A stretch of DNA of 64,000 nt, taken from an uncultured Gemmatimonadales bacterium (lineage in GTDB: Bacteria > Gemmatimonadota > Gemmatimonadetes > Gemmatimonadales > GWC2-71-9). Location: positions 19,240-83,239 of the forward strand of contig CAWJMT010000031.1 of NCBI GenBank assembly GCA_963844035.1, in the 5' to 3' direction. The translations under genes and the position numbers were made by a program. Of the stretch, positions 1 to 64,000 are shown one piece after another (positions within the stretch are counted from its first letter, which is position 1; the number at the start of each line of letters is the position of its first letter). The notes beneath the pieces are model-generated. The model was not told the DNA's origin and did not search any database. It saw only the letters and a list, made by a program, of their open reading frames with translations.

Positions 1-2090
1 CGGCCGATGGGGCTCTGGTCGATGTCGATCACCTTGTCGATGTGCGCCAGACCCTCGATGCGGTCGTGCACGCCGGGCATCACCTTCGCGCGGTAAAAAT
101 GCCGGGCCAGGGCCTGGTACAGAATGTCGGTGACGAGCGTGGATTTCCCCGAGCCCGACACGCCGGTGACCGCGATAAAGGTGCCGAGCGGGAAATCGAC
201 CGTGAGATTCTTGAGGTTGTGGTGGCGCGCACCCACCACACGGAGCATCCGCTCCGGGTCGACCCGCCGCCGGACCCCCGGCACCGGGATGCGCAGCTCG
301 CCGCGCAGGTACCGCGCCGTGAGAGACTCGGGGTGCGCCAGCACATCGGCCAGTGTTCCGGCGGCGACCACCTCACCCCCATGGCGCCCGGCCCGCGGCC
401 CGAGATCCACGACGTAGTCCGCCTCGCGGATCGTGTCCTGGTCGTGCTCGACCACCAGGACGGTATTCCCGAGATCGCGCAGTTCTTTCAAGGTCGCGAG
501 CAGCCGCGCGTTGTCGCGCTGGTGCAGGCCGATCGATGGCTCGTCCAGGATGTACAGCACGCCCACCAGCCGGCTCCCGATCTGGGTGGCGAGGCGAATC
601 CGCTGCGTCTCACCGCCGGAGAGCGACGCGGCCGACCGGCCCAGCGTCAGGTAGGCGAGGCCGACGTCCTTCAGGAACCGCAGCCGGTCGTTGACCTCCT
701 TGAGAATCGGGCCCGCGATCTCGCGATCGAGGCCGGGCCCCCGGTCGGACCGCAGCACCAACCCGTCGAAGAAGCGGACCGCGTCTTCCACCGACAGCTC
801 CACCACGTCGCCGAGGCTCTTCCCGCCCACGAGTACTCCCAGGCTCTCCGGACGCAGCCGTTTCCCCTGGCAGTCGGGACAGGGTTGCTCGACCATGAAC
901 TCCTCGAGCTGCGCGCGCACGCTGTCCGACGCCGTCTCGCGATAGCGGCGCTCGATATGGCGCAGGACTCCCTCCCACGTCGATTGATACTCACCGTGGG
1001 CGCGCGCGCTGTCGTACTGATACGTGAGCGTGCGGCCGGCCACCCCGTTCAGCAGCGCCTTGCGCACCGGCGCCGGGAGGTCCTGCCACGGCGCTTCGAG
1101 GTTGAACTTGAACGTTCGCGCGAGGGTCGGGAGGATCACTTTCCGGAGGTAGCCACTCGGCTCACCCCAGGGGAGAATCACCCCTTCCAGAATCGAGAGG
1201 CTCGGGTCGCCGAGCACCAGGTCGGTGGCGACCTCGCGCCGCGTGCCAAGTCCGGAGCAGGTGGGACACGCTCCGAACGGCGAGTTGAACGAGAACTGCC
1301 GCGGCTCGAGCTCGGGAAGTGAGAGCCCGCAGGTGGGACAGGCGTACCGCTCGGAGAACATCGTCGTCTTCCCCGGACGTACGACCTCCACGACCCCGTC
1401 CGCTGCCTTGAGCGCCGTTTCGATCGAGTCGGCCAACCGGCTGCGATCCGAGGCCCGGATCACGAGCCGGTCCACCACGACGGCGATCGTGTGATTCTGG
1501 CGACGGTTCAGCTTCGGGACTGCCGAGAGATCGTGGATCTCGCCGTCCACGCGGACCCGCACGAAGCCGCGCTTCCGGGCCGACTCGAACACGTCGCGGA
1601 ACTCGCCCTTACGCCCGCGCACCAGCGGCGCGAGGATCTCGACCTTCGTCCCCTCGGGCCATGCGAGCACGAGATCGGTGATCTGCGAGGCGCTCTGACG
1701 CGCGATCGGGGAGCCGTCGTTGGGGCAGTGCGGCGTGCCGAGGCGCGCCCACAGGAGCCGCAGGTAGTCGTAGACCTCGGTGATCGTGCCGACGGTGGAG
1801 CGCGGATTGGCGCCGGCGGTCTTCTGCTCGATCGAAATCGCCGGGGAGAGACCTTCGATCGCGTCGACGTCGGGCTTCTCCATCAGCCCGAGGAACTGCC
1901 GGGCGTACGCCGACAACGACTCCACGTAGCGCCGCTGGCCTTCTGCATAGATCGTGTCGAACGCCAGCGAGGATTTGCCCGACCCGGAGAGACCCGTAAT
2001 CACGGTGAGGGTATGCCGGGGGATCTCGACCGAGATGTTCTTGAGGTTGTGCTCGCGGGCGCCGCGGACGATGAGCGTGTCGCTGGACAT
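1..2090 (-). CDS. uvrA: Excinuclease ABC subunit A, N-terminal ~696 codons; C-terminus lies beyond the window edge
   Basis: Minus-strand translation from ATG 2090-2088 reads [67 protein letters not shown] second ABC P-loop ([12 protein letters not shown]) is encoded near 130-190. It is missing from the ORF track because it is open at the edge; track ORF 42..1322(+) is its antisense shadow. Confidence 0.95.
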
Positions 2091-2175
2091 AGCCTCGTAG
2101 CCTAGACGGCTAACGGTTCCCAGGTCAACTCCTCTCTTGCCCATCTCCCATCCTTTCCCTACGTTAGCCTCCCCC

Positions 2176-2499
2176 ATGGAGCGCTCCGCGCTGGTGGTGT
2201 TGACCACCTTGAGTAGCGAGGCGGATGCGCGCCAGCTGGTGAGCGCGCTGCTCCAGGCCCGCTGCATCGCGTGCGGCACGCTGCTCCCCGGCGCCCGCTC
2301 GATGTACCGTTGGGAAGGCGAGATGAAGGAAGAGACCGAGGTGGTCGTGCTGCTCAAGACCGACGTGTCGAGATGGGAGGCGTTGGTGGCCGCGATTCAA
2401 CAGTTGCATCCCTACGAAGTACCCGAGCTGTTGGCGCTGCCCGTGGAGCGCGGGCTCGACTCCTACCTGTCGTGGCTCGCGAGCGAGGTGGCGCCATGA
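2176..2499 (+). CDS. cutA: Divalent-cation tolerance protein CutA
   Basis: MERSALVVLTT...MYRWEGEMKEETEVVVLLKT...LHPYEVPELLALPV matches the CutA1 pattern. ATG 2176 is preferred over the upstream alternative start at 2137 on typical CutA length. Confidence 0.8.
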   Translation: MERSALVVLTTLSSEADARQLVSALLQARCIACGTLLPGARSMYRWEGEMKEETEVVVLLKTDVSRWEALVAAIQQLHPYEVPELLALPVERGLDSYLSWLASEVAP

Positions 2500-3238
2500 T
2501 CCGCAAGCGCGAGCCCCGGTGGCAGTCGGCCGCCGAGCGGGCCCAGGTGGCGGCGGAGTTAATGGAAGAAGCGGAGTCGCTCACCGCCCGCGGGATCGCA
2601 ACGCCCGCCGAGGTGTGGCGGGCCCAACTGCCCCCGCCGTTGCAGTGTGGACCTCGCACGCCGCGCCGGCGCGCCCGCGGACCTTCTCGCGCCGATGCGC
2701 CCCCCTCCTCCGCCGCCCCGCGCCGCCGGCACTCGCGCCGCATTTGGCGGCCCACGAGGCGGCTGCCCGCGGTGACCGAGACGGTGCCCTGGCGCTGCTC
2801 AACGTGTCGCTCGCGGCTGCGCCCGAGGACCCACGGCTGCTGCTCGAGCGCGCGGCTGTGCTCACCGCCAGCGGCCGCTACGCGGGCGCACGGCGTGATC
2901 TCGAGCGTGTGCTGTTTGCCGAGCCCGGCCATATCGACGCGCTCATGACCCTCGGCGTGCTGTTGTCGCGGCGCGGTCTCTGGAACGAAGGCGTGACCTA
3001 CATCCGGCGTGCCGTAGAGCTGCAGCCCGGGTACGCGGACGGCTGGTACCAGCTGGGCGAGTCGTTGAACCACCTCGACCACCTCAGCGAGGCGCGCGCC
3101 GCCTACGAGCGTGCCATCGAGCTCGAACCCCAGCATTCCCGCGCGATGTACGGTCTGGGGATCGTGCTCGACCGCCTGAAGCGGCCGGATGACGCCATCC
3201 GCATGTATCGGCGTTCTCGGGAGGCAGCCGGCCGGTGA
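2496..3238 (+). CDS. TPR-repeat protein (N-terminal part uncertain, probable frameshift(s) around 2640-2720)
   Basis: Clear TPR repeats from about 2740 (GDRDGALALLNVSLAAAPEDPRLLLERAAVL...YERAIELEPQHSRAMYGLGIVL). ATG 2496 overlaps the cutA stop (ATGA) and opens a coding-looking helix (MIRKREPRWQSAAERAQVAAELMEEAESL) in another frame. Confidence 0.55.
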
Positions 3239-3750
3239 TTCGGGTGGTGGTGGACGACCTCGCGTTCCTCGAGACGGACGCGATCGTTCGTCCCGCCACC
3301 GCCCGCCTCGATCCCACCACCCCAGCGGTTCGCCGCCTCGAGACAATCGGCGGCGCGGAGTTCCTCAACCAGCTGCACCTCCAGAAGGAACTCGCCGTCG
3401 GCGCGGCGGTCGTGACCGCGGGTGGCGGCGGCTTGCCGGCCGAGTTCGTCATCCACGCCGTGATCCAGAGCGACACCGAGCCCGTGACCCGCGAGGCGGT
3501 CGCCCGTGCGTGGCTCTCGGCCCTCGAACGGGCGCGGGAATGGGAGTTCGACCGTCTCACCGTTCCCCCGATCGGGATCGGAGCGGGCAACCTCGCCCTG
3601 GAAGACGCGGCCTCGATCATGGCCGCGGTGCTCAAGGCGCATATCGGAGAGGCGCCCTACCCGTCCGACGTCCGGATCGTGGTCGAGACGCCGGAGGATC
3701 GCGAGGCGTTCGAGGCGGCGCTCCGGATCGCCGGAGCCGCCCAGTCGTGA
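3235..3750 (+). CDS. Macro domain (ADP-ribose binding / O-acetyl-ADP-ribose deacetylase-like) protein
   Basis: MIRVVVDDLAFLETDAIVRPA...VVTAGGGGLPAEFVIHAV...PPIGIGAGNL shows macro-domain motifs. The GTG start overlaps the upstream stop. Confidence 0.7.
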   Translation: MIRVVVDDLAFLETDAIVRPATARLDPTTPAVRRLETIGGAEFLNQLHLQKELAVGAAVVTAGGGGLPAEFVIHAVIQSDTEPVTREAVARAWLSALERAREWEFDRLTVPPIGIGAGNLALEDAASIMAAVLKAHIGEAPYPSDVRIVVETPEDREAFEAALRIAGAAQS

Positions 3751-5283
3751 CCCGCCGGCGTTGGGGGGTGGTGATCCTCACCGCGTGGGCCGTGTCGGTT
3801 GCATGGCTCGTGAAACGCGAGTTCTTCCGGACCACCGGCGAGCGGCTCGCCGAAGCGGCGCTCTCGGTTCCCCCCGGCACCGTGTACTACCGGTTTGATC
3901 AAGCGGGGCAGCAGGTGGGGTTTGCCTCCACCACCATCGATACCGTGGGGACGCTGTTGGACGTGATCGACATACGTCTGCTCGAGTTCCCTGTGCTGGG
4001 CAAGCTGCATCGCACCCGGGTGCGCAGCCGCGCCATCGTGAACCGCGCGTTCCGCCTCCAGACCCTCGACGTCGTCTACGACGCCGACGAAGGCCACCTG
4101 GTGGCGCGTGGGCAAGTCCAGGGCGACTCCGTGCTGCGGATGACGCTCACGTATGCGGGCGACTCCCAGACGACGCGCCTCACGCTGCGCCAGCCGATCG
4201 TGCTGACGACGCTGCTCCCCTTACGCCTCGCGTTCGGCGGCGCCTTCAAGGAAGGGCGGAAAGTCGAGACCAGCGTGTTCGATCCGGTCCGGCTCGCCCT
4301 GCGTGATGTGCGCGTGACCGTGGTGGCCGAGTCGACCCTGATCGTGCCCGACAGCGCGGGCTTCGACTCCACCACCATGGCGTGGGCTCCCGTGCATTAC
4401 GACACCGTGCGGGCGTTCCAAATCGAGGAGCAGTCGGAGGGACTGGCGACGACGACGTGGATCGACGCACAGGGCCACGTGGTACGGGTGGCCGGCCCGG
4501 TCGGCCTCACCATGGAACGCACCGAGTGGGAGATCGCCTACCAGAACTTCCGGCAGGCGCGATGTCACGCGACTGGTGCGCGCCAGCGCCGATCCTGGGC
4601 GTGGTGCCGTGATCCCGACAACCGCGCTCGCGGCCGGCGCGGCGCTCCCCACCCGGGTGCGGGCCGAGTACCGGGCCGTGCTCTCGGGGGCGGACCTCCG
4701 GGGCCTGGTGCTCGCGGGAGGCCGCCAGGAGTTCTCCGGCGACACGCTGATCGTGCGCCGGGAGTCGACGACCGCGCTCGTCGCGGCGTTCCAGCTTCCG
4801 GCCCGCGAGCCGCGGTTCGCGCCATGGCTCGAGCCGGAGCCCCTGATCCAGAGCGGCGACCCCGCCATCCGCACCGCGGCGCACCAGATCCTGGGGGACG
4901 AGACCGATCCCGCGCGCGCGGCCGAACGCCTGACGCATTGGGTGGCGGCGAACGTGCGCAAGGCGGCCGGCGTGGGGATGCCGAACGCGATCCGCGTGCT
5001 GCGGCAGCGCCGCGGCGACTGCAACGAGTTTACCGTCCTGTACGTCGCGCTGGCGCGGGCGGCGGGCCTGCCCGCGCGGTCGGTCGCGGGGCTCTTGGAA
5101 TCGGGCGGGCGCTTCTACTATCACGCGTGGCCCGAAGTGTACCTGGGACGGTGGGTGGCGGTGGATCCGCTGCTCGACCAGTTCCCCGCGGATGCGGCCC
5201 ATCTCCGATTCGCGGTCGGTAGTCTGGCGCGGCACGTCCAGTTGATTCGCTATCTCGGACGCCTGAAGGTCGAGGGGTTATGA
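3747..5283 (+). CDS. Membrane-anchored transglutaminase-like cysteine protease domain protein (apparent +1 frameshift near 4560)
   Basis: GTG 3747 overlaps the macro-domain stop, followed by an N-terminal TM (WGVVILTAWAVSVAWLV). The C-terminal part continues in track ORF 4576..5283 with a Cys-His-Asp core (RRGDCNEFTVLYVALARAAGLPAR...YHAWPEVY...WVAVDP). Confidence 0.75.
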
Positions 5284-6045
5284 TCCGGCTCGAGCAACTC
5301 ACCAAGTTGTACGGCAGCTTCGTGGCGGTCGACGACATCTCCCTCGAGATCCGCAAGGGTGAGCTGTTCGGGCTTGTTGGGACCCAACGGAGCCGGCAAG
5401 ACCACGACCCTGCGGATGATGGCCGGAATCCTGCGGCCGAACGGCGGGCGCGTGTGGATCGGGGAGGACGACGTGCACGCAAACCCGATTGCGGCCAAGC
5501 AACAGCTCGGCTTCATCCCCGATCGGCCGTTCGTATACGACAAGCTGACCGGCGCGGAATTTCTGCGCTTTGTCGCCGGGCTGTACGGACAGGACGGCCC
5601 GGGCGTCGAGCGGCGCATGAACGAGCTGCTCGAGGTGTTCGAGCTGATGAGCTGGAAGGACGAGCTGGTCGAAGCGTACAGCCACGGCATGCGCCAGAAG
5701 CTCATCATCTCGAGCGCCCTGATTCACCGGCCGGCGTGCATCGTGGTGGACGAGCCGATGGTGGGACTCGACCCCAAGGCCGCGCGCCTGCTGAAGGACA
5801 TCTTCCGCCAGTTCGTCGAGAAGGGCGGGACGGTCGTGATGAGCACGCACACCCTCGAGGTGGCCGAGGCGATGTGCGACCGGGTGGCGATCGTCCAGCA
5901 CGGCAAGATCGTGGCGAACGGCACCGTCGCCGAAATCCGCCAGCAGAATCGCGCCGGGGATGCGAGCCTGGAAGACCTGTTCCTGAAACTCACCGGCGGC
6001 GCCCATGTCCGCGATCTGATCGAAGTACTGGGCGGGAATCCATGA
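5280..6045 (+). CDS. ABC transporter ATP-binding protein (apparent 1-nt insertion near 5372)
   Basis: MIRLEQLTKLYGSFVAVDDISLEIRKGELFG in frame 0, then LLGPNGAGKTTTLRMM...SHGMRQKLIISSAL...IVVDEPMVGLD in frame +1. The junction TTCGGGCTTG would read ELFGLLGPNGAGK if one G were removed. Confidence 0.9.
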
Positions 6046-7733
6046 AACAGCCGTCGATCCTGAACGTCCTCCAGCCCAAGTGGCGCACGATCCTGCAACG
6101 CGTGCGCGAGGAGCGGGCCCGCGGCGGCCGCGGCAAGCTCATCATTCTCGTGACGGTGGGCTGCGTCTTCTGGATCGCCGTATTCGGCGTGCTGTACCGC
6201 ATCCTCAAGTATTTCCGCGGCGTCGAGGAGCTGGGCCCGCTGCTCGCCGGCAAGCTGCTCGGCCTGGTGTTCCTCTCGTTCATCTCGATCCTCGTGCTCT
6301 CGAACGTGATCACGGCCCTGTCGAGCTTCTTTCTCGCCAAAGATCTCGACCTGCTCATCTCGGCGCCGGTGGACTGGCTCCGGCTCTATCTCGGGAAGCT
6401 CACCGAGACGCTGGTGCACTCCTCGTGGATGGTGGGGTTGATGGCCGTACCGATCCTCGCGGCGTACGGCGTGATCTATCGCGGCGGCGTGTGGTTCGTG
6501 CCGTTCGCGGTGCTGGCGTTCGTCCCCATGCTGGTGGTGCCCGCGGTGATCGGCTCGGCACTCACGCTCGTGCTCGTGAACCTGTTCCCCGCCCGCCGCA
6601 CCCGCGATCTGCTGTCGCTCGTCGCCATCTTCGCGGCCGGCGGGGTGATCCTGCTGTTCCGGATCATCCGTCCCGAGCGCCTCGCGTCACCGGAAGGGTT
6701 CCGCAACCTGCTGGACTTCATCACGGTGCTGCGCACGCCGACCTCGCCGTTCCTGCCGAGCGAGTGGACCACCAACGCGATCATGAGCTTCCTGTTGGGG
6801 CGTCCCGATCCCCTGCCCCTCGTGCTGCTGTGGACGACGGCGGCGGCGTTCGTGACCCTCGGCGCCTGGCTGCATCGCGAGCTGTTCGCCACCGGATTCA
6901 CCAAGGCACAGGAAGGGGCGGAGCGGTTCGTGCGGGGCGGCATGTGGAGCTGGACCGTCGGAACGCTGCTCAAATCTCTGCCGGTGGCCAAGCGGGAGTT
7001 CGTGCTCAAAGACATCAAGCTGTTCTTCCGCGATGCAAGCCAGTGGAGCCAGTTGATCCTGTTGGCGGTGCTGGTGGTCGTGTACCTCTTCAACATCAAG
7101 GCGCTGCCGCTGCACCGGGGCGAGGAGGTGGGGTTCTTCTACGTGACGCTGGTGTCGTTCTTGAACCTCGGCCTGGCGGGGTTCGTGCTGGCGTCGATCG
7201 CCGCGCGGTTCATTTTCCCGGCCGTGTCACTCGAGGGCCGGCACATGTGGCTGTTGCGCTCGAGCCCGCTCGATCTGCGCGCGCTCTTGTGGTCCAAGTA
7301 CTGGGTCGGCACGCTCCCCCTGCTCGTGCTCGCCCTGCTGCTCACCGGCCTCACCAACGTGCTGCTGCGGGTCGGGCCGTTCATGATGGTCCTGGGGCTG
7401 GTGACGATCTGCGGCCTCACGTTCGCGATCGCGGCGATGGCGCTGGGGTTCGGCGCGCTGTACCCGCAGTTCGAAACGGAGAACGCGGCGCAGATTCCGA
7501 CGTCGTTCGGCGGGCTGGTGTACATGATGGCCACGGTGGCGCTGCTCGGCGCCGTCATCTTCGCGCTGTGGCAGGCCGTGTATGTGTACGTCCGGGCCGT
7601 GTACCAGCGGGTGCCGGTGGGGGTCGACTCCGGAATGATCTTCTGGTTTGCCGTCGCCGCCGGGTTTTGCGCGCTGGCGACGGTGGTCCCGCTCCGCGTG
7701 GGGTTGCGGAAGATGGAAACGTTCGAGTTCTAG
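6042..7733 (+). CDS. Polytopic membrane protein, putative ABC exporter permease partner
   Basis: ATG 6042 overlaps the ATPase stop (ATGA). The 563-aa product has many hydrophobic helices (MKQPSILNVLQPKWRTILQRV...). The track shows it fused out of frame in the 5280..7733 ORF. Confidence 0.7.
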   Translation: MKQPSILNVLQPKWRTILQRVREERARGGRGKLIILVTVGCVFWIAVFGVLYRILKYFRGVEELGPLLAGKLLGLVFLSFISILVLSNVITALSSFFLAKDLDLLISAPVDWLRLYLGKLTETLVHSSWMVGLMAVPILAAYGVIYRGGVWFVPFAVLAFVPMLVVPAVIGSALTLVLVNLFPARRTRDLLSLVAIFAAGGVILLFRIIRPERLASPEGFRNLLDFITVLRTPTSPFLPSEWTTNAIMSFLLGRPDPLPLVLLWTTAAAFVTLGAWLHRELFATGFTKAQEGAERFVRGGMWSWTVGTLLKSLPVAKREFVLKDIKLFFRDASQWSQLILLAVLVVVYLFNIKALPLHRGEEVGFFYVTLVSFLNLGLAGFVLASIAARFIFPAVSLEGRHMWLLRSSPLDLRALLWSKYWVGTLPLLVLALLLTGLTNVLLRVGPFMMVLGLVTICGLTFAIAAMALGFGALYPQFETENAAQIPTSFGGLVYMMATVALLGAVIFALWQAVYVYVRAVYQRVPVGVDSGMIFWFAVAAGFCALATVVPLRVGLRKMETFEF

Positions 7734-8212
7734 AGCGGGACGCTCAGTCCGCCCTGGATCTGGAACGTCGTGCCGTTGCCGAAGATCAGCCGCGCTTCCG
7801 CGTAGGGCCGCAGGTTCCCGCGCCGTCCCTCGACGCCCGCGAACAGGTTCACATTCGTGTCCGTCTCGGTCTGGTGCGTGAGGTTGATGCCGCCCCCGAT
7901 GTAGCCGTTGCGATTCGCCACTTGCGGCCGCAGGCGCGCATCGAAGTTCAGCATCCAGAGCGTCTGGTCGGTGAAGTACCAGTCGAAGGAAGGATAGAAG
8001 TCGACCTTCTTGGCGACGGGAATCGCCAGCTGCGCGCCGGCGAAGGCGACCTCCGCATCGAAGTTGTAGCCCGCGTGCCCGCCGATCTCAGGGCGCGCGG
8101 CCGCCCCACCCCCTCGACCCCTGCGCCCGCCGCGCCGCTGTGCATCCGCCGCCGTGGTGACGACGGCGAGGGCCAGGAACGCAACCAGGATCTTCAGGGC
8201 AAGCGATTTCAC
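7730..8212 (-). CDS. Small outer-membrane beta-barrel protein with signal peptide
   Basis: GTG 8212 is preceded by GAGGAG. It has a signal peptide (VKSLALKILVAFLALAVVTTAADAQ), alternating beta-strand pattern, and aromatic-rich C-terminal strands. Confidence 0.65.
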   Translation of the reverse strand: MKSLALKILVAFLALAVVTTAADAQRRGGRRGRGGGAAARPEIGGHAGYNFDAEVAFAGAQLAIPVAKKVDFYPSFDWYFTDQTLWMLNFDARLRPQVANRNGYIGGGINLTHQTETDTNVNLFAGVEGRRGNLRPYAEARLIFGNGTTFQIQGGLSVPL

Positions 8213-8326
8213 ACGCGTCTCCTCAAGGGGGAACAAGGGCACACTGATAGGAAATCCGGGCGGGAAAATCAAGGTCACACGGCACACAGATTCGGGACCT
8301 ACGACGGCGCCGGCGTTTGCGAGGGG

Positions 8327-8824
8327 TTACGCCGCGACGCGCGTCCCGCACCCGTTGCAGTAGCGAGCCTCGCGCTCGAGCGGGGCGCCACAGTGAATGC
8401 AATAACCTGGCGCCGTCCCCAGCCGCCGGCCGCAGTCGGAACAGAAGACGGCGTCGGGCTCGGGACGGGGACCGTGTGTCGGACAGACGGGACGGGAGAC
8501 GGGTGACGGGTGACGGGGGGATGTCGCAACACGGGCCTCCTCGGCGCGCGACGCCGCGAGCGCCTCCTCCGTGTACTTCGCTTTCAGCCCATCGTAGTCC
8601 GAGTCCGAGAGCTTCCCGGTAGCGCGATCGAACTCGATTTCGCGCAACGCGCGCACTGCAACCGCGCGTTTTGAGAAATCATCGTCGGGATCGTCGCCTT
8701 CGTCCTCGAGCGCAAACCCCGGCGCGACGCCCTGGGACTCGAGCCCCGGCCGGAAAATCGGCAGGAGCACGAACCATACGGTCGCGGCGGCGAACAGCAC
8801 GCCGACGACGAATTCAATCAACAC
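8327..8824 (-). CDS. Membrane-anchored protein with C-terminal double zinc-ribbon; sits where a CcmI-like factor would be
   Basis: N-terminal TM (MLIEFVVGVLFAAATVWFVLLPIF), an acidic helical linker, then CPTHG...CSDCG...CIHCG...CNGCG. It lies immediately downstream of ccmH on the same strand. Confidence 0.6.
   Translation of the reverse strand: MLIEFVVGVLFAAATVWFVLLPIFRPGLESQGVAPGFALEDEGDDPDDDFSKRAVAVRALREIEFDRATGKLSDSDYDGLKAKYTEEALAASRAEEARVATSPRHPSPVSRPVCPTHGPRPEPDAVFCSDCGRRLGTAPGYCIHCGAPLEREARYCNGCGTRVAA
8486..8520. repeat. G-rich heptamer array (GACGGGA/GACGGGT type) inside the zinc-ribbon gene
   Basis: gacgggacgggagacgggtgacgggtgacgggggg; read on the minus strand it encodes SPRHPSPVSRPV. 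Confidence 0.8.
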
Positions 8825-8828
8825 CGCT

Positions 8829-9401
8829 TCAGTCCGGGTACTGGCGGAGCTCGCGGTTCAGCCGCTCGAGCTCTTCGGGAGAGGCGACGACCGGGGGGGC
8901 GCTGATCCCAACGGGCGCCGGCGTGGCGCTGCGCGTCCAGCGCCGCAACACCATGAAGAGCAGCGCCGCCGCCACGAGGATCAGCACCCCGGGCGTGAAA
9001 TAGCCCGCGAGATTGAACCCTTTCTTCGGGGGCGCCATGAGAATGGAAAGCCCGTTTTCACTCACGAACGCGTCGAGGATCTCCTGCGCGCTCTTGCCTT
9101 GATCCTCGAGCGCGAGCACCCGCTGGTGCATCTCGGGGCTGGTCGTGCACGTGAAGTCGGTGGTGCGGCAGGTATACACGTCGAGACTGCACCCGCAGGT
9201 GCAGCGCAGCTTCTTCTCGATCGCCTGCGTCGCCTCGGCGTTGTCCCGCGCGGTGACAGGCGGGAGCGGCCGGCCGGCGCGAGCCGGATCCCAGAGCTTG
9301 CCGGAGTTGTGGAGGGAATCGGGAGTCTGGGCGGGAAGGCGGGAAGCCGGGAGGGCGGGAAGCAAAAGCAGTCCCGCGGCAAGGGTAATGCACCCGCGCA
9401 T
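8829..9401 (-). CDS. ccmH: Cytochrome c-type biogenesis protein CcmH
   Basis: MRGCITLAAGLLLLPALPA signal peptide, LRCTCGCSLDVYTC (LRCxxC thiol motif) and a C-terminal TM. The track ORF 8829..9854 is over-extended into ccmF. Confidence 0.85.
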   Translation of the reverse strand: MRGCITLAAGLLLLPALPASRLPAQTPDSLHNSGKLWDPARAGRPLPPVTARDNAEATQAIEKKLRCTCGCSLDVYTCRTTDFTCTTSPEMHQRVLALEDQGKSAQEILDAFVSENGLSILMAPPKKGFNLAGYFTPGVLILVAAALLFMVLRRWTRSATPAPVGISAPPVVASPEELERLNRELRQYPD

Positions 9402-9445
9402 CAACCTTACCGCCTTCCCGCCCTCCCGCCTTCCCGCTCCCGCCT

Positions 9446-9447
<2 letters not shown>
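9329..9447. repeat. Imperfect palindrome built from GGCGGGAA-type octamer arrays; the arms flank the ccmH start codon
   Basis: Left arm 9329-9363 is gggcgggaaggcgggaagccgggagggcgggaagc. Right arm 9410-9447 is ccgccttcccgccctcccgccttcccgctcccgccttc. The loop contains ATG 9401-9399 of ccmH. Confidence 0.8.
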
Positions 9448-11468
<2,021 letters not shown>

Positions 11469-11879
11469 CTAGGCTTTAGGAACCGCTTCGTAGCGCGAGC
11501 CGCACTTGGCGAGCACGTTGGTCGCGTAGATGACGCCATCGGACTTGAGGCGACCTTCCACCACGACCTCCACCGAGTCAGTGAAGGTGTCGGGCGGCAG
11601 CCCGTGGAACGTCACCGGATAGGTGGCGGCACCGTCACTGATGTGGAAGCGGAGCGTCTGGGTCGCGACGTCCTTGGTCACCGTCCCGCGCACCACGTGC
11701 GCGCCCACCTTCATGCCCACGTTCATGAACGAGGGGTCGCCCGCGACCTTGCGCGACAGCTCGGTGGGCGTAAGGAAGTACTGCCCTGTCTGCTTGATCC
11801 CTGAGGCCATCAGGTAGCCGACCGACCCGACGATCAGCACGGCTCCGATGACGAATTTGGTACCGGCGGTGGTTTTCAT
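11469..11879 (-). CDS. ccmE: Cytochrome c-type biogenesis heme chaperone CcmE
   Basis: MKTTAGTKFVIGAVLIVGSVGYLMASG...GAHVVRGTVT...VLAKCGSRYE. ATG 11879; the stop abuts the ccmF start. Confidence 0.85.
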   Translation of the reverse strand: MKTTAGTKFVIGAVLIVGSVGYLMASGIKQTGQYFLTPTELSRKVAGDPSFMNVGMKVGAHVVRGTVTKDVATQTLRFHISDGAATYPVTFHGLPPDTFTDSVEVVVEGRLKSDGVIYATNVLAKCGSRYEAVPKA

Positions 11880-11934
11880 AGTTCTGAATGATACATCCGT
11901 TTCGGGAGTATGTTGCCTGTCGGGAGCCCTGATT

Positions 11935-13431
11935 TTAGCGTCGTTTTCGCGCTCCCAACGTTGCCCAGTGCAACGCCGTGTCCACCGCGCGCCGCCATTC
12001 CGCCTCGCGCGCCCGCACGGACGCCTTGGCCTTCCCGGGCTTGAAGTGCGTGAAGGTGCGACCCTGCAGGAACTCCTCCGTCCCCTTCCACACCCCCACA
12101 CCCAATCCTGCCAGCGCCGCGGCTCCCAGGACCGTGACCTCCAGCACGTCGGGGCGGGCCACCGGTACGCCGAGCAGGTCGGCCTGGAATTGCATGAGCA
12201 GGTCGTTGGCGGACACACCACCGTCCACCTGCAGGGCACGCAGCCGCAGCTTCGAGTCGGCGATCATCGCGTCGAGCAATTCCTTGGTGCTGAACGCCAT
12301 CGCCTCGAGCGCCGCGCGGGCGATGTGCGCGCGCGTCGTGCCGCGCGTGAGTCCGACGATGGTGCCGCGCGCATTGGGCGACCAGTGCGGCGCCCCGAGC
12401 CCCACGAAGGCGGGCACGAAGTACACGCCGCCCGTGTCCGGGACCTCGCCGCCAGTGCTTCGGTCTCGGCGGCGCGGGCGATCATCTTCAAGCCATCCCG
12501 CAGCCATTGGATGGCGGCGCCGGCGATGAACACGCTGCCTTCGAGCGCGTACACCGGCTCGCCCTTGGGGCCGCACCCGATGGTGGTGAGCAGACCATGG
12601 GTCGAGGTGGGTCGCCGCTTGCCGGTATTGAGGAGCAGAAATGCGCCGGTCCCGTACGTGTTCTTCGCCTGCCCCGGCTTCACGCAGCCCTGCCCGAACA
12701 ACGCCGCCTGCTGGTCCCCCGCGATGCCGGTCACGGGGATCTCCACCCCCAGGTGCTCGGCCGCGCAGACGCCGAACATCCCGCTCGAGTTGCGGATCTC
12801 CGGCAAGGATTCGCGGCGCACGCCGAACAGCTTGAGCAGCTCGTCGTCCCAGGCGCGCTTGCCGATGTCGTACAGCATCGTGCGCGACGCGTTGGTGTGA
12901 TCGGTCGCGAAGCTCGCCCCGTTGGTGAGGCGGAACAGCAGCCAGCGTGTCGATCGTGCCGAACACCGCCTCGCCCGCCGCGACGCGCCGCTTCAAGCCC
13001 GGCACGTTCTTCAGCAGCCACTCGATCTTCGTCGCGGAGAAGTAGGGGTCGAGGACCAGCCCGGTGCGCTTGCGGACCATCGCCGCCTTGCCCTGGCGGG
13101 TGAGCTGGCGGGTGCGCGGCTCGGTGCGCCGGTCCTGCCACACGATCGCCCGGTGCAGCGGCCGGCCGGTCTTCCGCTCCCAGACGCACACCGTTTCGCG
13201 CTGGTTGGTGATCCCGAGCGCCACGGGCGTCACCTTCGCCTGCGCCATCGCTTCACGCGCGGCCTCGAGCACCACGCGGAACGTTTCCTCGGGATCGTGC
13301 TCCACCTCCCCGGGCTTCGGGAAGTACTGCGTGATCTCGCGGTAGCCGCGCCCGAGTACGCGACCGTCGGCGGCGAAGACCAGCGCCCGCGCGCCGGTCG
13401 TGCCGGAATCGATGGCCAGGACGGCGCTCAT
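11935..13431 (-). CDS. glpK: Glycerol kinase (two compensating frameshifts near 12944 and 12450)
   Basis: MSAVLAIDSGTTGARALVF...ITNQRETVCVWE...FGTIDT, then the conserved middle (MLYDIGKRAWDDELL...AGDQQAALFGQGC...NTYGTGAFLLLNTG) lies in ORF 12264..12878. It returns to the first frame at GGVYFVPAFVGLGAPHW. Confidence 0.9.
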   Translation of the reverse strand: MSAVLAIDSGTTGARALVFAADGRVLGRGYREITQYFPKPGEVEHDPEETFRVVLEAAREAMAQAKVTPVALGITNQRETVCVWERKTGRPLHRAIVWQDRRTEPRTRQLTRQGKAAMVRKRTGLVLDPYFSATKIEWLLKNVPGLKRRVAAGEAVFGTIDTLAAVPPHQRGELRDRSHQRVAHDAVRHRQARLGRRAAQAVRRAPRILAGDPQLERDVRRLRGRAPGGGDPRDRHRGGPAGGVVRAGLREAGAGEEHVRDRRISAPQYRQAATHLDPWSAHHHRVRPQGRAGVRARRQRVHRRRRHPMAAGWLEDDRPRRRDRSTGGEVPDTGGVYFVPAFVGLGAPHWSPNARGTIVGLTRGTTRAHIARAALEAMAFSTKELLDAMIADSKLRLRALQVDGGVSANDLLMQFQADLLGVPVARPDVLEVTVLGAAALAGLGVGVWKGTEEFLQGRTFTHFKPGKAKASVRAREAEWRRAVDTALHWATLGARKRR

Positions 13432-14452
13432 GAGTTCGCTCCGAAGGGCGGCTGGACCACACCGCGGTCGGTAATGAAGGCGCGCACGTAGCGCGCCGGC
13501 GTGACGTCGAACGCCGGATTCAGCACCCCGGCTGCGGGGGGAGCGATGCGACGGCCGGCGAACGCGGTCACTTCTTCCGGGGCACGTTGCTCGATCGGGA
13601 TACCCTCACCGGTGGCAACAGCGGGATCGATCGTGGATGAAGGCGCGGCACAATAGAACGGCACCTCATGATGAAGGGCGAGGACGGCGAGCGCGTACGT
13701 GCCGATCTTGTTGGCGAAATCGCCGTTGGCGGCGATCCGGTCGGCGCCCACAAGGATGACGTCCACTTCCTTTGCCCGCAACAGCGCGCCGGCCGCTGCG
13801 TCGGCGAGCACGGTACAGGGCACCCCGGCCTCCGTCAGCTCCCACGCGGTGAGGCGCGCCCCCTGAAGCAGCGGCCGGGTCTCGTCGACGTACACGTGCA
13901 CTCGGCGGCCGGCTTCGTGCGCGAGGTAGACGGGCGCGAGCGCCGTGCCGATCCCCCCGGTGGCCAGCGCCCCCGCATTGCAGTGCGTCAGCACGCTGGT
14001 GTTATCGGGAATGAATGGCAGGCCCGCTTCGCCGATCCGCCGGCACATGGCGCGGTCTTCGTCCAGTATCGCCGCCGCCTCCGAGGCGAGGCGGTCCCAG
14101 ATGGCGCCGCCGTCACCGGGAGCCTCACGGGCCGCCCGGCTCATGCGCTCGAGCGCCCAGCCGAGGTTCACCGCCGTGGGTCGAGTCGCCCCGAGCAGGC
14201 CGGCCACCTCAGCCAGCCGCGCCAGGAAGACCTCGCGGCGCTCCTGCCGGTGCGGACGCAGCGCGGCCACGAGCCCCATCGCCGCCGCGATCCCGATGAG
14301 CGGTGCCCCACGCACCTGCAGCGTCCGGATGGCCATCGGCCACGTCGTCCACGGTCTCCAAGTCTCGCTCGACGCGGGCTTCGGGGAGGGCACGCTGGTC
14401 GAGGATGCGGACGGCGCCGGAGGGGCGTCCAGGAGATCGCTTGGACGGGCAT
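13428..14452 (-). CDS. mtnA: S-methyl-5-thioribose-1-phosphate isomerase (eIF-2B family) (two N-terminal frameshifts near 14420 and 14335)
   Basis: AIRTLQVRGAPLIGIAAAMG...THCNAGALATGGIGTALAP...VDETRPLLQGARLTAWEL...GADRIAANGDFANKIGTY. The N-terminus MPVQAISWTP / GAVRILDQRALPEARVE is spread over two other frames. Confidence 0.85.
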
Positions 14453-14469
14453 GGGCGAAAAACTAATGC

Positions 14470-14563
14470 GGTGTCAGGTGTCAGGTGTCAGGTGTCAGAG
14501 GCACGATGTCAGGTGTCACCTGACACTCGCACCTCTGACACCCGACACCTGACACCTGACACC
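14470..14563. repeat. About 94-nt imperfect palindrome made of (GGTGTCA)n / (TGACACC)n heptamer arrays
   Basis: ggtgtcaggtgtcaggtgtcaggtgtcagaggcacgatgtcaggtg-t-cacctgacactcgcacctctgacacccgacacctgacacctgacacc, centre at 14516. It lies between divergent mtnA and the enoyl-CoA hydratase gene. Confidence 0.9.
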
Positions 14564-14584
14564 CCGTCGGTTACCATTCTGTAG

Positions 14585-15367
14585 ATGACCTACCAGACGC
14601 TCCTCTTCGACCTCCGCGACGGGATCGCGTTCGTCACGATCAACCGCCCCGAGAAGCTGAACGCGCTCAACGACCTGGTGATCAGCGAGCTGTCCCTCGC
14701 CGCGGAGCGCATCGCCAACGAGCAGGCGATCCGCGGAGCGATCGTCACGGGGGCCGGCTCGAAGGCGTTCGCGGCCGGCGCCGATATCGCGGAGCTCGCC
14801 CAACAAAGTCCGTTTGAAGGAAAGGCCCGGGCGCTGCGGGGACAGGCCGTGCTGCGGCAGCTCGAAACGTGCGGGAAGCCGGTCGTCGCCGCCGTGAACG
14901 GGTTCGCGCTGGGGGGCGGCTGCGAGCTGGCGCTCGCCTGCCACCTGCGGGTGGCCAGTGAGACCGCCAAGTTCGGGCAGCCCGAGGTGAAGCTCGGCAT
15001 CGCGCCGGGGTACGGCGGTACCCAACGGCTCCCGCGCCTGGTTGGGAAAGGCGTTGCCCTCCACCTGATTCTCAGCGCCGAGATCATCGACGCGGCCGAG
15101 GCCTACCGGATTGGCCTCGTGAACAAGGTCGTCCCGGCCGGCGCGTTACAGGCCGAAGCGGAGCGGATGCTGCGAGGCATCCTGCAGATGGGACCGCTCG
15201 CCGTGCAGCTGGCGCTGGAGGCGGTCGAGCGGGGCCTCGACATGACGCTCGACGAAGGCCTGCTGCTCGAAGCCAACCACTTTGGCCTGCTGGCGGCGAC
15301 CCGGGATATGAAAGAGGGGCTCACCGCTTTTCTCGAAAAACGGGCGCCAAAGTTCGAGGGACGCTAG
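14585..15367 (+). CDS. Enoyl-CoA hydratase/isomerase (crotonase family)
   Basis: ITINRPEKLNALN...GAGSKAFAAGADI...AAVNGFALGGGCELALACH...FGQPEVKLGIAPGYGGTQRL. Confidence 0.9.
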   Translation: MTYQTLLFDLRDGIAFVTINRPEKLNALNDLVISELSLAAERIANEQAIRGAIVTGAGSKAFAAGADIAELAQQSPFEGKARALRGQAVLRQLETCGKPVVAAVNGFALGGGCELALACHLRVASETAKFGQPEVKLGIAPGYGGTQRLPRLVGKGVALHLILSAEIIDAAEAYRIGLVNKVVPAGALQAEAERMLRGILQMGPLAVQLALEAVERGLDMTLDEGLLLEANHFGLLAATRDMKEGLTAFLEKRAPKFEGR

Positions 15368-15379
15368 ACTTAGTAAGTC

Positions 15380-15408
15380 TTGACCTGACAATGACTTCAG
15401 TGTATCTT
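15380..15408 (+). promoter_or_regulatory. Sigma70-like promoter upstream of DUF721-gyrB
   Basis: TTGACC (15380-15385), 17-nt spacer, TATCTT (15403-15408). This makes the ATG at 15391 in the track an unlikely start. Confidence 0.5.
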
Positions 15409-15471
15409 ATGGGGGGTTGTCGCGCGCTACGGGACACCCCGTGGCGCTTCTTTTGTCGGGGGATCTCCGGG

Positions 15472-17742
<2,271 letters not shown>

Positions 17743-17743
<1 letters not shown>

Positions 17744-17761
17744 CGGTCGAGGGCGGTCGAG
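17743..17761. repeat. Short tandem GCGGTCGAG(G) duplication immediately after the gyrB stop
   Basis: gcggtcgagggcggtcgag; shares the GGCGGTC core with the array at 27316-27360. Confidence 0.6.
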
Positions 17762-17782
17762 TGTTGCACTTCAAGGTTGATA

Positions 17783-18109
17783 TCAGGCAGCACCGTCATC
17801 CTCCGCCAAATCGTCAATGCCTGCAGCACCCGCAGGCCATGCGTGGTAAGTGACGGCAATCCCATCCTTCAATGCCTGCTCGAATCGCGCCCGACTGCGA
17901 TGACCCTGAGGAAATGCGTCGAGTTCGACGGCGTACGCTTTGTCGAGTTCCCCGACATCCCACCCAGCCTCGTCCATGAATTCACGTGCAGCGGCTTCAG
18001 CCGCGCCCTGAACCACTTCGTTCACAAAGACGGCGGCGAGTGCTCCACCCACCTCATCGTATGCTGGGTGCGAAGGCTTCGGACGCGTTTCGAATGTGAG
18101 AAAGAACAT
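17783..18109 (-). CDS. Small acidic hypothetical protein
   Basis: 108-aa ORF (MFFLTFETRPKPSHPAYDEVGGALAAVFVNE...) in a visibly lower-GC stretch; no family recognised by eye. Confidence 0.4.
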   Translation of the reverse strand: MFFLTFETRPKPSHPAYDEVGGALAAVFVNEVVQGAAEAAAREFMDEAGWDVGELDKAYAVELDAFPQGHRSRARFEQALKDGIAVTYHAWPAGAAGIDDLAEDDGAA

Positions 18110-18118
18110 GGGGATTCG

Positions 18119-18586
18119 CTATTGAACGGATTCGTTGGTGCTGTCTAACGAACGGGCCGCAACATGTGACTTCGGTTCACGCGCTCGACTGACAAAGGGA
18201 GCCAAGAGTGCGTTGATCACAAAGCACGATACCAGCAGCACTGAGTACTCCATGCCGTTGCGCCCGCCACCCACCACAAACCAGCCTTCCGGCGCATGCA
18301 CCAGGATGATGCCGGTAAGGAGTTCGACCGCGAACCAGACACAGAGCGGGATGACCAAGAACCCCGCCGCCAAGCTCAGGCCGCCCAGCACCTCGACCAC
18401 AGAGAGGGTCCAGGCGACGGCGCCGCCGAAGGGGATGTGTTGTGAGCTGAGGTACGTGCCGAATCCAGGGACACCGCCGCTCGCGATGCGCGCTGTACCG
18501 TGCACCACAATGAGGAGCGCCGGAATGGCGCGCAACGCATTCAGCGCGATGAAGGTCTGCCGGGTAACCTGAGAGATAGGCTCCAA
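18119..18586 (-). CDS. DoxX-family membrane protein
   Basis: Four hydrophobic helices and an HG...R...G pattern typical of DoxX (LLIVVHGTARIASGG...VEVLGGLSLAAGFL...). Confidence 0.6.
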   Translation of the reverse strand: MEPISQVTRQTFIALNALRAIPALLIVVHGTARIASGGVPGFGTYLSSQHIPFGGAVAWTLSVVEVLGGLSLAAGFLVIPLCVWFAVELLTGIILVHAPEGWFVVGGGRNGMEYSVLLVSCFVINALLAPFVSRAREPKSHVAARSLDSTNESVQ

Positions 18587-18622
18587 TGTGCCTCCTGGCT
18601 AACGGATCGCGAGGTTCTTCCT

Positions 18623-19823
18623 CTAGGACGACAAAAGCCCGACCGACTCATGACGACCCTTGATCGACCGCAGCAGGACGTCGCGCAATTCGTCCGGCGT
18701 GAGCACCAAAGGGTTGCCCTTCATGCTGCTGGTCCTCGCACTCTCCTCGACCAACACGGCAACGTCCTGCTCACTGACCCCATAGACGGCAAGAGGCGGG
18801 ATTTCAAATTCCGCGCAAATGTCCCGCGCCCAGGAAATCCCGTCTTCGGCAGTCGCACCGGGCCGCCCCGTGAGCATGCGTCCGACCTCCTCGTACCGGC
18901 GCAGCGCCACGCTTTGCGGGTCGCGGTCACGCAGGGCGCGGAGGTTCACTTCCATCCCGTAGGGCAGAATGGCTGCGCAAATCGCGCCATGCGGCGCGCG
19001 GAACCGACCGCCCACGGGAGCAGCGAACCCGTGTACGACGCCGAGACCGGCGTTGGCGAGGGCCATCCCACTCAAGAGTGCCGCGAGCGCCATGTCGTGC
19101 CGCGGTTCAGGCTGCTGGCCATGGTGAAACGCCCGACGCAGCGAACGCGCGACCAGCTGGATGCCCTGGACGCAGAATCCATCGGTCACAGGATTCGCGC
19201 GAATCGACACGTAGGCCTCGATCAACTGCGTCAGCGCGTCGAGGCCGGTGCGCGCGGTTACGGTCGAGGGCAGGCCGAGAGTCAGTTGCGGGTCCACGAC
19301 CGCGAGGCGCGGAAGAAGGAAGGGGCTGCGCAGACTGACCTTGACTCCGTTCGGCCCTACCGGCACACCCAACACCGCGTTGCGGGTTACCTCTGACCCA
19401 GTCCCCGCGGTCGTGGGAACGGCGATGAACGGCGCGGCAGGATTGAGCAGGGGTTTGCCCTGGCCCACCACCTCCAGATATGCCATGACCTCGCCGGCAT
19501 TCGTCAGGAGCCCGGCAATGGCTTTCCCCGTGTCGATGACGCTGCCGCCTCCCACGGCGATGACCACGTCACACCGTTCCTGGCGCGCCTCCTGTAACCC
19601 CCTGCGCGATCAGCTCGACGGTGGGTTCACCGGAGACGGCGAACGCGAACGTCAGAGCGCCTGCAGCCTCCAGGTCCGCCCGGAGCCGGTTCCCGAACGC
19701 GGGAGCGGATCCGGTGACCACCAGCACCCTGCGTCCCCACTGGGTGGCCGCAGGTGCCACCTGCTGCACGGTGCCTTCGCCGAAAATGATGCGCGCCGCG
19801 GTGGAAAATTCAAACAGAGACAT
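18623..19823 (-). CDS. Iron-containing alcohol dehydrogenase (apparent frameshift near 19600)
   Basis: The N-terminus MSLFEFSTAARIIFGEGTVQQV...LVVTG is in ORF 19569..19823. The rest (VIAVGGGSVIDTGKA...PTTAGTGSEVT...GVVHGFAAPVGG) is in ORF 18623..19567. Confidence 0.85.
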
Positions 19824-20100
19824 CGGTGTACTGCACGCGCGTCCGTGGCGCGGCCATCAGCGGTTCCGCGCGCTCGCGCCACGCGGCGTAATGGGCGGTC
19901 TCCTTGTGGGCCACGGTGGCTTCCACGCTCCGATACACCTCGACGAGCACAAACCGCGTGGGGTCATCGTGCTGCTGAATGACATCGAAGCGCGCGATGC
20001 CCGGCTCCTTACGACTATTCCGCGCATTCTCGATCGTCGCTTGCTTGAACGCCTCAATGCCATCGGGCTTCACGACAATGTGTACGTGAATAATCAGCAT
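19810..20100 (-). CDS. Antibiotic-biosynthesis-monooxygenase (ABM) domain protein
   Basis: MLIIHVHIVVKPDGIEAFKQATIENARNSRKEPGIARFDVIQQHDDPTRFVLVEVYRS..AHKETAHY. Confidence 0.7.
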   Translation of the reverse strand: MLIIHVHIVVKPDGIEAFKQATIENARNSRKEPGIARFDVIQQHDDPTRFVLVEVYRSVEATVAHKETAHYAAWRERAEPLMAAPRTRVQYTDVSV

Positions 20101-20168
20101 GACCTGTTCCCTTCCTTGTGGTGCCTCGCTGTCGTGTAGTCGTGGCGTTCGTGGCGCTCAACTATTAA

Positions 20169-21630
20169 CTAGACCGCAATGTGATTCCCTCGTCCAGGAC
20201 AGGCTGGTCCCCGCATGCTCCATCGAAGCAGGCGAACCATCCGCACCACGTTCAGTCCCGGGACCCCGCCTTGCGGACCACGCGCGGCGGCCGCGTAAGC
20301 GGTCAGCTCCTCGACCCCCGCCTTGGTCACCCGATGGGAAATGAGCGGCAGCGGCGGATCGACGAGACGGTCCGCGACGACGATCGCCTCCGCCAGCGCG
20401 TTGCTCCCGAGCTGCGCGCCGCCCGCGTCCCGGGCGTAGATCGACGCGATCGGCTCTCCCGCCAGCACCTTGTCCCCCGGCTTCACCGAGATGACGAACC
20501 CGACGGTGGGGTCGATCGTGTCGTCAACCTTGGACCTCCCCCCGCCCATCGCCACGATGGCGCGGCCGATGGTACGCGGCTCCACCTGGGCGACGACGCC
20601 GGTGCGCGGCGCGGTGTAGACCTCCACCACCAGCGCCTGGGGCAACACACCCGGATCGTCGAGCACGCGGGGGTTCCCGCCCTGGGCTTCGATGATCTGC
20701 TCGAATTTTTCGGCGGCGAGACCAGACCCAAGCGTGTTCTCGAGGCGCTTGCGCGCCTTGGTGGTGGCTCGCTCGACGCCGGCGGCGAGCAGCATCTCGA
20801 CGCCCAGCGCGTAGACGACCTCCATCAGGTCGGGGGGGCCCTCGCCGTGCAGCGCCAGGATCGCTTCCTCGGTTTCGAGCGCGTTGCCGCAGGCGCGGCC
20901 GAGGGGCCGATCCATCGCCGTGAGCAGCGCCGTGGTAGGGCAGCCCCGGTCTTCGCCCAGGGCGATCATGGTGCGGGCCAGATCGAGGCCCTGCTCGAGC
21001 GACGGAAGGAACGCTCCCGTCCCATGTTTGACGTCGAGCACCAGCGCGTTCAGCCCCTCGGCCAGCTTCTTCGACATGATGCTCGCGGCGATGAGGGGAA
21101 TCGCCTCCACCGTGCCGGTCACGTCCCGCAGGGCGTACAGCCGCCGGTCCGCCGGCGCGAGCTCCGGGGTCTGGCCGATCAGCGCGCATCCGATGCGGAG
21201 CACCTGGGCCTTCGCTTCCGCCAGCGACAGGCCGGTTCGAAACCCGGGAATCGCTTCGAGCTTATCGAGCGTGCCGCCGGTATGACCCAGGCCACGACCC
21301 GCCGTCATCGGGATGGCGACGCCGCACGCCGCCACGAGCGGCGCGAGCACGAGCGACACCTTGTCCCCCACCCCGCCGGTCGAGTGCTTGTCCACGCGCG
21401 GCGTGGCCCACCGGTCGAACGAAAGCCGCTGCCCGGAGGCGATCATCGCGTCGGTGAGGGCCGCGAGCTCCTGGCGCTCGAGGCCGCGGAACACGATCGC
21501 CATCAGCAGCGCGGCCATCTGGTAGTCCGGAACCCGGTCCGCGGTGTATTCAGCGATCAGGGCCGACCACTCTTCGGGCGGTGAGCGCGGCGCCATCGCG
21601 CTTGCGCTCGATGAGCGGCGAGACGAACAT
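20169..21630 (-). CDS. Thymidine / pyrimidine-nucleoside phosphorylase (frameshift near 21578; C-terminal ~50 aa look like an artefactual extension)
   Basis: MFVSPLIERKRDGAALTA, then EEWSALIAEY...DKHSTGGVGDKVSLVLAP...MTAGRGLGHTGGTLDKLE...SIMSKKLAEG. The tail after ISHRVT is longer than usual for the family. Confidence 0.85.
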
Positions 21631-21659
21631 TAGCGATCAGCCCCCACACGGAGTCCCGC

Positions 21660-22509
21660 ATGCGCTGTCTGATCACCGTCCTGGCGTTGTCGCTCGCGTC
21701 GCATCCGCTCACGGCGCAGGATTCGTCGGTCGCCGAGCCGGCACGCGCCGGTCGAGGTCGCCAAGCCGGCATCGCCGGCGGTCCTGGCCGAAATCCACGC
21801 CGGGGACAGCCTCGAGACCGCGCTCCAGCCCGATTCGGCGCTGACGCGCTTCCGCGCGGCGCTGGCGCTCGACCCGACGAACTACGATGCCAATTGGAAG
21901 GCGGCGCGCTCGATCATGAACGTCGCGAAACAGATCGACAGCGACGAAGACGCGCTCAAGAAACGCCGCGACAGCATGTACGTGCAGGCCCGCGTATGGG
22001 CGGAGGAGGCGGTCAGCACCAACCCGAAGGGCGCATGGGGACATTCCACCCTGGCGCAGGCGATCGGGCGCCTGTCCCGTACCAAGGGGGGCAAGGAGCG
22101 CGTCCGCTTCGCCAAGACCATCTACGACGAAGCGCTCATGGCCACCGAGCTCGATTCGACCAACGACCCCGCCTTCCACGTCCTCGGCGCCTGGCACGCG
22201 GAGATCAAGCGCCTGTCGGGGATGACGCGCTTTTTCGCCAAGACGCTGTTCGGGGCCGATTTCATGAGCAAGGCCAACTGGACCGACGCCGAGAGGTACA
22301 TGAAGCGGGCCGTCGCCCTCAAGCCCGAGAACATCTACCATCACCTCGAGCTGGCGGAGGTGTACGTGGACGTCAAGAAGTACGACAAGGCGCGGGAGCA
22401 GCTCAAGTTGGTCCAAGAACTCCCCATCTCTGATGTGCTCGATCACAAGCACAAGAGCGAAGCCGCGGATCTGCTCGAAGAGATCAAGAACAAGAAAGAC
22501 TACACCTAG
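21660..22509 (+). CDS. Secreted TPR-like helical-repeat protein (frameshift near 21740)
   Basis: The signal peptide MRCLITVLALSLASHPLTAQ is in frame 0. The body (LTRFRAALALDPTNYDANWKAARS...MKRAVALKPENIYHHLELAEVYVDVKKYDKAREQL) is in frame +1. Confidence 0.6.
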
Positions 22510-23876
22510 GGCGCCATAAGGCGCTCGATCGCGTCCGTGGTGCGCGGCAGCTGCGCCGACAGCCATTCCGCGCCGGTCGCCGTCACGAGCACGTCGTCTT
22601 CGATCCGGATCCCCAGGCTCTCCTCCGGCAGGTAGATCCCGGGTTCGATCGTCACCACCATCCCCGGCGCGAACGGCGCATCGTCGTCTCCGGGATCGTG
22701 CACGTTCATCCCCAGCCAGTGCCCCAGGCCGTGCACGAAGTACTCGTCGCAGGTGCGCTCCCCGCACAGCTTTCCCGAATGGGCCTCCATGTAGTTGCGG
22801 GCGATCCGGTTCAGATCGCGCCACCGGACGCCGGGCCGCACCGAATCGAAGGCGGCCCGCTGGGTGGCAAGCACGAGATCGTAGAGCGCTTTTTGTCGCG
22901 CTGTGAAGCGCCCGCTCACGGGAAAGGTGCGGGTCACGTCCGCCGTGTACTGCCCCCATTCCGCTCCGGCGTCCACGGCCACGAGCTCCCCAGCCCGCAT
23001 CTGGCGGCGATTGGTGTCGTAATGGAGTGTGGGGCCATTCGGCCCGCTGCCCACGAATGACGGGTACCCGACCCGGTCGGCGCCGTTGCCGCGGAAGGTG
23101 GCTTCGATGACGGCCTCGAGCTGGTACTCATACATCCCGGGCCGGACCGCCCGCATTCCGGCCCGGTGACCCAGGAGGGTGATGTCGATCGCCATGCGGA
23201 GGCGGCGGAGCTCGTCGGCATCTTTCACCATGCGCAGCGAGTCGGCCAGGGGATACAAATCCCGGAGGTCGCGCCCGGCGAGGGCGGCGCTCATCGCGCG
23301 TTGCTCGTCGGGTGACAGCGCGTCGAGCGGGAGATAGATGGGTCCGGTATCCCGTGCGGCGCGGGTGAGGCGTCCGGCCAGCGAGTCGAGAGCGATCACG
23401 TCGCGGATGCCCGTCAGGCGGGCAGCGACCGAATCGGGTCCGAGCTGGATGCCGGTCCAGCGCTCTTCGGAGGTGTCGCGCGCGGGAAGCAACAGCGTGA
23501 CATGCGCCGAATCGGGCGCGGCCGCCAGGAGCAGCCAGGCGTCGTGGGTTTCGAGTCCGGTGAAGTAAAAGAACGTGTCGTCCTGGCGGAAATCGTTGTC
23601 CTGCATGTGATCGCGCTCGATCTCGCGGGTGTGGGCCGCGGGAATCAGCGCGATGCCCCGCCCGATGCGCCGCAGCAGCGCGCGGCGCCGCGCCGCGACC
23701 GCCGCCGTGTCCACGGGCCGGCCCATACCCGGCAGCTCCGGAAGCGGCGTCCAGCGGCCCACAGGCACCGCGGGGATTGCGACCATCGTCGGACCGGTGG
23801 GCGCGCGACGCGGAGGCGCCGCCTGCGCGGAGAGCGTCGCGGCGCAGGCGAGCGACAGAAAGATGAAGGCGCGCAT
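22506..23876 (-). CDS. Secreted Xaa-Pro aminopeptidase (M24B)
   Basis: Signal peptide MRAFIFLSLACAATLSAQ, then FRQDDTFFYFTG...YPSFVGSGPNGPTLHY...VAVDAGAEWGQYTADVTRTFP...HGLGHWLGMNVHD...VVTIEPGIY...IRIEDDV. Confidence 0.85.
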   Translation of the reverse strand: MRAFIFLSLACAATLSAQAAPPRRAPTGPTMVAIPAVPVGRWTPLPELPGMGRPVDTAAVAARRRALLRRIGRGIALIPAAHTREIERDHMQDNDFRQDDTFFYFTGLETHDAWLLLAAAPDSAHVTLLLPARDTSEERWTGIQLGPDSVAARLTGIRDVIALDSLAGRLTRAARDTGPIYLPLDALSPDEQRAMSAALAGRDLRDLYPLADSLRMVKDADELRRLRMAIDITLLGHRAGMRAVRPGMYEYQLEAVIEATFRGNGADRVGYPSFVGSGPNGPTLHYDTNRRQMRAGELVAVDAGAEWGQYTADVTRTFPVSGRFTARQKALYDLVLATQRAAFDSVRPGVRWRDLNRIARNYMEAHSGKLCGERTCDEYFVHGLGHWLGMNVHDPGDDDAPFAPGMVVTIEPGIYLPEESLGIRIEDDVLVTATGAEWLSAQLPRTTDAIERLMAP

Positions 23877-23954
23877 CGGGTCCGAAGCTACTTCGGAACC
23901 AGAGAGGCGGCAAACCGCTTGACGGCTTGTCCGCCGGTGACGCAAACTACGTTC

Positions 23955-26747
<2,793 letters not shown>

Positions 26748-26760
26748 GTTGCGGTCCCCT

Positions 26761-27312
26761 ATGAGCACTCCGCCGAGCACCGACATCGAAGGTCTGACCA
26801 TCGGCCGCGCCGCGCTGCGCCAGCTGCACACCAGCCTGCTGCGCGACGCCACCGATCACGCCATCAACATCCTGCAGGACGCGGGGTTCGCCGCCGGAGC
26901 GGGAGTGTTTCAGGCGTTCTGCGCCTGGCTCCCCGATCACGCCGGCGTGGCGCGGCCCGAAGACCTCGACGCCACCCAGCTCGGCGGCGTGCTCACGGAG
27001 TTCTTCCAGTCGAGCGGCTGGGGCGCCCTCACCGTTAGCCCCGTGGGCGGCGCGGCCCTGGCGCTCGACAGCACCGCATGGGCCGAAGCCGAGCCCGGGA
27101 CGGCACAGACCCCGATGTGCTTCTTTTCGGCAGGGATGCTGGCCGACTTCCTCGGCCGCCTCTCGGGTGAGCCCGTGGCGGTCATGGAGGTGGAATGCCG
27201 CAGCAAGAACGACGAGCGGTGCCGCTTTCTCTCGGCGTCGCCGGCTACGCTGAATGCGGTGTATGAGGAGATGAGCCAGGGACGGAGCTATGAAGAGGCG
27301 CTGGGAGGGTGA
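26761..27312 (+). CDS. V4R (4-vinyl reductase-like) domain protein
   Basis: MCFFSAGMLADFLGRLSGEPVAVMEVECRSKNDERCRFL at the C-terminus is the V4R Cys pattern. Confidence 0.6.
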   Translation: MSTPPSTDIEGLTIGRAALRQLHTSLLRDATDHAINILQDAGFAAGAGVFQAFCAWLPDHAGVARPEDLDATQLGGVLTEFFQSSGWGALTVSPVGGAALALDSTAWAEAEPGTAQTPMCFFSAGMLADFLGRLSGEPVAVMEVECRSKNDERCRFLSASPATLNAVYEEMSQGRSYEEALGG

Positions 27313-27315
27313 GAA

Positions 27316-27360
27316 GCGGCGGTCAGGCGGTCGGGCGGTCAAACTAAAAAGCGGCGGTCA
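27316..27360. repeat. GGCGGTC-type heptamer/octamer array in a convergent gene gap
   Basis: gcggcggtcaggcggtcgggcggtca-aactaaaaa-gcggcggtca; the last unit overlaps the pmbA stop. Confidence 0.7.
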
Positions 27361-28684
27361 ACGTCCGGCGACCGAGACGCCTTCCAGAAGCAACGACGGT
27401 GTCGACCTCCCCCCATACCAGCGTCTGTCGTTCCCAAAGCCGCCAATCCGCTTCAATAATTCGTAGCTGTTTCCCGCGACCGCAGCGTCCTTCACGCGGC
27501 CAGTGATCTCCCCGCGCTCGACCCGGTAGGCGAGCGCCACGGGATGGCTGAACGCGCCGCCAATGATGTTCCCCTGCCCCACACCGATCAGGTCGTCCAC
27601 GAGGAGGCCGTCCTTGATGCCGGCGAGTAGGCCGCCGCCCAACGCCCCGTCCCCCGTCCCCCGTCCCCCGTTCCCGAAAATGATGTTCGTGTATCCCGGC
27701 ACCGGCTTGGAGAAAATGCCGCGCTGACCGTGGCCAGTGCTCGCGGCCCCCGGCACGCGCCGCCGTCTCCAGGTCGTACATGAACGCCTTCACGACGCCC
27801 CGCTCCACAAACGCGGTCGTGCGAGAGGGCACGCATTCGTCGTCGATCGGGCGCGAGGCGGAGCGGCCCGGGGTCAACGGATCGTCGGTCAGGGTGAAGG
27901 CGGGATCGAACACCTGCTCGCCGATTTTCCCGGCGAGGGGCGAGATCCCCTGGAGCACAGCCTTGCCGGAGAGGGCCTGCGTGACTGGAAGGAACAGGGC
28001 CGAAACGCCCGCCGGCGTGAACACGACCGGAAGCGACCCGTCGGGCGAATTCACGATCTTGAGCGCCGGCTCGAGTCGCGATTGGATCGATCGGACCAGC
28101 GCCGTGACGTCCTCGGCGGTCGGCAGGTCGGCCCCCTCGTAGCCGTCCCCGATCGCCAGCACGTCGTTCCCCGCAATCCGCCACACCTCGGCGCTGACGG
28201 CGACCCCGGTCGACTGATACTCCCCCTCGGCGCCCGCCAGGTTCGCCACGCGCGTGGAGGCGATCTCCCGCTCCACCGTCACGTTGACCTGGCAACCCTC
28301 GCGCGCCAGGCGCTCCACCAGCTCACGTCCGATCGCGATCAATGCATCGAGGGGCGCATTGGCGGCGCGCTCGCGTGAGGTAGCGATGCTCGGTAACGGT
28401 GCGCGGGTGGGAAACGCCAATGCAATCGGCTCGCCCAGGCCCGCGGCAGCCACCGCACGCTCGACCAGCGCCGCGGGCGTCGCGTCCATGGCGGTGGAGC
28501 CGGCGACGCCGACCCGCCCGCCACTCACCACCCGGAGATTGATGCCCGCTTCTTCGGTGACGCCCGCCGCCTTGAGCCGCCCCGATTCGAGCGAGACCGT
28601 GGTGCGCTCGGAGCGGCGCCAGAGGCAATCCGCCCCCTCGGCGCCCGCGCTCCGGCGTACGAGATCGAATAGTTGTGGGATCAC
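27358..28684 (-). CDS. pmbA: PmbA/TldE-family metalloprotease subunit (extra G in a G-run near 27759)
   Basis: GTG 28684 overlaps the tldD stop. INLRVVSGGRVGVAGS...PVVFTPAGVSAL... then STGHGQRGIFSKPVPGYTNIIF...NIIGGAFSHPVALAYRVERGEI lies in ORF 27358..27756. Confidence 0.85.
27645..27675. repeat. (CCCCGTC)n heptamer array inside pmbA (G-rich on the coding strand)
   Basis: ccccgtcccccgtcccccgtcccccgttccc; encodes GNGGRGTGDG on the minus strand. Confidence 0.8.
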
Positions 28685-30065
28685 TACGCGGGGACGTCGC
28701 CGCCGACGAGCGCCTCTTCGATGCGCACGTGCGGCGCGCCTTCGGTGACGGCGAGCGGGAACTGCCCGCCCTTGCCGCATCCACCGCCCATCTGATTCCA
28801 GCGGAAGTCGCCGGCGATGCGGTCGATCCGGTCCAACGTCTGGAACAGGTTGCCCGCAATGACCACGTCCTTGACCAGCTCGGCCACCTTGCCGTCGCGG
28901 ATCATGTAGCCGTGGGCAGCGGTGAACGAAAAGTTCTCGAGCATCGTCTGGCCGCCGAACGCACTACAGGCGTACACGCCCAGCTTGATGTCCCCGATCA
29001 GGTCCTCGAACGTGCCCTTCCCGTTCCCGATGTAGGTGTTCGTCATCCGTACGATCGGCGGGTGGCGGAACGACATCGCGCGGGCGTTACCGGTAGGCTG
29101 CTCGTTCATCGCGGCGGCGGTCTCGCGGGAATGCAGCCGGCCCACCAGGATGCCCCTCGCGGATCAGCGGCGTGTCGCGCGTCGGGGTGCCTTCGTCGTC
29201 GTACGGAAGCGTGCCGCGCAGGCCCGGCGCGGCGCCGTTGTCGCCCACGTTCAACGACCGGCTTCCCGAAGCGGCGGCCCAGCGTCATCATCTCGCGCGC
29301 CTGCGGGTTCTCGTACACGAAGTCTGCTTCCGAGAGATGCCCGAACGCTTCGTGGATGAATACGCCGGCGAGCTCCGGATCGAGCACGACAGGATAGGTG
29401 CCGCCCGCGACGCCGGGCGCATCGAGCAGGGCCACGGCGCGGCGCGCCGCGTCCTCAAACCCCGGCGCGGCATCCTGCACGCTGCGCCAGCCGCGCCGCA
29501 GGCCGATCGACTCGAGTCCCTTTTCGATCACGCCGTCACGCCGCGCCACCGCGGTGCCCGACAGCGTCACCTCGGGCCGGACTTCGTGGAGCAGCGCGCC
29601 CTCGGAGTTGACGTACCAGTACTCCGACACTTCGTCGTGGTAGCTCGCGTTGGTGTCCACCACCCGGCCATCCACGGCGAGCATCGCGCCGTTGTATGCC
29701 TCGATCAACCGTTTCTTTTCGGAGAGCGGGATCGCGCGGACGTCGCCGTCCAGATCGAGGGCCACATCGGCCACCTGAGGAGGGACCGCGCCGAGGCGGA
29801 TCGGCCGGTCGAGCTGCACGGCGCGGGACAGCTCGCCCGCGCGGGCGACCATCCCTGAGAGCTGGTCGAGCGAGGTGAACGCGGCGATTCCCCAGCCGCA
29901 CCCGTGGTGCAGGGCGCGCACGAACCCGCCCTGGTCTTCGCTTGCGGTGGCGGTCTCGAGCCGGCGCCCGCGGAAGGCGACGTGCGAGGTCCAGGTGCGT
30001 TCGAGGCGGATTTCGGTGTAGTCGGCGTGCGACGCGCGCAGCGCGTCGGTCAGACGGTCCTTCAC
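28684..30065 (-). CDS. tldD: TldD-family metalloprotease (two frameshifts near 29255 and 29153)
   Basis: GTG 30065 overlaps the upstream stop (GTGA). VVLDPELAGVFIHEAFGHLSEADF (HExxxH) in ORF 29106..30290. NVGDNGAAPGLRGTLPYDDEGTPTRDTPLIREG is in a third frame. GRLHSRETAA...NTYIGNG...GGCGKGGQ is in ORF 28684..29145. Confidence 0.9.
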
Positions 30066-30631
30066 TCCCCGAATTCCCTCAGCTTCTCCGCGTAGTCGGG
30101 GCGTATCACGATCTCGCCGTCGACGATGACCTCGCGGTCCCAGGGGAGAATGATGAAGTTGGTGCTCTCGAGCGCGTAGTAGTCGGGCTTGTAGTCGCCG
30201 GTGCGGAACGAGACGGCGGTCTTGACGGCCGCGGGGTTCAGCTCGCGCACGGCCGACAGCGCCAGCTTCATGGTGTCGCCCGAGTCGCACGTCTCATCCA
30301 CGATCAGCACGCGCTGCCCGGTGACGATGCGGGAGGGTCCCGCGATCACCGTGGGACGCGCCCCATCCGCCTCGCGGGTGATGGCGATGGACGCGAAATT
30401 TCGCTGCAGGATGCTCGCGACCACGGCGCCGGGGATGACGCCCGCGCGGGCGATTCCGATCACAAGCTGCGGATCGTAGTCGCGGAAAATCTTCAGGGCG
30501 AGCGCCCGGCACAGCTCACCGAAAAACGGCCAGTCCACCTGGAGCACACCGTGCGGGGCCTTGTGCACCGGCCGACCGGCCCGGCGCTGGGGCGGCGGTG
30601 GGGGGAACGGGGGCATCGAGCGGGAAGGCAT
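30062..30631 (-). CDS. Phosphoribosyltransferase (purine PRT-like)
   Basis: PRPP-binding motif VLIVDETCDSGDTM; first gene of the PRT-tldD-pmbA operon. Confidence 0.7.
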   Translation of the reverse strand: MPSRSMPPFPPPPPQRRAGRPVHKAPHGVLQVDWPFFGELCRALALKIFRDYDPQLVIGIARAGVIPGAVVASILQRNFASIAITREADGARPTVIAGPSRIVTGQRVLIVDETCDSGDTMKLALSAVRELNPAAVKTAVSFRTGDYKPDYYALESTNFIILPWDREVIVDGEIVIRPDYAEKLREFGE

Positions 30632-30683
30632 CGTATCGGAACCTACATTGCTAAACGATGACGCCGCAAGCTATTTTCGGCAC

Positions 30684-31139
30684 ATGGGTTTTTGGCGCCG
30701 ACTGTTCCGCCGCTCAGTAGGCGACGATCTCCAACCCAAGCGTCTCGACTATCTCAACGAGGCGCTGGCCCTCGAGCGTCAGGGCGATTACGAAGCCGCC
30801 CTCACCTCGTACCGGTTGGCGTTGCGCGACTACCCGAACGACGCCCGTATCCTCCAGAACATGGCGATCGCGTTCACCAAAACGCGGCGCATCGACGAAG
30901 CCATCCGGCACTATCGGCGGGCACTCGAGCTCGATACCAGCCTCGCCGGGGCGCACTACGGGCTCGCTTTCCTGCTGCTCAAGCGCGGCGACCCCGACGG
31001 CGCCGAGCAGCATCTCAAGGCGTTCCTGCTGCACCCGCCCAAGGGACCGGACGCGCAGAAGTGGGTGGAGCACGCCATGCAGGCGCTACGGGACCTCGGA
31101 GCCGGGCCGCCGCAGGCGCTCTCGGCGGAGGCGCCCTGA
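30684..31139 (+). CDS. Small TPR-repeat protein
   Basis: MGFWRRLF...LNEALALERQGDYEAALTSYRLALRDYPNDARILQNMAIAF...AIRHYRRALELDTSLAGAHYGLAFLLLKRGD. Confidence 0.65.
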   Translation: MGFWRRLFRRSVGDDLQPKRLDYLNEALALERQGDYEAALTSYRLALRDYPNDARILQNMAIAFTKTRRIDEAIRHYRRALELDTSLAGAHYGLAFLLLKRGDPDGAEQHLKAFLLHPPKGPDAQKWVEHAMQALRDLGAGPPQALSAEAP

Positions 31140-31495
31140 GCCGCTGGCGCCGGGCCGGCACCGGCCTGCTCATCTTATCGGCCGTGGGGGTATGGATGGG
31201 AGCATGCAGGATCAATCCCGATCTCGATGCGGTCATCCAGATCACCGTCGCCGTCGCCGATTCGGTCGAAATGACCGATACTCTGCGCGCCCACGCCAGC
31301 GCGGGCACGGCGCGAGGCGACACTGTGCCAATGACGTTCACCTGGACGAGCTTTGACACGTTGGTCCTCGCGGTGGCCGATAGCGTGGCGGGCGTGTTCG
31401 TCGGCCGGCAGGTCGGCGCGACCCGTATCCAGGTCCACTCAGACAACCTGTACAGCAACCCGATCACGATTACCGTGACGCCAGCGACACCGTGA
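31136..31495 (+). CDS. Small lipoprotein with Ig-like (Big_2-like) domain; start codon uncertain
   Basis: RWRRAGTGLLILSAVGVWMGAC is lipoprotein-signal-like, followed by a beta-rich domain (ATRIQVHSDNLYSNPITITVTP). No ATG/GTG is in frame; only CTG 31136 overlaps the upstream stop. Confidence 0.4.
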   Translation: MSRWRRAGTGLLILSAVGVWMGACRINPDLDAVIQITVAVADSVEMTDTLRAHASAGTARGDTVPMTFTWTSFDTLVLAVADSVAGVFVGRQVGATRIQVHSDNLYSNPITITVTPATP

Positions 31496-33316
31496 GCCCC
31501 GCGACCAAGGGCACCCTCACCCGCCTGTTCTTCGACGCGCTCGAGCGGCATCGGGGGCTGCCCGCTGCGCTCCGGCACAAGGTCGGCGACCGCTGGGTCG
31601 CCCTGACGCACAGCGAGGTGGAAGAGAGGGTCCGCGCCGTGTCGCTCGGCCTGCGCGAGCTCGGCGTGAGCCCAGGGGACCGGGTGTCGATCCTGTCGGA
31701 GAACCGCCCCGAGTGGGCGATCGCCGACTACGCCTGCCTGTGCGCGCGGGCAGCGGATGTACCGATCTACCCGACCCTGCCGGCGAAGCAGGCGGAGTAC
31801 ATCCTGCGCGACGCGGGCGCGGTGGCCGTGTTCTGCTCGACCGCCGCGCAGCTCGCGAAGGTGCTCGAGGTGCGGGCCAACCTGCCGGCGCTGCGGCACA
31901 TCATCGCGTTCGATCCCGCCACCCAGGACGGGGTGATGAGCTTCGCCGACCTCGAGGCGCGCGGCCGCGCCGCGGTCGGGAAGTATCCGCAGTACCGCGC
32001 TGAGGCGCTCGCGGTCGAGCCCGACCAGCTGGCGACGTTGATCTATACGTCGGGCACCACCGGCGACCCGAAGGGCGTGATGCTGTCGCACAACAATCTC
32101 TGGTCGAACGTGCTGTGACTCGCTCCAGACCATGACGGTCGTCCCGGGAGACGAGTGCCTCTCCATGCTGCCGCTGTCGCACGTGTTCGAGCGGATGGTG
32201 GGGTATACGATGTTCCACGGCGGCGTGATCATCAACTATGCCGAGTCGTTCGACAAGGTCGCCGACAACATGCGGGAGGTGCGCCCCACCGTCGTGCTGT
32301 CGGTGCCCCGCTTCTACGAGAAAGTGTACGCGCGGGTGCTCGAGAACGCGCTCGCGGGGAGTGCGGTGAAGCGCAACATCTTTTTCTGGGGCAAACGCAC
32401 CGGCGACGCATGGGCCACCTATCGCCTCGCCGGGCTGGCCGTCCCGGCGGGGCTCAAGTTCAAGCACGCGATCGCCGACCGGCTGGTGTTTTCCAAGCTG
32501 CGCGCCCGCACCGGCGGCCGCGTCAAGTTCTTCGTGTCCGGGGGCGCGCCCTTGTCGGCGGAGATCGCGAAGTTCCTGTTCAGTGCGGGTCTTCCCGTGT
32601 GCGAAGGGTACGGCCTGACCGAGACGTCCCCCGTGCTGACGATCAACCCGGTCGAGCGCATCAAGGTCGGCACGGTGGGCGCGGCGATTCCGGGCGTGCA
32701 GCTCCGCATCGCGCCGGACGGTGAGATCCTCGCCAAGGGACCGGGGATCATGCAGGGCTACTACAACAAGCCCGAGGCCACGCGCGAGGCGATCGATGCC
32801 GAGGGGTGGTTTCACACCGGCGACATCGGCGAGCTCGACGCCGACGGCTATCTGAAAATCACCGACCGCAAGAAGGATCTGATCGTCACCGCCGGGGGCA
32901 AGAACATCGCGCCGCAGCCGATCGAGAACCTCGTCAAGCACAACAAGTTCGTCGCCAACGCGGTGATGCTGGGCGACAGGCGCAAGTTCACGATCATGCT
33001 GGTGGTGCCGAATTTCGACAACCTGGAGCGGTGGACGGCGGAGCGGCGGTTGTCCGCGAGCACGCGCGCGGCGCTGATCGCGCTGCCCGACGTGCAGGCC
33101 AAGGTGGAGCGCGAGGTGATGGGCGAGCTGCGCGAGCTGGCCAAGTACGAGATGCCGAAGCGGGTGCTGCTGCTCGAGCACGACTTCACGATCGACTCGG
33201 GCGAGCTGACGCCGACGCTCAAGGTCAAGCGGCGCGTGGTGGAGAAGCGCTACAAGGAGCTGGTGGATCGCGCGTACGCCGAGGGGGATCCGCTCACGGC
33301 GTCGTTGGAGGGTTAG
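31492..33316 (+). CDS. Long-chain acyl-CoA ligase (AMP-forming) (apparent frameshift near 32115)
   Basis: LIYTSGTTGDPKGVMLSHNNLWSNV (ORF 31492..32118), then DSLQTMTVVPGDECLSMLPLSHVFER...GYGLTETSP...GWFHTGDIGELDADGYLKITDRKKD...GKNIAP (ORF 32132..33316). Confidence 0.9.
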
Positions 33317-33333
33317 AGCGGCGGTTCGCCGCT
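33317..33333. terminator. Short GC hairpin between convergent genes
   Basis: agcggcg-gtt-cgccgct, directly after the acyl-CoA ligase stop and overlapping the opposing stop; no U-tract. Confidence 0.35.
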
Positions 33334-33956
33334 CATAGAGGGACCGCGTATCCCTGGATATTGCTCGCCACGAGCCAGCACGGCACGCCAAGCTGGGAGA
33401 AGCGCTGCAGCAGGACGGCACGATCGGCGGCGGTCGGCGCGCCAAACTGCAGCCGGTTGTTGGACTCGTGAATGTCCGTGTAACTCACTCCGACAGGCAG
33501 TCCCGCCACCAACAGGATGTAGCGGTACCAGTCGTGGAGCTGGACCCAATTCCAACGCACCGGGCGCACCACCACCGAATCACGAGCGAATGAGGGATGC
33601 GACCAAGGATAGTGAGCGTCCAGTGAGTCGAGCGCGTCCGCGATATGGGTGGTGTCGACGAACATGAGTACGGGGGTGCTTCGCCCATTGACCGGGGTGA
33701 GGTACATGCCGGCCCATCCGCCCGGCACAAAGGCCGAGAGGTTGTACCACGCATCGTCAATGGTGAGGGAACCCGTCTGAGGCACAGGAGGGAGGGAGCT
33801 ACGGCGCGCCGCGGAGAGGCTTACGGCGGGCGCCGCGGAGTCACATCCAGGAGGATTGGCCCACACGAATGACGGATCCGCGTTGGCATCCGACACCGGG
33901 TCGGAACAAGCAACCCAGATCAGAGCGAGAGGCACGGCACTCAGGAAGCGACGCAT
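33333..33956 (-). CDS. Hypothetical lipoprotein
   Basis: MRRFLSAVPLALIWVAC lipobox; no family recognised; lower-GC context. Confidence 0.55.
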   Translation of the reverse strand: MRRFLSAVPLALIWVACSDPVSDANADPSFVWANPPGCDSAAPAVSLSAARRSSLPPVPQTGSLTIDDAWYNLSAFVPGGWAGMYLTPVNGRSTPVLMFVDTTHIADALDSLDAHYPWSHPSFARDSVVVRPVRWNWVQLHDWYRYILLVAGLPVGVSYTDIHESNNRLQFGAPTAADRAVLLQRFSQLGVPCWLVASNIQGYAVPL

Positions 33957-34070
33957 CAGCCAGCCCTCCCTTCGGATCCCTCTTTCATAGGCGCTTGAAC
34001 GAGTAAAGCGATGTCACTCGGACCGATCCGTGGGGCGAACGCCTTCCTTCCTTGGTCAACCTATGGTGCG

Positions 34071-34225
34071 CGTCCTATTGGACGTATCCCGGGCTAAAGC
34101 CCGGGCTCGGCGCTTGTGCGCCCTGTAAGGGCGCACCCTTGGGCCGAGCGCGCCCTCTCAGGGCGCGTCCCCACCCTGGCATACCGGCTAAACCTTGCCC
34201 CCCGGGGCCGTAACCCCAGGGGGCA
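34071..34225. other. Run of five GC-rich hairpins (candidate structured RNA or REP-like cluster)
   Basis: H1 34071-34084 cgtcc/ggacg. H2 34088-34105 cccgggc-taaa-gcccggg. H3 34106-34148 ctcggc...gtgcgccc-tgtaa-gggcgcac...gccgag. H4 34149-34167 cgcgccc-tctca-gggcgcg. H5 34196-34225 tgccccc...gggggca. H2-H4 abut with no spacer. Confidence 0.5.
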
Positions 34226-34263
34226 GGTGTACACCATGCGGGCAGGGATGTCTTAGTGGACCG

Positions 34264-35361
34264 TTAGCAGTCCTCAGGCACCCACACGTTCTCATAATAT
34301 CCGGTTTCTTGCCAGTCGCCATCATAGATGGGCACAACCTCCCAATGTCCGCACTCAGGAGGAGGAGGAGGAGGAGAAGGAGGTACGAAACCAAAGTCGT
34401 TCAGCCTCCAGCTTTGCGGGGATGAAGTTCCCTCACCAAACGATGAATCGTACCAGCCCCGGAATCCCAGATCGGTCCAGAAGCATTCAAATCGTCCACC
34501 GGCGACGCCCGGCCACCACACCCCGGCCGCGTCCAGGAACTGTTTCTGCACGCAGTCGGCGTAGCGCACGGCGTAGCTGCCGATGTTCCCCGATGCTCCA
34601 TTGGGCAGGTACGTTTGTACCCGCAAGGACTGGTCCGCACCCTCGCACGTGTCAAATCCCAACGTGCCGCCCTCATTGCATAAAGCTTGGCTTGAGTAGT
34701 TCGCATGTTTGCTCGTTGCGACCCAGGCTCGGGGATAGGTGCCTGGATGCCCGGGATAAGTAAGGTTCTCTGGGTATTGCGGGGAGCCGGGGCCCGTCCA
34801 GAATTCCTTGGAGAAGAAGCCGTAGTCGTAGTGTGCAGAGTAGTGGGCTTCATCCAGGACCCAATGCTCGGTATTGCTCTTGTAGTAGACCACTAGGGCG
34901 ATCACTTCAGAGTCGCCGTAGTGGGGCTCGATGTGATAGGTGACGTCGCCGTTGTCTATGCGGTACGACAACAGGTACAAGATGATGACCTTGCCGGGAC
35001 CGTATGCTTGAAGCCCCGCCGGCCGAATCGGCTTCTGGTCGCTGGCGGCAGTCGGCCTCGCTGCCCAGCGTGGCTCACGTTCCATGTAGAAACTGGATTT
35101 GTACCGCAGCTCCGGCGCAAATGCGTCGGCGAGTGTTTGTTCGCAGAGGTCCGTCAGGCCGTCCTGGTCCGTGTCCGGCCCGGTGGCGCCCATTGAAGCG
35201 AGGCACGAGTTCACACTGAACCCGAGGTACACACCGTACGCCCCCGGATACGGGTCCACGGCTTGTGGTCGGTCTATCCGGGCAAGCGGGCCGGTGGATT
35301 CCTGGGTGCAGCTCGCGAAGAGGAAGAGGACCGCGGCGGGGAACATCAACAATCGCTTCAT
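34264..35361 (-). CDS. Cys-rich secreted lipoprotein with TSP3-like Ca-binding motif and poly-Pro tract; possible Vps62/DUF946-like core
   Basis: MKRLLMFPAAVLFLFASC lipobox, DTDQDGLTD, HYGDSEVIALVVYY...AHYSAHYD, PPSPPPPPPE encoded by a (GGA)n run at 34358-34383, and 10+ Cys. Lower GC than the flanks. Confidence 0.6.
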   Translation of the reverse strand: MKRLLMFPAAVLFLFASCTQESTGPLARIDRPQAVDPYPGAYGVYLGFSVNSCLASMGATGPDTDQDGLTDLCEQTLADAFAPELRYKSSFYMEREPRWAARPTAASDQKPIRPAGLQAYGPGKVIILYLLSYRIDNGDVTYHIEPHYGDSEVIALVVYYKSNTEHWVLDEAHYSAHYDYGFFSKEFWTGPGSPQYPENLTYPGHPGTYPRAWVATSKHANYSSQALCNEGGTLGFDTCEGADQSLRVQTYLPNGASGNIGSYAVRYADCVQKQFLDAAGVWWPGVAGGRFECFWTDLGFRGWYDSSFGEGTSSPQSWRLNDFGFVPPSPPPPPPECGHWEVVPIYDGDWQETGYYENVWVPEDC

Positions 35362-35380
35362 GGGGCACGTCCGTTAGGAA

Positions 35381-35434
35381 GTGAGAGGTGAGATGTGAGA
35401 GGAGGGGGGTGAGAGGAGGGGGGTGAGAGGAGAG
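35381..35434. repeat. Heptamer-phased array GTGAGAG/GAGGGGG upstream of the lipoprotein gene
   Basis: gtgagag gtgagat gtgagag gaggggg gtgagag gaggggg gtgagag gagag, in strict 7-nt phase. Confidence 0.85.
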
Positions 35435-35489
35435 CGGTCTACCATTTCACAGTACGGCGTGGCACCTGTTGGCGCCATCAGGTGCACCC

Positions 35490-36105
35490 CTAGCCCTTCT
35501 CCCCCGCCCACAACCCCTGCCCCACCGCCAGCCGGTTGATCCCCGCCGGCGGCACCAGGTCTTCCCGCTCGACCACGAACCGCCGCCCGCGTAGCAGCAC
35601 CCGGTGCGCCTCCTCGAGCCACACGGCATCCGATCGATCCGCGCCGAGCACCACGCCGCGCGCCATCGACGGACGCAGCGGAATCGTATTGCGCGAACGC
35701 AACAGGCTCAGCACCGGCGATTCCTCGACGCCCGCCGGCGCATCCACGCCGACGAAATGGATCCCACCCATCAGTGCGGCGAGCCCGGCCGCGTGGCGCG
35801 TCGCCGCGCCCAGCAGGACGACGAAGCCGCCGGGACCGCTTAGATCCAGGAGGGCTTGGAGGGTTTGAGCATCATGGGGAAGGGGGACAGGGGACGGGGG
35901 ATGGGTCTCAGCATCAGCCACCCTCCCCCCGTCCTCCCCTGAAGTCGACAATTCCCTTCGCTATCGGATACTCGCGTTTGCATATCGGACATCCGACAAT
36001 TCCCGACCGCACCATCCGGCCTAACATCTCGCCGGTCGAGAGCACCAAGACATCGAGCGGATGCTCCTCGGGACAGCGCAGCATCTCCGTCAGCTCAATG
36101 TGCAT
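35490..36105 (-). CDS. Trm112-like zinc-ribbon fused to a methyltransferase-like domain (apparent frameshift near 35935)
   Basis: MHIELTEMLRCPEEH...GCPICKREYPIAKGIVDF (ORF 35914..36105), then GEDGGRVADAE...GGFVVLLGAATRHAAGL...HFVGVD (ORF 35490..35951). Confidence 0.55.
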
Positions 36106-37889
36106 CGAGCCGAAAGACCACCCACGTCAACGCATCCTCCTGGACCCGCACCCGGCGCGTGAGCTGCCGCCCACTCACGTCCACGGTGAGCGTGTAGTCA
36201 CCGGGCGGCACGTCGCTCACGGCAAAGTGCTCGTGATAGGCGGGGTCGGGGTGATTGTGCTCGCCGTAGGTCTCAGCGTACGCGTAGGGCGTCTCCTGCG
36301 GTTCGGCCTTGCGCAGTCCATACACACGCGCCTGTGGCACCGGCCGCCCCTCGGCATCCCACACCTGTCCCGCGACAACACCCGTCCCCGGCAGCGGGGC
36401 GATCCACAACTCCGGATTGACGGTGTAGCGCGGGTATCGCTGGTTCGGATCGACGATCAGCGAAACGGAGTCGGAGGGCGACGCGTGCACCTCAAGGTGC
36501 AGGTGGTCGTTGGTGGCGCGCCGGTGTTGCCGACCTGCGCGATCACATCGCCCTGCTTCACCCGCTGTCCCGCCGACACCAGCAGCGCGCGATTGTGATA
36601 GTAGGTTGAGAAGAGAAACAACGGCTCCCCCTTCGGCCCCTTGGCGCGGCGGTCATGGCGGATCGCCACGGTATTCGAGCCCTGCTCGGCGAGGCCGGCG
36701 AACACGACCACTCCGTCGCCGATCGCGTGGACCGCCGTGCCGTCGGGGTTGTTGAACTCCACTCCCTGATGCTGCTGGAAGTTGCCGCCCATCGTGGAGC
36801 CGTAGCGGTAGGTCTGGTCGATGTACGGCTGGTCGTCGAGGGCGATCGGGCGCGCGAACCAGCTGTGCCGCAACCCGGACGTCGCGGTATCGGGGCGCTG
36901 TGGGACGTTGACGCTGAGCGAGCGTTCGCTCCCTGATCGAACCGGCAGGACGCGAGCCCGCTGGTGCGTCCGATCGCGTACGCACCCGTTGGGCGAGCGG
37001 CAGGAGCGCGGTGGCGAATGGCGCGGCGTCGCAGCTGTTCAGCGCAGGGCCGTCGGATCGGCCGATGCCTTGAGGCGTCGCCGCGTATAGCTCGCCCGAC
37101 GGCGCGCGCGCCAGCGCCTGGACCGGGGGGAGATCACGCCGGTCGATCCACGCGCCCCGCGCCGGATCGAAGCGATACAACCCCCGCTCGGTGCCGACCC
37201 ATGCCGTACCGTCGGCGTTGACGGCGAGCGCCCGCACCCGCGCGGGCGACGGATATTCGCGCCAGCTGCGCCCTCCGTCCTGCGAGCGGGCGATACCGCG
37301 GAGGTGGCCGGCCCACAGGCTGCCATCGGGCCCGGCCCCCAGTGCGTTGACATACTGGCTCGCGATTTTCCCCCACACGTGCGTCGCCGAGCCCGTGCCG
37401 ATAGAATCGGTGATCTCGGCCCAGGTCGCTCCACGATCGTAGGACAGCTTGATCCCGTCTGCCGTCGCGATGTACACCGTGTCGCCGCGCGTCGCGATCC
37501 CATTGGGCGCGACGTATTGCCACTCGGGACCGAGCTGCTTGAATTCCCAGTTCGTCCACGTCTTCCCGCTGTCGGTCGAGACTCCCCAGCCGTTCCCCAC
37601 GGTGCCGTACCAGATCTCCCCATGCGCGCCGAATGCGAAGGCGTGCACGAAGTCCCAGGAGATGGAGTGGGCTGCGCTGTCTTTCGAAAACGCGACGTGC
37701 TCCCACGCTGCGTCCCCGGACCGTAGGACATAGATGCCCTCCCCGTACGTTCCCACCCACACGGTCCCTCCCGGCTCCGCCGCAAGCGCAAGCACGTGCA
37801 CGCCCGCGCCCATCGGGATTGGGGAGCGGCGGCAGTTGCTGAGCGACAGCGGGCGACGCGGCGAGGAGCACGGCGATGAGTGGTCGCAT
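36095..37889 (-). CDS. Secreted multidomain protein: beta-propeller repeats + M23 peptidase + carboxypeptidase-regulatory-like domain (three frameshifts near 37820, 36950, 36520)
   Basis: Signal peptide MRPLIAVLLAASPAVAQQ. Propeller repeats (VWVGTYGEGIYV, IWYGTVGNGWGVSTDSGKTW, LWAGHLRGIARSQDGGRSW, AWVGTERGLYRF). M23 core (HQGVEFNNPDGTAVHAIGDGVVVFAG...GNTG/RATNDHLHLEVH). C-terminal VAGQVWDAEGRPV...PPGDYTLTV. Confidence 0.75.
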
Positions 37890-37891
37890 TC

Positions 37892-38612
37892 TCAGCCTCT
37901 CGGCGTGTAGCTGCCGGGCATCAACCGCATTTCCGTGACGTCGACGCGCGGCGGGCGTGTGACGGCGAACAGCACGGCGGCGGCGACGTCGGACGGGTGC
38001 AACATGTCCTTGCGCTTGGTGAACCCGGGCTTCGAGTCGGGGTCCACCGTGTCCCAGGCCGCGGTGTCCACGGCGCCCGGCGAGATCAACGTGGTGCGCA
38101 CGCCGCTCCCCGCCAGCTCCGCGGCGATGACGCCGTGCATGCCGCGCAGCCCGAACTTGCTGGCGACGTACGCCGCATCGCCCGCGAAGGCGACGTGATC
38201 GGCGATGCTGCCGATGGTGACGAGGTGACCGCTGCCGCGCCGCCGGAGCAGGGGCACGAGCAGGCGCGCGAGCAGGAAGGGGCCGGTGAGATTGGTGGCG
38301 ATCGCCTGCGCGAACTCGGACGCGGTCGTTTCCTCGATCGGCTTCACAAAGAAGACGCCGGCGTTGCTGACGACGACGTCGGGGACGCCGCGCTCGGCGG
38401 TCACCCGCGCCACGACCCGCTCCACCGCGGCCGGATCGGTGACGTCGCACTGCAGGTCGGTCTGGCGCTCGGTGGCGCCGTCCTTCAGGCTGCGCGCCAG
38501 GCGCACGACGTGCGCGCCGGCCGCGCGCAGCTCGTCGGCGACCGCGAGGCCGATGCCGCGCGAGGCGCCGGTGACGAGCGCGAGTTTTCCAGCGAGCGGC
38601 GGCGGCGGTCAC
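37892..38612 (-). CDS. Short-chain dehydrogenase/reductase (frameshift in a GCC run near 38596)
   Basis: GTG 38612 lies 2 nt after the folE stop. LAGKLALVTGASRGIGLAVA...NAGVF...YVASKFGL (YxxxK)...ISPGAVDT. Confidence 0.85.
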
Positions 38613-38613
38613 C

Positions 38614-39264
38614 TCAGCCGCGGCCGCCGTGCACCAGGCGGAGGAACTCGTCGCGCGTCTTGCCGTCCTCCAGCAGGGCGCCGCGCAACGCGCTCGTGAC
38701 CGTCTTGGAGTTCTGCTTCTCGACGCCGCGCATCATCATGCAGAGGTGGTACGCCTCGATGACGACCCCCACCCCGCGCGGCTCGAGCACGCGCATCAGG
38801 GCGTCGGCCATCTGATCGGTGAGCCGCTCCTGCACCTGCAGCCGGCGCGCGAACACCTCGATCACCCGCGGGATCTTGGAGAGGCCCACCAGCCGGCCGT
38901 TCGGGAGATAGGCGACGTGCGCCTTCCCGAAGAACGGCAGCATGTGGTGCTCGCACAGGGAGTAGATCTCGATGTCGCGCACGCACACCAGGTTGTCGTG
39001 CGGCTCATCGTAGAGCGCGTCGCCGATCACGTCTTCGACGGAGATCCCGTAGCCGCGCGTCAGCCACTTGAGCGAGGTCTCGACGCGCGTCGGCGTACGG
39101 CGCAGACCTTCCCGTGTCGGGTCCTCGCCGAGCTGGACGAGCATCTCCCGCATCAGCCCGTCGAAGGGCAGCGCCGCGCCCGACGGCCGGGGCGGGGCCG
39201 CCTGCGAGCCGTGATCGTCGTGGAAGCTGTGCCGGCTGGCGGACTTCATCTTGTCACGAGCCAT
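38614..39264 (-). CDS. folE: GTP cyclohydrolase I
   Basis: [50 protein letters not shown]...[14 protein letters not shown]. Confidence 0.95.
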
Positions 39265-39667
39265 CGTAGTCCACGTAGTTGCGCTCCGTCTCCCACAGAC
39301 GGATCCGCTTGAGGGTCGCCGGCTTCAGCGCGGGCGCCAGGACGCGCCACGATACGACGGCGATGTTCTCCGCCGTGGGATTCAGCTCGGCAAACCAAGG
39401 AACGTCCAGGTTGAGATTCTTGTGGTCCAGGTGCCGCAGCAGGCACTCGGTGGCGATCTGCTTGATGCGCTGCACGTCCATCACGTACCCCGTCTCGGGA
39501 TCGATGTCGCCTTCCACCGAGATCTCGAGGTTGTAGTTGTGGCCGTGGTAGTTGGGGTTGGCGCACACGCCGAACGTCGCCTCGTTCTCCGCGTCGGAGA
39601 GGCGCCGGTCGTACAACCGGTGCGCCGCGTTGAAGTGCACGCAGCGGGTGACTACGCAACGAGGCAT
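39254..39667 (-). CDS. 6-pyruvoyl-tetrahydropterin synthase, mammalian-like (C-x5-HGH) type
   Basis: [53 protein letters not shown]...[26 protein letters not shown] aligns by eye almost motif-for-motif with animal PTPS. The track ORF 39254..39967 is over-extended. Confidence 0.85.
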
Positions 39668-39670
39668 CGC

Positions 39671-39699
39671 TTGTTGGGCCTCCGGGGCAGGACTATATT
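39671..39699 (+). promoter_or_regulatory. Sigma70-like promoter placing the TSS at or next to the antiporter GTG (possible leaderless mRNA)
   Basis: TTGTTG (39671-39676), 17 nt, TATATT (39694-39699); the GTG start at 39708 is 8 nt downstream of the -10. Confidence 0.4.
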
Positions 39700-39707
39700 C
39701 GGCTCGC

Positions 39708-40896
39708 GTGAGACTAAAGGTACTCGCATCGATCACCGCAGCGGGAGGCTCCGCCCTCTCGGCCCTGTGGACCTTCCCGAGTCTGCTCGCGTCCGCGTTC
39801 CTGGTCGCATGGGGCGCGGAGGCGGCCCAGTTCATCATTTCGCAGGGCCTCGCGCTCGCGCTGCTCGCGTGGCTCCAGACGCTGCCGGAGTTCGCGGTCG
39901 AGGCGGTGATCGCCTGGGACGCCGGCGCCGATCCCGAAATCGCCCACCTCGCGATCGCGAACCTCACCGGCGCGATCCGCCTGCTGCTCGGGCTCGGCTG
40001 GCCGATGATCTACTTCGTGTTCGCGGCCTTCAGCCGGACGCGCGGGACGGAGCGCCTGCCCGTCATCCAGCTGCACCCCGAGCACGCCGTGGAGATCGTC
40101 GGCCTGGTGCCGCCGCTGCTCTACTTCGGCGTGATCCTCGCCAAGAGCCGCTTCAGCTGGGTGGACGCGATCGTGCTCGTGGCGCTGTACGTCGCCTACC
40201 TGTGGGTGCTGTTCCGCAGCCCGCCGCACGAAAAGGAAAAGGTCGCCGAGGCCCCGATTGTGTCCCAATGGGCGTACAACCAGCCGGGATGGCGCCGCTA
40301 CGCGGCGATCGGCGGGCTGTTCGTGGGCGGCGGCGTGCTGCTCATGATCACGGTGCATCCGTTTCTCGAGTCGATGCTCGCCGTGGCCACGACCCTGGGC
40401 GTCAGCCACTTCGTGTTCGTGCAGTGGGTGGCGCCGTTCCTGTCGGAGTTCCCGGAAAAGGTTTCCGCGTTCTACTGGGCCCGGCGCGTGACGCACGCCC
40501 CGATGGCGCTCATGAACATGGTGTCGAGCAACATCAATCAGTGGACCGTCCTGGCCGCGATGATCCCGCTGGTGTACGGGTACTCGACGTGGCACCACCA
40601 TGGCACATGGATGGACTTCCACTTCGACGACGCGCAACGAGCTCGAGATCCTGCTGACGCTGCTTCAGACGGGCGTCGGCGTGATGCTGCTCGCGAACAT
40701 GAAGTTCGACTGGATGGACGCCACCATCATCTTCGTGTTGTGGCTCGCGCAGTTCCTGCGGCCGAGCCTGCGGGAAGAGATCGCCGTCGCATACGGGCTC
40801 TGGATGGCGATTCTGGCCGTGGGCTTCGTGGTGCGTGGACAGGCGCTGCTCGCTCCGAGGTACTTCTGGGACGTGGTTCGCCGCCGCATGTCCTGA
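39708..40896 (+). CDS. Cation/Ca2+ exchanger-like polytopic membrane protein (frameshift near 40635)
   Basis: Two internal repeats each with a PE-containing helix (LQTLPEFAVEAVIA; VAPFLSEFPEKV) and about 10 TM helices. The C-terminal helices are in ORF 40600..40896. Confidence 0.55.
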
Positions 40897-41138
40897 AACG
40901 CGATCGGCCGGACCCGCGTAATGGAGCCCGGCCGACCGGTTACAAGGACGAAGAGGGATATTGAAGCCCGAAAGGAATCATTGGCCCTCACCGTAGCGTC
41001 TGTCTTCCCCGCGAAGGGGCATGACATAGGTTACAGTATGCGGGACCTCGGTCGAGCTGTTGGCTCAATAGTGAAACTCTCCGCCCCGCCAAAGCATTAC
41101 ACGGTGGCGCGACGACGTCAAGGAGATCGGTCACATCC

Positions 41139-41300
41139 ATGAATCTCACGCTGCTGGCGGCGCTCGCTTGCCTCATCGCCTGGCTCGTCCTGGTGTTCGT
41201 CGCGCACATCGGCAGCGGTCCGGTGCAGCTGCTCTGGGCAGCCGCGGTACTGCTGTTCGCGCGACGCGTGCTCACCGGCGCTCCCCGGTTCCGCTCCTGA
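41139..41300 (+). CDS. 53-aa two-helix membrane peptide (below the ORF-track size cut-off)
   Basis: AAGGAG at 41121-41126, then ATG 41139: MNLTLLAALACLIAWLVLVFVAHIGSGPVQLLWAAAVLLFARRVLTGAPRFRS. Confidence 0.45.
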   Translation: MNLTLLAALACLIAWLVLVFVAHIGSGPVQLLWAAAVLLFARRVLTGAPRFRS

Positions 41301-41314
41301 AAGGGATCTCCACG

Positions 41315-43375
41315 ATGATCCGGCGTTCCACGCTCGTCGCGGCGCTCGCGGTCCACGGCGCCGCGCTCACGCTCGCCGCCCAAGCCCCCGCCCCCGCCAG
41401 CGCGCAGCACGGCATCAACCGGGCGTACATGGATACGACCTGCCTGCCGTGCCGCGACTTTTTCGGCTACGCCAACGGCGCCTGGCTCAACTCGGCGACG
41501 ATCCCGGCCTCGTACTCGAATACCGGCACCGCCCGCGAGCTGTACGACCGCAATCAAGCGACGCTCCGCCGGGTGCTCGATCGTGCCGCGGCGGCAGCCG
41601 ACACCACGCACGATCCGGCGCTACGCAAAGTCGGCGCGTTCTACGCGAGCTGCATGGATTCGGTGCGAGCCAACCGCGCGGGGGCGGCGCCGATCGCCAA
41701 CGAGCTGCGTCTGATCGCCGCGATCAAGACCACCAGCGACCTCCAGCGCGAGATCGCCCGGCTCATGCAGGTGCAGGTGTACGCCCCGTTCTACTTCTCG
41801 GCGGAAGTCGACCCGAAGGAGAGCAGCCGCTACGTGGGACAGCTGTACCAGGACGGGCTCGGCCTGCCGGATCGGGAGTACTACTTCAAGACCGACCCCG
41901 CGTCGGACTCGTTGCGCCGGGACTACGTGGCGCACGTCGCCCGGACGCTGACCTTGCTCGGCACGCCGGCCGCAACGGCCGGGCAGGACGCCGCCCGGGT
42001 GCTGCGGCTCGAAACGGCGCTCGCCGAGTCCTCGATGACGCTCGTCGCGCAGCGCGACCCGACCGCCGTGTACCACAGGATGACGGTGCGGGAGCTCCAG
42101 GCGCTGGCACCGGCGTTCGAGTGGCCGGCGTTCTTCGGGATGGTCGGCGTGCCGGCGTTGGGATCGCTCGACGCCACGCTCGACGTCTCGCAGCCCGCGT
42201 TCCTGCGACTGGTGAGCGATCGAGCCGCCTACGGGCCGCTCGAGGACTGGCGCGTGTACCTGCGCTGGCAGGTGGGGCAGACCATGGCGCCGGCACTCGG
42301 CGCCGCGTTTTTCGCGGAGCATTTCCGGTTTGAGTCACGGCTGCGCGGCACCAAGGAGCCGCTGCCGCGCTGGAAACGCTGTGCCGCCGCGACCGATAAC
42401 GCGCTCGGGGAAGCGCTCGGCAAGGCGTACGTCGAAACCGAGTTCCCTCCCGCCGCCAAGGCGCGGGTGGTCGGCATCGTGGACAATCTGCAGGCCGCGT
42501 TCGCGGAGCGGTTGCGGCACCTGACCTGGATGAGCGACTCGACCAGGGCCCAGGCTCAGGACAAGCTCAGCAAGGTGCTGCGCAAGATCGGGTACCCGGA
42601 CACGTGGCGCGACTACTCCCTGCTGACGGTCAAGGACACGGCGGCGTTCGCATCCAACGTGATCAACGCGCGCGGGTTCGAAGGGCGGCGCCAGCTCGCC
42701 AAGATCGGCACGCCGGTGAACCGCCTGGAATGGGCCTTTAGCCCGCCGACGGTGAACGCGTTCTACAATCCCAATACCAACGAGATCACCTTCCCCGCCG
42801 GGATCCTGCAGCCGCCGTTCTTCGATGCGGCGGCGGACGACGCGGTGAACTACGGCGGCATCGGAGGGGTGATCGGCCACGAGCTGACCCACGGCTTCGA
42901 CGACGAGGGGCGGCAGTTCGACGCCGCCGGCAATCTGCGGGACTGGTGGACGGCGGAGGACGCAGCGCGCTTCTCCGACCGGGCGCGCCGGGTGGTCACG
43001 CAATTCAACGGCTACGTCGCGGTCGACACCCTGCATGTGAACGGCGAGCTGACGCTGGGTGAGAACATCGCGGACCTGGGCGGCCTCGCGATCGCGTTCG
43101 ACGCGTTCCAGCGCTCCCTCGCAGGGAAGCCGGCTCCGCCGGCGATCGACGGCTTTACCGCCGAACAGCGGTTTTTCCTGGCGGCCGGCCAAGTGTGGCG
43201 CAGTCTCACGCGGCAGGAAACGGCGCGCCTGCGCGCCCTGACCGATCCCCATTCACCGCCCCGCTGGCGGGTGAACGGGCCGATGTCGAATATCCCGGCG
43301 TTCGCGAAGGCGTTCGGTTGCAAGCCGGGAGATCCGATGGTGCGACCGGACAGTGTGAGGGCGGAGATCTGGTAG
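41315..43375 (+). CDS. M13-family zinc metallopeptidase (PepO / endothelin-converting-enzyme-like), secreted
   Basis: Signal peptide MIRRSTLVAALAVHGAALTLAAQA, CRDFFGYANGAW, NAFYNPNTNEITFPAGILQPPFF, VIGHELTHGFD (HExxH), GENIADLGG. Confidence 0.9.
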   Translation: MIRRSTLVAALAVHGAALTLAAQAPAPASAQHGINRAYMDTTCLPCRDFFGYANGAWLNSATIPASYSNTGTARELYDRNQATLRRVLDRAAAAADTTHDPALRKVGAFYASCMDSVRANRAGAAPIANELRLIAAIKTTSDLQREIARLMQVQVYAPFYFSAEVDPKESSRYVGQLYQDGLGLPDREYYFKTDPASDSLRRDYVAHVARTLTLLGTPAATAGQDAARVLRLETALAESSMTLVAQRDPTAVYHRMTVRELQALAPAFEWPAFFGMVGVPALGSLDATLDVSQPAFLRLVSDRAAYGPLEDWRVYLRWQVGQTMAPALGAAFFAEHFRFESRLRGTKEPLPRWKRCAAATDNALGEALGKAYVETEFPPAAKARVVGIVDNLQAAFAERLRHLTWMSDSTRAQAQDKLSKVLRKIGYPDTWRDYSLLTVKDTAAFASNVINARGFEGRRQLAKIGTPVNRLEWAFSPPTVNAFYNPNTNEITFPAGILQPPFFDAAADDAVNYGGIGGVIGHELTHGFDDEGRQFDAAGNLRDWWTAEDAARFSDRARRVVTQFNGYVAVDTLHVNGELTLGENIADLGGLAIAFDAFQRSLAGKPAPPAIDGFTAEQRFFLAAGQVWRSLTRQETARLRALTDPHSPPRWRVNGPMSNIPAFAKAFGCKPGDPMVRPDSVRAEIW

Positions 43376-43393
43376 CGGCTACCGCAAACGACG

Positions 43394-43427
43394 AGCGGGG
43401 CAACCGGGTGTTACCCGGTGCCCCGCT
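43394..43427. terminator. Bidirectional GC hairpin between convergent pepO-like and OMP genes
   Basis: agcggggca-accgggtgttacccgg-tgccccgct (9-bp outer stem with an inner ccggg/cccgg stem). Confidence 0.6.
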
Positions 43428-43451
43428 TGCAAACAACCGAAACCGTTTTCC

Positions 43452-43976
43452 TTAGAAGCCGAACGCCAGGCCGAGCGTGACGGGAAAGAACGTCATGTCG
43501 CTGCCGCCGTCGTTCATCACGCCGATGTAGCGCGCTTCGGCGAACAGATTCATCCCGCCGAGGCCGAAGGTCAAGCCACCGCCGGCGTTATAGCCCATCT
43601 CCGAGCTAGAGCCAGCGCCCACGTCCACGTTGTAGATGCCCACGCCACCGAGCACGTAGAACTTGACCGGCACCGCCGGGGCGCCAATGCGATAGACCAG
43701 GTCGGCGGAGCCACCGCTCAGGGTGGTGCTGCCGCTCAGGATGGTCTCGTCATGCGTGGTCTGGGAATACATGCCGTCCACGCGCACACCGAGACCCGTC
43801 AGGGGGAGGCCGACTTCGACGGCGCCCAGCACGTGCCAGCCCGCGTTGTCCAAGGTGGAGTAGTCACCGGACGGCAGGATGCCGCCCGCACCGACACTGA
43901 CCTTGACATGCTGCGCGCTCGCCGTCGAGGCGACGATAAAGCCAAGGGCCAAAACGCTCAAGAAAACCCGCTTCAT
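43452..43976 (-). CDS. Small outer-membrane beta-barrel protein
   Basis: Signal peptide MKRVFLSVLALGFIVASTASAQ, alternating strands, and a terminal ...LGLAFGF. GGGAGG RBS. Confidence 0.7.
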   Translation of the reverse strand: MKRVFLSVLALGFIVASTASAQHVKVSVGAGGILPSGDYSTLDNAGWHVLGAVEVGLPLTGLGVRVDGMYSQTTHDETILSGSTTLSGGSADLVYRIGAPAVPVKFYVLGGVGIYNVDVGAGSSSEMGYNAGGGLTFGLGGMNLFAEARYIGVMNDGGSDMTFFPVTLGLAFGF

Positions 43977-44077
43977 GTGATCCTCCCTAAGTCGTTGATC
44001 TCGTTAATGTGCCGTGAACGGGAGGGAGGATATCAGCACTGTCAAAATAACGACGTGATGCAGATCACACACGATAC

Positions 44078-44106
44078 TTAATAGCTTGTATTACAGCGAT
44101 TTACAA
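44078..44106 (-). promoter_or_regulatory. Candidate sigma70-like promoter for the OMP gene in an AT-richer gap
   Basis: Minus strand: TTGTAA (44106-44101), 17 nt, TATTAA (44083-44078). Confidence 0.3.
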
Positions 44107-44141
44107 TCTAGTGCGTAGCGACCAAAACTACGACACCACAG

Positions 44142-44234
44142 CTATGGTGAGGATCGTGACGGGCACTCCGATAACGGCAGCCGCTGGACGGCGATGAGCA
44201 GGTAGGTGACGGCGAAGATGAGGAGGCCGAGCAT
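44142..44234 (-). pseudogene. 30-codon remnant resembling the N-terminus of an ArsB/NhaD-type (SLC13-like) permease
   Basis: MLGLLIFAVTYLLIAVQRLP... then immediate degeneration and a stop; abuts the heptamer palindrome. Confidence 0.3.
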
Positions 44235-44246
44235 GAAGACGAAGGC

Positions 44247-44320
44247 GGTGTCGGGTGTCAGGTGTCAGGTGTCAGGGATTCGCCGCAGTGCCTGACACCT
44301 GGCACCTGACACCTGACACC
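44247..44320. repeat. (GGTGTCA)n palindrome, second copy
   Basis: ggtgtcgggtgtcaggtgtcaggtgtcagg-gattcgccgcagtg-cctgacacctggcacctgacacctgacacc; starts 5 nt beyond the GNAT stop. Confidence 0.9.
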
Positions 44321-44324
44321 TCTT

Positions 44325-45293
44325 TCATATCTCCCAGTTCGAGAACAACACGCCCCCGGACACCTCCGGCTCCGGGTACCCCTCGTAGGTCATGCGCAGG
44401 TCGGTCCACCGCACCCGGTATCCGCGCTCGACGAGATGCCGAAACGCCTGCGTGTGGCGCGTCTCGCACCGCACCGCGACGCGGCGGATGCCGGCCCGCG
44501 CCGCCGCGGCTTCGGTCGCCGCCATCACGGCACGGAAGGCGCGCTCGTCGCGGGCGGCCAGCTTGAGGATGCGCACCTCTTCCTTGGGCCGGCCCTCGGC
44601 GAGGGGCGCCGCGTGCCACACCACGAGCCCGTCGAGCCCGGTGGAGCCTTCGAGCAGCGTGGTGTCGCCGAGCCCGAGCTGCGCGGTGAGCAGGATCTCC
44701 CGCGTGAAGTCGGGGCCGCGCGCGAGCTGCGCAACGAGGCGGCTCGCCGCCTCCGTGGCCGCTAGCCGGTCGGCAGGCTGGCGCTGCGACATGAGCGCCG
44801 GCGCGGTATGACCCCGCGTCCCGATGTCGAGCGTCATGGTGAGGGTGAGGTGGCCGGGAGTGAACCCCAGACGGGCGTAGAACCCGATGTTCTCGACCGT
44901 GCGCGGCATGGTCTCGAGTCCCAGCGTCGTCACACCTTGATCCATCAGCCAGTCCGCGGCGGCGCGCACGATCCGCTTGCCGATCCCGACGCCCTGCTGG
45001 TCGGGGCGCACCGCGAGCGGGCCCATCCACCCCTCGGCGCCCGAGCGGTGCGCGATGTTGAACGCGGCGATCTGGCCGGCGTCGTCACGCCACACCATGG
45101 CCCCGTCCCCCGCATCCTGCAGCGCATAGCGCCAGATCTGGGGATTGAGGTACGGGACGCGCACGCCGACCAGCCCGTCGCGCCGGTAGCGGTCCGTGAA
45201 CGCGTCCGCGAACACGCGGTTCAGGCCTTCGATATCGCGTTCCTGGGCGCGCTCCGGCCCGGAGACGTGCCGCTCAGGCAGCCACGCCCGCAT
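44325..45293 (-). CDS. GNAT-family N-acetyltransferase (tandem GNAT-like halves)
   Basis: GPLAVRPDQQGVGIGKRIVRAAADWLMDQG acetyl-CoA motif; last gene of the nurA-herA-sbcDC operon. Confidence 0.75.
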   Translation of the reverse strand: MRAWLPERHVSGPERAQERDIEGLNRVFADAFTDRYRRDGLVGVRVPYLNPQIWRYALQDAGDGAMVWRDDAGQIAAFNIAHRSGAEGWMGPLAVRPDQQGVGIGKRIVRAAADWLMDQGVTTLGLETMPRTVENIGFYARLGFTPGHLTLTMTLDIGTRGHTAPALMSQRQPADRLAATEAASRLVAQLARGPDFTREILLTAQLGLGDTTLLEGSTGLDGLVVWHAAPLAEGRPKEEVRILKLAARDERAFRAVMAATEAAAARAGIRRVAVRCETRHTQAFRHLVERGYRVRWTDLRMTYEGYPEPEVSGGVLFSNWEI

Positions 45294-47702
45294 CGGCAGC
45301 CCCCAGGGTAGCGGTATCGTCCCGGACCACGCTCGTGCCTCGGGCGGGGTCGAAGTCCACGCGGATCACGCGATCGAGTCCCTCCCGTACCTGCTCGATG
45401 TGCGTGATGAGAATGACCTGCGGAAAGCGGTCGGCCAGGCGCCGCAGCAGCCGACGACGTGCTGGCGGCGGCTCTCGTCGAGCGAGCCGAAGATCTCGTC
45501 CAGCACCAGCAGCGAGAGCGGCTGGCCGGCCCGCTCGGCGATCATCTGCGAGATCGCCAGGCGCAGCACCAGGCTGGCCAGGTCCTCCTCGCCGCCCGAG
45601 ATCACCGGCTTGGGAACGCCGTCGTCGAGAATGGTGACGTCGTAGTCCTCGTTCAGCTCCAGCTCGTGGTAGCGGTCGTCGGTGAGATCGGCGAGAAAGC
45701 GCGACGCGATCTCGCTGATCTCGGGCCGCATCGCGGCGTTCAGGTCGGCGCGCAGGTCGGAGAGTCCGCGATCGAGCTCGTTGTGCAGCCGCTGCCGGGT
45801 CTTGAGGACGGCGATGTGGCGCTCCTGCGCGGCCCGCTCTTCCTCCCGGCGCCCGGCCTCGCGCACGTCGCTTTCCGCCCGCACCAGCTCGCCCCGCGCC
45901 TCCACCAGCGCCAGATCGGCCTCGCGCAGCGCGCCCAATGCCCGATCGTACGCGTCCTTGGCGAGGCGGTACTCCTTCTCGGAGTATCCCTCGGCCGCGA
46001 GCGCGTCCGCCAGCTGCTTCACGCGTCCCTCCGCCTCGGACAGGTCGCGCTCGGCCGCCTCCGCCTCGCTCACCAGGCTGCTGGCACGCGCCGCCCGCTC
46101 CTCCAACGACGCCGCTTCGAGCGCCACCGGCTCGAGCTTGAGGAGGCTGGCGCGCACCGCGTCGTGGTGGGCGACGTCGTACCCCGTGCGACGCGTCGCC
46201 TGCTGCCGCTCCACGGCGGCGGCGCGCTCGCGCGCCGTTTCCAGCTCGCGCCCGGCCCGCACCCGCTCCTCGGCCCGCGCCCGCAGCTCGCCCGCGCGCT
46301 CACTCGCGCGCCGGCTCTCGTCGCGCAGGGCATCGCGCGCCGCCTCAGCCGCCACCACCGCGGGTGGCGCGCTCGCGAGCTGATCCAGGCGCTGACGGAA
46401 ATACTTCCCGTCTTCCACGATCGCCTGCAGCTGGCGGTCGAGCACGCCGAGCACCGCGGCGTGCTCGTCGCCGAGCGGGCGGCGGCAGGTGGGACACTCA
46501 CCCTGTGACCCGAGCTGTGCGATCTTGTCGCGCTGCTCCTTCACGTCGTCGTATTGCGTGAGCAGCTCGGTCCGCTTGGTCTGGGCGTACTCCTTCTCCC
46601 GAACCCACGCGGCGCGCTGCTCCTCCACGGCCCGCGCGGCGGCCTGCCGGCCCGCTTCCAGCTCGCGCGCCTCCTGCTCCGCCTGTGCCAGCGCCGCCTC
46701 CGCGTCGGCCAGCTCGCCGATGCGCTGTTCCAGGCGCTGCATGGTGCGCGCCAGCTCATCGAGCTGGGCCTGGTCCGCACGCCGCGCGGCATCGGCCTGT
46801 AACAGCAATTCGAGTTCGGCGAGCTCCGCCTTGAGGCGCGCGACGGGAGCCAGCTCCGCCTCGAGCTCTTTCAGCTGGTCGCGGGCGCGCATCGCATCGG
46901 CCATCTCTTTGTCGAGCCGTTGAAATTCGTGGCGGCGGGCCAACACCCCGTGTTCCGCCATGCGGCGCTCGCCGTCCAGGGACAGCGTCCGCTCGCGCCG
47001 CGCCACCCAGGCGTTCCAGAGCGGCTCCTCGCGCGCGCACGATTGCTGGGCGGCGTCCCGGACCGCGCCCGCCTGCTTGGCCGCGCGGCGCGTGGCCGCC
47101 AGGCGTTCTTCCGCGCCGCGGCGCTGCTGGGCGAGCGCCTGCGGGTCGGGCAGCGCGGTCTCGAGCCCCCGCAGCTCGGCGGTGAGCGCGTTGCGTACCT
47201 CGCGCACCCGCTCCTGCGCGATCCGCAGGCGTTCGTACCCGAGCACCTGCGAGAGGAATGCGGCACGCTCGGTCTTGCCGAGCGACGCCATCACCGCCAG
47301 CTCCTTCTGTCCGGTGAAGTACGTGTTGAAGAACTCCGCGTGCGTCATGCCCAGCGTGCGCTCGAGCTTCTCCGTTACCGCCTTGAGCGAGTTCGCGACG
47401 GGCTGGCCGTCCTGGTACAGGACGGCGTTCGAGAGCCCGCGCGTCACGCGGTACTCGTGCGCGCCGAGGCGGAACTCGAGCTCCACCTCCACGCTCGCGC
47501 GGCCTTTCGCTCCGAGCCGGCGCACCGAGTCTTTGTCGCCCCGCACGGCCTGGAGCCCGTAGATGGCCCAGGCGATCGCTTCCAGGATGGTCGTCTTGCC
47601 CGAGCCGTTGGGTCCGAAAATCCCGGTGATCCCCGGCCCGAACTCGATCTCGGTATCGGCGTGCTGCCGGAAGTTGGTCAGATGGAGGCGGCGCAGCTCC
47701 AT
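45274..47702 (-). CDS. sbcC: Rad50/SbcC-like SMC ATPase with zinc hook (frameshift near 45452)
   Basis: MELRRLHLTNFRQH...IFGPNGSGKTTILEAI (Walker A), long coiled coil, CPTCRRP hook, ISGGEEDLASLVLRLA signature and LLVLDE Walker B. H-loop VILITHIEQV and the end ...GAADAGVAA* are recovered only in the alternate frame. Confidence 0.9.
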
Positions 47703-48874
47703 CAGCTCGGCTCCTCCCGCCCCGCCTGCTCTACGTACTCGACCCCCAGCCGCACGAATTCCGCGCGATCGAGATCGGCGTCGAGGGGGCGACGCTCCAG
47801 GAAGTCGTGCACCGTCTCGGGGAGGGTCTGGCGCTGGCCGGAACCGCCCGTGGCCGCGACGCGATGCACCGCAGGGCGGCGGAGATCGAGATGGAAGTGC
47901 AGCGCGCGGGACTTGAACCCGCGGATGGCGGCGTGGTCCAGCTCGCGCGCCGTCGACCGCGAGACGTCGAACACGAGGAGCCGGACAACTTGATCGTCGA
48001 TCGCGGGCTTCGCGGCGGCGACGGCGGCGGCGATGCGCTGGTCCAGCTCCTTGGGAGTGAGTCCCTTCCCCTGGATCGGGGGGAGGTCTACATGACGGCG
48101 CACCGGCGCAATCGGCCGGACGGTCACTCTGGCTCCCGGTAGCTCCACCAGCAGATAGCCTTTGCCGATGCGCCCCTTCTCTTCCTCATCCTGCAGCTGG
48201 CCCCAGGGGTTGGGCGGAAGGTACTCGAGGGTTCCCGAATACCAGGCGTTCGCTGCCACCTGCTGGACCTCGTGGTAATGACCGAGCGCCACATAGTCCC
48301 ACTGCGCCGGAGCGAGATCCTGCAGATCGATCGGTGCGCCCCCGTATTCGGCTGTGCCGCGAGTCTCTCCAACCCCGGGGAGCTGCGCGTGAACGACGAG
48401 GACGTTGCGCGTCGTTCCCCGCTGGGGGCGCAGGGACGGACGCTCCGCCTGCATCAACGCCTGATGCGGCACTGCGAGCACCGCACAATCGAGCTTGGGG
48501 TAGGTCAGCCGTCGCGCCTGGTCCACGACGACTTCCACGCCGAGCGCTTCGTACAAGCGCAGGATCGTGCCTGTCTCGACCGAGCGCGGCGTGTCGTGGT
48601 TGCCCGCGATCATGACGACGGGCGCATCCGGCAAATCCGCGCGCAGGCGCTGCAGCTGTTGAAACAGAAACAGGATCGCGGAATTGGTGGGCCGGACGGA
48701 GTGAAAGATGTCGCCCGCCAGGACGATCAAGTCGGGACGCTGGGCGATGAGGTCGTCCACCGCGCGCCGGAATGCCTCCGCGATGTCGGCCTCGCGCTGG
48801 TTACTCCCCCGTGGCGTCTGCCGCTCGTACTGGCGGAACCCGAGGTGCAGATCGGCGAGGTGGGCGAGCTTCAC
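47702..48874 (-). CDS. sbcD: Mre11/SbcD-like nuclease
   Basis: LADLHLG, AGDIFH, AGNHD and ALGHYH phosphoesterase motifs; the stop overlaps the sbcC ATG (ATGA). Confidence 0.9.
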   Translation of the reverse strand: MKLAHLADLHLGFRQYERQTPRGSNQREADIAEAFRRAVDDLIAQRPDLIVLAGDIFHSVRPTNSAILFLFQQLQRLRADLPDAPVVMIAGNHDTPRSVETGTILRLYEALGVEVVVDQARRLTYPKLDCAVLAVPHQALMQAERPSLRPQRGTTRNVLVVHAQLPGVGETRGTAEYGGAPIDLQDLAPAQWDYVALGHYHEVQQVAANAWYSGTLEYLPPNPWGQLQDEEEKGRIGKGYLLVELPGARVTVRPIAPVRRHVDLPPIQGKGLTPKELDQRIAAAVAAAKPAIDDQVVRLLVFDVSRSTARELDHAAIRGFKSRALHFHLDLRRPAVHRVAATGGSGQRQTLPETVHDFLERRPLDADLDRAEFVRLGVEYVEQAGREEPS

Positions 48875-48878
48875 CCGC

Positions 48879-49770
48879 TCACTTCGCCTCGCGCAGCTCG
48901 AGCGTGGTCGACTGCTTCGCGGTCACGGTCGTTCCGTCCGCCATGCCCCCCCGGATGTGGATGCGCACGGTCCCGCTCCTCGACGAGCGCAGCACGGCAC
49001 CCCGGCGCACGGAGAACCGCTGTTCCCCGGTCAGGCGTCCTGACAACTTGAGGGTGAGGACATGACCCTCCTGCATGACCTTGATCGGGTCGCTGGGGAA
49101 CGTGGTCTCGAGTGCGACCCGCAGCGTGGTGTCGAGCTCGCTGGCTTCGATGTCCTTCACTGTGAGTTTCGTCTTCGCCTTCAAGGGGCTGCCGCCGGTC
49201 ATCTCCCCGAGTGGCGCCTCGACCTCCACGGTCCACGAGTCCCCAACGCCGACGGCTCGGGTGGGCAGGGGGAACGCCGCCTCCTTCAGACTCTTGCCGA
49301 ACTGCTGGGCGAGGGGCGAGGGCTGCGCGCCGGCGTTGAGCAACTCCGCCCGCACGACAGTCATGCTGGAATCGTACACCACGGCGCTCGTGAGCCCCAC
49401 GATGTTGTTGAGGGCTCGCCGAGCCGGATTCGCCGCCATCAGGGGCGAGTCCAGACGGGTGGAATCCACCCTGGCGGTGACTGCGATGCCCCCTGTGGTC
49501 GGGCCATTCACCGTCTGGGTGAATTGCATGTGCATCGCCATCTGCTGCTCGGGTATCTTCGCGGTCGAGTCCCCTTCGAACGTGATGTCGAAATACTGAT
49601 CCAGGTTGTAATGATAGACTGCCCCCGCCGGCGGGTGGTACGTCAGGGTCACCTTGGTCGCGTCGCCGCCGCCGCACCCCACTGGCAGCCGCGAGGGCCG
49701 GAAGGATGGCGGCGAAGAGCAGCCAGCGCGACGCGAGCGTGGAGCGGTCCCTCAGATCAGTACGGGTCAT
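48879..49770 (-). CDS. Hypothetical lipoprotein embedded between herA and sbcD (extra G near 49680)
   Basis: MTRTDLRDRSTLASRWLLFAAILPALAAASG-C lipobox, then a beta-rich body (ORF 48879..49682). ATG 49770 overlaps the herA end by 14 nt. Confidence 0.6.
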
Positions 49771-51718
49771 CGCCGATCGGATTGAGCGGCGGCACGGCCT
49801 CGCGCGGCCGGTCGGGCGCCGCGGCGGCCACCCGCTGTCCCAGGGCGCGCCGGAACACACCGAGCGGATCGTCGGAGCGCGCCCGCCGGGTCGAGGCGAG
49901 CGCGCGGCGGACGTCGTCGGGCGTACGGTCCGCGATCAGGTCCTTGATCTGGTTCGGCCGCGCCCGGGAATCGAGCCGCACGAGCTGGCGCACCACGGCG
50001 TCCTCGAACGGCAGGTCGGTGGCCGGCGGAAACCGCTCCACGCCGTCCCGGCCGCGCAGCACCGCGGGCCGCGGAAACCGCACGAAGATCGGCTGCGTGA
50101 AATGGGGATGGCGCACCATCAGCTCACCCACGGGGAGCGTGGCCAGCTTGATCTTGATCGCGGGTGACAGCACCTGGTATCCCGGCGTGGCCAGCTCGTC
50201 GTAGTCCATCCGGCCGTACACGGTCGTCGCGGCGTTGCCGACCACGCGGCGGTGGATTTGCGAGCGGAATTGCTCGGCGCCGAAGAGCACGAGGCCAAGG
50301 TAACGTCCGCGCTCAGAGATATCGAGCAACATCTTTTTCACGTACGTCTCCGGTCCGTCCGCCGATGCGTACTTGTTGAGCTCGTCCACAAACACCACCA
50401 CCGCATCGACTCCCAGGTCGCGCCGCTCGAGGTGCTCGCGCAGTTTGGAGACGACGCGCGCAAACACGAGGTCCTGGCCGAGCAGATCCACGTTCGCCAC
50501 GTCCACCACGTACACGGTGCGGTCCTCGAGCGAGCCCCAAGGCAGATCGTTCGACGGCCCGTCGTCGGCAACGAGACCCTTGCAACGCGTCGAGATGTTC
50601 GAGAGGCGGTTCCGCACCTTGCGGATCGTCGCGATATGGTGGGTGCGCCACATGTCGCCGCGCCCCGCCGACTCGAGCCCGTCGAAGATGGCGCGAAACA
50701 GCGCGTCGAGATCGGCGAACGTCTGCACCCGGTGGGTGCCGCCGAAGCCGTCGGCGAAGTCCTTGTTGAGCACGCGGTCGGAGAGAAAGTCGATGAACGC
50801 GTCGGCCTTCGCGTCGATGTCGTCTCGATTCAACAGCACTTCGGCAAAATCGAGCACTTCCTGGAGGCCCCACACCAGCGGCTCGACATCACCCACCAGC
50901 TCGGGGTGGGTGCGCAGCGTATTGAGGTTCACGCCGTCGGCCTTGAAGGGCGCGTAGTAGCGCACGCCGGCAAACGGCTGTGGCGCGATGCCGAGCCGTT
51001 CGTAGCGGCGCCGATCGGCATCGTCGAGGCTGCCCGGCTGGTCGAGAAAACAGAGGTCGGGCCCTTTGACGTTGAAACAGACCGCGGCGACCTTGCCCTT
51101 GTGCGCCGGGAAGTGCTGAAAGATGGAAGAGAGCAGGAACTCGACCGCACTCGTCTTGGTCGCGAGCCCCGACACACCGGAGATGTTCAGGTGCGCCGCT
51201 TCGGGACCGAGCAGGAAGTCCGCATCGAGATAAACGGGAGCCTCGAGCCCCCCGGATGTGTAGAGGCCGAGCGGAATCCCGGTGGGCGTGGCGGAGGTGA
51301 GATACGCGTCCATGCGGAGCGCTTGCGCGACGTCTGCGTCCGTCGCCACGAACACCTGCCCCAGCGGCACGGGTTGCAGCGGCTCTTCCGGCTGCTGGCG
51401 CAGCACCGCGGCGGTCCACAGGCGGATTTCCTGGCGCATCGTGGGATTCTCGGCAGCGCGGGCGGGGTCCCCCTCCGCGCCGATCACGTCGTGCAGCGGG
51501 GTCGCCAGATCCGAATACGCGAACCCGTCAGTCACCACACCGTGCACCACACGTTCCCCGTTGCCCGTTCCCCGTTCCCCGTCTTCGACGCGGACGATGG
51601 CCCCGATGCCGATCGTGGTCTCGGTCGCGGTCCAGAAATGGAATTGATGCGGCGTGGCGGGCTTGAGCTCGGTTGCCACGACGCGGCCGATCGGGACGGC
51701 ACTGCTGCGCTGGATCAC
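49757..51718 (-). CDS. herA: HerA-like (DUF87/FtsK-HerA superfamily) ATPase
   Basis: N-terminal barrel-like domain, P-loop-like NISGVSGLATKTSAVEFLL, Walker B VVVFVDELNKYA, and partnership with NurA upstream. Confidence 0.75.
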   Translation of the reverse strand: MIQRSSAVPIGRVVATELKPATPHQFHFWTATETTIGIGAIVRVEDGERGTGNGERVVHGVVTDGFAYSDLATPLHDVIGAEGDPARAAENPTMRQEIRLWTAAVLRQQPEEPLQPVPLGQVFVATDADVAQALRMDAYLTSATPTGIPLGLYTSGGLEAPVYLDADFLLGPEAAHLNISGVSGLATKTSAVEFLLSSIFQHFPAHKGKVAAVCFNVKGPDLCFLDQPGSLDDADRRRYERLGIAPQPFAGVRYYAPFKADGVNLNTLRTHPELVGDVEPLVWGLQEVLDFAEVLLNRDDIDAKADAFIDFLSDRVLNKDFADGFGGTHRVQTFADLDALFRAIFDGLESAGRGDMWRTHHIATIRKVRNRLSNISTRCKGLVADDGPSNDLPWGSLEDRTVYVVDVANVDLLGQDLVFARVVSKLREHLERRDLGVDAVVVFVDELNKYASADGPETYVKKMLLDISERGRYLGLVLFGAEQFRSQIHRRVVGNAATTVYGRMDYDELATPGYQVLSPAIKIKLATLPVGELMVRHPHFTQPIFVRFPRPAVLRGRDGVERFPPATDLPFEDAVVRQLVRLDSRARPNQIKDLIADRTPDDVRRALASTRRARSDDPLGVFRRALGQRVAAAAPDRPREAVPPLNPIGDDPY

Positions 51719-52719
51719 GTGCCCGTCTTCGGAAGGCGGGAGGTGGACCGCGGGAGCAGATCCCGGGGGGCGCGGGTCTTCAGATACGTCTCCACATCAT
51801 GAATGGGGTAAAGTAGCCGGTCCCAGCGCGGGTCGGGGGTGGAGATCGGCGCGCGCTCGCGCACCAGCCAGCCGCTCGCCCGGGACGCGGCGGCCACGCC
51901 CTCGTCGCGCGCGCACGCTTCGATCCGCAGCAGGCCGAAGAGCAGGTCATTCCCTTCCCACGGCCACAGCCGCAGGTACCAGGAGAAGACCTGGTGCCGC
52001 GCCCGGCCGCGCGGCCGAAACACGCTCGTGCGGTGCAGCGCCGGAAGGGTGAGCGCGCGGGTCAGATCGTCGCCCTCGAAGTACTGCGCTCCGTGGCTCT
52101 TGATCACACCGAGCGCGCGGGGGTGATCGGCCAGGACGGCGGACTCGGAGAGCACGCCATCCACCACCAGCCACTCTTCCGGCGCGAGCGAGCGCACGTG
52201 CCGCTCGCCCACGCTCTTCTCGACGGCGACGCGGATGTTCTCGACCGCGCGCCGCGCCGCTTCGAGGGCGCGTCCCGGTTGCGCCGCCTCCTCCGCAACA
52301 TCCACCAGCTCGATCCCGCTGGCGTCGAGCGCGGCCCGCACGCCGGGGCGCAGCGCCTGGAGTGAGGCGACGTGGAATTCGCGCGTCGCTTCCACCACGG
52401 TGCGGAGCCGCCGTCCGGCGGCGCGGCGCCGCACCGCTGCGGCCACGTGGGCCCGCACGATCGGCACGACGCCGTCGTAGTAGGTCACCTTCCAGCGCTG
52501 GATACCGTCGAGGAACGACACGACCGGAGGAGGCGATGCCGCCGTGTCGACGGCGTGCACCCGGAGCTCGGCGTCCTCCACCAGCTCGGCCCCCGCGACC
52601 TCTGTCAGATCGGTCCGCCCCAGGCTCTCGTCCGGGACGTGCGACGCCGGCACCGCACCCGCCGCCACTAACGCGTCGGTCCAGCGCGCGGCCAGGGTCA
52701 GCGGGTCCTCAGGGCCCAA
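51715..52719 (-). CDS. nurA: NurA-like nuclease
   Basis: VSFLDGIQR (catalytic Asp region), WLVVDGVL, IKSHGAQYF and WYLRLWP pattern. 4-nt overlap with herA. The start (TTG 52719 or downstream) is uncertain. Confidence 0.65.
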   Translation of the reverse strand: MGPEDPLTLAARWTDALVAAGAVPASHVPDESLGRTDLTEVAGAELVEDAELRVHAVDTAASPPPVVSFLDGIQRWKVTYYDGVVPIVRAHVAAAVRRRAAGRRLRTVVEATREFHVASLQALRPGVRAALDASGIELVDVAEEAAQPGRALEAARRAVENIRVAVEKSVGERHVRSLAPEEWLVVDGVLSESAVLADHPRALGVIKSHGAQYFEGDDLTRALTLPALHRTSVFRPRGRARHQVFSWYLRLWPWEGNDLLFGLLRIEACARDEGVAAASRASGWLVRERAPISTPDPRWDRLLYPIHDVETYLKTRAPRDLLPRSTSRLPKTGT

Positions 52720-53426
52720 CCGATGTAGGTGACCGTCGTGTCGTCGATGAGGGATCGACTGCCGTCGCCCGCGCGCCCCACCCCGCTCATCTCCTGCACC
52801 ACCATGCCGTGACGCGCGAGCTGTTCGGTCAGATCGGCGGGCGGGATGAAGCGGGCGAAATCATGGAAACCCTCGGGCATGGTGTGCTCCACGTATTCCT
52901 CTTCCCAGATCAGCCGCAGGAACGCGGCGATCGTGCGGTTGTGCGTCAGGAAGCCGAGTCCGCCCCCGGGGGCCAGCACCGTGGCGATGGCGGCCAGGGT
53001 GCGGTCCAGGTTGTCCACGTGCTCCAGCACGTCCACGGCGAAGACGAGGTCGAAGGTGCCTTCGATCCCCGTGCCCGTCAGGTCCTCGCCGGTACCCCGG
53101 TAGTATTCGATCGACAGTCCGGTCTGTGCGGCGTGGTCCCGCGCGGCCGCCAGCGATTTCTCCGACGGGTCGACCCCGGTCACCACCGCGCCTTCGCGGG
53201 CGAGGGCCTCCGACAAGATCCCGCCGCCGCAGCCGACATCCAAGACCCGTTTACCGCCGAACCCGCCGAAGGCGTGGCGAAAGTACTCCACGCGGATGGC
53301 ATTGAGCTGATGCAGTCCCGCGAACGGGCCCTCGCTGCTCCACCATACGCCGGGCGTGCGCTCCACCAGCCGCTCGTACTTGGCCGCCTCCGGGAGCCCG
53401 CCCAACCGCGGTAGGGGATCGCTCAT
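52698..53426 (-). CDS. Class I SAM-dependent methyltransferase (UbiG-like)
   Basis: RVLDVGCGGGILSEALAREGAVVTGVDPS...FDLVFAVDVLEHV. Confidence 0.75.
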   Translation of the reverse strand: MSDPLPRLGGLPEAAKYERLVERTPGVWWSSEGPFAGLHQLNAIRVEYFRHAFGGFGGKRVLDVGCGGGILSEALAREGAVVTGVDPSEKSLAAARDHAAQTGLSIEYYRGTGEDLTGTGIEGTFDLVFAVDVLEHVDNLDRTLAAIATVLAPGGGLGFLTHNRTIAAFLRLIWEEEYVEHTMPEGFHDFARFIPPADLTEQLARHGMVVQEMSGVGRAGDGSRSLIDDTTVTYIGWALRTR

Positions 53427-54055
53427 GAGCCCACCTTCACCGCGACCACCACGCCGTCACGGATCGGCACGACGGACGAAACGAGCCGCGGGTCGGAGGC
53501 GGCGAGCAGGTTGAACGCGCGGACACCCGCCGTGTCGGGAGACTGGTCCGCGGGATCCACCACGGCGCCGTGGAAAAACGCGTTGTCGCACAACAGCAGT
53601 CCGCCGGCGCGCAGCAGCTTGAGGCTCCACTCGAAATACTGAGGAAGGTTCGCCTTGTCGGCATCCAGGAAAATGGCGTCGAATCCGGGCTTTAGCGTGG
53701 GCAGCACGTCGAGCGCCGCCCCTTCGAGCACCTGGACCTGCGCGCTCAACCCGGCCTCAGCGAACGCCTGGCGGGCGAGCGATGCGTGGCGCGGGTCTTT
53801 CTCGATGGTGGTCAGGCGGCCGCCCGCCGGTAGCGCGCGTGCCAGCCAGACGCCGCTGTACCCGGCAAGCGATCCGACTTCGAGCACCGTGGTCGCCCGC
53901 ACGGCGCGCAGCAGCACGTGCAGCAGTTTGCCTTCGTCCGCGGAGATGTGAATCGGGGGGAGCTTGAGCCCGGCCTGGCGCGCGCGGATGGTGGTGAGAA
54001 TCGCGTCTTCGACGGCAAACAGCTCGGTGGCGTAGCGCTCGAGCCGTTCGTCCAC
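53423..54055 (-). CDS. O-methyltransferase (caffeoyl-CoA OMT-like family)
   Basis: VLEVGSLAGYSGVWLARAL...LTTIEKDP...FDAIFLDADKANLPQYFE. Confidence 0.8.
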   Translation of the reverse strand: MDERLERYATELFAVEDAILTTIRARQAGLKLPPIHISADEGKLLHVLLRAVRATTVLEVGSLAGYSGVWLARALPAGGRLTTIEKDPRHASLARQAFAEAGLSAQVQVLEGAALDVLPTLKPGFDAIFLDADKANLPQYFEWSLKLLRAGGLLLCDNAFFHGAVVDPADQSPDTAGVRAFNLLAASDPRLVSSVVPIRDGVVVAVKVGS

Positions 54056-54057
54056 GT

Positions 54058-54573
54058 TCAGGCGGTGGCCTCAAGGTTGGGGAATGGCGGCACCTCCGCG
54101 AGCCACAGCCCGGCGATGCGGGCCTGTTTGTCGACTTCGACCAGGAGGTGGTCGGCCACCCGTACGACGCTGACCGGACGCGGGCGCCCGAACCGCAGGT
54201 GGAAGACGGTTTCGCCGGCGTTCTTCTCGACCGTGAGCGCCGTGTCCACCTCGACGGCCGCCACGCCGGGCTGCGATTTGCGGCTGGGGAACACCACGCG
54301 GCCGTCCTTCGCGGCGGCGGGCGTCGCCAGGTCGGGCATGGTCCGCACCTCGTCGGGCCAGGCCACCACATCCACGCCGCGCAAGCTGCCGCCCGCGACG
54401 TCGATGACCACGAACGAGCCGTCGGCGCCCGACAGGTCCACGGTGCCGTTGAGCCCCTTGGTGGTCGCGCCACCCTTGCAGGCGACCGAGAGGATGTCGG
54501 TTTCCGGGTCCCAGCGGTAGGTCACCTTGGGAAGGGCTCCGGACAGTGGCTCAATGCGCGCTTCGAGGTTCAT
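54058..54573 (-). CDS. Hypothetical protein, two DUF2283-like halves
   Basis: MNLEARIEPLSGALPKVTYRWDPETDILSV...; only the last 171 codons of track ORF 54058..55680 look coding, the rest being antisense of the M24 gene. Confidence 0.45.
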   Translation of the reverse strand: MNLEARIEPLSGALPKVTYRWDPETDILSVACKGGATTKGLNGTVDLSGADGSFVVIDVAGGSLRGVDVVAWPDEVRTMPDLATPAAAKDGRVVFPSRKSQPGVAAVEVDTALTVEKNAGETVFHLRFGRPRPVSVVRVADHLLVEVDKQARIAGLWLAEVPPFPNLEATA

Positions 54574-54615
54574 ATAAGGGGCGGGTAATATAGCGCCAGA
54601 CTCGGGAGGAGCGCG

Positions 54616-55851
54616 ATGCAACGGCGGGAGTTTGTGACGGCGGCAGGAGCGGCGCTGGTGTCTGGGCGGGAAGGCGGGAAGGCGGGAAGGCGGGTGAATG
54701 ATCCCGGCCTCCCGCCTTCCCGCCTTCCCGCCGTTCTTCCTCAAGAGCCCACGCTCGGCCCGGCGATATTCGCTCAACGCATCGCGCGCGCGCAGGCCGA
54801 GCTCACGACGCGCAAGTGGGACATGCTCATCGTCGTGCCCAGTGCCAACTATCGCTACTTCACCGGTGACCACCCGGGTACGAGCGAGCGCCTGATCGCG
54901 CTGATCGTGCCGGCGGCGGGCGATCCCGCCATCGTGTGCCCGGCATTCGAAGTGGACCGCATCAAGGCGCATGCGGGCATTCGCGACATCCGCGGCTGGG
55001 AGGAGCACGACAACCCGTACGACCTGGTGAAAAAAGTCCTCCGGGCCCGGAAGCCGCGCGGCACCGGGACGATCGCCCTCGAGGCATCCACCGCGTTCAG
55101 CACATTCGTCGGATTGAAGGATGCGCTCGACGGCTGGAAGTTCGAGGACGCGACGGGCGTGACGACGCGGCTGCGGCTGATCAAGACTCCGGAGGAAATC
55201 GCCTTGATCCGGCGCGCCATCGCCATCACCGAAGAGGCGCTGGCGGCCACGTTCGCACAGCTCGCGGTCGGGATGAGCGAGCAAGACACGGCGCGGTTGC
55301 TTGCGAATGAGATGGAAAAGCGCGGCGCCGAGGGCGACGGCCTGGTGCAGTTCGGCGCGTCGAGCGCCTTGCCCCATGGCGGACCGGCCGGCGCCACCCT
55401 CGAGCGGGAGTCGCCCGTCCTCATCGACTGCGGCTGCCGGGTGGCGGGCTACACCTCCGACATCACCCGCACGATCTGGTTCGGGGAGCACCCCACCCTC
55501 GAGTTCACGAAGGTCTACAACCTGGTCCACGACGCCCAGACCGCCGCGATCCAGCTTGGGAAGCCGCTGTTTACACCCTGCCAGGAGATGGACCGGGCCG
55601 CACGCCGGGTGATCACGGAAGGCGGGTTCGGGCCCCAGTTCACCCACCGTCTGGGCCACGGCATCGGCCTCGACATCCACGAGCCGCCGTATCTGGTCGA
55701 AGGAAACGAAACCCGCCTCGAGCCCGGGATGGTGTTCACCGTGGAACCCGGGATCTATCAGGCGGGGAAGTTCGGTGTGAGGATCGAGGACGACTGCGTG
55801 ATGACCGAGAGCGGCGTGGTGGTGCTCAGTCAGCGACCGGCGAAGCTCTAA
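54616..55851 (+). CDS. M24-family Xaa-Pro dipeptidase with Tat-like signal
   Basis: MQRREFVTAAGAAL, then a creatinase-like N-domain, then LIDCGCRVAGYTSDITRT...HRLGHGIGLDIHE...FTVEPGIY...VRIEDD. Confidence 0.85.
   Translation: MQRREFVTAAGAALVSGREGGKAGRRVNDPGLPPSRLPAVLPQEPTLGPAIFAQRIARAQAELTTRKWDMLIVVPSANYRYFTGDHPGTSERLIALIVPAAGDPAIVCPAFEVDRIKAHAGIRDIRGWEEHDNPYDLVKKVLRARKPRGTGTIALEASTAFSTFVGLKDALDGWKFEDATGVTTRLRLIKTPEEIALIRRAIAITEEALAATFAQLAVGMSEQDTARLLANEMEKRGAEGDGLVQFGASSALPHGGPAGATLERESPVLIDCGCRVAGYTSDITRTIWFGEHPTLEFTKVYNLVHDAQTAAIQLGKPLFTPCQEMDRAARRVITEGGFGPQFTHRLGHGIGLDIHEPPYLVEGNETRLEPGMVFTVEPGIYQAGKFGVRIEDDCVMTESGVVVLSQRPAKL
54664..54732. repeat. (GGCGGGAA)n palindrome, 69 nt, lying in frame inside the M24 gene just after its signal peptide
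   Basis: gggcgggaaggcgggaaggcgggaaggcggg-tgaatgatcccgg-cctcccgccttcccgccttcccgcc; encodes GREGGKAGRRVNDPGLPPSRLPA. Confidence 0.9.
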
Positions 55852-55860
55852 CCTGGAAGA

Positions 55861-57048
55861 TCAGTCCCTGAGTTTCTTCGCAAACTCCACGATCTTGCCA
55901 AGCGCCCGTTCAACGTCGTTTGTCGCTGCGGCATAGGACATCCGCACGTAGCGATCGTCTCCAAAAGCGGCGCCCGGAACCATCGCTACACCGGTGGTGG
56001 TAATGAGCCGCGTACAGAACTCCGTCCCGCTGATGCCCCCGAACGAGTCCACTCGAAAGAAGAAGTAGAAGGCGCCCAACGGATCGACGAACTCCACGCC
56101 GGGGAGGTCACGTCGGAAGCGCCCGACGACGATATCGCGGCGCTTGCGGAATTCGGCGACCATCCGTAACACGTCTTGCTCCACCCGCTCGTCGGCGAGC
56201 GCGGCCGCGGCGGCGTATTGCGCCGGATGATTGGCACCGGTCGTCGTGTGCGACTGCAGCGCCGCCATCGTCTTGGCCACCTTCGACGGGGCGAGCGCCA
56301 GCCCGATGCGCCATCCCGTCATCGCGTACGCCTTGCTCACGCCGTAAATCACGATCACGCGCTCGAGCATCTCGTCGGGCAGATCCAGGAACGACGGCGC
56401 CGGGCCGGGGCCGTAATGGATCCGCCGATAGATCTCGTCGGCGATCACCCAGACCTTCTTCTCCATGGCCCACTGCGCGATCGCCTTGATCTCGCCGTGC
56501 GTGTAGACGCCGCCGGTCGGGTTGCAGGGAGAGCACAGGATCAGTCCCTGCGTGCCGGGCACCACCCGATCGAGGTCGCGCACGCCGACCTTGAGACTCC
56601 ACTCCGGGTCCCCCGGCACGAGCACGGGACGGGCGCGCGCGAGGTGGACGATCTGCGGATACGACACCCAGGCCGGCGCCGGAATCGCCACGACGTCGCT
56701 CGGGCCGAACAGGGTGAAGCAGACGTTGAAGAGCGACTGCTTGGAGCCGTTCGAGACGACGATGTTGTCGGCGTTGACGGGGCGGCCGCCCGAGAGCACG
56801 GAGAGATGCTTGGCGGCTGCGGCACGCAGCTCGAGGATCCCCTCGTTCGCGGGATAGTGCGTCTTGCCGTCGCGGATCGCCCGCATCCCCGCCTCGGTGG
56901 GAATCGACGGCGTGGGAAAGTCGGGCTCGCCCGCGCCCAGGTCGATCACGTCCTCCCCGGCGGCGCGCCGCCGCTTGGCTTCCTGGGAGATCGCGATCGT
57001 TGCCGAGGTTTCGAGGTGCTGCAGGTTGGGTGAGAACCCTTGGCTCAT
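55861..57048 (-). CDS. Pyridoxal-phosphate-dependent aminotransferase (aspartate aminotransferase class I)
   Basis: LGAGEPDFPTP...NPTGGVYT...YGVSKAYAMTGWRIG. Confidence 0.9.
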   Translation of the reverse strand: MSQGFSPNLQHLETSATIAISQEAKRRRAAGEDVIDLGAGEPDFPTPSIPTEAGMRAIRDGKTHYPANEGILELRAAAAKHLSVLSGGRPVNADNIVVSNGSKQSLFNVCFTLFGPSDVVAIPAPAWVSYPQIVHLARARPVLVPGDPEWSLKVGVRDLDRVVPGTQGLILCSPCNPTGGVYTHGEIKAIAQWAMEKKVWVIADEIYRRIHYGPGPAPSFLDLPDEMLERVIVIYGVSKAYAMTGWRIGLALAPSKVAKTMAALQSHTTTGANHPAQYAAAAALADERVEQDVLRMVAEFRKRRDIVVGRFRRDLPGVEFVDPLGAFYFFFRVDSFGGISGTEFCTRLITTTGVAMVPGAAFGDDRYVRMSYAAATNDVERALGKIVEFAKKLRD

Positions 57049-57077
57049 GCGTCAATATCCCCACGCGCAATGTGTGC

Positions 57078-57097
57078 GGGCAAGGCATGCCTTGCCC
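57078..57097. promoter_or_regulatory. Perfect 20-nt palindrome in a divergent intergenic region (candidate operator)
   Basis: gggcaaggca|tgccttgccc, 30 nt upstream of the aminotransferase start. Confidence 0.35.
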
Positions 57098-57161
57098 CTA
57101 CCCCGCCCGGACGCTAGCATCCCGCCAGCACAAGAACCGCCCTTTGACAATCGAGGATCGT

Positions 57162-58452
57162 GTGACGACGGTAGATGAGGCCCGGGCCGCGCTCGAGCGC
57201 GGCCGCCCGGTGGTATTGGTGACGCCCCCCGCGCCGGATCAGGCGGGAGCACTCTGGGACCTGGTGGGCGCGCCGGGGGAAACCCCCAAGGGAAGTCCCG
57301 CGCTGGTCATCGTGTGCGCTGGCGAGGGTTTGCCCGCCGAGTGGGCCGCCGCGGCACCCAGCGACCGTCGGCTCCACGCCGTCACCGGCCTGCGCCGCAG
57401 TGAGCGCTGTCTCCGCGACCTCCCCATCGGCGCGCTCGCCGGCACCGTCGCCGATCTCTCGGCGCTGCTCTCCCGTTCCGCGCTCAAACTCGACACCGTT
57501 TCGACCATCGTGGTCGCCTGGCCCGAGCTGCTCATCACCACCGAGCAGGCGGGCGCGCTCGACACGCTCCTGAGCGCCGCCACGAACGCCCGGCGTGTGG
57601 TGCTGAGCTGGAATCCCGGCATGCTCAGCGACTTCCTGGAGCGGCACGCCCGCCGCGCCGAGGTGGTGGGAGGGGCGCCGACGTACGACGGCGCGCCCCT
57701 GTCGCCCATCGGACCGGCGCGCTACGTGGTCGCGTCCCGTTCCCGCCACGCCGCGTTGCTCCAGGACGCACTCGATCTGCTCGATCCGAAGCACCCCTTT
57801 CGTCTGGGACGGAGGTCCCTGCGATGCGGGCGATGCTCCCGACGCCGTGTTCTGCCTCCGGCTGCCCACCCGCGAGCAATTCGCGCTCTTGTCGCAGCGG
57901 GGCGAGCCGATCGTGTTCCTGGACGCCTCCCAGCTCCCATACCTCCGTTCGATTGCGGCGCCGCTCACGCCGGCGCGGCTGCCGTCCGCGGCCGATCGGG
58001 CCCAGGACCGCGCGCAGGCTATGCGCACGCGGATCGCACAGCTGCTCGAGACGCGGCAGCCCGACGGCGAGCTCGCGGTGCTGGCGCCGCTGTTCGAGCG
58101 TTTCGATCCCGCCGAGGTCGCGGCGGCTCTCCTCGCGATACTGGGGGACGAGGGACGGGGGAAGGGGGAAGAGGGCGTTCCCGCCGCCGCACCAGCCACC
58201 GGTGGCTCAGTGCGGGTGTTCGTCAACGTCGGCACGAAGGACCGCGCCAGCGCCAAGGACCTGGTCGGCGCGCTCATCAAGGAAGTAAAGATCGGCAAAG
58301 GAGAGATCGGCCACATCGACGTGCGGGAGACGTTCAGCGTCGTCGAGGTCGCCGCGGGGGTGGCGGAGCGCGTGGTGCGGGACCTGTCGGGCGTGACCAT
58401 CCGCGGGCGCCGCGCGATGGCGCGTCTGGATCGCTACAACTCGCCCGCGTGA
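57162..58452 (+). CDS. Degenerate DEAD-box-helicase-like protein with C-terminal DbpA-type RNA-binding domain (frameshift near 57800)
   Basis: C-terminus VRVFVNVGTKDRASAKDLVGALIKEVKIGKGEIGHIDVRETFSVVEVAAGVAERVV matches the DbpA RBD. The N-terminal region has helicase-like spacing but no GKT P-loop and AWPE in place of DEAD. The start is uncertain. Confidence 0.55.
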
Positions 58453-58471
58453 TTCGAGTCCCCAAACACTG

Positions 58472-58497
58472 ACGGGCCGCCCAGCGGGGCGGCCCGT
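58472..58497. terminator. Bidirectional GC hairpin between convergent genes
   Basis: acgggccgccc-agcg-gggcggcccgt (11-bp stem). Confidence 0.6.
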
Positions 58498-58510
58498 AAT
58501 CAGCGCAACC

Positions 58511-58531
58511 GACGTCTGATGTCTGACGTCT
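58511..58531. repeat. (GACGTCT)3 heptamer array directly after the HU gene stop
   Basis: gacgtct gatgtct gacgtct. Confidence 0.75.
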
Positions 58532-58822
58532 CTACTTCTTGTTGTTCACCGCCATCTTGAGCTGCTTGCCCGCACGAAATGCCGGAGCGATGGACGCCTT
58601 GATCTGAATCGCGCCACCGGTCTTGGGATTCCGTCCCATGCGAGCGGCGCGCTTGCGGGCCTCAAAGTTTCCGAATCCGGTGATCTGCACCTTCGCACCC
58701 TTCTTCAACTCGACAGCAATGATGCCCTTGTCATCGAATAGGGCTTCGATTGTCCGACTCGCGTCGGCCTTGGACATCTTGGTCCGCATCGCCAGCGCCG
58801 AGGTCAGCTCAGCTTTGTTCAC
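58532..58822 (-). CDS. hup: HU-family DNA-binding protein
   Basis: MNKAELTSALA...ITGFGNFEARKRAARMGRNPKTG..IQIKAS..PAFRAGK. Confidence 0.95.
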   Translation of the reverse strand: MNKAELTSALAMRTKMSKADASRTIEALFDDKGIIAVELKKGAKVQITGFGNFEARKRAARMGRNPKTGGAIQIKASIAPAFRAGKQLKMAVNNKK

Positions 58823-58963
58823 AGAAGGTCTCCTTGATGAGAGTGGGGCGAGAAACCGCAGGCCCCACGGCCACTATCTGATGGGTACAGCGGAAAAGCC
58901 TCATAACTTGGGCACAATATGGGGATATCCCCCGAGAATCCGCAAGATACGGGCACTCTTGGG

Positions 58964-59037
58964 GGTCAGGTGTCGGGTGTCAGGTGTCAGGTGTCAGGAA
59001 GGCAACCCTAGCACCTGACACCTGACACCTGAGCACC
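58964..59037. repeat. (GGTGTCA)n palindrome, third copy
   Basis: ggtcaggtgtcgggtgtcaggtgtcaggtgtcagg-aaggcaaccctagca-cctgacacctgacacctgagcacc; ends 10 nt before the coaE ATG. Confidence 0.9.
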
Positions 59038-59047
59038 TTGTCCCCCC

Positions 59048-60040
59048 ATGCTCAACGTCGCCCTGACCGGAAACATCGCCGCCGGCAAGTCCACCGTGGT
59101 CGGGTTCTTTCGCCGCTGGGGCGCAACGATCATCGACGCCGACCAGCTGGCGCGGGAGGCGCAGGCGCCGGGCACCGAGGTCCTGGCGGCGATCGTTCGG
59201 CGCTTCAGCCAGGGTGTGCTGGCGAGCGACGGCTCGCTCGACCGCGCCGCCCTGCGTTCCAAGGTGATGGGGGATGAGGCGGCCCTGAGCGACCTGAACG
59301 CGATCGTCCATCCGGCGGTGCAGCGGCGGCGCGAGGAGCTGCAGCAGGACGCCGCACGGCGCGGCGACTTGCTGGTCGTGAACGACATTCCACTCTTGTT
59401 CGAAGTCCTCGACCCCACCGAGTTCGACGTGGTCATTCTGGTGGATGCGCCCGTCGCGGTGCGCCGCACCCGCCTGCGCAACATGCGGGGGCTCTCCCAT
59501 GAGGATGCCGACCGGATGATCGCCGCCCAGATGCCCGCGGCCCGCAAGCGGCCGCTCAGCCAGTTCGTGATCGAAGACGCGGGCACGCTTCCGGAGCTCG
59601 AGGCGCAGGCCCGCACCGTCCTGCGGGAGCTGCGGCGCCGCGCCGCTACGGAGGCTCTGGGACGGCCCGCGCAGACCCTGCTCCTGGTCGCGGCCGACGG
59701 CAAGGAGAAACCCCCGGCGTTCGCGGAAATCGGGGCACGCTACGTGGAAGCGGGACTCACGGTGGAACGGGCCGCCGCCAAGGACGCAGCCGCGCTGACG
59801 GCCCGCCTGCGTCCCGACGCCATCGTCGCGACGTCAGGGGCAGCGGCGGCAGCGCGCGCGGCGTGGGAAGGGATCGGGCGGCCGGGAGCGCTGCTCTACC
59901 TGAGCGAGGACCCCGACCCGGTGGCCGTGCGGTTGGATCTGCGCCTGTGGGGCGGCGAGCGCGTCACGCTCGTCGAAGAGGGTGCCGCCGGTCTGGCGCC
60001 GCGGTCCGACCTGTTCCCGGCACCCGACGGATCGGCTTGA
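59048..60040 (+). CDS. coaE: Dephospho-CoA kinase with an extra ~130-aa C-terminal domain
   Basis: MLNVALTGNIAAGKSTV P-loop...IDADQLAREA...IVHPAV...VNDIPLLFE. Residues after about 200 (TLLLVAADGKEKPPAFAEIGARYVEAGLTVE...) are not part of a standard CoaE. Confidence 0.85.
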   Translation: MLNVALTGNIAAGKSTVVGFFRRWGATIIDADQLAREAQAPGTEVLAAIVRRFSQGVLASDGSLDRAALRSKVMGDEAALSDLNAIVHPAVQRRREELQQDAARRGDLLVVNDIPLLFEVLDPTEFDVVILVDAPVAVRRTRLRNMRGLSHEDADRMIAAQMPAARKRPLSQFVIEDAGTLPELEAQARTVLRELRRRAATEALGRPAQTLLLVAADGKEKPPAFAEIGARYVEAGLTVERAAAKDAAALTARLRPDAIVATSGAAAAARAAWEGIGRPGALLYLSEDPDPVAVRLDLRLWGGERVTLVEEGAAGLAPRSDLFPAPDGSA

Positions 60041-60111
60041 CACCCATTCTTGGCCCCGGTAACCTTCCGCGCTCACCGCACACCCCAGACGCGAGCCCTC
60101 GGCGACCCTGA

Positions 60112-60501
60112 ATGTCGAAGATTCCCGACGATCTCCGTTACACCGAGGACCACGAGTACGTCAAAACGTCCGCCGACGCGAACGTCGTGCACGTGGGGAT
60201 CACCGACCACGCGCAGAGCGAGTTGGGCGACGTCGTGTACGTCGAGCTCCCCAAGGTCGGTGCCACCCTCGCCGGCGGCGAAGCGTTCGGAACCATCGAG
60301 GCGGTGAAGGCGGTTTCGGATTTGCTCACGCCGGTCGCCGGAACCGTCACGGCGGTCAACGATGCGATCGCGGGCGACCCCGCGGTGGTGAATCGCGATC
60401 CGTACGGCGCTGGCTGGATGATCAAGCTCCGGGTCAAAGATCCGGCGGAGCTCAAAACCCTGCTCGGCAGCGCGGAGTACAAGAAGCACGTTGGAGAGTA
60501 G
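60112..60501 (+). CDS. gcvH: Glycine cleavage system H protein
   Basis: LRYTEDHEYV...GITDHAQSELGDVVYVELP..G......FGTIEAVKAVSDL (lipoyl-Lys motif). Confidence 0.95.
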   Translation: MSKIPDDLRYTEDHEYVKTSADANVVHVGITDHAQSELGDVVYVELPKVGATLAGGEAFGTIEAVKAVSDLLTPVAGTVTAVNDAIAGDPAVVNRDPYGAGWMIKLRVKDPAELKTLLGSAEYKKHVGE

Positions 60502-60536
60502 GTCCCTCCTGATGCCTCGCCACGAGGTCTAGTCGT

Positions 60537-63437
60537 ATGCCCACAGCACACGCATCCCTGCTGGCTGCTGATTCGTTCGAGCTCCGTCACCTAGGGCCCC
60601 GTCCCAGCGACGTGGACGAGATGGTCCGCACGCTCGGCCATAACACGCTCGACGAGTTCATCGCGGCGGTGGTGCCGGAGGACATCCGGCTGAAGCAGCC
60701 GCTTGCCCTGCCCCCGGGCCGGGGTGAGGGCGAGGTGCTCCAGGCGCTGCGCGGGATGGCGTCGCAGAACAAGGTGTTCCGGTCGTTCATCGGGATGGGC
60801 TATTACCCCTGCTTCACGCCGCAGGTGATCCAGCGCAACGTGATGGAAAACGCCGGCTGGTACACGGCCTATACGCCGTACCAGGCAGAGATCGCGCAGG
60901 GGCGGCTCGAGGCGTTGCTCAACTACCAGACGATGGTGTCCGACCTGACGGGCCTGGAAATCGCCAACGCCTCGCTGCTCGATGAGTCCACGGCGGCTGC
61001 CGAGGCGATGCATCTCACCGAAGCGGCGACCAAGCACGACGGGGATCTTGTGTACCTCGTGTCCGCAGGATGCCACCCCCAGACGATCGCTGTGGTGCGC
61101 ACCCGCGCCGAGGTGCGCGGGATCAAGGTGGTGGTCGCCGACCCGGCGACGTTCACGTTCGGTCCCGGTGTGATGGGCGCGCTGTTGCAGTATCCCGCGA
61201 CCGACGGCAAGGTCTCGGACTACCGCAAGTTGTGCGAGGCGGCGCACGCGGCAGGCGCGCTCGTGGCAGTCGCCACCGACCTGCTGGCGCTCACGCTGCT
61301 CATGCCTCCCGGAGAATGGGGAGCCGACATCGCGGTGGGGTCGAGCCAGCGGTTCGGCGTACAGATGGAATACGGCGGCCCGCACGCGGCGTTCTTCGCC
61401 ACGCGGGACGCGTACAAGCGCCACCTCCCCGGCCGCATCATCGGCGTGTCGAAAGATCCGGAAGGGCGGCCGGCGCTCCGCATGGCGCTGCAGACGCGGG
61501 AGCAGCACATCCGCCGCGAGAAGGCGACGAGCAATGTCTGCACGGCGCAGGTGCTGCTGGCGGTGATGGCGAGCATGTACGCGGTGTACCACGGCCCGGA
61601 GGGGTTGCTGCGCATCGCGCAGCGCGTTCACACGCTGACGGTCCTGCTCGCCACGGCGCTGAAGCGCCTGGGCTACCGGATCGTGCACACGGCGTACTTC
61701 GATACGCTGTGCGTTGAAGTCGAGCGGTGGGCCTTGCCCCGGTTGCTCGACGCGGCGCGCGCGCGCGGCATCAACCTGCGTACCATCGACGCCACGCACC
61801 TCGGCATCGCCCTGGACGAGCCCACCACCCTGGGCGATCTGGCGGACCTCGTCACCGTGTTCTCGCTGAACGAGGTGCTGCCGTTCATGGTGGAGGACCT
61901 GGGCGCCAAGGCGAGCACGGCGATCCCCGAGGTGTTGCGGCGGACGTCGCCCTACCTGACGCATCCGGTGTTCCACAAGCACCGCTCGGAAACGCAGATG
62001 CTGCGCTACATCGAGCAGCTGGAAGCCCGGGACCTCTCGCTCACGGTCGCGATGATCCCGCTCGGCTCCTGCACCATGAAGCTCAACGCCACGTTCGAGA
62101 TGGCGCCGGTCTCGTGGCGCGAGTGGAACCAGCTGCATCCGTTCGCGCCCCGCGAGCAGGCGCAGGGCTACCAGATGCTGTTCCACCAGCTCGAGGACCA
62201 GCTCTCCGAGATCACCGGGTTCCCCAAGGTGTCGCTGCAGCCCAACTCGGGCGCCCAGGGAGAGTTCGCCGGGCTGCTGGTGCTGCGCGCCTACCACGCG
62301 TCGCGCGGCGAGGCGCATCGCAACACCTGCCTGATCCCCGTGTCGGCCCACGGCACCAACCCCGCGAGCGCCGTGATGGCGGGGCTCAAGGTGGTGCCGG
62401 TGCAATCGGACGAGCACGGCAACATCGACGTCGCCGATTTGCGCGCCAAGGCCGCGAAGCACCGCGACACGCTGGCGGCGCTGATGGTGACCTATCCGTC
62501 CACCCACGGGGTGTTCGAGTCCACGATCCGGGACATTTGCGCCATCGTGCATTCACACGGCGGCCAGGTGTACATGGACGGCGCCAACATGAATGCGCAG
62601 GTGGGACTGTGCCGCCCCGCTGACTTCGGCGCCGACGTCTGCCATCTGAACCTGCACAAGACGTTCTGTATCCCGCACGGCGGCGGGGGCCCGGGGATGG
62701 GGCCGATCTGCGTGGCCGAGCATCTCGGGCCGTTCCTGCCCGACCACCCGGTCGTGCCGCTGGGGCATGCGCAGTCGTGCGGCACGGTGTCCGCCGCCCC
62801 GTGGGGCAGCGCCGCGATCCTGCCGATCTCCTGGGCCTACATCGCCGCGATGGGACGCGGCGGGCTGGCGCAGGCGACCAAGGTCGCGATTCTCAACGCC
62901 AACTACATCGCGCGCCGGCTCGCCGGTCATTACAACCTGCTCTACTCCGGCCAGCACGGGTTCGTGGCGCACGAGTGCATCATCGACACGCGTCCGTTCA
63001 AGCAATCGGCCGGCGTGGAGGTAGAGGACATCGCGAAACGCATCATCGACTACGGCTTCCACCCGCCGACCGTGTCGTTCCCGGAGGCCGGAACCCTGAT
63101 GATCGAGCCGACCGAGAGCGAGTCGCGGGAAGAGCTCGACCGGTTCTGCGACGCCATGATCGCGATCCGCGAGGAGATCCGCGAAATCGAAGAAGGACGG
63201 ATGCCGCGCGGCAACAACGTCCTCACTCACGCGCCGCACACCCTCGAAGACCTGGTCAGGGACCAGTGGGACCGGCCCTACTCGCGGGAGCGAGCCGGCT
63301 TCCCGGCACCTCACAATCGCCGCCACAAGGTGTGGCCGGCGGTCGGCCGCGTGGACGCCGCGTCGGGCGACCGGAATCTCGTGTGTGTGTGTCCGCCGAT
63401 GGAGACGTATACGGAAGAAGCGGCGGTAGGAGACTAG
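60537..63437 (+). CDS. gcvP: Glycine dehydrogenase (decarboxylating), single-chain P protein
   Basis: 966 aa: [46 protein letters not shown]...[20 protein letters not shown]. Confidence 0.97.
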
Positions 63438-63470
63438 GCGGGCAGGCGGGCGGGCGGGAAGGCGGGAAGC
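63437..63470. repeat. GGCGGGN-type G-rich array filling the gcvP / lipoate-ligase gap
   Basis: ggcgggcaggcgggcgggcgggaaggcgggaagc. A complementary C-rich array (cccgccctcccgcctacccgccctcccgcctgc) lies at 63882-63914 inside the next gene. Confidence 0.75.
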
Positions 63471-64000
63471 ATGGCGCAGCAGGTTCTCACCGCAGCACAA
63501 TGGCAAGTCGTCATCGACCCTGCCGGCCGTTCGGGCGCCGAGAACATGGCGATCGATCAATCTCTGCTCGACGAGGCCGAGAGATCCGGCTCCGCCACGC
63601 TGCGCCTGTACCGCTGGGACCCGCCCTGCCTTTCCTTCGGTCGCAACGACGCCGCGACCGCCCTCTACGACCGCACCAAAATAGAAGAGCTCGGGATCGA
63701 CGTAGTGCGGCGGCCCACCGGCGGCAGCGCCGTGTGGCACGAGCACGAAGTCACCTATGCCGTAGCGGCCCCGATTGATGCGTTCGGCTCGCTACGCGAC
63801 GCCTACCTCGCGATTCACCGGCGGCTCGCCGCCGCGCTGCAATCCCTGGGCGCCGACGTCACGCTCGCACCGAAGGCACGACCCGCCCTCCCGCCTACCC
63901 GCCCTCCCGCCTGCTTCGCCTCACCCGTCGGCGGCGAAATCCTGGTCCGCGGCCGCAAGCTGGTCGGCTCCGCGCAGGTCCGGCAACGCGGCGCGTTCCT
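63471..64000 (+). CDS. Lipoate-protein ligase / octanoyltransferase family (BPL_LplA_LipB domain), 3' end beyond the window
   Basis: MAQQVLTAAQWQVVIDPAGRSGAENMAIDQSLL...LRLYRWDPPCLSFGRND...VVRRPTGGSAVWHEHEVTY. Absent from the ORF track because it is open at the edge. Confidence 0.8.
   Translation, partial: MAQQVLTAAQWQVVIDPAGRSGAENMAIDQSLLDEAERSGSATLRLYRWDPPCLSFGRNDAATALYDRTKIEELGIDVVRRPTGGSAVWHEHEVTYAVAAPIDAFGSLRDAYLAIHRRLAAALQSLGADVTLAPKARPALPPTRPPACFASPVGGEILVRGRKLVGSAQVRQRGAF

Follow-up and report, generated by a model that had tools for sequence, protein, structure and literature searches.

We analysed a window of 64,000 nucleotides (64 kb, G+C 67.8%) around a heptamer palindrome, copy 1, which lies between a minus-strand gene for an IF-2B/MtnA-family protein (mtnA) on its left and a plus-strand enoyl-CoA hydratase gene (ECH) on its right. 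The window comes from a soil Gemmatimonadales bacterium: homologues that share 80-88% identity with the hydratase carry the names of Gemmatimonadales or Gemmatimonadetes MAGs. The mtnA start codon used in homologues (CAT 14450-14452) is out of frame with the main mtnA ORF (13428-14393), which points to a frameshift in the assembly, probably an indel error; measured from this codon, the gap to ECH is the 132 nt given by an earlier sequence-only reading. Copy 1 (14470-14563) reads (GGTGTCA)4 GAGGCACGATGTCAGGTGTCA/CCTGACACTCGCACCTC TGACACC CGACACC (TGACACC)2, with its centre at ~14516.5 and the hairpin tip at ~14516-14520. The proposed ~94-nt palindrome of tandem heptamers centred at 14516 is therefore present as described, and its imperfect hairpin with arms of ~44 bp was recovered by an inverted-repeat search as a 46-nt arm with a stable fold. 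The gene context also bears out its placement in a divergent promoter region. An intrinsic terminator would be a GC-rich stem-loop with a U-tract, placed behind a gene; copy 1 instead has a gene start on either side, and a promoter/terminator scan found no terminator-like site there, in agreement with the view that it is not a simple terminator.

Promoter-like sequences flank copy 1 on both sides (Table 1). The mtnA hexamer TAGTTT lies 7 nt upstream of the start codon, and the ECH site, whose CTGACA is part of the last-but-one repeat unit of copy 1, ends 7 nt ahead of ATG 14585, so that the ECH mRNA is probably leaderless. No Shine-Dalgarno sequence is evident at either start, and with -10-like boxes so close to both start codons the two genes look leaderless. 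Copy 1, being upstream of both -10 boxes, should fall outside either transcript, and we infer that it is not an RNA element of the mtnA or ECH mRNA.

Table 1 Repeat elements and promoter-like sites in the 64-kb window.
Feature	Position	Strand	Description
Octamer palindrome GGCGGGAA/TTCCCGCC	9330..9437	-	compact palindrome; ccmF/ccmH site
mtnA -10-like hexamer	14460..14465	-	TAGTTT (top strand AAACTA), read from sequence
Copy 1, left arm, G-rich	14470..14497	none	four perfect GGTGTCA units
Copy 1, inner quasi-palindromic spacer	14498..14535	none	degenerate units GATGTCA GGTGTCA / CCTGACAC
Copy 1, right arm, C-rich	14536..14563	none	TGACACC CGACACC TGACACC TGACACC
ECH promoter-like site	14549..14577	+	CTGACA-17 nt-TACCAT, promoter scan
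Copy 2	44247..44320	none	GGTGTCG (GGTGTCA)3 - 14-nt loop - TGACACC TGGCACC TGACACC TGACACC
Octamer palindrome	54665..54732	+	GGCGGGAA x4 - 8-nt loop - TTCCCGCC x3; 5' end of M24 peptidase ORF
Copy 3	58964..59037	none	~five GGTGTCA units - loop - ~three TGACACC units
GGCGGGA-type (G-type) array	63436..63468	+	directly upstream of lplA-like ATG (63472)

The two further copies that had been noted were both found at the coordinates proposed for them. Copy 2 is flanked by two minus-strand features, the stop codon of a GNAT gene (44325) and a 30-codon ORF remnant (start 44234), and has sbcC and sbcD (45366-48874) next to it. Copy 3 separates the minus-strand HU-like gene (58532-58822) from the plus-strand coaE (ATG 59048), its last unit merging into CACCTT 8 nt before the coaE ATG. 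The arrays were recovered by Tandem Repeats Finder. With at most one mismatch, 17 occurrences of the 14-mer GGTGTCAGGTGTCA were counted in the window, where dinucleotide-preserving shuffles predict 0.01. An inverted-repeat search gave arms of 46, 36 and 31 nt for copies 1, 2 and 3, respectively, with 84-89% complementarity. Folded as single-stranded DNA, the plus and minus strands reached -48.2/-54.3 (copy 1), -36.2/-31.5 (copy 2) and -29.8/-27.6 kcal/mol (copy 3), with z-scores of -6 to -13 and none of 200 shuffles equally stable. The internal loops of the three copies are mutually unrelated. Each copy thus joins a 7-nt array to its reverse complement around a unique spacer, so that either DNA strand, or an RNA copy of it, can fold. 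The element is real, hairpin-forming and multi-copy, and sits in promoter-proximal spacers.

The design recurs in the window with the octamer GGCGGGAA as its unit, in two or three further palindromes. At the ccmF/ccmH site, one arm lies between the ccmF stop codon (9446) and ccmH, the loop contains the ccmH start codon (9396-9398) and the other arm codes for the signal-peptide residues LPALPASRLPA. The array upstream of the lplA-like gene has its CCCGCC-type partner 415 nt downstream, within the coding region (63882-63911). With this second, octamer family in the same window, the GGTGTCA elements appear as one expression of a genome-wide habit and not as a one-off. Rfam and tRNA scans of the window returned no family and no tRNA.

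The mtnA/ECH spacer was then followed in 86 orthologous loci, 79 of them with unique upstream regions, around which the synteny ccmF-ccmE-FGGY-mtnA / ECH-x-dciA-gyrB is kept. This comparison of orthologous intergenic regions, which had been suggested as a check, yielded filled, empty and other-unit states. Some spacers are ~27 nt long and lack a palindrome, containing two overlapping, outward-facing -10-like boxes. Others carry heptamer mirror arrays whose unit varies by lineage: GCGGAAT (the commonest), GCGGATT, GCGGAAC, GTGGGGA, GGGGAAG or GCAGAAT, with GGTGTCA in the window and in loci L228 and L236, and AGGTGYT in L233. In the third state the spacer contains an inverted repeat of unique sequence, GGACATGCAAAGACTAG...CTAGCTTTTGCATGTCC, whose loop measures 2-130 nt. 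When a mirror array was strictly defined as two arms of at least three units each, 20 of the 79 unique regions qualified; their arms were reverse-complementary, with the G-rich arm first, in all 20. At least six unit types occupy this one orthologous site. The single-step variants AATGCGG, ATTGCGG and AGTGCGG are each found in both arms, indicating that the arms change in concert. In our own comparison, GCGGAAT and GGTGTCA agree at no more than 3 of 7 positions in any register, so the switch between them at the ECH site looks like replacement, not drift. Across Gemmatimonadales, what is conserved at this spacer is the design (complementary arms, a 7-nt period and, on either strand, the G-rich arm at the 5' side); the sequence of the unit, its copy number and the loop vary, even between near-identical strains.

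How fast these features change is seen in L230 and L232, which encode an identical hydratase and share 100% DNA identity in ECH, 99.6% in mtnA, 100% in FGGY and 99.8% downstream. Their cassettes are 57% identical, with GCGGAAC and GCGGATT units, respectively, and different loops. The left part of the L232 allele resembles that of L304 and its right arm those of L272/L285, in all of which the ECH DNA is only ~80% identical to that of L232. The L232 cassette therefore looks like a mosaic of alleles from other lineages, and alleles seem to be shuffled by recombination.

Equally, the HU/coaE site varies among relatives. In the closest relative found (L323), coaE is 95.4% identical to the window in DNA sequence; its palindrome is built of GGTGTCA with 3+5 units, against 5+3 in the window, and an unrelated loop. 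GGTGTCA with different counts and loops is also present in L313 and L314, and AGGTGYT in L316. The site is empty in L315, where a compact promoter (TTGACC-17 nt-TACCCT-7 nt-ATG) is found. L321 has a GGTGTCA-type palindrome in the TK leader, downstream of a conserved TTGACC-17-TACCCT promoter; in such more distant relatives a second mirror array, GCNNTCA/TGANNGC, fills the TK/coaE spacer. At the ccmF/ccmH site, relatives keep the 8-nt period and differ in unit. Confinement to the three loci of the window, which would have spoken against the sequence-only reading, is not what we see: GGTGTCA recurs at the same and at other sites in relatives. Taken together, the design persists while unit, copy number and loop turn over rapidly, in part seemingly through recombination, and the mtnA/ECH series points to the hairpin tip as a hot spot of turnover.

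TAnnnT occurs 5-9 nt upstream of the ECH ATG in all 79 unique orthologous regions, against 1.8% at control positions, and an equivalent of the mtnA hexamer TAGTTT was read by eye in 6 orthologous spacers. The palindrome is therefore placed between two back-to-back, probably leaderless, promoters. The -10 boxes are themselves the outermost part of the palindrome in some alleles, e.g. AACCTAATGCGG...CCGCATTAGAAT in L270. Reading the C-arm as a -35 box fits copy 1, L228 and L236 (CTGACA at 17-18 nt). As a general role it fails for copy 3 (spacers of 13/6 nt), for L323 (12/19 nt) and for units such as ATTCCGC, and we retain it as a local effect. As for a contingency locus, repeat number varies and one unit of copy 1 stands at -35 distance; copy 3 and other units do not fit.

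An exact scan for (GGTGTCA)3, with one genome per species, found at least 119 genome stretches in many phyla. The matches listed include Acidobacteriota, Gemmatimonadales, Planctomycetota, Desulfobacterales, Chloroflexota, Cyanobacteria, Bacteroidota, Verrucomicrobia, actinomycetes and others, isolate genomes among them. Many of these loci have the same mirror layout with degenerate units (e.g. GGTTTCA, GGTATCA), and in the fetched contigs a related unit, GTGGTCA, likewise builds mirror arrays with this polarity. Exact arrays of at least three units in 887 kb of fetched DNA numbered 193 for period 7, and 5, 3, 5, 0 and 0 for periods 5, 6, 8, 9 and 10, respectively, an excess that matches the published heptamer over-representation to which PMC4679880 and PMC4692102 refer.

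Arm order follows base composition. In 103 distinct mirror pairs from 34 unit families, the first arm had more G than C in 28 families (90 pairs), equal G and C in 6 families (13 pairs) and less G than C in none; a mild exception seen by eye is the degenerate L321 pair GCCGTCA (G minus C = -1). G minus C fitted the polarity better than did any of three alternatives considered, namely stop-codon content, purine excess and keto excess. Arm self-folding gives no clear account of the polarity: folding favours the first arm in 17 families and the second in 6, with a tie in 11, and for GGTGTCA either arm alone folds at 0.0 kcal/mol. A direct polarity test in viral contigs gave three G-first stretches and no C-first stretch, which is consistent, in small numbers. 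Scans of viral contigs found 39 stretches with (GGTGTCA)3, 3 with (GGTGTAC)3 and 66 with (GTGGTCA)3; (GTGGTCA)3, the intended control, proved to be another real repeat family and so does not serve as a neutral one. An ORF-based classification of gene context around 82 pairs was discarded, since every ORF is cut off at an array by the TGA/TCA of its unit, which biases the calls of gene ends. In L084 (Ca. Chloroploca), an Eco57I/MmeI-like methyltransferase gene is full of such hairpin arrays, which are partly read through in frame, with TGG in place of TGA. This locus was also examined for an autonomous element between widely spaced arms, and contained the methyltransferase gene with its hairpin arrays and no transposase.

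Our preferred, though tentative, reading treats the feature as a hypervariable simple-sequence palindrome, the outcome of slippage, template switching between the arms, breakage at the loop and recombination, which may also tune the promoters. The hairpin would be seeded by a short inverted repeat, in this case the pair of outward-facing -10 boxes, and the arms would then grow and shrink by 7-nt replication slippage. Template switching across the hairpin (quasi-palindrome correction) would copy changes from one arm to the other and keep them complementary, the loop would be replaced through breakage and repair at the hairpin tip, and short-patch recombination would shuffle alleles between strains. 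The cassette would separate two otherwise overlapping divergent promoters and replace their -35/upstream DNA; in copy 1 the repeat unit would provide CTGACA 17 nt upstream of TACCAT. Changes in a cassette that stands in for the upstream DNA of both promoters would be expected to modulate mtnA and ECH in the manner of a contingency locus. In-place slippage leaves unaccounted for the presence of GGTGTCA at three dispersed sites in 64 kb, at the ECH and coaE sites of relatives and in many phyla, and the strict G-first polarity is without a demonstrated cause under this explanation. Nor can a DNA-only role be general, since copy 2, the ccmH and M24 peptidase copies, L321 and L084 lie inside transcripts or coding regions. 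A rather improbable alternative is that the mirror arrays come from a dedicated, polarity-imposing process common to bacterial phyla. It might consist in fold-back synthesis or repeat addition at the 3' ends flanking a DNA break or hairpin tip, which would put a G-strand ahead of a C-strand as in a head-to-head telomere fusion; or the arrays might be hairpin simple-sequence mobile elements of a so far unrecognised class, served by an enzyme yet to be found. If true, either would account for the 90:0 G-first rule, for units shared by dispersed sites and by phyla, for the hypervariable loops and for the wholesale replacement of cassettes.

In a rival reading, the palindromes would be non-autonomous mobile hairpin elements (REPIN- or MITE-like), each arm offering a row of sites that an enzyme encoded elsewhere binds or cleaves, with copies inserted in short spacers and sometimes in genes, and with unit families competing for preferred targets. 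The dispersal of GGTGTCA over three window sites and the ECH and coaE sites of relatives, the filled and empty states of orthologous spacers, the replacement of a resident unit by an unrelated one at the same site, the overlap of window arrays with coding regions and the sharing of GGTGTCA and the mirror design by many phyla all agree with mobility, as do the clustered, nested and inserted elements in the Ca. Chloroploca methyltransferase gene, which recall BIME clusters and Rickettsia palindromic elements, and the several MAGs that give multiple contigs, with arrays frequently at contig ends. Mobility is a serious rival, but less likely than our preferred reading. Loops are unrelated among copies of one genome and between close strains, single arms are not palindromic, no target-site duplication was seen, the GTAG/CGTC tag is inconsistent across copies and neither RAYT nor another transposase was found among the ~45 window ORFs scanned; moreover, the period is fixed at each site (7 nt at mtnA/ECH, 8 nt at ccmF/ccmH) and single-step unit variants at one site argue for descent in place. 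A further reading, in which a sequence-specific regulator or nucleoid protein binds head-to-head to arrays of sites on the two arms, would suit short inverted motifs repeated directly upstream of two promoters and the GGTGTCA motif at three loci. With a 7-bp period, however, successive sites do not share a face of the DNA helix; strains that are nearly identical differ in the unit they carry at one and the same site, and at least six unit types share one orthologous site, all of which makes this reading highly improbable.

At the RNA level, read-through in either direction would give a hairpin of 5' G-arm, loop and C-arm 3', which could shield the 3' ends of mRNAs, stop read-through, keep C-rich RNA out of reach of Rho or gate translation where the start codon lies in the loop. 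The polarity is indeed identical for any read-through transcript and the hairpins are very stable, copy 2 lies between two same-strand genes, the GGCGGGAA copy encloses the ccmH start codon with SD-like GGGAGG/GGAAGG in its 5' arm, one L321 palindrome lies in the TK leader downstream of the promoter and another fills the TK/coaE spacer; a precedent is the Beggiatoaceae TAACTGA heptamer repeats, just upstream of start codons (PMC4679880). An RNA role is plausible for copies inside transcripts, but as an account of the feature it seems improbable. Since both genes appear leaderless and their -10 boxes lie downstream of copy 1, it should be part of neither mRNA; the element has neither a U-tract nor a terminator-like site, and the window scan gave no Rfam match. 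The G-T wobbles on the plus strand of copy 2 become C-A mismatches on the transcribed minus strand, whose hairpin is the weaker of the two (-31.5 against -36.2 kcal/mol). The unit sequence is, in addition, freely replaceable, so that only pairing could matter. Several genes of the window are frameshifted (mtnA, dbpA, lplA and a gene for an AMP-binding enzyme), suggesting an indel-prone assembly in which exact unit counts could be slightly off; yet an assembly or sequencing artefact can practically be dismissed, as the design turns up at these sites in numerous assemblies produced independently, by various projects and assemblers, and is also present in isolate genomes.

To our knowledge, heptamer repeats have been noted as over-represented since 2007, and no mechanism or function has been established for them. 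The mtnA/ECH spacer offers a tractable natural series, from empty through a plain inverted repeat to mirror arrays built of at least six different units, among them two alleles from strains that are otherwise identical; what persists along it is the design, not the sequence, and the arms evolve in concert. Any mechanism must explain the G-arm-first regularity, which holds for the imbalanced pairs among 34 unit families and many phyla, and the orthologous series and the polarity rule together make an old question directly testable. Should the cassette indeed tune the two overlapping leaderless promoters, uncultured soil bacteria would have in it a contingency device of a new kind; as a mere mutational by-product, it would still be a useful marker of slippage and palindrome processing in SbcCD-encoding genomes.

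Literature searches found no paper on GGTGTCA or GGTTTCA arrays: GGTGTCA combined with repeat or palindromic returned primer and guide-sequence noise, and GGTTTCAGGTTTCA returned no paper. The STRR of heterocystous cyanobacteria consist of three specific units, CCCCAGT, TTGGTCA and CAACAGT, of which TTGGTCA was reportedly described by Mazel and colleagues in 1990. Like these, the present arrays are tandem heptanucleotides scattered in intergenic DNA, and TTGGTCA has a GTCA/TCA core in common with GGTGTCA. The units are arranged head to tail in three or more copies at several dispersed, mostly intergenic loci (three in 64 kb), and copy number at GGTGTCA arrays is polymorphic between related strains, as in heptameric repeats of this kind. 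Strict STRR membership was rejected on the unit and on the Gemmatimonadales host, which differ from the cyanobacterial units and phylum, and no palindromic pairing of STRR was documented in the parts of the literature available.

The second suggested relationship, to REP/BIME-type elements, did not survive closer comparison. REPs are 20-40-bp palindromes with GTAG or CGTC tags, and REPINs are inverted REP doublets mobilised by RAYTs (PMC3116915, PMC3733652). The present elements resemble REP/BIME/REPIN in having inverted arms around a more variable, hairpin-forming spacer, and in being extragenic, multi-copy, sometimes within genes and clustered (PMC3116915, PMC3733652). A REP, however, has its own palindrome and a family-specific sequence, whereas the arms here are plain direct heptamer arrays, non-palindromic when taken singly, with a unit that is replaceable at a given site and loops unrelated between copies. 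CGTC follows copy 1 only and is absent at its other end, in copies 2 and 3 and in L228, and the ~45 window ORFs scanned include no RAYT or transposase. A MITE was rejected since no flanking direct repeat was seen and the internal spacers are unrelated, and a fixed-sequence transposon since unit, copy number and loop differ between relatives at the same site. The TTTTGAT heptamers of the ctxAB promoter, an example of a promoter-located simple-sequence contingency locus, are similar in being copy-number-variable short repeats directly upstream of a core promoter; the mirror second arm is peculiar to the present element, which shows no evidence of a repeat-binding regulator or on/off switching.

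The TAACTGA repeats of Beggiatoaceae, Cyanobacteria and Bacteroidetes, located within a few nt upstream of start codons (MacGregor 2015, PMC4679880), are likewise unit-specific heptamer arrays common to distant phyla without a known transfer mechanism, and their CTGA core faces the downstream gene as the TGACACC arm does here. They are, however, almost always direct (169 direct sets, 1 inverted), in contrast to the mirror arrays described above, and their proposed role is in translation, from 5' leaders (PMC4679880), whereas copy 1 lies upstream of the probable transcription starts. In most bacterial genomes, heptamers are reported to outnumber the other long simple-sequence repeats (LSSR; Mrazek 2007, cited by PMC4679880 and PMC4692102). 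The nearest known relatives are these LSSR/STRR heptamers and the GGGAATC arrays of Xanthomonas, ~185 per genome; in 70-75 cases per genome two arrays are near each other, convergent and on opposite strands (Rehm et al. 2015, PMC4692102). As with these LSSR, we find 7-nt tandem units, usually in ~4 copies, mostly intergenic and dispersed, whose length varies between relatives, related species lacking same-length arrays beside the same genes (PMC4692102). The available text of that paper describes neither unit replacement at an orthologous site nor a polarity rule across units, and places the Xanthomonas arrays mostly just downstream of ORFs, whereas copy 1 lies between divergent leaderless-type promoters. 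The unit (GGTGTCA in place of GGGAATC) and the phylum (Gemmatimonadota) also differ, and GGTGTCA, having only GG, cannot form the G-quadruplex for which the Xanthomonas unit has its G3; the GGCGGGAA family does contain GGG. The suspected likeness to STRR thus holds within a wider class, that of heptameric simple-sequence repeats, whose convergent inverted pairs are known from Xanthomonas (PMC4692102). Two close convergent arrays on opposite strands are what we find here, in the same G-arm-first mirror layout as the Xanthomonas pairs, and the element is a new unit, in a new phylum, of this known and mechanistically unexplained class.

Between two metagenome contigs, L230 and L232, the DNA is 99.6-100% identical across ~4 kb. 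The palindrome cassettes that these contigs carry in the spacer between the divergent mtnA and enoyl-CoA hydratase genes (locus coordinates ~3890-4000) are wholly different, with 57% identity. The L232 cassette appears to be a mosaic, combining alleles of lineages with ~80% identity.

The window also harbours a second mirror-array family, built from the octamer unit GGCGGGAA/TTCCCGCC, and its copies are listed below together with the window genes whose reading frames are disrupted.

Octamer mirror arrays and disrupted genes in the window
Feature	Window position	Observation
Octamer mirror array	9330-9437	Loop holds ccmH start codon; one arm within signal-peptide coding region
Octamer mirror array	54665-54732	5' end of M24 peptidase ORF
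Octamer mirror array, third copy	63436-63468 + 63882-63911	415 nt lplA coding sequence between arms
mtnA	14168-14452	Start codon out of frame vs main ORF
DbpA	57000-58452	Spread over two frames
lplA	63438-63560	Frame switch ~60-90 nt past ATG
AMP-binding enzyme	31492-33316	Divided between two ORFs

Multiple window genes are split or frameshifted; the state of mtnA, DbpA, lplA and the AMP-binding gene suggests an indel-prone (long-read) assembly and not pseudogenes. In two relatives the called lplA product is shortened, to 159 aa (locus L313, 14383-15077) and 142 aa (L316, 14400-14828) vs 290 aa in a further relative (L315). A short tandem array lies at both truncation points or close to them, suggesting either that the array changed in length or that repeats in the coding region were misassembled.

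A minus-strand gene (34264-35361), for which Pfam gave no match, has ~4 tandem copies of the 14-nt unit GTGAGAGGAGAGGG immediately before its start codon (window 35378-35438); along the gene's sense strand, this array is C/T-rich. The convergent dbpA/HU spacer also contains a 3-unit heptamer array (window 58511-58531; 4377-4397 in L314 and 9507-9527 in L315), the unit of which varies among relatives (GACGTCT, CACCTGA, GTCAGAC). In Ca. Chloroploca sp. Khr17 (L084, 3570-7960), at least 11 GGTGTCA-type arrays lie inside one gene, encoding an Eco57I/MmeI-like N6-adenine methyltransferase. Whole hairpins are tandemly repeated there, and long ORFs (QVSG...LTPDTWNLTP) read through the arrays, with TGG replacing in-frame TGA. 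The shuffled control picked for the viral-contig search, (GTGGTCA)3, proved to be a widespread repeat in its own right (66 stretches in viral contigs, loci L159-L223); its mirror arrays, often several per contig, have the same polarity as the GGTGTCA arrays, the G-rich arm preceding the C-rich arm.

Directly downstream of the second GGTGTCA palindrome (window 44247-44320) is a 30-codon ORF remnant (44142-44234; MLGLLIFAVTYLLIAVQRLP...) similar to the N-terminus of a membrane transporter, which may be a truncated gene. An sbcC-sbcD operon (window 45366-48874) is found one gene away from the same palindrome. SbcC-SbcD is a nuclease that cuts DNA hairpins. Palindromes of ~70-110 nt are tolerated by the source genome although it encodes sbcC-sbcD.

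Follow-up and report, generated by a model that had tools for sequence, protein, structure and literature searches.

In archaea such as Sulfolobus and Pyrococcus, herA, mre11, rad50 and nurA, in that order, form a single operon (Constantinesco et al., 2004; PMC3326311). The nurA-herA pair of Deinococcus and Thermus is unlinked to sbcCD (PMC5448004), and in Oceanithermus profundus sbcD and sbcC lie downstream of the pair, in the order nurA-hepA-sbcD-sbcC (Blesa et al., 2017; PMC5448004), a cluster that its authors read as resembling the archaeal double-strand-break repair system in both architecture and function (PMC5448004). Here we analyse a locus from an uncultured Gemmatimonadales bacterium, lying in a 64,000-nt stretch of DNA (the window), whose four core genes were correctly identified by an earlier note as nurA, herA, sbcD and sbcC in one co-directional overlapping array.

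Results

The region 44325-52719 carries, on the minus strand, nurA, herA, a lipoprotein gene, sbcD (mre11), sbcC (rad50) and a GNAT gene, and each junction is an overlap or a gap of at most 4 nt. The same spacing holds for the whole array, from 54058 to 44325, which starts one gene upstream of two methyltransferases with a conserved ORF. The features, in the direction of reading, are:

54058..54573, minus strand: gene X, conserved 171-aa ORF, first of the array; weak DUF2283-like Pfam match (E=0.032)
53423..54055, minus strand: O-methyltransferase, class I SAM-dependent (Methyltransf_3; Pfam PF01596, E=3.4e-44)
52698..53426, minus strand: SAM methyltransferase (Methyltransf_11/25, UbiG/UbiE-like; Pfam E=2.4e-22)
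51715..52719, minus strand: nurA, bacterial-type NurA nuclease, 334 aa from a TTG start; fold and profile matches
49757..51718, minus strand: herA, bacterial-type HerA hexameric translocase/ATPase, 653 aa, GTG start; phmmer match to 7f6d_B
48879..49770, minus strand: lipoprotein gene, DUF6263 (Pfam E=1.5e-6), 296 aa with one G removed
47702..48874, minus strand: sbcD/mre11, Mre11-type phosphoesterase nuclease, 390 aa, GTG start (Pfam Metallophos E=2.2e-13)
45274..47702, minus strand: sbcC/rad50, Rad50-type SMC-like ATPase, 809 aa after repair (Pfam AAA_23, SMC_N, SbcC_Walker_B, Rad50_zn_hook)
44325..45293, minus strand: tandem-GNAT acetyltransferase, 322 aa (Pfam Acetyltransf_1 E=1e-13, N-terminal half)

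The description of six tightly packed or overlapping minus-strand genes was borne out by the ORFs and junctions with small corrections only. Gene X ends 2 nt before the start of the O-methyltransferase, and the two co-directional methyltransferases that had been noted upstream, to 54055, were confirmed, with an overlap of 4 nt between them; the second also overlaps nurA by 22 nt. The junction read agreed with the earlier note on the 4-nt overlap of nurA and herA, which have GTGA in common at 51715-51718, and on the 14-nt overlap between herA (stop 49757-49759) and the lipoprotein gene (ATG at 49770). The lipoprotein stop (48879-48881) is separated by 4 nt from the sbcD GTG start at 48874. The sbcD-sbcC overlap lies at 47700-47704, where it had been placed, but its letters are TGATG, a 1-nt overlap, instead of ATGA. 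Once sbcC is repaired, its stop (45274-45276) overlaps the GNAT ATG (45293) by 20 nt, in line with the approximately 20 nt claimed. GC content stays level throughout. Since the arrangement is conserved across 80 species-level relatives, it is not due to chance.

The profile search that had been proposed for the NurA-like and HerA-like proteins gave no Pfam match even at E=10, and both assignments were rescued by more sensitive comparisons. NCBIfam and PADLOC, at the same threshold, likewise gave neither protein a match to NurA, HerA or DUF87; the one PADLOC match of HerA was a weak one to mad8 (3e-5). The assignments stand on other evidence: phmmer comparison with solved structures, fold matches, a profile built from the family, and Pfam matches reached transitively through relatives. 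For NurA, the AF2 model (pLDDT 84) had as its top Foldseek matches D. radiodurans NurA (7f6d_G, E=3.5e-12) and TM1739 (1zup, E=4.8e-11); the family profile A2 also matched the sequences of both (1zup 2.9e-9, DrNurA 3.6e-9), and 13 of 97 distant representatives of the family are matched by Pfam NurA (PF09376). No sequence or fold match to Sulfolobus or Pyrococcus NurA was obtained. The protein carries FLDG (69-72), VVDG (185-188) and IKSH (206-209), and residues D71, E167, D187 and K207 are conserved family-wide. K207 appears to align with K201 of DrNurA, after subtraction of a presumed 20-residue tag from the chain index; K201 is needed for nuclease activity, and D53 is a confirmed catalytic site mutant (PMC9960219). 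The gene starts here with TTG, most relatives starting about 8 codons further downstream.

HerA aligned by phmmer with D. radiodurans HerA (PDB 7f6d_B, E=4.6e-42) over residues 10-561, leaving a C-terminal tail of about 90 aa past the aligned part. The P-loop GLATKTS (184-190) and the Walker B VDELNKY (444-450) both align with DrHerA, and D445-E446 fall on DrHerA positions 487-488, the site of an ATPase-dead mutant (PMC9960219). Among solved structures the Deinococcus repair-type HerA was the sole type matched; no archaeal (Sulfolobus/Pyrococcus) HerA and no defence-type HerA chain was found.

SbcD matched Mre11_Sulfo (1.5e-23) and sbcd TIGR00619 (3.8e-20) in NCBIfam, both under the curated cut-offs, and its nearest PDB chains are Mre11 of P. 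furiosus and M. jannaschii, followed by T. maritima. Its motifs are complete: DLHLG (8-12), GDIFH (54-58), GNHD (91-94), VVHAQ (160-164) and GHYH (198-201). The best matches of SbcC are archaeal Rad50 PRK03918 in NCBIfam (E=1.8e-48) and M. jannaschii Rad50 in the PDB (E=2.6e-27), and it also matched generic SMC-like models in PADLOC, the ATPase-head similarity expected for any Rad50. GPNGSGKT (30-37), the Q-loop (132), a CPTC hook (403-406), SGGE (702-705) and LLVLDE (731-736) were identified; the H-loop ITHIE (766-770) is readable solely after frameshift repair. Thus the Mre11, Rad50, HerA Walker B and NurA Asp motifs that had been pointed out were all located at the expected places.

The gene neighbourhood was then compared across 80 Gemmatimonadales species genomes, with denominators that vary by gene. 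The four genes proved syntenic: nurA lies upstream of herA in 66/69 loci, followed downstream by sbcD (61/61), sbcC (51/51) and GNAT (46/46), between constant housekeeping flanks (aspartate aminotransferase and M24 peptidase). In 3/69 relatives nurA is deleted or a remnant and herA is retained, which is odd for an obligate pair. The same four genes, collinear and with full-length homology, occur in distant contigs of GC 0.36-0.76 with different flanks; the module is present on Armatimonadota-like contigs and, in Chloroflexota, Cyanobacteria and Streptomyces, on plasmids. The linkage spans at least five phyla and two gene orders. In the group with short Rad50, all four proteins diverge jointly along the same contigs. 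One Armatimonadota lineage has the nurA-herA pair alone and one contig a solitary nurA. HerA homologues are scarce on plasmids (6/72,556 records) and phages (2/50,697). The arrangement had been called unusual, and this did not hold: it is the norm in Gemmatimonadales, recurs in other bacterial phyla and is published for Oceanithermus profundus (PMC5448004). The locus is therefore under-annotated, not strange.

The remaining genes vary in how closely they follow the core. The GNAT gene, whose AF2 model (pLDDT 85) shows two GNAT domains with tandem GNATs (3tt2, 3ddd, 7q3a) as top Foldseek matches, lies downstream of sbcC in all 46 relatives and in the more distant clusters L084 and L088, and is missing from the clusters on Armatimonadota-like contigs and on plasmids; it is a Gemmatimonadota-specific partner of the module. 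The lipoprotein, the methyltransferases and the small upstream ORF are passengers. Gene X holds its position in all 56 relatives whose upstream sequence is long enough (56/56, about 73% identity) and is absent from clusters L085 and L088, thus not a core part. The O-methyltransferase is present in 45/56 relatives and the UbiG/UbiE-like methyltransferase, a variable passenger, in only 23/56. The distance from herA to sbcD is 600 nt or more in 38/61 loci, with a lipoprotein homologue detected in 34 of these 38, and below 60 nt in 19/61, where the insert is therefore absent. The lipoprotein gene is a lineage-variable insert and not a fixed module member.

Two of the array's genes are interrupted. 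The frameshift of sbcC is genuinely in the sequence as given, one C being absent near 45450 as if a CC run had been reduced to a single C; the unrepaired ORF stops at 45366, without the H-loop, and the restored protein has 809 aa. A second frameshift, absent from the earlier note, arises from one G too many in the run GGGG at 49677-49680 and cuts the lipoprotein's signal peptide and its lipobox (LAAASG|C) off from the mature part; repair restores a protein with signal peptide and lipobox ASG|C. Both repaired proteins align in a single frame in relatives. A genuine sbcC frameshift would leave Rad50 inactive in this strain, and two 1-nt indels inside 4.3 kb of one operon, along with the decay of nurA in three relatives, could mean that the operon is decaying here through true inactivating mutations. 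We consider this quite unlikely, since a third similar frameshift near 57798, in an unrelated DbpA-domain gene, and possibly two further ones at about 40636 and 60516, indicate a general indel error rate, the two indels affect a GGGG run and what looks like a CC pair, and the frame stays open and well conserved past each shift (the sbcC tail has 90-100% identity to relatives). Sequencing errors are the most likely cause of both.

Discussion

The locus is probably a chromosomal operon for double-strand-break end resection, in which NurA and HerA of bacterial type are joined to SbcD and SbcC of Mre11/Rad50 type. This reading models its mechanism on those archaeal and Deinococcus complexes that have been characterised, with literature support from the four-gene operon of archaea and resection by DrNurA-HerA (PMC3326311, PMC9960219), and from the Oceanithermus cluster (PMC5448004). 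Gene identities, intact catalytic and ATPase motifs, tight packing and conservation of the cluster form its observed part. The genes would be co-transcribed, their overlapping start and stop codons would co-ordinate synthesis of the four proteins, and the two sub-complexes would be coupled physically and functionally in resection in vivo. Rad50-Mre11 would recognise, tether and trim a DNA end, a HerA hexamer with a NurA dimer as its cap would load onto the trimmed end, and ATP-driven HerA would feed duplex DNA to NurA, which would degrade the 5′ strand and make the resulting 3′ tail available to RecA. Deletion of nurA or herA in Deinococcus and Thermus left resistance to UV and mitomycin C unchanged or raised it (PMC9960219), so that in vivo the bacterial pair may restrain repair instead of driving it.

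The four genes might also be co-transcribed neighbours in separate pathways that form no joint machine: SbcCD would be the nuclease that cuts hairpins and protein-blocked ends, and NurA-HerA would, for example, compete with RecJ-type resection or take part in DNA transfer. The Deinococcus/Thermus pair works without linked sbcCD (PMC5448004), the pair or nurA can occur alone, as in the Armatimonadota lineage and the contig with a solitary nurA, herA and sbcD can be separated by a variable lipoprotein gene, and nurA can be lost with herA-sbcD-sbcC retained. Recurrence of the linkage in at least five phyla and two orders indicates, however, selection for co-expression, the four proteins diverge together in the short-Rad50 group, and Sulfolobus Mre11 physically interacts with HerA (PMC2288612); we regard separate pathways as unlikely, though deserving some weight. 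Some of the more distant plasmid clusters adjoin defence-type genes: ImmA/IrrE, TIR and a kinase on the Chlorohelix plasmid, and ImmA/IrrE with a TIGR02678/TIGR02680/DUF2397 set, which we take to be Wadjet-like, on the Streptomyces plasmid. HerA ATPases occur in known defence systems (such as Sir2-HerA and DUF4297-HerA), SbcC has its generic matches to PADLOC SMC-like models, and a genome-protection role was speculated on by the authors of PMC3326311, all of which would fit a module acting mainly as a nuclease/ATPase defence against phages and plasmids that degrades foreign linear or hairpin-containing DNA. Against this, in 80 species the locus keeps a fixed core-genome context that contains neither integrase nor transposase nor variable island, and GC content in the region is level; PADLOC gave nothing for NurA, the weak mad8 match (3e-5) for HerA and a generic ATPase head for SbcC; HerA matched the Deinococcus repair-type structure and none of the defence-type chains; and our literature search turned up no publication that presents NurA-HerA-SbcCD as acting in defence. 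Defence has little support at this locus and is very unlikely to be its main function.

Comparison with known systems

Compared with D. radiodurans NurA-HerA (PDB 7F6D, 7WRW/7WRX; PMC9960219), the HerA of the window is of the same bacterial type (E=4.6e-42) and agrees with it in the P-loop (GxATKTS) and the Walker B (DELNKYA). The NurA of the window is of the type of D. radiodurans NurA and of TM1739 from Thermotoga maritima (PDB 1ZUP), its top fold and profile matches. In D. radiodurans, too, nurA is directly upstream of herA and overlaps it, and W8 with the pin motif of DrNurA recalls a conserved Trp near the N-terminus of the window NurA (W13). The window proteins differ in that NurA is only about 20% identical in the fold alignment and HerA has the additional C-terminal tail of about 90 aa.

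The archaeal operon unites the same four functions in one co-directional cluster, the Mre11 and Rad50 of the window obtain better scores with archaeal models and structures than with SbcCD of the E. coli type, and its Rad50 is short (809 aa) with a CxxC hook, as in archaea. "Archaeal-style", as the module had been called, is thus apt for gene content and for Mre11/Rad50, and fails for HerA and NurA, which are of bacterial type with no sequence or fold match to Sulfolobus/Pyrococcus, and for the gene order, here nurA-herA-...-sbcD-sbcC; moreover, the host belongs to a mesophilic-type soil bacterial lineage and has extra GNAT, lipoprotein and methyltransferase genes.

The plasmid clusters of Ca. 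Chlorohelix, Sphaerospermopsis, Aulosira and Streptomyces sp. BB1-1-1, whose products are listed as hypothetical or ATP-binding proteins and which in part adjoin defence-type genes, have the same four families adjacent; their NurA proteins were assigned by hhalign to the family profile with probabilities of 97-99.4%. Their HerA is only 24-31% identical and their SbcC is long (1006-1117 aa) and weakly similar; the Streptomyces cluster has the archaeal-like order herA-sbcD-sbcC-nurA. The Oceanithermus cluster, likened here from its published description, is a single reported case in the phylum Deinococcota, whereas the arrangement in Gemmatimonadales is order-wide.

A nine-gene array carrying nurA, herA, sbcD and sbcC

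The nurA, herA, sbcD (mre11) and sbcC (rad50) genes of the window lie in an uninterrupted array of nine co-directional minus-strand genes, running from 54573 to 44325:

54058-54573, minus strand, conserved ORF of 171 aa, function unassigned
53423-54055, minus strand, O-methyltransferase (Methyltransf_3)
52698-53426, minus strand, methyltransferase (Methyltransf_11)
51715-52719, minus strand, nurA
49757-51718, minus strand, herA
48879-49770, minus strand, DUF6263 lipoprotein gene
47702-48874, minus strand, sbcD/mre11
45274-47702, minus strand, sbcC/rad50
44325-45293, minus strand, GNAT gene

Every junction was read, and they consist of overlaps of 4, 22, 4, 14, 1 and 20 nt or else gaps of 2-4 nt. 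The junctions had been described correctly overall in the earlier note, except for that of sbcD and sbcC, which is TGATG with a 1-nt overlap and not ATGA. From these overlaps and gaps of at most 4 nt, together with the conserved gene order, we infer that the array probably forms a single operon. Consensus promoter and terminator scans of the locus did no better than with shuffled sequence. The G+C content of the window is ~68% and the composition is level around the locus, without a break, while the window proteins are 60-90% identical to those of Gemmatimonadales metagenome-assembled genomes, which marks the window as a piece of a Gemmatimonadales chromosome.

The 171-aa ORF at the head of the array ends 2 nt before the O-methyltransferase gene and gave a weak DUF2283-like match and no other; a TATATT box lies ~14 nt 5′ of its ATG. 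In two Gemmatimonadales relatives (loci L014 and L016) nurA follows this ORF directly, the methyltransferase genes being absent from that position. Downstream of the GNAT gene, a minus-strand ORF of 174 aa (43452-43976) encodes a signal peptide followed by a Gly-rich, beta-strand-like sequence without Pfam match, and the predicted product resembles a small beta-barrel protein of the outer membrane; among the retrieved flanks, homologues were present in 8 relatives only, at varying distance downstream of the GNAT gene. Neither tRNA genes (tRNA scan) nor Rfam families at gathering threshold were detected anywhere in the 64-kb window.

NurA and HerA are of the bacterial type

The earlier note had proposed that the NurA-like and HerA-like proteins be matched to their own families by profile searches, and in Pfam neither matches at E≤10. 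For NurA this holds for PF09376 and all other Pfam models, nothing relevant was returned by NCBIfam or PADLOC, and neither the single sequence (phmmer) nor a profile built from close relatives (hmmsearch) matched any PDB chain. The assignment was obtained by other routes. The AlphaFold model of NurA (pLDDT 84, from an alignment of 39 sequences) gave three significant fold matches in Foldseek, one to a NurA chain of Deinococcus radiodurans (DrNurA) and two to chains of TM1739 (1ZUP), the Thermotoga protein that is the other solved bacterial NurA. The match to DrNurA in the HerA-NurA complex (7f6d_G) had E=3.5e-12 over 328 aligned columns with a TM score of 0.55, and that to 1zup had E=4.8e-11 with a TM score of 0.55. 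When cluster representatives at 50% identity were searched exhaustively, 829 related NurA clusters were identified. A broader family profile was built from 97 representatives of full length, which share 26-62% identity with the window NurA, and it reached both solved structures by sequence (TM1739, 1zup, at 2.9e-9; DrNurA at 3.6e-9). The representatives each match the window family profile at E≤6e-36, and 13 of the 97 match PF09376 directly, the best at 4.8e-7.

Four residues, D71 (in FLDG), E167, D187 (VVDG) and K207 (IKSH), show full or at least 90% conservation across the 97 sequences. The FLDG motif is aligned to FVDG of TM1739, and K207 to the DrNurA lysine with chain index 221, which we assume to be K201 after subtraction of a presumed 20-residue tag. 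In DrNurA, K201 is essential for nuclease activity and D53A is a catalytic site mutant (PMC9960219). The conserved catalytic residues and the modelled fold point to a predicted nuclease.

The HerA protein matched no family in Pfam at E≤10 (DUF87, HerA_C and HAS-barrel included) or in NCBIfam, and among PADLOC models it matched mad8 at 3e-5 and no other. It aligned to the D. radiodurans HerA (DrHerA, 7f6d_B) with E=4.6e-42 in two stretches, residues 10-288 and 318-561, in which the P-loop GLATKTS (184-190), an unusual bacterial form, and the Walker B motif VDELNKY (444-450; VDELNKYA) align with the DrHerA motifs, and no archaeal or defence-type HerA chain in the PDB was matched. A tail of ~90 aa (49757-50030, residues ~562-653) extends past the DrHerA-aligned region. 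On the fold, profile, transitive Pfam and solved-structure matches, the window NurA is thus a bacterial-type NurA outside the reach of current curated models, and HerA, judged by sequence, is a bacterial-type HerA and predicted translocase that these models also miss.

SbcD and SbcC are closest to archaeal Mre11 and Rad50

SbcD matched the calcineurin-like phosphoesterase family (PF00149, E=2.2e-13) and PDB Mre11 chains (down to 2.9e-18), and all its motifs are present (DLHLG, GDIFH, GNHD, VVHAQ and GHYH). SbcC carries Walker A, the Q-loop, a coiled coil with a CPTC zinc hook, the signature and Walker B, and, after a 1-nt repair, the H-loop; its Pfam Rad50_zn_hook match (22.5 bits) is under the cut-off of 24.3. 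For both proteins the best scores were with archaeal Mre11/Rad50 models and structures, Thermotoga coming next, and no E. coli-type SbcCD chain was matched in the structure searches. SbcD scored 72.8 bits against TIGR00619, under the cut-off of 77.65, and was far under those of the archaeal Mre11 equivalogs. Since all scores are under the curated equivalog cut-offs, the pair would be placed as superfamily members outside every named subfamily.

Frameshifts in the assembled sequence

The sbcC frameshift flagged in the earlier note is real in the given sequence and results from the lack of a single C near 45450. The unrepaired ORF is cut short by 43 codons and misses the H-loop; with the C restored it encodes an 809-aa Rad50 including the H-loop (ITHIE), and the gene of the relatives is intact, in one frame across that point. 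A second frameshift, absent from that note, is present in the lipoprotein gene, where the GGGG run at 49677-49680 is one G too long and the mature part is out of frame with the signal peptide and lipobox; after repair, the 296-aa product aligns to relatives in one frame. An unrelated gene with a DbpA RNA-binding domain (57138-58434, plus strand) has a comparable shift, its alignment to relatives changing frame near 57798 (57796-57800), and positions near 40636 and 60516 are weaker candidates. Taken together, the shifts in sbcC, the lipoprotein gene and the DbpA-domain gene suggest that 1-nt indels occur in the assembly at about one in every several kb, and they are most simply read as a general rate of indel error rather than as decay of the operon.

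Conservation in Gemmatimonadales

A contig scan gave 80 Gemmatimonadales species genomes with HerA identity of at least 78%, and no other orders were returned. Gene positions were counted using only the loci extending far enough.

Synteny of the array in Gemmatimonadales loci (loci with the arrangement/loci counted)
nurA directly upstream of herA: 66/69
sbcD downstream of herA: 61/61
sbcC downstream: 51/51
GNAT gene downstream: 46/46
171-aa ORF upstream: 56/56
O-methyltransferase gene: 45/56
Second methyltransferase gene: 23/56

The comparison across related genomes that the earlier note had called for thus finds the four genes syntenic. In the relatives the array is flanked by genes for an aspartate aminotransferase and, in 46/56 loci, an M24 peptidase. 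The herA and sbcD genes abut in 19/61 loci and are separated by at least 600 nt in 38/61, a lipoprotein homologue being detected in 34 of these 38. Because they are variably present among relatives, the lipoprotein and the methyltransferases are passengers, and the core of the module is nurA-herA-sbcD-sbcC, plus the GNAT gene in Gemmatimonadota. Three relatives have lost or reduced nurA and keep herA-sbcD-sbcC in place, with a C-terminal nurA remnant in two loci (L002, 9816-9974; L024, 6893-6958) and no nurA in the third (L079, 9951-10001).

Two other roles for the passenger genes were considered and rejected. The methyltransferases as DNA methyltransferases of a restriction-like system are disfavoured by their variable presence and by their families, Methyltransf_3 and Methyltransf_11 being of the small-molecule/RNA type. 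The lipoprotein as a part of the machine is disfavoured by its absence from about one third of the relatives, in which herA and sbcD abut.

The GNAT protein is predicted to have a tandem-GNAT fold (pLDDT 85), and its best fold matches are tandem GNATs with varied or unassigned substrates; a 100%-identical protein is P0473. The GNAT gene follows sbcC in every Gemmatimonadota cluster seen, and its beginning overlaps the rad50 stop codon in the window. Nothing found ties the protein chemically to DNA repair, and it is the one conserved feature without explanation. We regard as improbable the proposal that GNAT is a dedicated fifth part, acetylating a resection subunit or a DNA-end-binding protein, in an operon that serves as the principal double-strand-break resection system of the phylum in place of RecBCD/AddAB.

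The cluster beyond Gemmatimonadales

In order to reach past the order, 50%-cluster NurA representatives were sampled and their contigs fetched. The nurA-herA-sbcD-sbcC cluster was present in six of the eight distant contigs (L083, L084, L085, L086, L088 and L089); among the other contigs, one Armatimonadota lineage has the nurA-herA pair alone and one has a solitary nurA. L086 has its nearest named relatives in Armatimonadota. The distant contigs span GC contents of 0.36-0.76 with differing flanks, and all four proteins are full-length homologues of those in the window (HerA 49-69%, SbcD 30-52%, SbcC 32-49% and NurA 32-44% identical). In the cluster with GC 0.76, nurA and herA are separated by a small opposite-strand gene of the bAvd/23S-rRNA-IVP family (L084, 9145-9525). 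The arrangement, which the earlier note had considered unusual, is instead common, being fixed in Gemmatimonadales core genomes and recurring in other phyla.

A protein search found plasmid HerA homologues in 6 of 72,556 records. The four annotated matches inspected, from Ca. Chlorohelix (Chloroflexota), Sphaerospermopsis and Aulosira (Cyanobacteria) and Streptomyces sp. BB1-1-1, all adjoin sbcD and sbcC, and each has a neighbouring "hypothetical protein" that belongs to the NurA family by hhalign (97-99.4% probability). Relative to the window, these plasmid clusters have diverged further: their HerA is 24-31% identical and their SbcC is long (~1000-1100 aa). On the plasmid of Ca. Chlorohelix allophototropha (NZ_CP128402.1, 18092-33750) the order is nurA-herA-sbcD-sbcC, annotated as hypothetical, ATP-binding, SbcD and SMC; ImmA/IrrE, sigma factor, Ser/Thr kinase and TIR-domain genes lie upstream and IS200/IS605 transposases downstream, possibly a defence-island context. 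On the Streptomyces plasmid (NZ_CP134205.1, 415105-428355) the order is herA-sbcD-sbcC-nurA, that of the archaeal operon, and the cluster adjoins a gene for an ImmA/IrrE peptidase and a set of TIGR02678, TIGR02680 and DUF2397 genes that we take to be Wadjet-like. Within the phage collection, HerA had only two homologues. One (31% identity, 85% coverage) is encoded by MT836743.1 (5641-7299), a "Bacteriophage sp." sequence of 8.9 kb from human faeces that carries no annotation, and the other is annotated as HerA in Marinitoga camini virus 1 (KP836355.1, 38516-39721).

A putative role in DNA end processing

The best-supported reading of the locus is that of a housekeeping operon for double-strand-break end processing. 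Modelled on the archaeal and Deinococcus complexes (PMC3326311, PMC9960219), Rad50-Mre11 would bind and trim the DNA end, a HerA hexamer with a NurA dimer as its cap would translocate the duplex, and degradation of the 5′ strand by NurA would expose a 3′ tail for RecA. The reading joins the observed gene identities, motifs, packing and conservation to a presumed co-transcription, a coupling of the two sub-complexes and an in vivo role. Cautions come from deletion phenotypes, since Deinococcus and Thermus become no more sensitive on deletion of nurA-herA and may even gain resistance (PMC9960219), from the loss of nurA in a few relatives and from the sbcC frameshift as sequenced.

The locus could alternatively be an anti-phage or anti-plasmid defence system, a weak reading for the window, where PADLOC gives generic ATPase-head matches only, the locus keeps one core-genome setting across 80 species and homologues on plasmids and phages are rare. 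A defence role is more plausible for the plasmid-borne relatives found beside ImmA/IrrE genes than for the window locus, and no published treatment of NurA-HerA-SbcCD as a defence system was found in the literature search.

Comparison with known systems

Bacterial NurA-HerA has been stated to occur in only a few bacteria (PMC9960219). Our results contradict this, with 829 clusters of this bacterial NurA family at 50% identity, fixation in the Gemmatimonadales core genome and family members also in Armatimonadota, Chloroflexota, Cyanobacteria and Actinomycetota. The family has gone unseen because the current Pfam and NCBIfam models miss the proteins; in these phyla, the genes upstream of sbcD that are labelled "hypothetical protein" and "ATP-binding protein" should be annotated as nurA and herA. 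The recurring linkage to sbcCD offers bacterial test systems for the hand-over of ends from Mre11-Rad50 to HerA-NurA.

The earlier note had called the module archaeal-style, which is borne out by the gene content and the Mre11/Rad50 similarity and not by HerA, NurA or the gene order. The four genes of the archaeal operon are contiguous and co-directional in the window, with one variable lipoprotein gene interposed, but the order nurA-herA-sbcD-sbcC differs from the archaeal herA-mre11-rad50-nurA, and HerA and NurA match bacterial structures only. The literature search found no published account of the cluster in Gemmatimonadota. In Oceanithermus profundus, sbcD and sbcC lie downstream of nurA-hepA (Blesa et al., 2017, PMC5448004), a cluster that its authors read as an architecture like the archaeal repair system (PMC5448004). 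With the arrangement so common, the window cluster is no oddity, and is useful rather than surprising as a phylum-level addition to a known kind of system.

Follow-up and report, generated by a model that had tools for sequence, protein, structure and literature searches.

The gene for an M24/creatinase-type Xaa-Pro peptidase in the analyzed window (the whole 64,000-nucleotide stretch of DNA from an uncultured soil Gemmatimonadales bacterium) contains, between its Tat-like start and its folded domain, an in-frame hairpin built from two complementary arrays of a short tandem unit. In comparison with orthologous genes, the nucleic-acid hairpin persists through evolution and the peptide that it encodes does not. 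The explanation that we favor, with some reserve, is that the hairpin is a self-homogenizing and possibly cassette-derived element that is tolerated in a discardable leader and has in part been co-opted there.

Anatomy of the hairpin

The element at positions 54665-54732 of the window, as read directly from the sequence, consists of 3.75 copies of the unit GGCGGGAA, an 8-nt loop, and the complementary array. The TRF analysis reported 3.8 copies of this unit at 100% and 3.9 copies of its complement at 91%. The two 30-nt arms are 93% complementary and lie 8 nt apart, and the inner 22-nt arms are 100% complementary and lie 16 nt apart. The 13-nt loop given in the preliminary description is therefore suitable for the perfect arms (13-16 nt) but not for the 30-nt arms (8 nt). 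The 16-mer formed by two units had 15 matches with no more than two mismatches in the window, compared with 0.14 expected, and none of 100 shuffled sequences reached this number. The RNA fold of positions 54655-54742 has a predicted energy of -70 kcal/mol, versus -39.4 +/- 3.2 kcal/mol for 200 dinucleotide shuffles (z = -9.5).

Counted from position 54664, the element makes up exactly 23 codons (codons 17-39) of the forward-strand ORF 54616-55851 and encodes the peptide GREGGKAGRRVNDPGLPPSRLPA; the sequence, the ORF list, and the fold agree on the 69-nt palindromic element that had been described as in frame within an M24 peptidase gene. Both the unit and its complement are free of stop codons in every frame, and an in-frame GTG codon is located at the loop (54694-54696). 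The 5' arm carries four GGG tracts with 5-nt spacing and on paper matches the G-quadruplex motif; the GGTGTCA and GACGCTAA unit families, which belong to the same class, do not match it. A search of Rfam on both strands at a permissive threshold returned only sub-threshold matches of the miRNA-precursor type, representing generic hairpin noise, and no family, and a scan of the hairpin for consensus terminators and promoters gave no match and no terminator-like tail. The coordinates of the hairpin, of the peptidase gene, and of the related arms in the window are collected in Table 1.

Table 1. Positions in the window of the peptidase hairpin, its host gene, and its sibling copies
Feature	Positions	Strand	Details
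Shine-Dalgarno-like GGGAGG	54604..54609	+	6 nt upstream of ATG 54616
M24/creatinase-type Xaa-Pro peptidase gene, 411 codons	54616..55851	+	ORF list, Pfam
Leader MQRREFVTAAGAALVS, twin-arginine motif and short hydrophobic stretch	54616..54663	+	visible motif
5' arm, G-rich, (GGCGGGAA)x3.75	54665..54694	+	letters GGCGGGAAGGCGGGAAGGCGGGAAGGCGGG; encodes (G)REGGKAGRR
Loop TGAATGAT	54695..54702	+	direct reading
3' arm, C-rich, complementary to 5' arm, CCCGGCCTCCCGCCTTCCCGCCTTCCCGCC	54703..54732	+	encodes PGLPPSRLPA; stem covariation in relatives
Conserved junction VLPQEPTLGPAIFAQ into the Creatinase_N domain	54733..54777	+	Q-E-P-x-L anchor, Pfam domain start
Sibling copy, GGCGGGAA-type arms enclosing the ccmH start codon and signal-peptide core (MRGCITLAAGLLLLPALPASRLPA, then Q)	9330..9447	-	arms 9330-9362 and 9405-9447
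Sibling arms, 419 nt apart	63436..63912	+	G-rich arm 63436-63470, partner arm 63881-63912

The peptidase gene and its leader

Two Pfam domains cover most of the peptidase, Creatinase_N (PF01321) at residues 55-189 (4e-19) and Peptidase_M24 (PF00557) at residues 197-398 (6e-63), and the protein scores below every NCBIfam equivalog cut-off. According to the Pfam boundaries and the alignment to relatives, the insert lies outside the folded domains. Upstream of the gene, the stretch GGGCGGGTAATATAGCGCC...GGAGC, which holds the GGGAGG sequence, is close to invariant in the alignment columns of close relatives. The MxRREF start is kept in 109 of 120 homologs, where it reads in frame through the linker, and 105 of these 109 RR-start homologs have the Q-E-P-x-L anchor at residues 32-48.

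Tat signal peptides combine an S/T-R-R-x-F-L-K-type motif with a hydrophobic region behind it and a cleavage site of the A-x-A form. The peptidase leader has RREF followed by a 12-residue hydrophobic stretch, both conserved in homologs. The Tat-signal HMM (NCBIfam, E up to 10) had no match in the three N-termini searched, and the term 'Tat-like' is therefore used here as a statement at the motif level. The earlier placement of the element, behind a Tat-like N-terminus and ahead of the creatinase-like domain, agrees with both the MxRREF start and the Pfam boundaries. From this conservation we infer that the hairpin-encoded stretch is translated, as part of a putative export leader that is probably removed on export.

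Conservation of the slot among orthologs

Across the 32 distinct loci of the ortholog clade of the peptidase (58-80% identity), a linker of comparable length occupies the position of the element. A hairpin is indicated by a fold z-score of -3 or lower at 22 of the 32 loci and by 7/8-nt periodicity at 24. Neither feature was detected at any of eight more distant loci, which have ordinary Tat signals; the full Tat signals of distant relatives are located at the same place and end in VEAQA-type sites. Since the linker is present throughout the clade, mostly built by a hairpin, and is missing from relatives at 48% and ~40% identity, the insertion must be old (at the level of the clade) and its sequence continually rewritten; the 23 residues are not the lineage-specific insertion that had been suggested. 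A wider, order-level conservation of the slot was considered and rejected upon phylum sampling, as true orthologs were limited to 12 of 151 genomes and the relatives at 48% and ~40% identity are hairpin-free.

The linkers of the orthologs are not homologous as peptides. Each of them translates a tandem-unit hairpin of its own, mostly with another 7- or 8-nt unit. Among five relatives at 78-80% identity, the position and the 8-nt register are kept and the units are GGCGGGAA, GGCGGTTA, GACGGAAA, and GGCGGGTA-CA. In close relatives, the change of unit reaches every copy in the two arms, with no conservation of the peptide, and 11 of the 30 stem pairs show compensatory change on both sides. The stem covariation of 0.297 exceeds the values for shuffles (0.161, with none of 500 reaching 0.297) and for slid controls (no more than 0.157). 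Five orthologs (L048, L009, L013, L052, and L057) have lost the hairpin or half of it and have kept the gene.

The size of the 'largest stem' in minimum free energy structures was a noisy measure because the repeat arms pair in several registers, and the z-score and the periodicity were taken instead. All compared sequences are metagenome assemblies, in which the copy number of repeats can be mis-assembled. As a separate observation, a coding stem of this stability with compensatory changes is equally expected from selection on a functional RNA structure.

Sibling copies in the window and the genome

The two other copies that had been noticed in the window, at 9329-9447 and 63437-63470, are both real, and the second has a partner arm at 63881-63912. 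Its G-rich arm fills the gap upstream of the ATG (63471) of a lipoate-ligase-like gene, and its C-rich arm lies in frame within the same gene (...ALPPTRPPAC...). Altogether, the class comprises 79 pairs of arms in the 3.47 Mb genome. The G-richer arm is located on the 5' side in 71 of the 79 pairs (p ~ 1e-13), and the 5' arm is purine-rich in 76.

Overlap with ORFs was seen for about 15-20 of the 79 pairs, and the units inside ORFs are all free of stop codons. In-frame copies occur in MeaB-, GlcF-, RadA-, MnmE-, and YidC-like genes; thus the proposed dispersed palindromic family with in-frame copies is real, and in-frame residence is general. One of these copies represents a clear net insertion of ~32 residues relative to a solved homolog. 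The right arm within ORFs is read in a single phase (...R-L-P-A) in ~14 of 17 copies (p ~ 5e-5), a bias that hints at protein-level selection or target preference and is not predicted by our main model. Sibling copies also enclose start codons and ribosome-binding regions, with the start codon located in the loop in several of them, and further members of the class lie where two stop codons converge, within the linkers of housekeeping proteins that are unrelated to each other, and on either side of PF05635 genes.

The content of the slots changes between genomes. All three syntenic sites compared with a genome of the same genus (G032) are occupied in both genomes by differing units. In 6 of 14 genomes the ccmH slot is occupied, with five different units among them. 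A synchronous genome-wide replacement of units was not supported, since the ccmH and peptidase slots differ in unit within one genome. On the other hand, 18-25 loci in one genome have a common unit, and the GGTGTCA and GGAACGC units are plentiful in distant genomes but missing in closer ones.

Association with PF05635 cassettes

Arrays of the same kind bracket the genes of the PF05635 family. All seven PF05635 loci of the genome were found to be array-bracketed by eye, and four of the seven by a strict detector, which identified 11 of 3086 genes overall. For example, GGCGGGAA arrays are located around a PF05635 gene (115 bits) at G000 C27:31410-31908, with the gene itself at 31523-31831. In the order-wide dataset, inverted arms flank 27 of 30 PF05635 loci and tandem-unit arms flank 38 of 46. 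The PF05635 protein tree follows the type and the period of the unit, and the unit families are patchily distributed over genomes. Two orthologous cassettes (L006 and L010) differ by GGGGAAG versus GGGGACG in all units of both arms. The same cassette build is present in cyanobacterial plasmids and in an Azospirillum rRNA intervening sequence (IVS). The 8-nt loop of the peptidase hairpin holds no PF05635 gene, and hairpins that lack a gene in this way most likely derive from the PF05635 cassettes or are related to them.

Changes in the number of units

Two independent assemblies, P0042 and P0046, carry orthologs of the peptidase gene with one additional seven-nt unit (+7 nt) relative to the near-identical in-frame P0047, and the extra unit places the leader and the enzyme out of frame. 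A frame change of one-unit size was also found at the dnaG hairpin (G000 C23:42250-42324), and L004 has a plain deletion. The homologs without an RR start are not a mass of out-of-frame alleles, most of them being explained by the start choice of the gene caller (P0008), a contig break in the loop (P0014), or a probable chimeric join at the palindrome (P0050). The real lesions among them are limited to P0042/P0046 and L004.

Proposed origin of the hairpin and alternative explanations

In the explanation that we favor, the peptidase hairpin is one copy of a genome-wide class characterized by 7-/8-nt tandem arms with the G-rich arm on the 5' side, and it occupies an old slot located distally in the Tat-type leader of one clade of M24 peptidases. 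The hairpin would be tolerated there because the unit and its complement are stop-free in all frames, and because the slot belongs to a leader or linker that lies beyond the folded enzyme and is probably removed on export. The units would be homogenized along each arm by gain and loss of the slippage type, and between the two arms by switching of templates or by repair inside the hairpin, so that the unit 'word' would drift or be replaced with its position, register, and pairing kept. Occasionally, slippage may add or remove one unit and break the frame. The cassettes of PF05635, a family of 23S-rRNA intervening-sequence and Avd-like four-helix-bundle proteins, share the unit families of the hairpins and are bracketed by the same arrays. 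The common unit at 18-25 loci and the patchy occurrence of GGTGTCA and GGAACGC require a step of dispersal or overwriting beyond local drift; the hairpin class showed no sign of a mobilizing enzyme, a target-site duplication, or an event of movement.

A broader version of this explanation, which we put forward tentatively, is that PF05635 proteins and tandem-unit hairpins constitute one genetic system, in which each protein clade has its own 7-/8-nt unit. The gene-less hairpins, including the Xanthomonas and cyanobacterial heptamer repeats, might then be non-autonomous copies in long-inherited slots of defined structure, where the unit family active in the genome overwrites them in situ. In in-frame slots, the G-rich arm would provide basic residues of the leader and the C-rich arm its Pro/Ser/Ala-rich residues.

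Alternatively, the hairpin, with its ~30-bp stem directly behind the leader, may be a selected cis-regulatory structure in the mRNA, such as an RNase III site like the repeat-built stems of rRNA intervening sequences, a translation brake, or a translation-coupled attenuator that sets the amount of the exported peptidase. The unit would need only to stay self-complementary and would therefore be free to change, in agreement with a stem that compensatory changes preserve, at unchanged codon positions, over the 58-80% identity clade with the peptide unconstrained. RNase III cuts stems of similar length and similar repeats in Coxiella (PMC4990558), and the enclosure of start codons and ribosome-binding regions by the siblings is also compatible with such a role. 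Nevertheless, we regard it as unlikely: the gene is retained in the five orthologs where the stem is lost or halved, the searches revealed neither a terminator-like tail nor an Rfam family, and the arms keep a periodicity that a stem does not require. Moreover, the contexts of the class, from convergent stop codons to unrelated housekeeping linkers and the surroundings of PF05635 genes, are so varied that no gene-specific logic applies.

The frameshifted alleles raise the question of a contingency (phase-variation) switch, where the gain or loss of one 7-/8-nt unit turns the exported peptidase off or leaves a leaderless form. Neither unit length is divisible by three, P0042 and P0046 differ from a near-identical in-frame allele by exactly one unit, and the change at the dnaG hairpin has the same size. 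However, ~105 of ~110 complete homologs are in frame, and thus the off-alleles are rare; they may also include errors of repeat assembly, and the L004 lesion is a plain deletion. The same elements reside in essential cytoplasmic genes and intergenic DNA, where switching would be senseless, and a slippage switch requires no palindrome. We therefore consider this function doubtful.

Taken literally, the preliminary description implied a mobile repeat resembling the Rickettsia palindromic elements (RPEs) that was recently inserted in frame into the peptidase of this lineage and added 23 new residues. The dispersed family with in-frame copies in several genes and the ~32-residue net insertion are in line with such mobility, but a linker that a hairpin encodes throughout the clade in an unchanged position and register, the lack of a visible target duplication, and a build and size unlike those of RPEs make a recent event very improbable. 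Finally, there is hardly any probability that the true start lies downstream, for instance at GTG 54694, with the element in the 5' UTR and the upstream ORF extension a high-G+C accident: the GTG at the loop is in frame, siblings have start codons in their loops, and gene callers at times picked internal starts (P0008), but GGGAGG precedes ATG 54616 by 6 nt and MxRREF is kept in 109 of 120 homologs, so this refutation fails, and the MxRREF(V/L)T peptide and the DNA just 5' of it are conserved over the 58-80% orthologs, the frame is kept despite varied hairpin lengths and units, and distant relatives carry complete Tat signals in the corresponding place.

Comparison with known repeat systems

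The peptidase hairpin belongs to a known class of convergent tandem-repeat pairs that is still without an explanation. Convergent pairs of tandem G-rich heptamers (GGGAATC) were described in Xanthomonas (Rehm et al. 2015, PMC4692102), and 'long simple sequence repeats' (LSSRs) of 5-11 nt were described in bacteria (Mrazek et al. 2007, as cited in PMC4679880). The hairpin class shares with these repeats, as they are presented in the two accounts, the tandem G-rich units of 7-8 nt, the convergent opposite-strand pairs able to form stem-loops, a preference for about four units, and a dispersed distribution mostly near gene ends. The earlier repeats were reported to be under-represented in coding regions, whereas the peptidase copy is in frame at codons 17-39. 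Our analysis extends beyond these papers by the clade-conserved slot with a changing unit and compensatory change, and by the units common to PF05635 cassettes.

RPEs are ~100-150 bp long and have a family-specific non-tandem sequence. Like these elements, reportedly described by Ogata and colleagues in 2000, the hairpins are dispersed palindromes that survive in frame in protein genes and add a peptide outside the functional core. Compared by build and size, the peptidase element differs from RPEs in its 69-nt length, its tandem 8-mer arms, and the strict G-rich-first polarity of its class, as well as in the fast turnover of units at a fixed slot and the existence of cognate gene-bearing PF05635 cassettes.

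The opa genes of Neisseria contain CTCTT coding repeats in the leader-peptide region and undergo phase variation by slipped-strand mispairing. In both cases, a unit whose length is not a multiple of three is found in a signal-peptide region, and a change in copy number shifts the frame. In contrast to the single direct array and frequent switching of opa, the peptidase hairpin consists of two complementary arrays with rare off-alleles, and its element class also occurs in non-switchable contexts.

The 23S rRNA IVS of Coxiella burnetii, which contains an S23p/PF05635 gene, has a 28-bp terminal stem that holds tandem heptamers in variable copy number and surrounds the gene (PMC4990558). Cassettes of the same build with the GGCGGGAA unit are present in our genome. 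Unlike the Coxiella IVS, the peptidase hairpin has no gene in its loop and lies in a protein-coding region rather than in rRNA, where it is predicted to be translated. Apart from the Coxiella remark, our search of the literature yielded no paper that ties PF05635 to tandem-unit arrays.

The REP/REPIN elements are associated with RAYT (Y1 transposase) genes (PMC3733652). The hairpins resemble them in the many short palindromes per genome, in a family-specific sequence that goes with a repeat-flanked cognate gene, and in positions that can be old. We rejected a REP/RAYT origin since none of the four PF01797 (Y1) loci of the genome has tandem-unit arrays within 200 nt; unlike the hairpin class, they are flanked by different, ordinary GC-rich palindromes. 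The cognate PF05635 protein also differs from RAYT in being a four-helix-bundle protein. To our knowledge, no catalytic activity has been assigned to PF05635 proteins of this fold.

Implications

Bacterial tandem heptamers and octamers, together with the pairs that they form in convergent orientation, have been on record since the 1990s and have not been explained. Proteins of the PF05635 'intervening-sequence protein' family occur widely, and we know of no role for the family outside diversity-generating retroelements. The peptidase locus provides a clean and testable case, a coding hairpin that is conserved by compensatory array-wide change with its peptide left free, and it further offers an occupied slot with an exchanged word, natural one-unit frameshift alleles, and a cassette with the same unit in the genome. 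For annotation, it is a warning that in metagenome assemblies such hairpins mislead the calling of starts, break contigs, produce chimeric joins, and give the appearance of frameshifts. If the link with PF05635 is true, it would join three puzzles, namely the heptamer repeats, the rRNA intervening sequences, and the PF05635 family, and repetitive DNA would be both a source of export leaders and protein linkers and a hazard to them. If hairpins and PF05635 proteins do form one system, then the turnover of repeats would continually remodel signal peptides and linkers in free-living bacteria.

The hairpin and its host gene

The hairpin consists of (GGCGGGAA)x3.75, the loop TGAATGAT and the complementary array, as read directly from the sequence. 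Its arms, of 30 nt each, are 93% complementary with a spacing of 8 nt, and TRF reports 3.8 copies at 100% in one arm and 3.9 copies at 91% in the other. In the window, the doubled unit has 15 occurrences where 0.14 would be expected, and as RNA the hairpin reaches a folding energy of -70 kcal/mol (z = -9.5 relative to 200 dinucleotide-shuffled sequences). All of these measures bear out the repeat element of the preliminary description, and the two other copies that it named are also real. One of them has a partner arm; its G-rich and C-rich arms, both of GGCGGG type, lie 419 nt apart on either side of the initial ~140 codons of a lipoate-ligase-like gene, within which the C-rich arm is in frame. 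Arms can thus flank native coding sequence rather than fold into a compact hairpin, as they do also in MnmE.

The hairpin forms codons 17-39 of its ORF, with the translation GREGGKAGRRVNDPGLPPSRLPA. The product carries the domains Creatinase_N (residues 55-189) and Peptidase_M24 (residues 197-398); since it falls below every NCBIfam equivalog cut-off, we class it only by type, as a predicted M24 Xaa-Pro-peptidase-type enzyme. Had the start codon been downstream of the element, as the preliminary description allowed, the repeat would be 5' UTR. However, GGGAGG stands 6 nt upstream of the ATG at 54616, an M-x-RREF-like start is found in 109 of the 120 best homologues, and 105 of these 109 have the conserved Q-E-P-x-L junction at residue 32-48, without a change of frame. 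In addition, the DNA immediately 5' of the ATG is nearly invariant in close relatives, and at the same place the more distant M24 relatives in the phylum (~40% identity) carry full twin-arginine signals of the ordinary kind, e.g. MISRRSFLGASAATLAGATATPTIVEAQA. This evidence places the start codon upstream of the hairpin, and the family is probably Tat-exported, a prediction at the level of the motif alone, as a Tat HMM gave no match to the short N-termini. The motif TAATATAG, ~25 nt 5' of the ATG, is invariant in the aligned close relatives and in the fetched loci L004 and L096; it is probably a promoter -10 region yielding a very short 5' UTR, and was not called by a consensus promoter scan.

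Coordinates of features in the window and on contigs (C) of the same genome.
Feature	Location	Remark
Hairpin element	window 54665-54732	
M24 peptidase ORF	window 54616-55851	
TAATATAG motif	window 54586-54593	
Further copy	window 9330-9447	
Arm pair, lipoate-ligase-like gene	window 63436-63912	arms 63436-63470 and 63881-63912
MnmE arms	C9:91758-91886	
dnaG hairpin	C23:42250-42324	unit GGCGGTCA
PF05635 locus	C27:31410-31908	
PF05635 locus	C27:104534-105106	
PF05635 locus	C37:130221-130718	
PF05635 locus	C12:79383-79904	
PF05635 locus	C9:145127-145438	
PF05635 locus	C30:5309-5620	
PF05635 locus	C1:103422-103583	
Y1-transposase gene	C23:11200-12200	RAYT-like
Y1-transposase gene	C5:185500-186400	RAYT-like
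Y1-transposase gene	C5:200000-201000	RAYT-like

A conserved site with a changing unit

In-frame palindromic repeats are known in Rickettsia, and the preliminary description raised the question of whether the element is a lineage-specific insertion. Its reading is supported in part: the element is real, in frame and, judging from conservation, translated, but orthologues of at least 58% identity, the threshold used here for true orthologues, carry hairpins of other units at the same position, so the idea of a lineage-specific insertion falls. The orthologue linker peptides are mutually unrelated, and each resembles a translated tandem-unit palindrome (for example TRNAERGTRN...FRVPRSAFRV, IADWRLRIAD...NPQSAIRNPQS and EGRKDGR...LPSFRPSV). 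At the DNA level, strong hairpins occupy this position with the units GGAACGC, GATTGCG, GGAGTGC, GAAATGC, GGACGGTC and others. Among 32 distinct loci of the orthologue clade, 22 have a fold z <= -3 and 24 a 7/8-nt periodicity of at least 0.86, whereas none of eight more distant loci shows either; a relative at 48% identity has a plain Tat signal. By this distribution, the ancestor of a single orthologue clade acquired the hairpin in the distal part of its Tat leader, and the clade has retained it since, with the hairpin or one arm lost in a few orthologues (L048, L009, L013, L052, L057). True peptidase orthologues are themselves patchy, being present in 12 of the 151 genomes sampled from the phylum: both sampled genomes of the same genus (G032 and G157) are entirely without the hairpin-bearing orthologue, which more distant genera have.

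Five sequences with 78-80% protein identity align across the hairpin in identical position and 8-nt register. They have in common the invariant skeleton G.CGG, and the other unit positions vary by genome (GGCGGGAA, GGCGGTTA, GACGGAAA, GGCGGGTA/CA) in every unit of both arms. Both sides have changed in 11 of the 30 stem pairs, and stem covariation is 0.297 against 0.161 +/- 0.034 in shuffles, none of 500 reaching the observed value; sliding the stem by 1-3 columns as a control gives at most 0.157. The encoded peptides, in contrast, are not conserved. It is thus the nucleic-acid fold, or whatever process generates it, that is maintained, rather than a protein segment. The main rival to the reading that we prefer is that the mRNA stem is a regulatory structure specific to this gene.

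Comparable turnover is seen at other sites. In a syntenic block shared with G032 (70-81% nucleotide identity), all three comparable sites are filled in both genomes with different units: GGCGGGAA in the genome of the window against GTACGTCG in G032 at the ccmH start, GGTGTCA against GGAACGC at a divergent promoter, and GGGGACG against GGGGAAG in an array within the pmbA coding sequence. Across 14 genomes, the ccmH signal peptide is bracketed by arrays in six (with five different units), has a partial arm in two and none in six. The ccmH and peptidase sites of one genome hold different units, which implies that unit replacement is not synchronous genome-wide.

Genome-wide distribution of array pairs

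The genome of the window (3.47 Mb, 67% G+C) contains 79 array pairs with complementary units of 7 or 8 nt, including the families GGTGTCA (~25 pairs), GGCGGGNN (~18), GGCGGTCN (~12) and AAGACGCT (~9), as well as GGAATGC, GGGGAAG and GGGGACG. In 71 pairs it is the 5' arm that has more G, and in 76 this arm is purine-rich. Most pairs are intergenic, ~11 lie within called ORFs and ~8 have the 5' end of a gene in the loop. On direct reading, GGCGGGAA and its complement are stop-free in all frames; the GGTGTCA complement has a TGA, and no GGTGTCA pair of this set lies inside an ORF. In-frame copies were found in MeaB-, GlcF-, RadA-, MnmE-, YidC- and lipoate-ligase-like genes. Compared with solved homologues, the MeaB copy is a net insertion of ~32 residues, and the MnmE arms fall in variable loops on both sides of the NKxD motif.

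In at least nine copies, the arms lie on either side of a signal peptide's hydrophobic core, with GRR/GK-type residues coming from the G-rich arm and ...PPSRLPA|Q from the C-rich arm. Among 17 copies of the 8-mer families that lie in ORFs, ~14 share a single reading phase of the C-rich arm, with the end R-L-P-A (p ~ 5e-5). This bias could reflect selection for a cleavage-site-like end, or it could reflect an origin beside in-phase GCC codons.

Association with PF05635 cassettes

To our knowledge, PF05635 cassettes with repeat arms are known only as rRNA intervening sequences. A small gene lies within four of the five array pairs spaced ~420-470 nt apart and within two pairs in relatives; it belongs to PF05635 (23S_rRNA_IVP), with weak similarity to bAvd. 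Conversely, judged by eye, all seven PF05635 loci of the genome lie between inverted tandem-unit arrays, each locus with a unit of its own; a strict detector calls arrays on both sides at four of the seven, against 11 of 3086 genes overall. Their units (GGCGGGAA, GGTGTCA, GGCGGTTA, GACGCTAA, CATAGACG) are those of abundant gene-less families, and the GGTGTCA-bracketed gene is frameshifted although this is the commonest unit family of the genome. Within the order, 54 of 61 genomes have a PF05635 gene, and inverted arms flank 27 of the 30 loci fetched; overall, tandem-unit arms were found at 38 of 46 loci and long non-tandem stems at three.

The PF05635 protein tree follows the repeat: one clade has 8-mers only, two have 7-mers of related type only, and the proteins of the GGAACGC cassettes branch off remotely. 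The unit families occur patchily from one genome to the next: GGTGTCA has 94 matches in the genome of the window, 28 in G005 and none in the two same-genus genomes, and GGAACGC has none in the genome of the window and 35-45 in G032, G035 and G047. GGTGTCA cassettes of one protein subtype were found in three genera, where they occupy three distinct genomic contexts. The gap that separates the convergent peptidase and aminotransferase stop codons, just after the peptidase stop, holds a PF05635 cassette in four relatives (L001, L006, L010, L084) and a solo GCGGGAT hairpin in L002; in L003, L005, L009 and L014 the gap is empty and the two stop codons overlap. No target duplication was visible between filled and empty gaps in the relatives compared. 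The orthologous cassettes of L006 and L010 are a single base apart in every unit of both arms (GGGGAAG against GGGGACG).

Outside the phylum, inverted heptamers bracket PF05635 genes on plasmids of Calothrix, Pseudanabaena, Stanieria and Anabaena and in a 23S rRNA intervening sequence of Azospirillum. Two cyanobacterial plasmids (Pseudanabaena, L103, NZ_CP112875.1; Anabaena sp. 90, L105, NC_019429.1) have a PF05635 gene, with long arrays of heptamers (AAAAGCT/AAAAGCC; GGTGACA), inside a CRISPR-Cas locus, with cas6 on one side and cas4 on the other.

Relation to described repeat systems

The general class of the hairpin corresponds to the convergent pairs of tandem G-rich heptamers that were described and left unexplained in Xanthomonas (PMC4692102). 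The Coxiella intervening sequence has a 28-bp stem cut by RNase III, with variable tandem heptamers, around a PF05635-family gene (PMC4990558). Our literature search found no paper on in-frame tandem-unit hairpins in export leaders, nor any description of site conservation with unit turnover or of a general PF05635 cassette link. A REP/RAYT system was rejected, since the Y1-transposase genes of the genome are flanked by a different palindrome class. These are ordinary REP-like GC-rich palindromes (e.g. GCGCCCTGAGAGGGCGC, CCCCGCCCGTCAGGGCGGG) and constitute a second, separate repeat system; similar CCCCGGGC...GCCCGGGG palindromes are present 3' of the peptidase gene in L004, L008, L011 and L013.

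Instability of the hairpins

In two homologues from independent assemblies (P0042 and P0046), the right arm is longer by exactly one 7-nt unit than in P0047, a near-identical allele that is in frame; leader and enzyme thereby fall into different frames. In L004, an out-of-frame deletion extends from the right arm across the QEPSLSPEV codons. At the dnaG hairpin, the primase part reads in frame 0 and, beyond the hairpin, a clear C-terminal domain reads in frame 2, the shift that one extra 8-nt unit would give; this is either a copy-number error of the assembly or a real frameshift or split of an essential gene. Unit-number variants may stem from such errors in short-read assembly. In P0014 the assembly breaks in the hairpin loop, and P0050 joins two gene copies head to head at the palindrome. 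In L097 (WNEL01003960.1), two different peptidase 5' parts meet head to head exactly at a GGAATGC hairpin; this join was most likely created by chimeric assembly at the palindrome, and MAG annotation near such elements calls for caution.

The best-supported reading is that the hairpin is self-homogenising and belongs to a class of elements that is known but has found no explanation; related to PF05635 cassettes, it would be translated and tolerated in a discardable leader and would occasionally do damage through slippage of its units.
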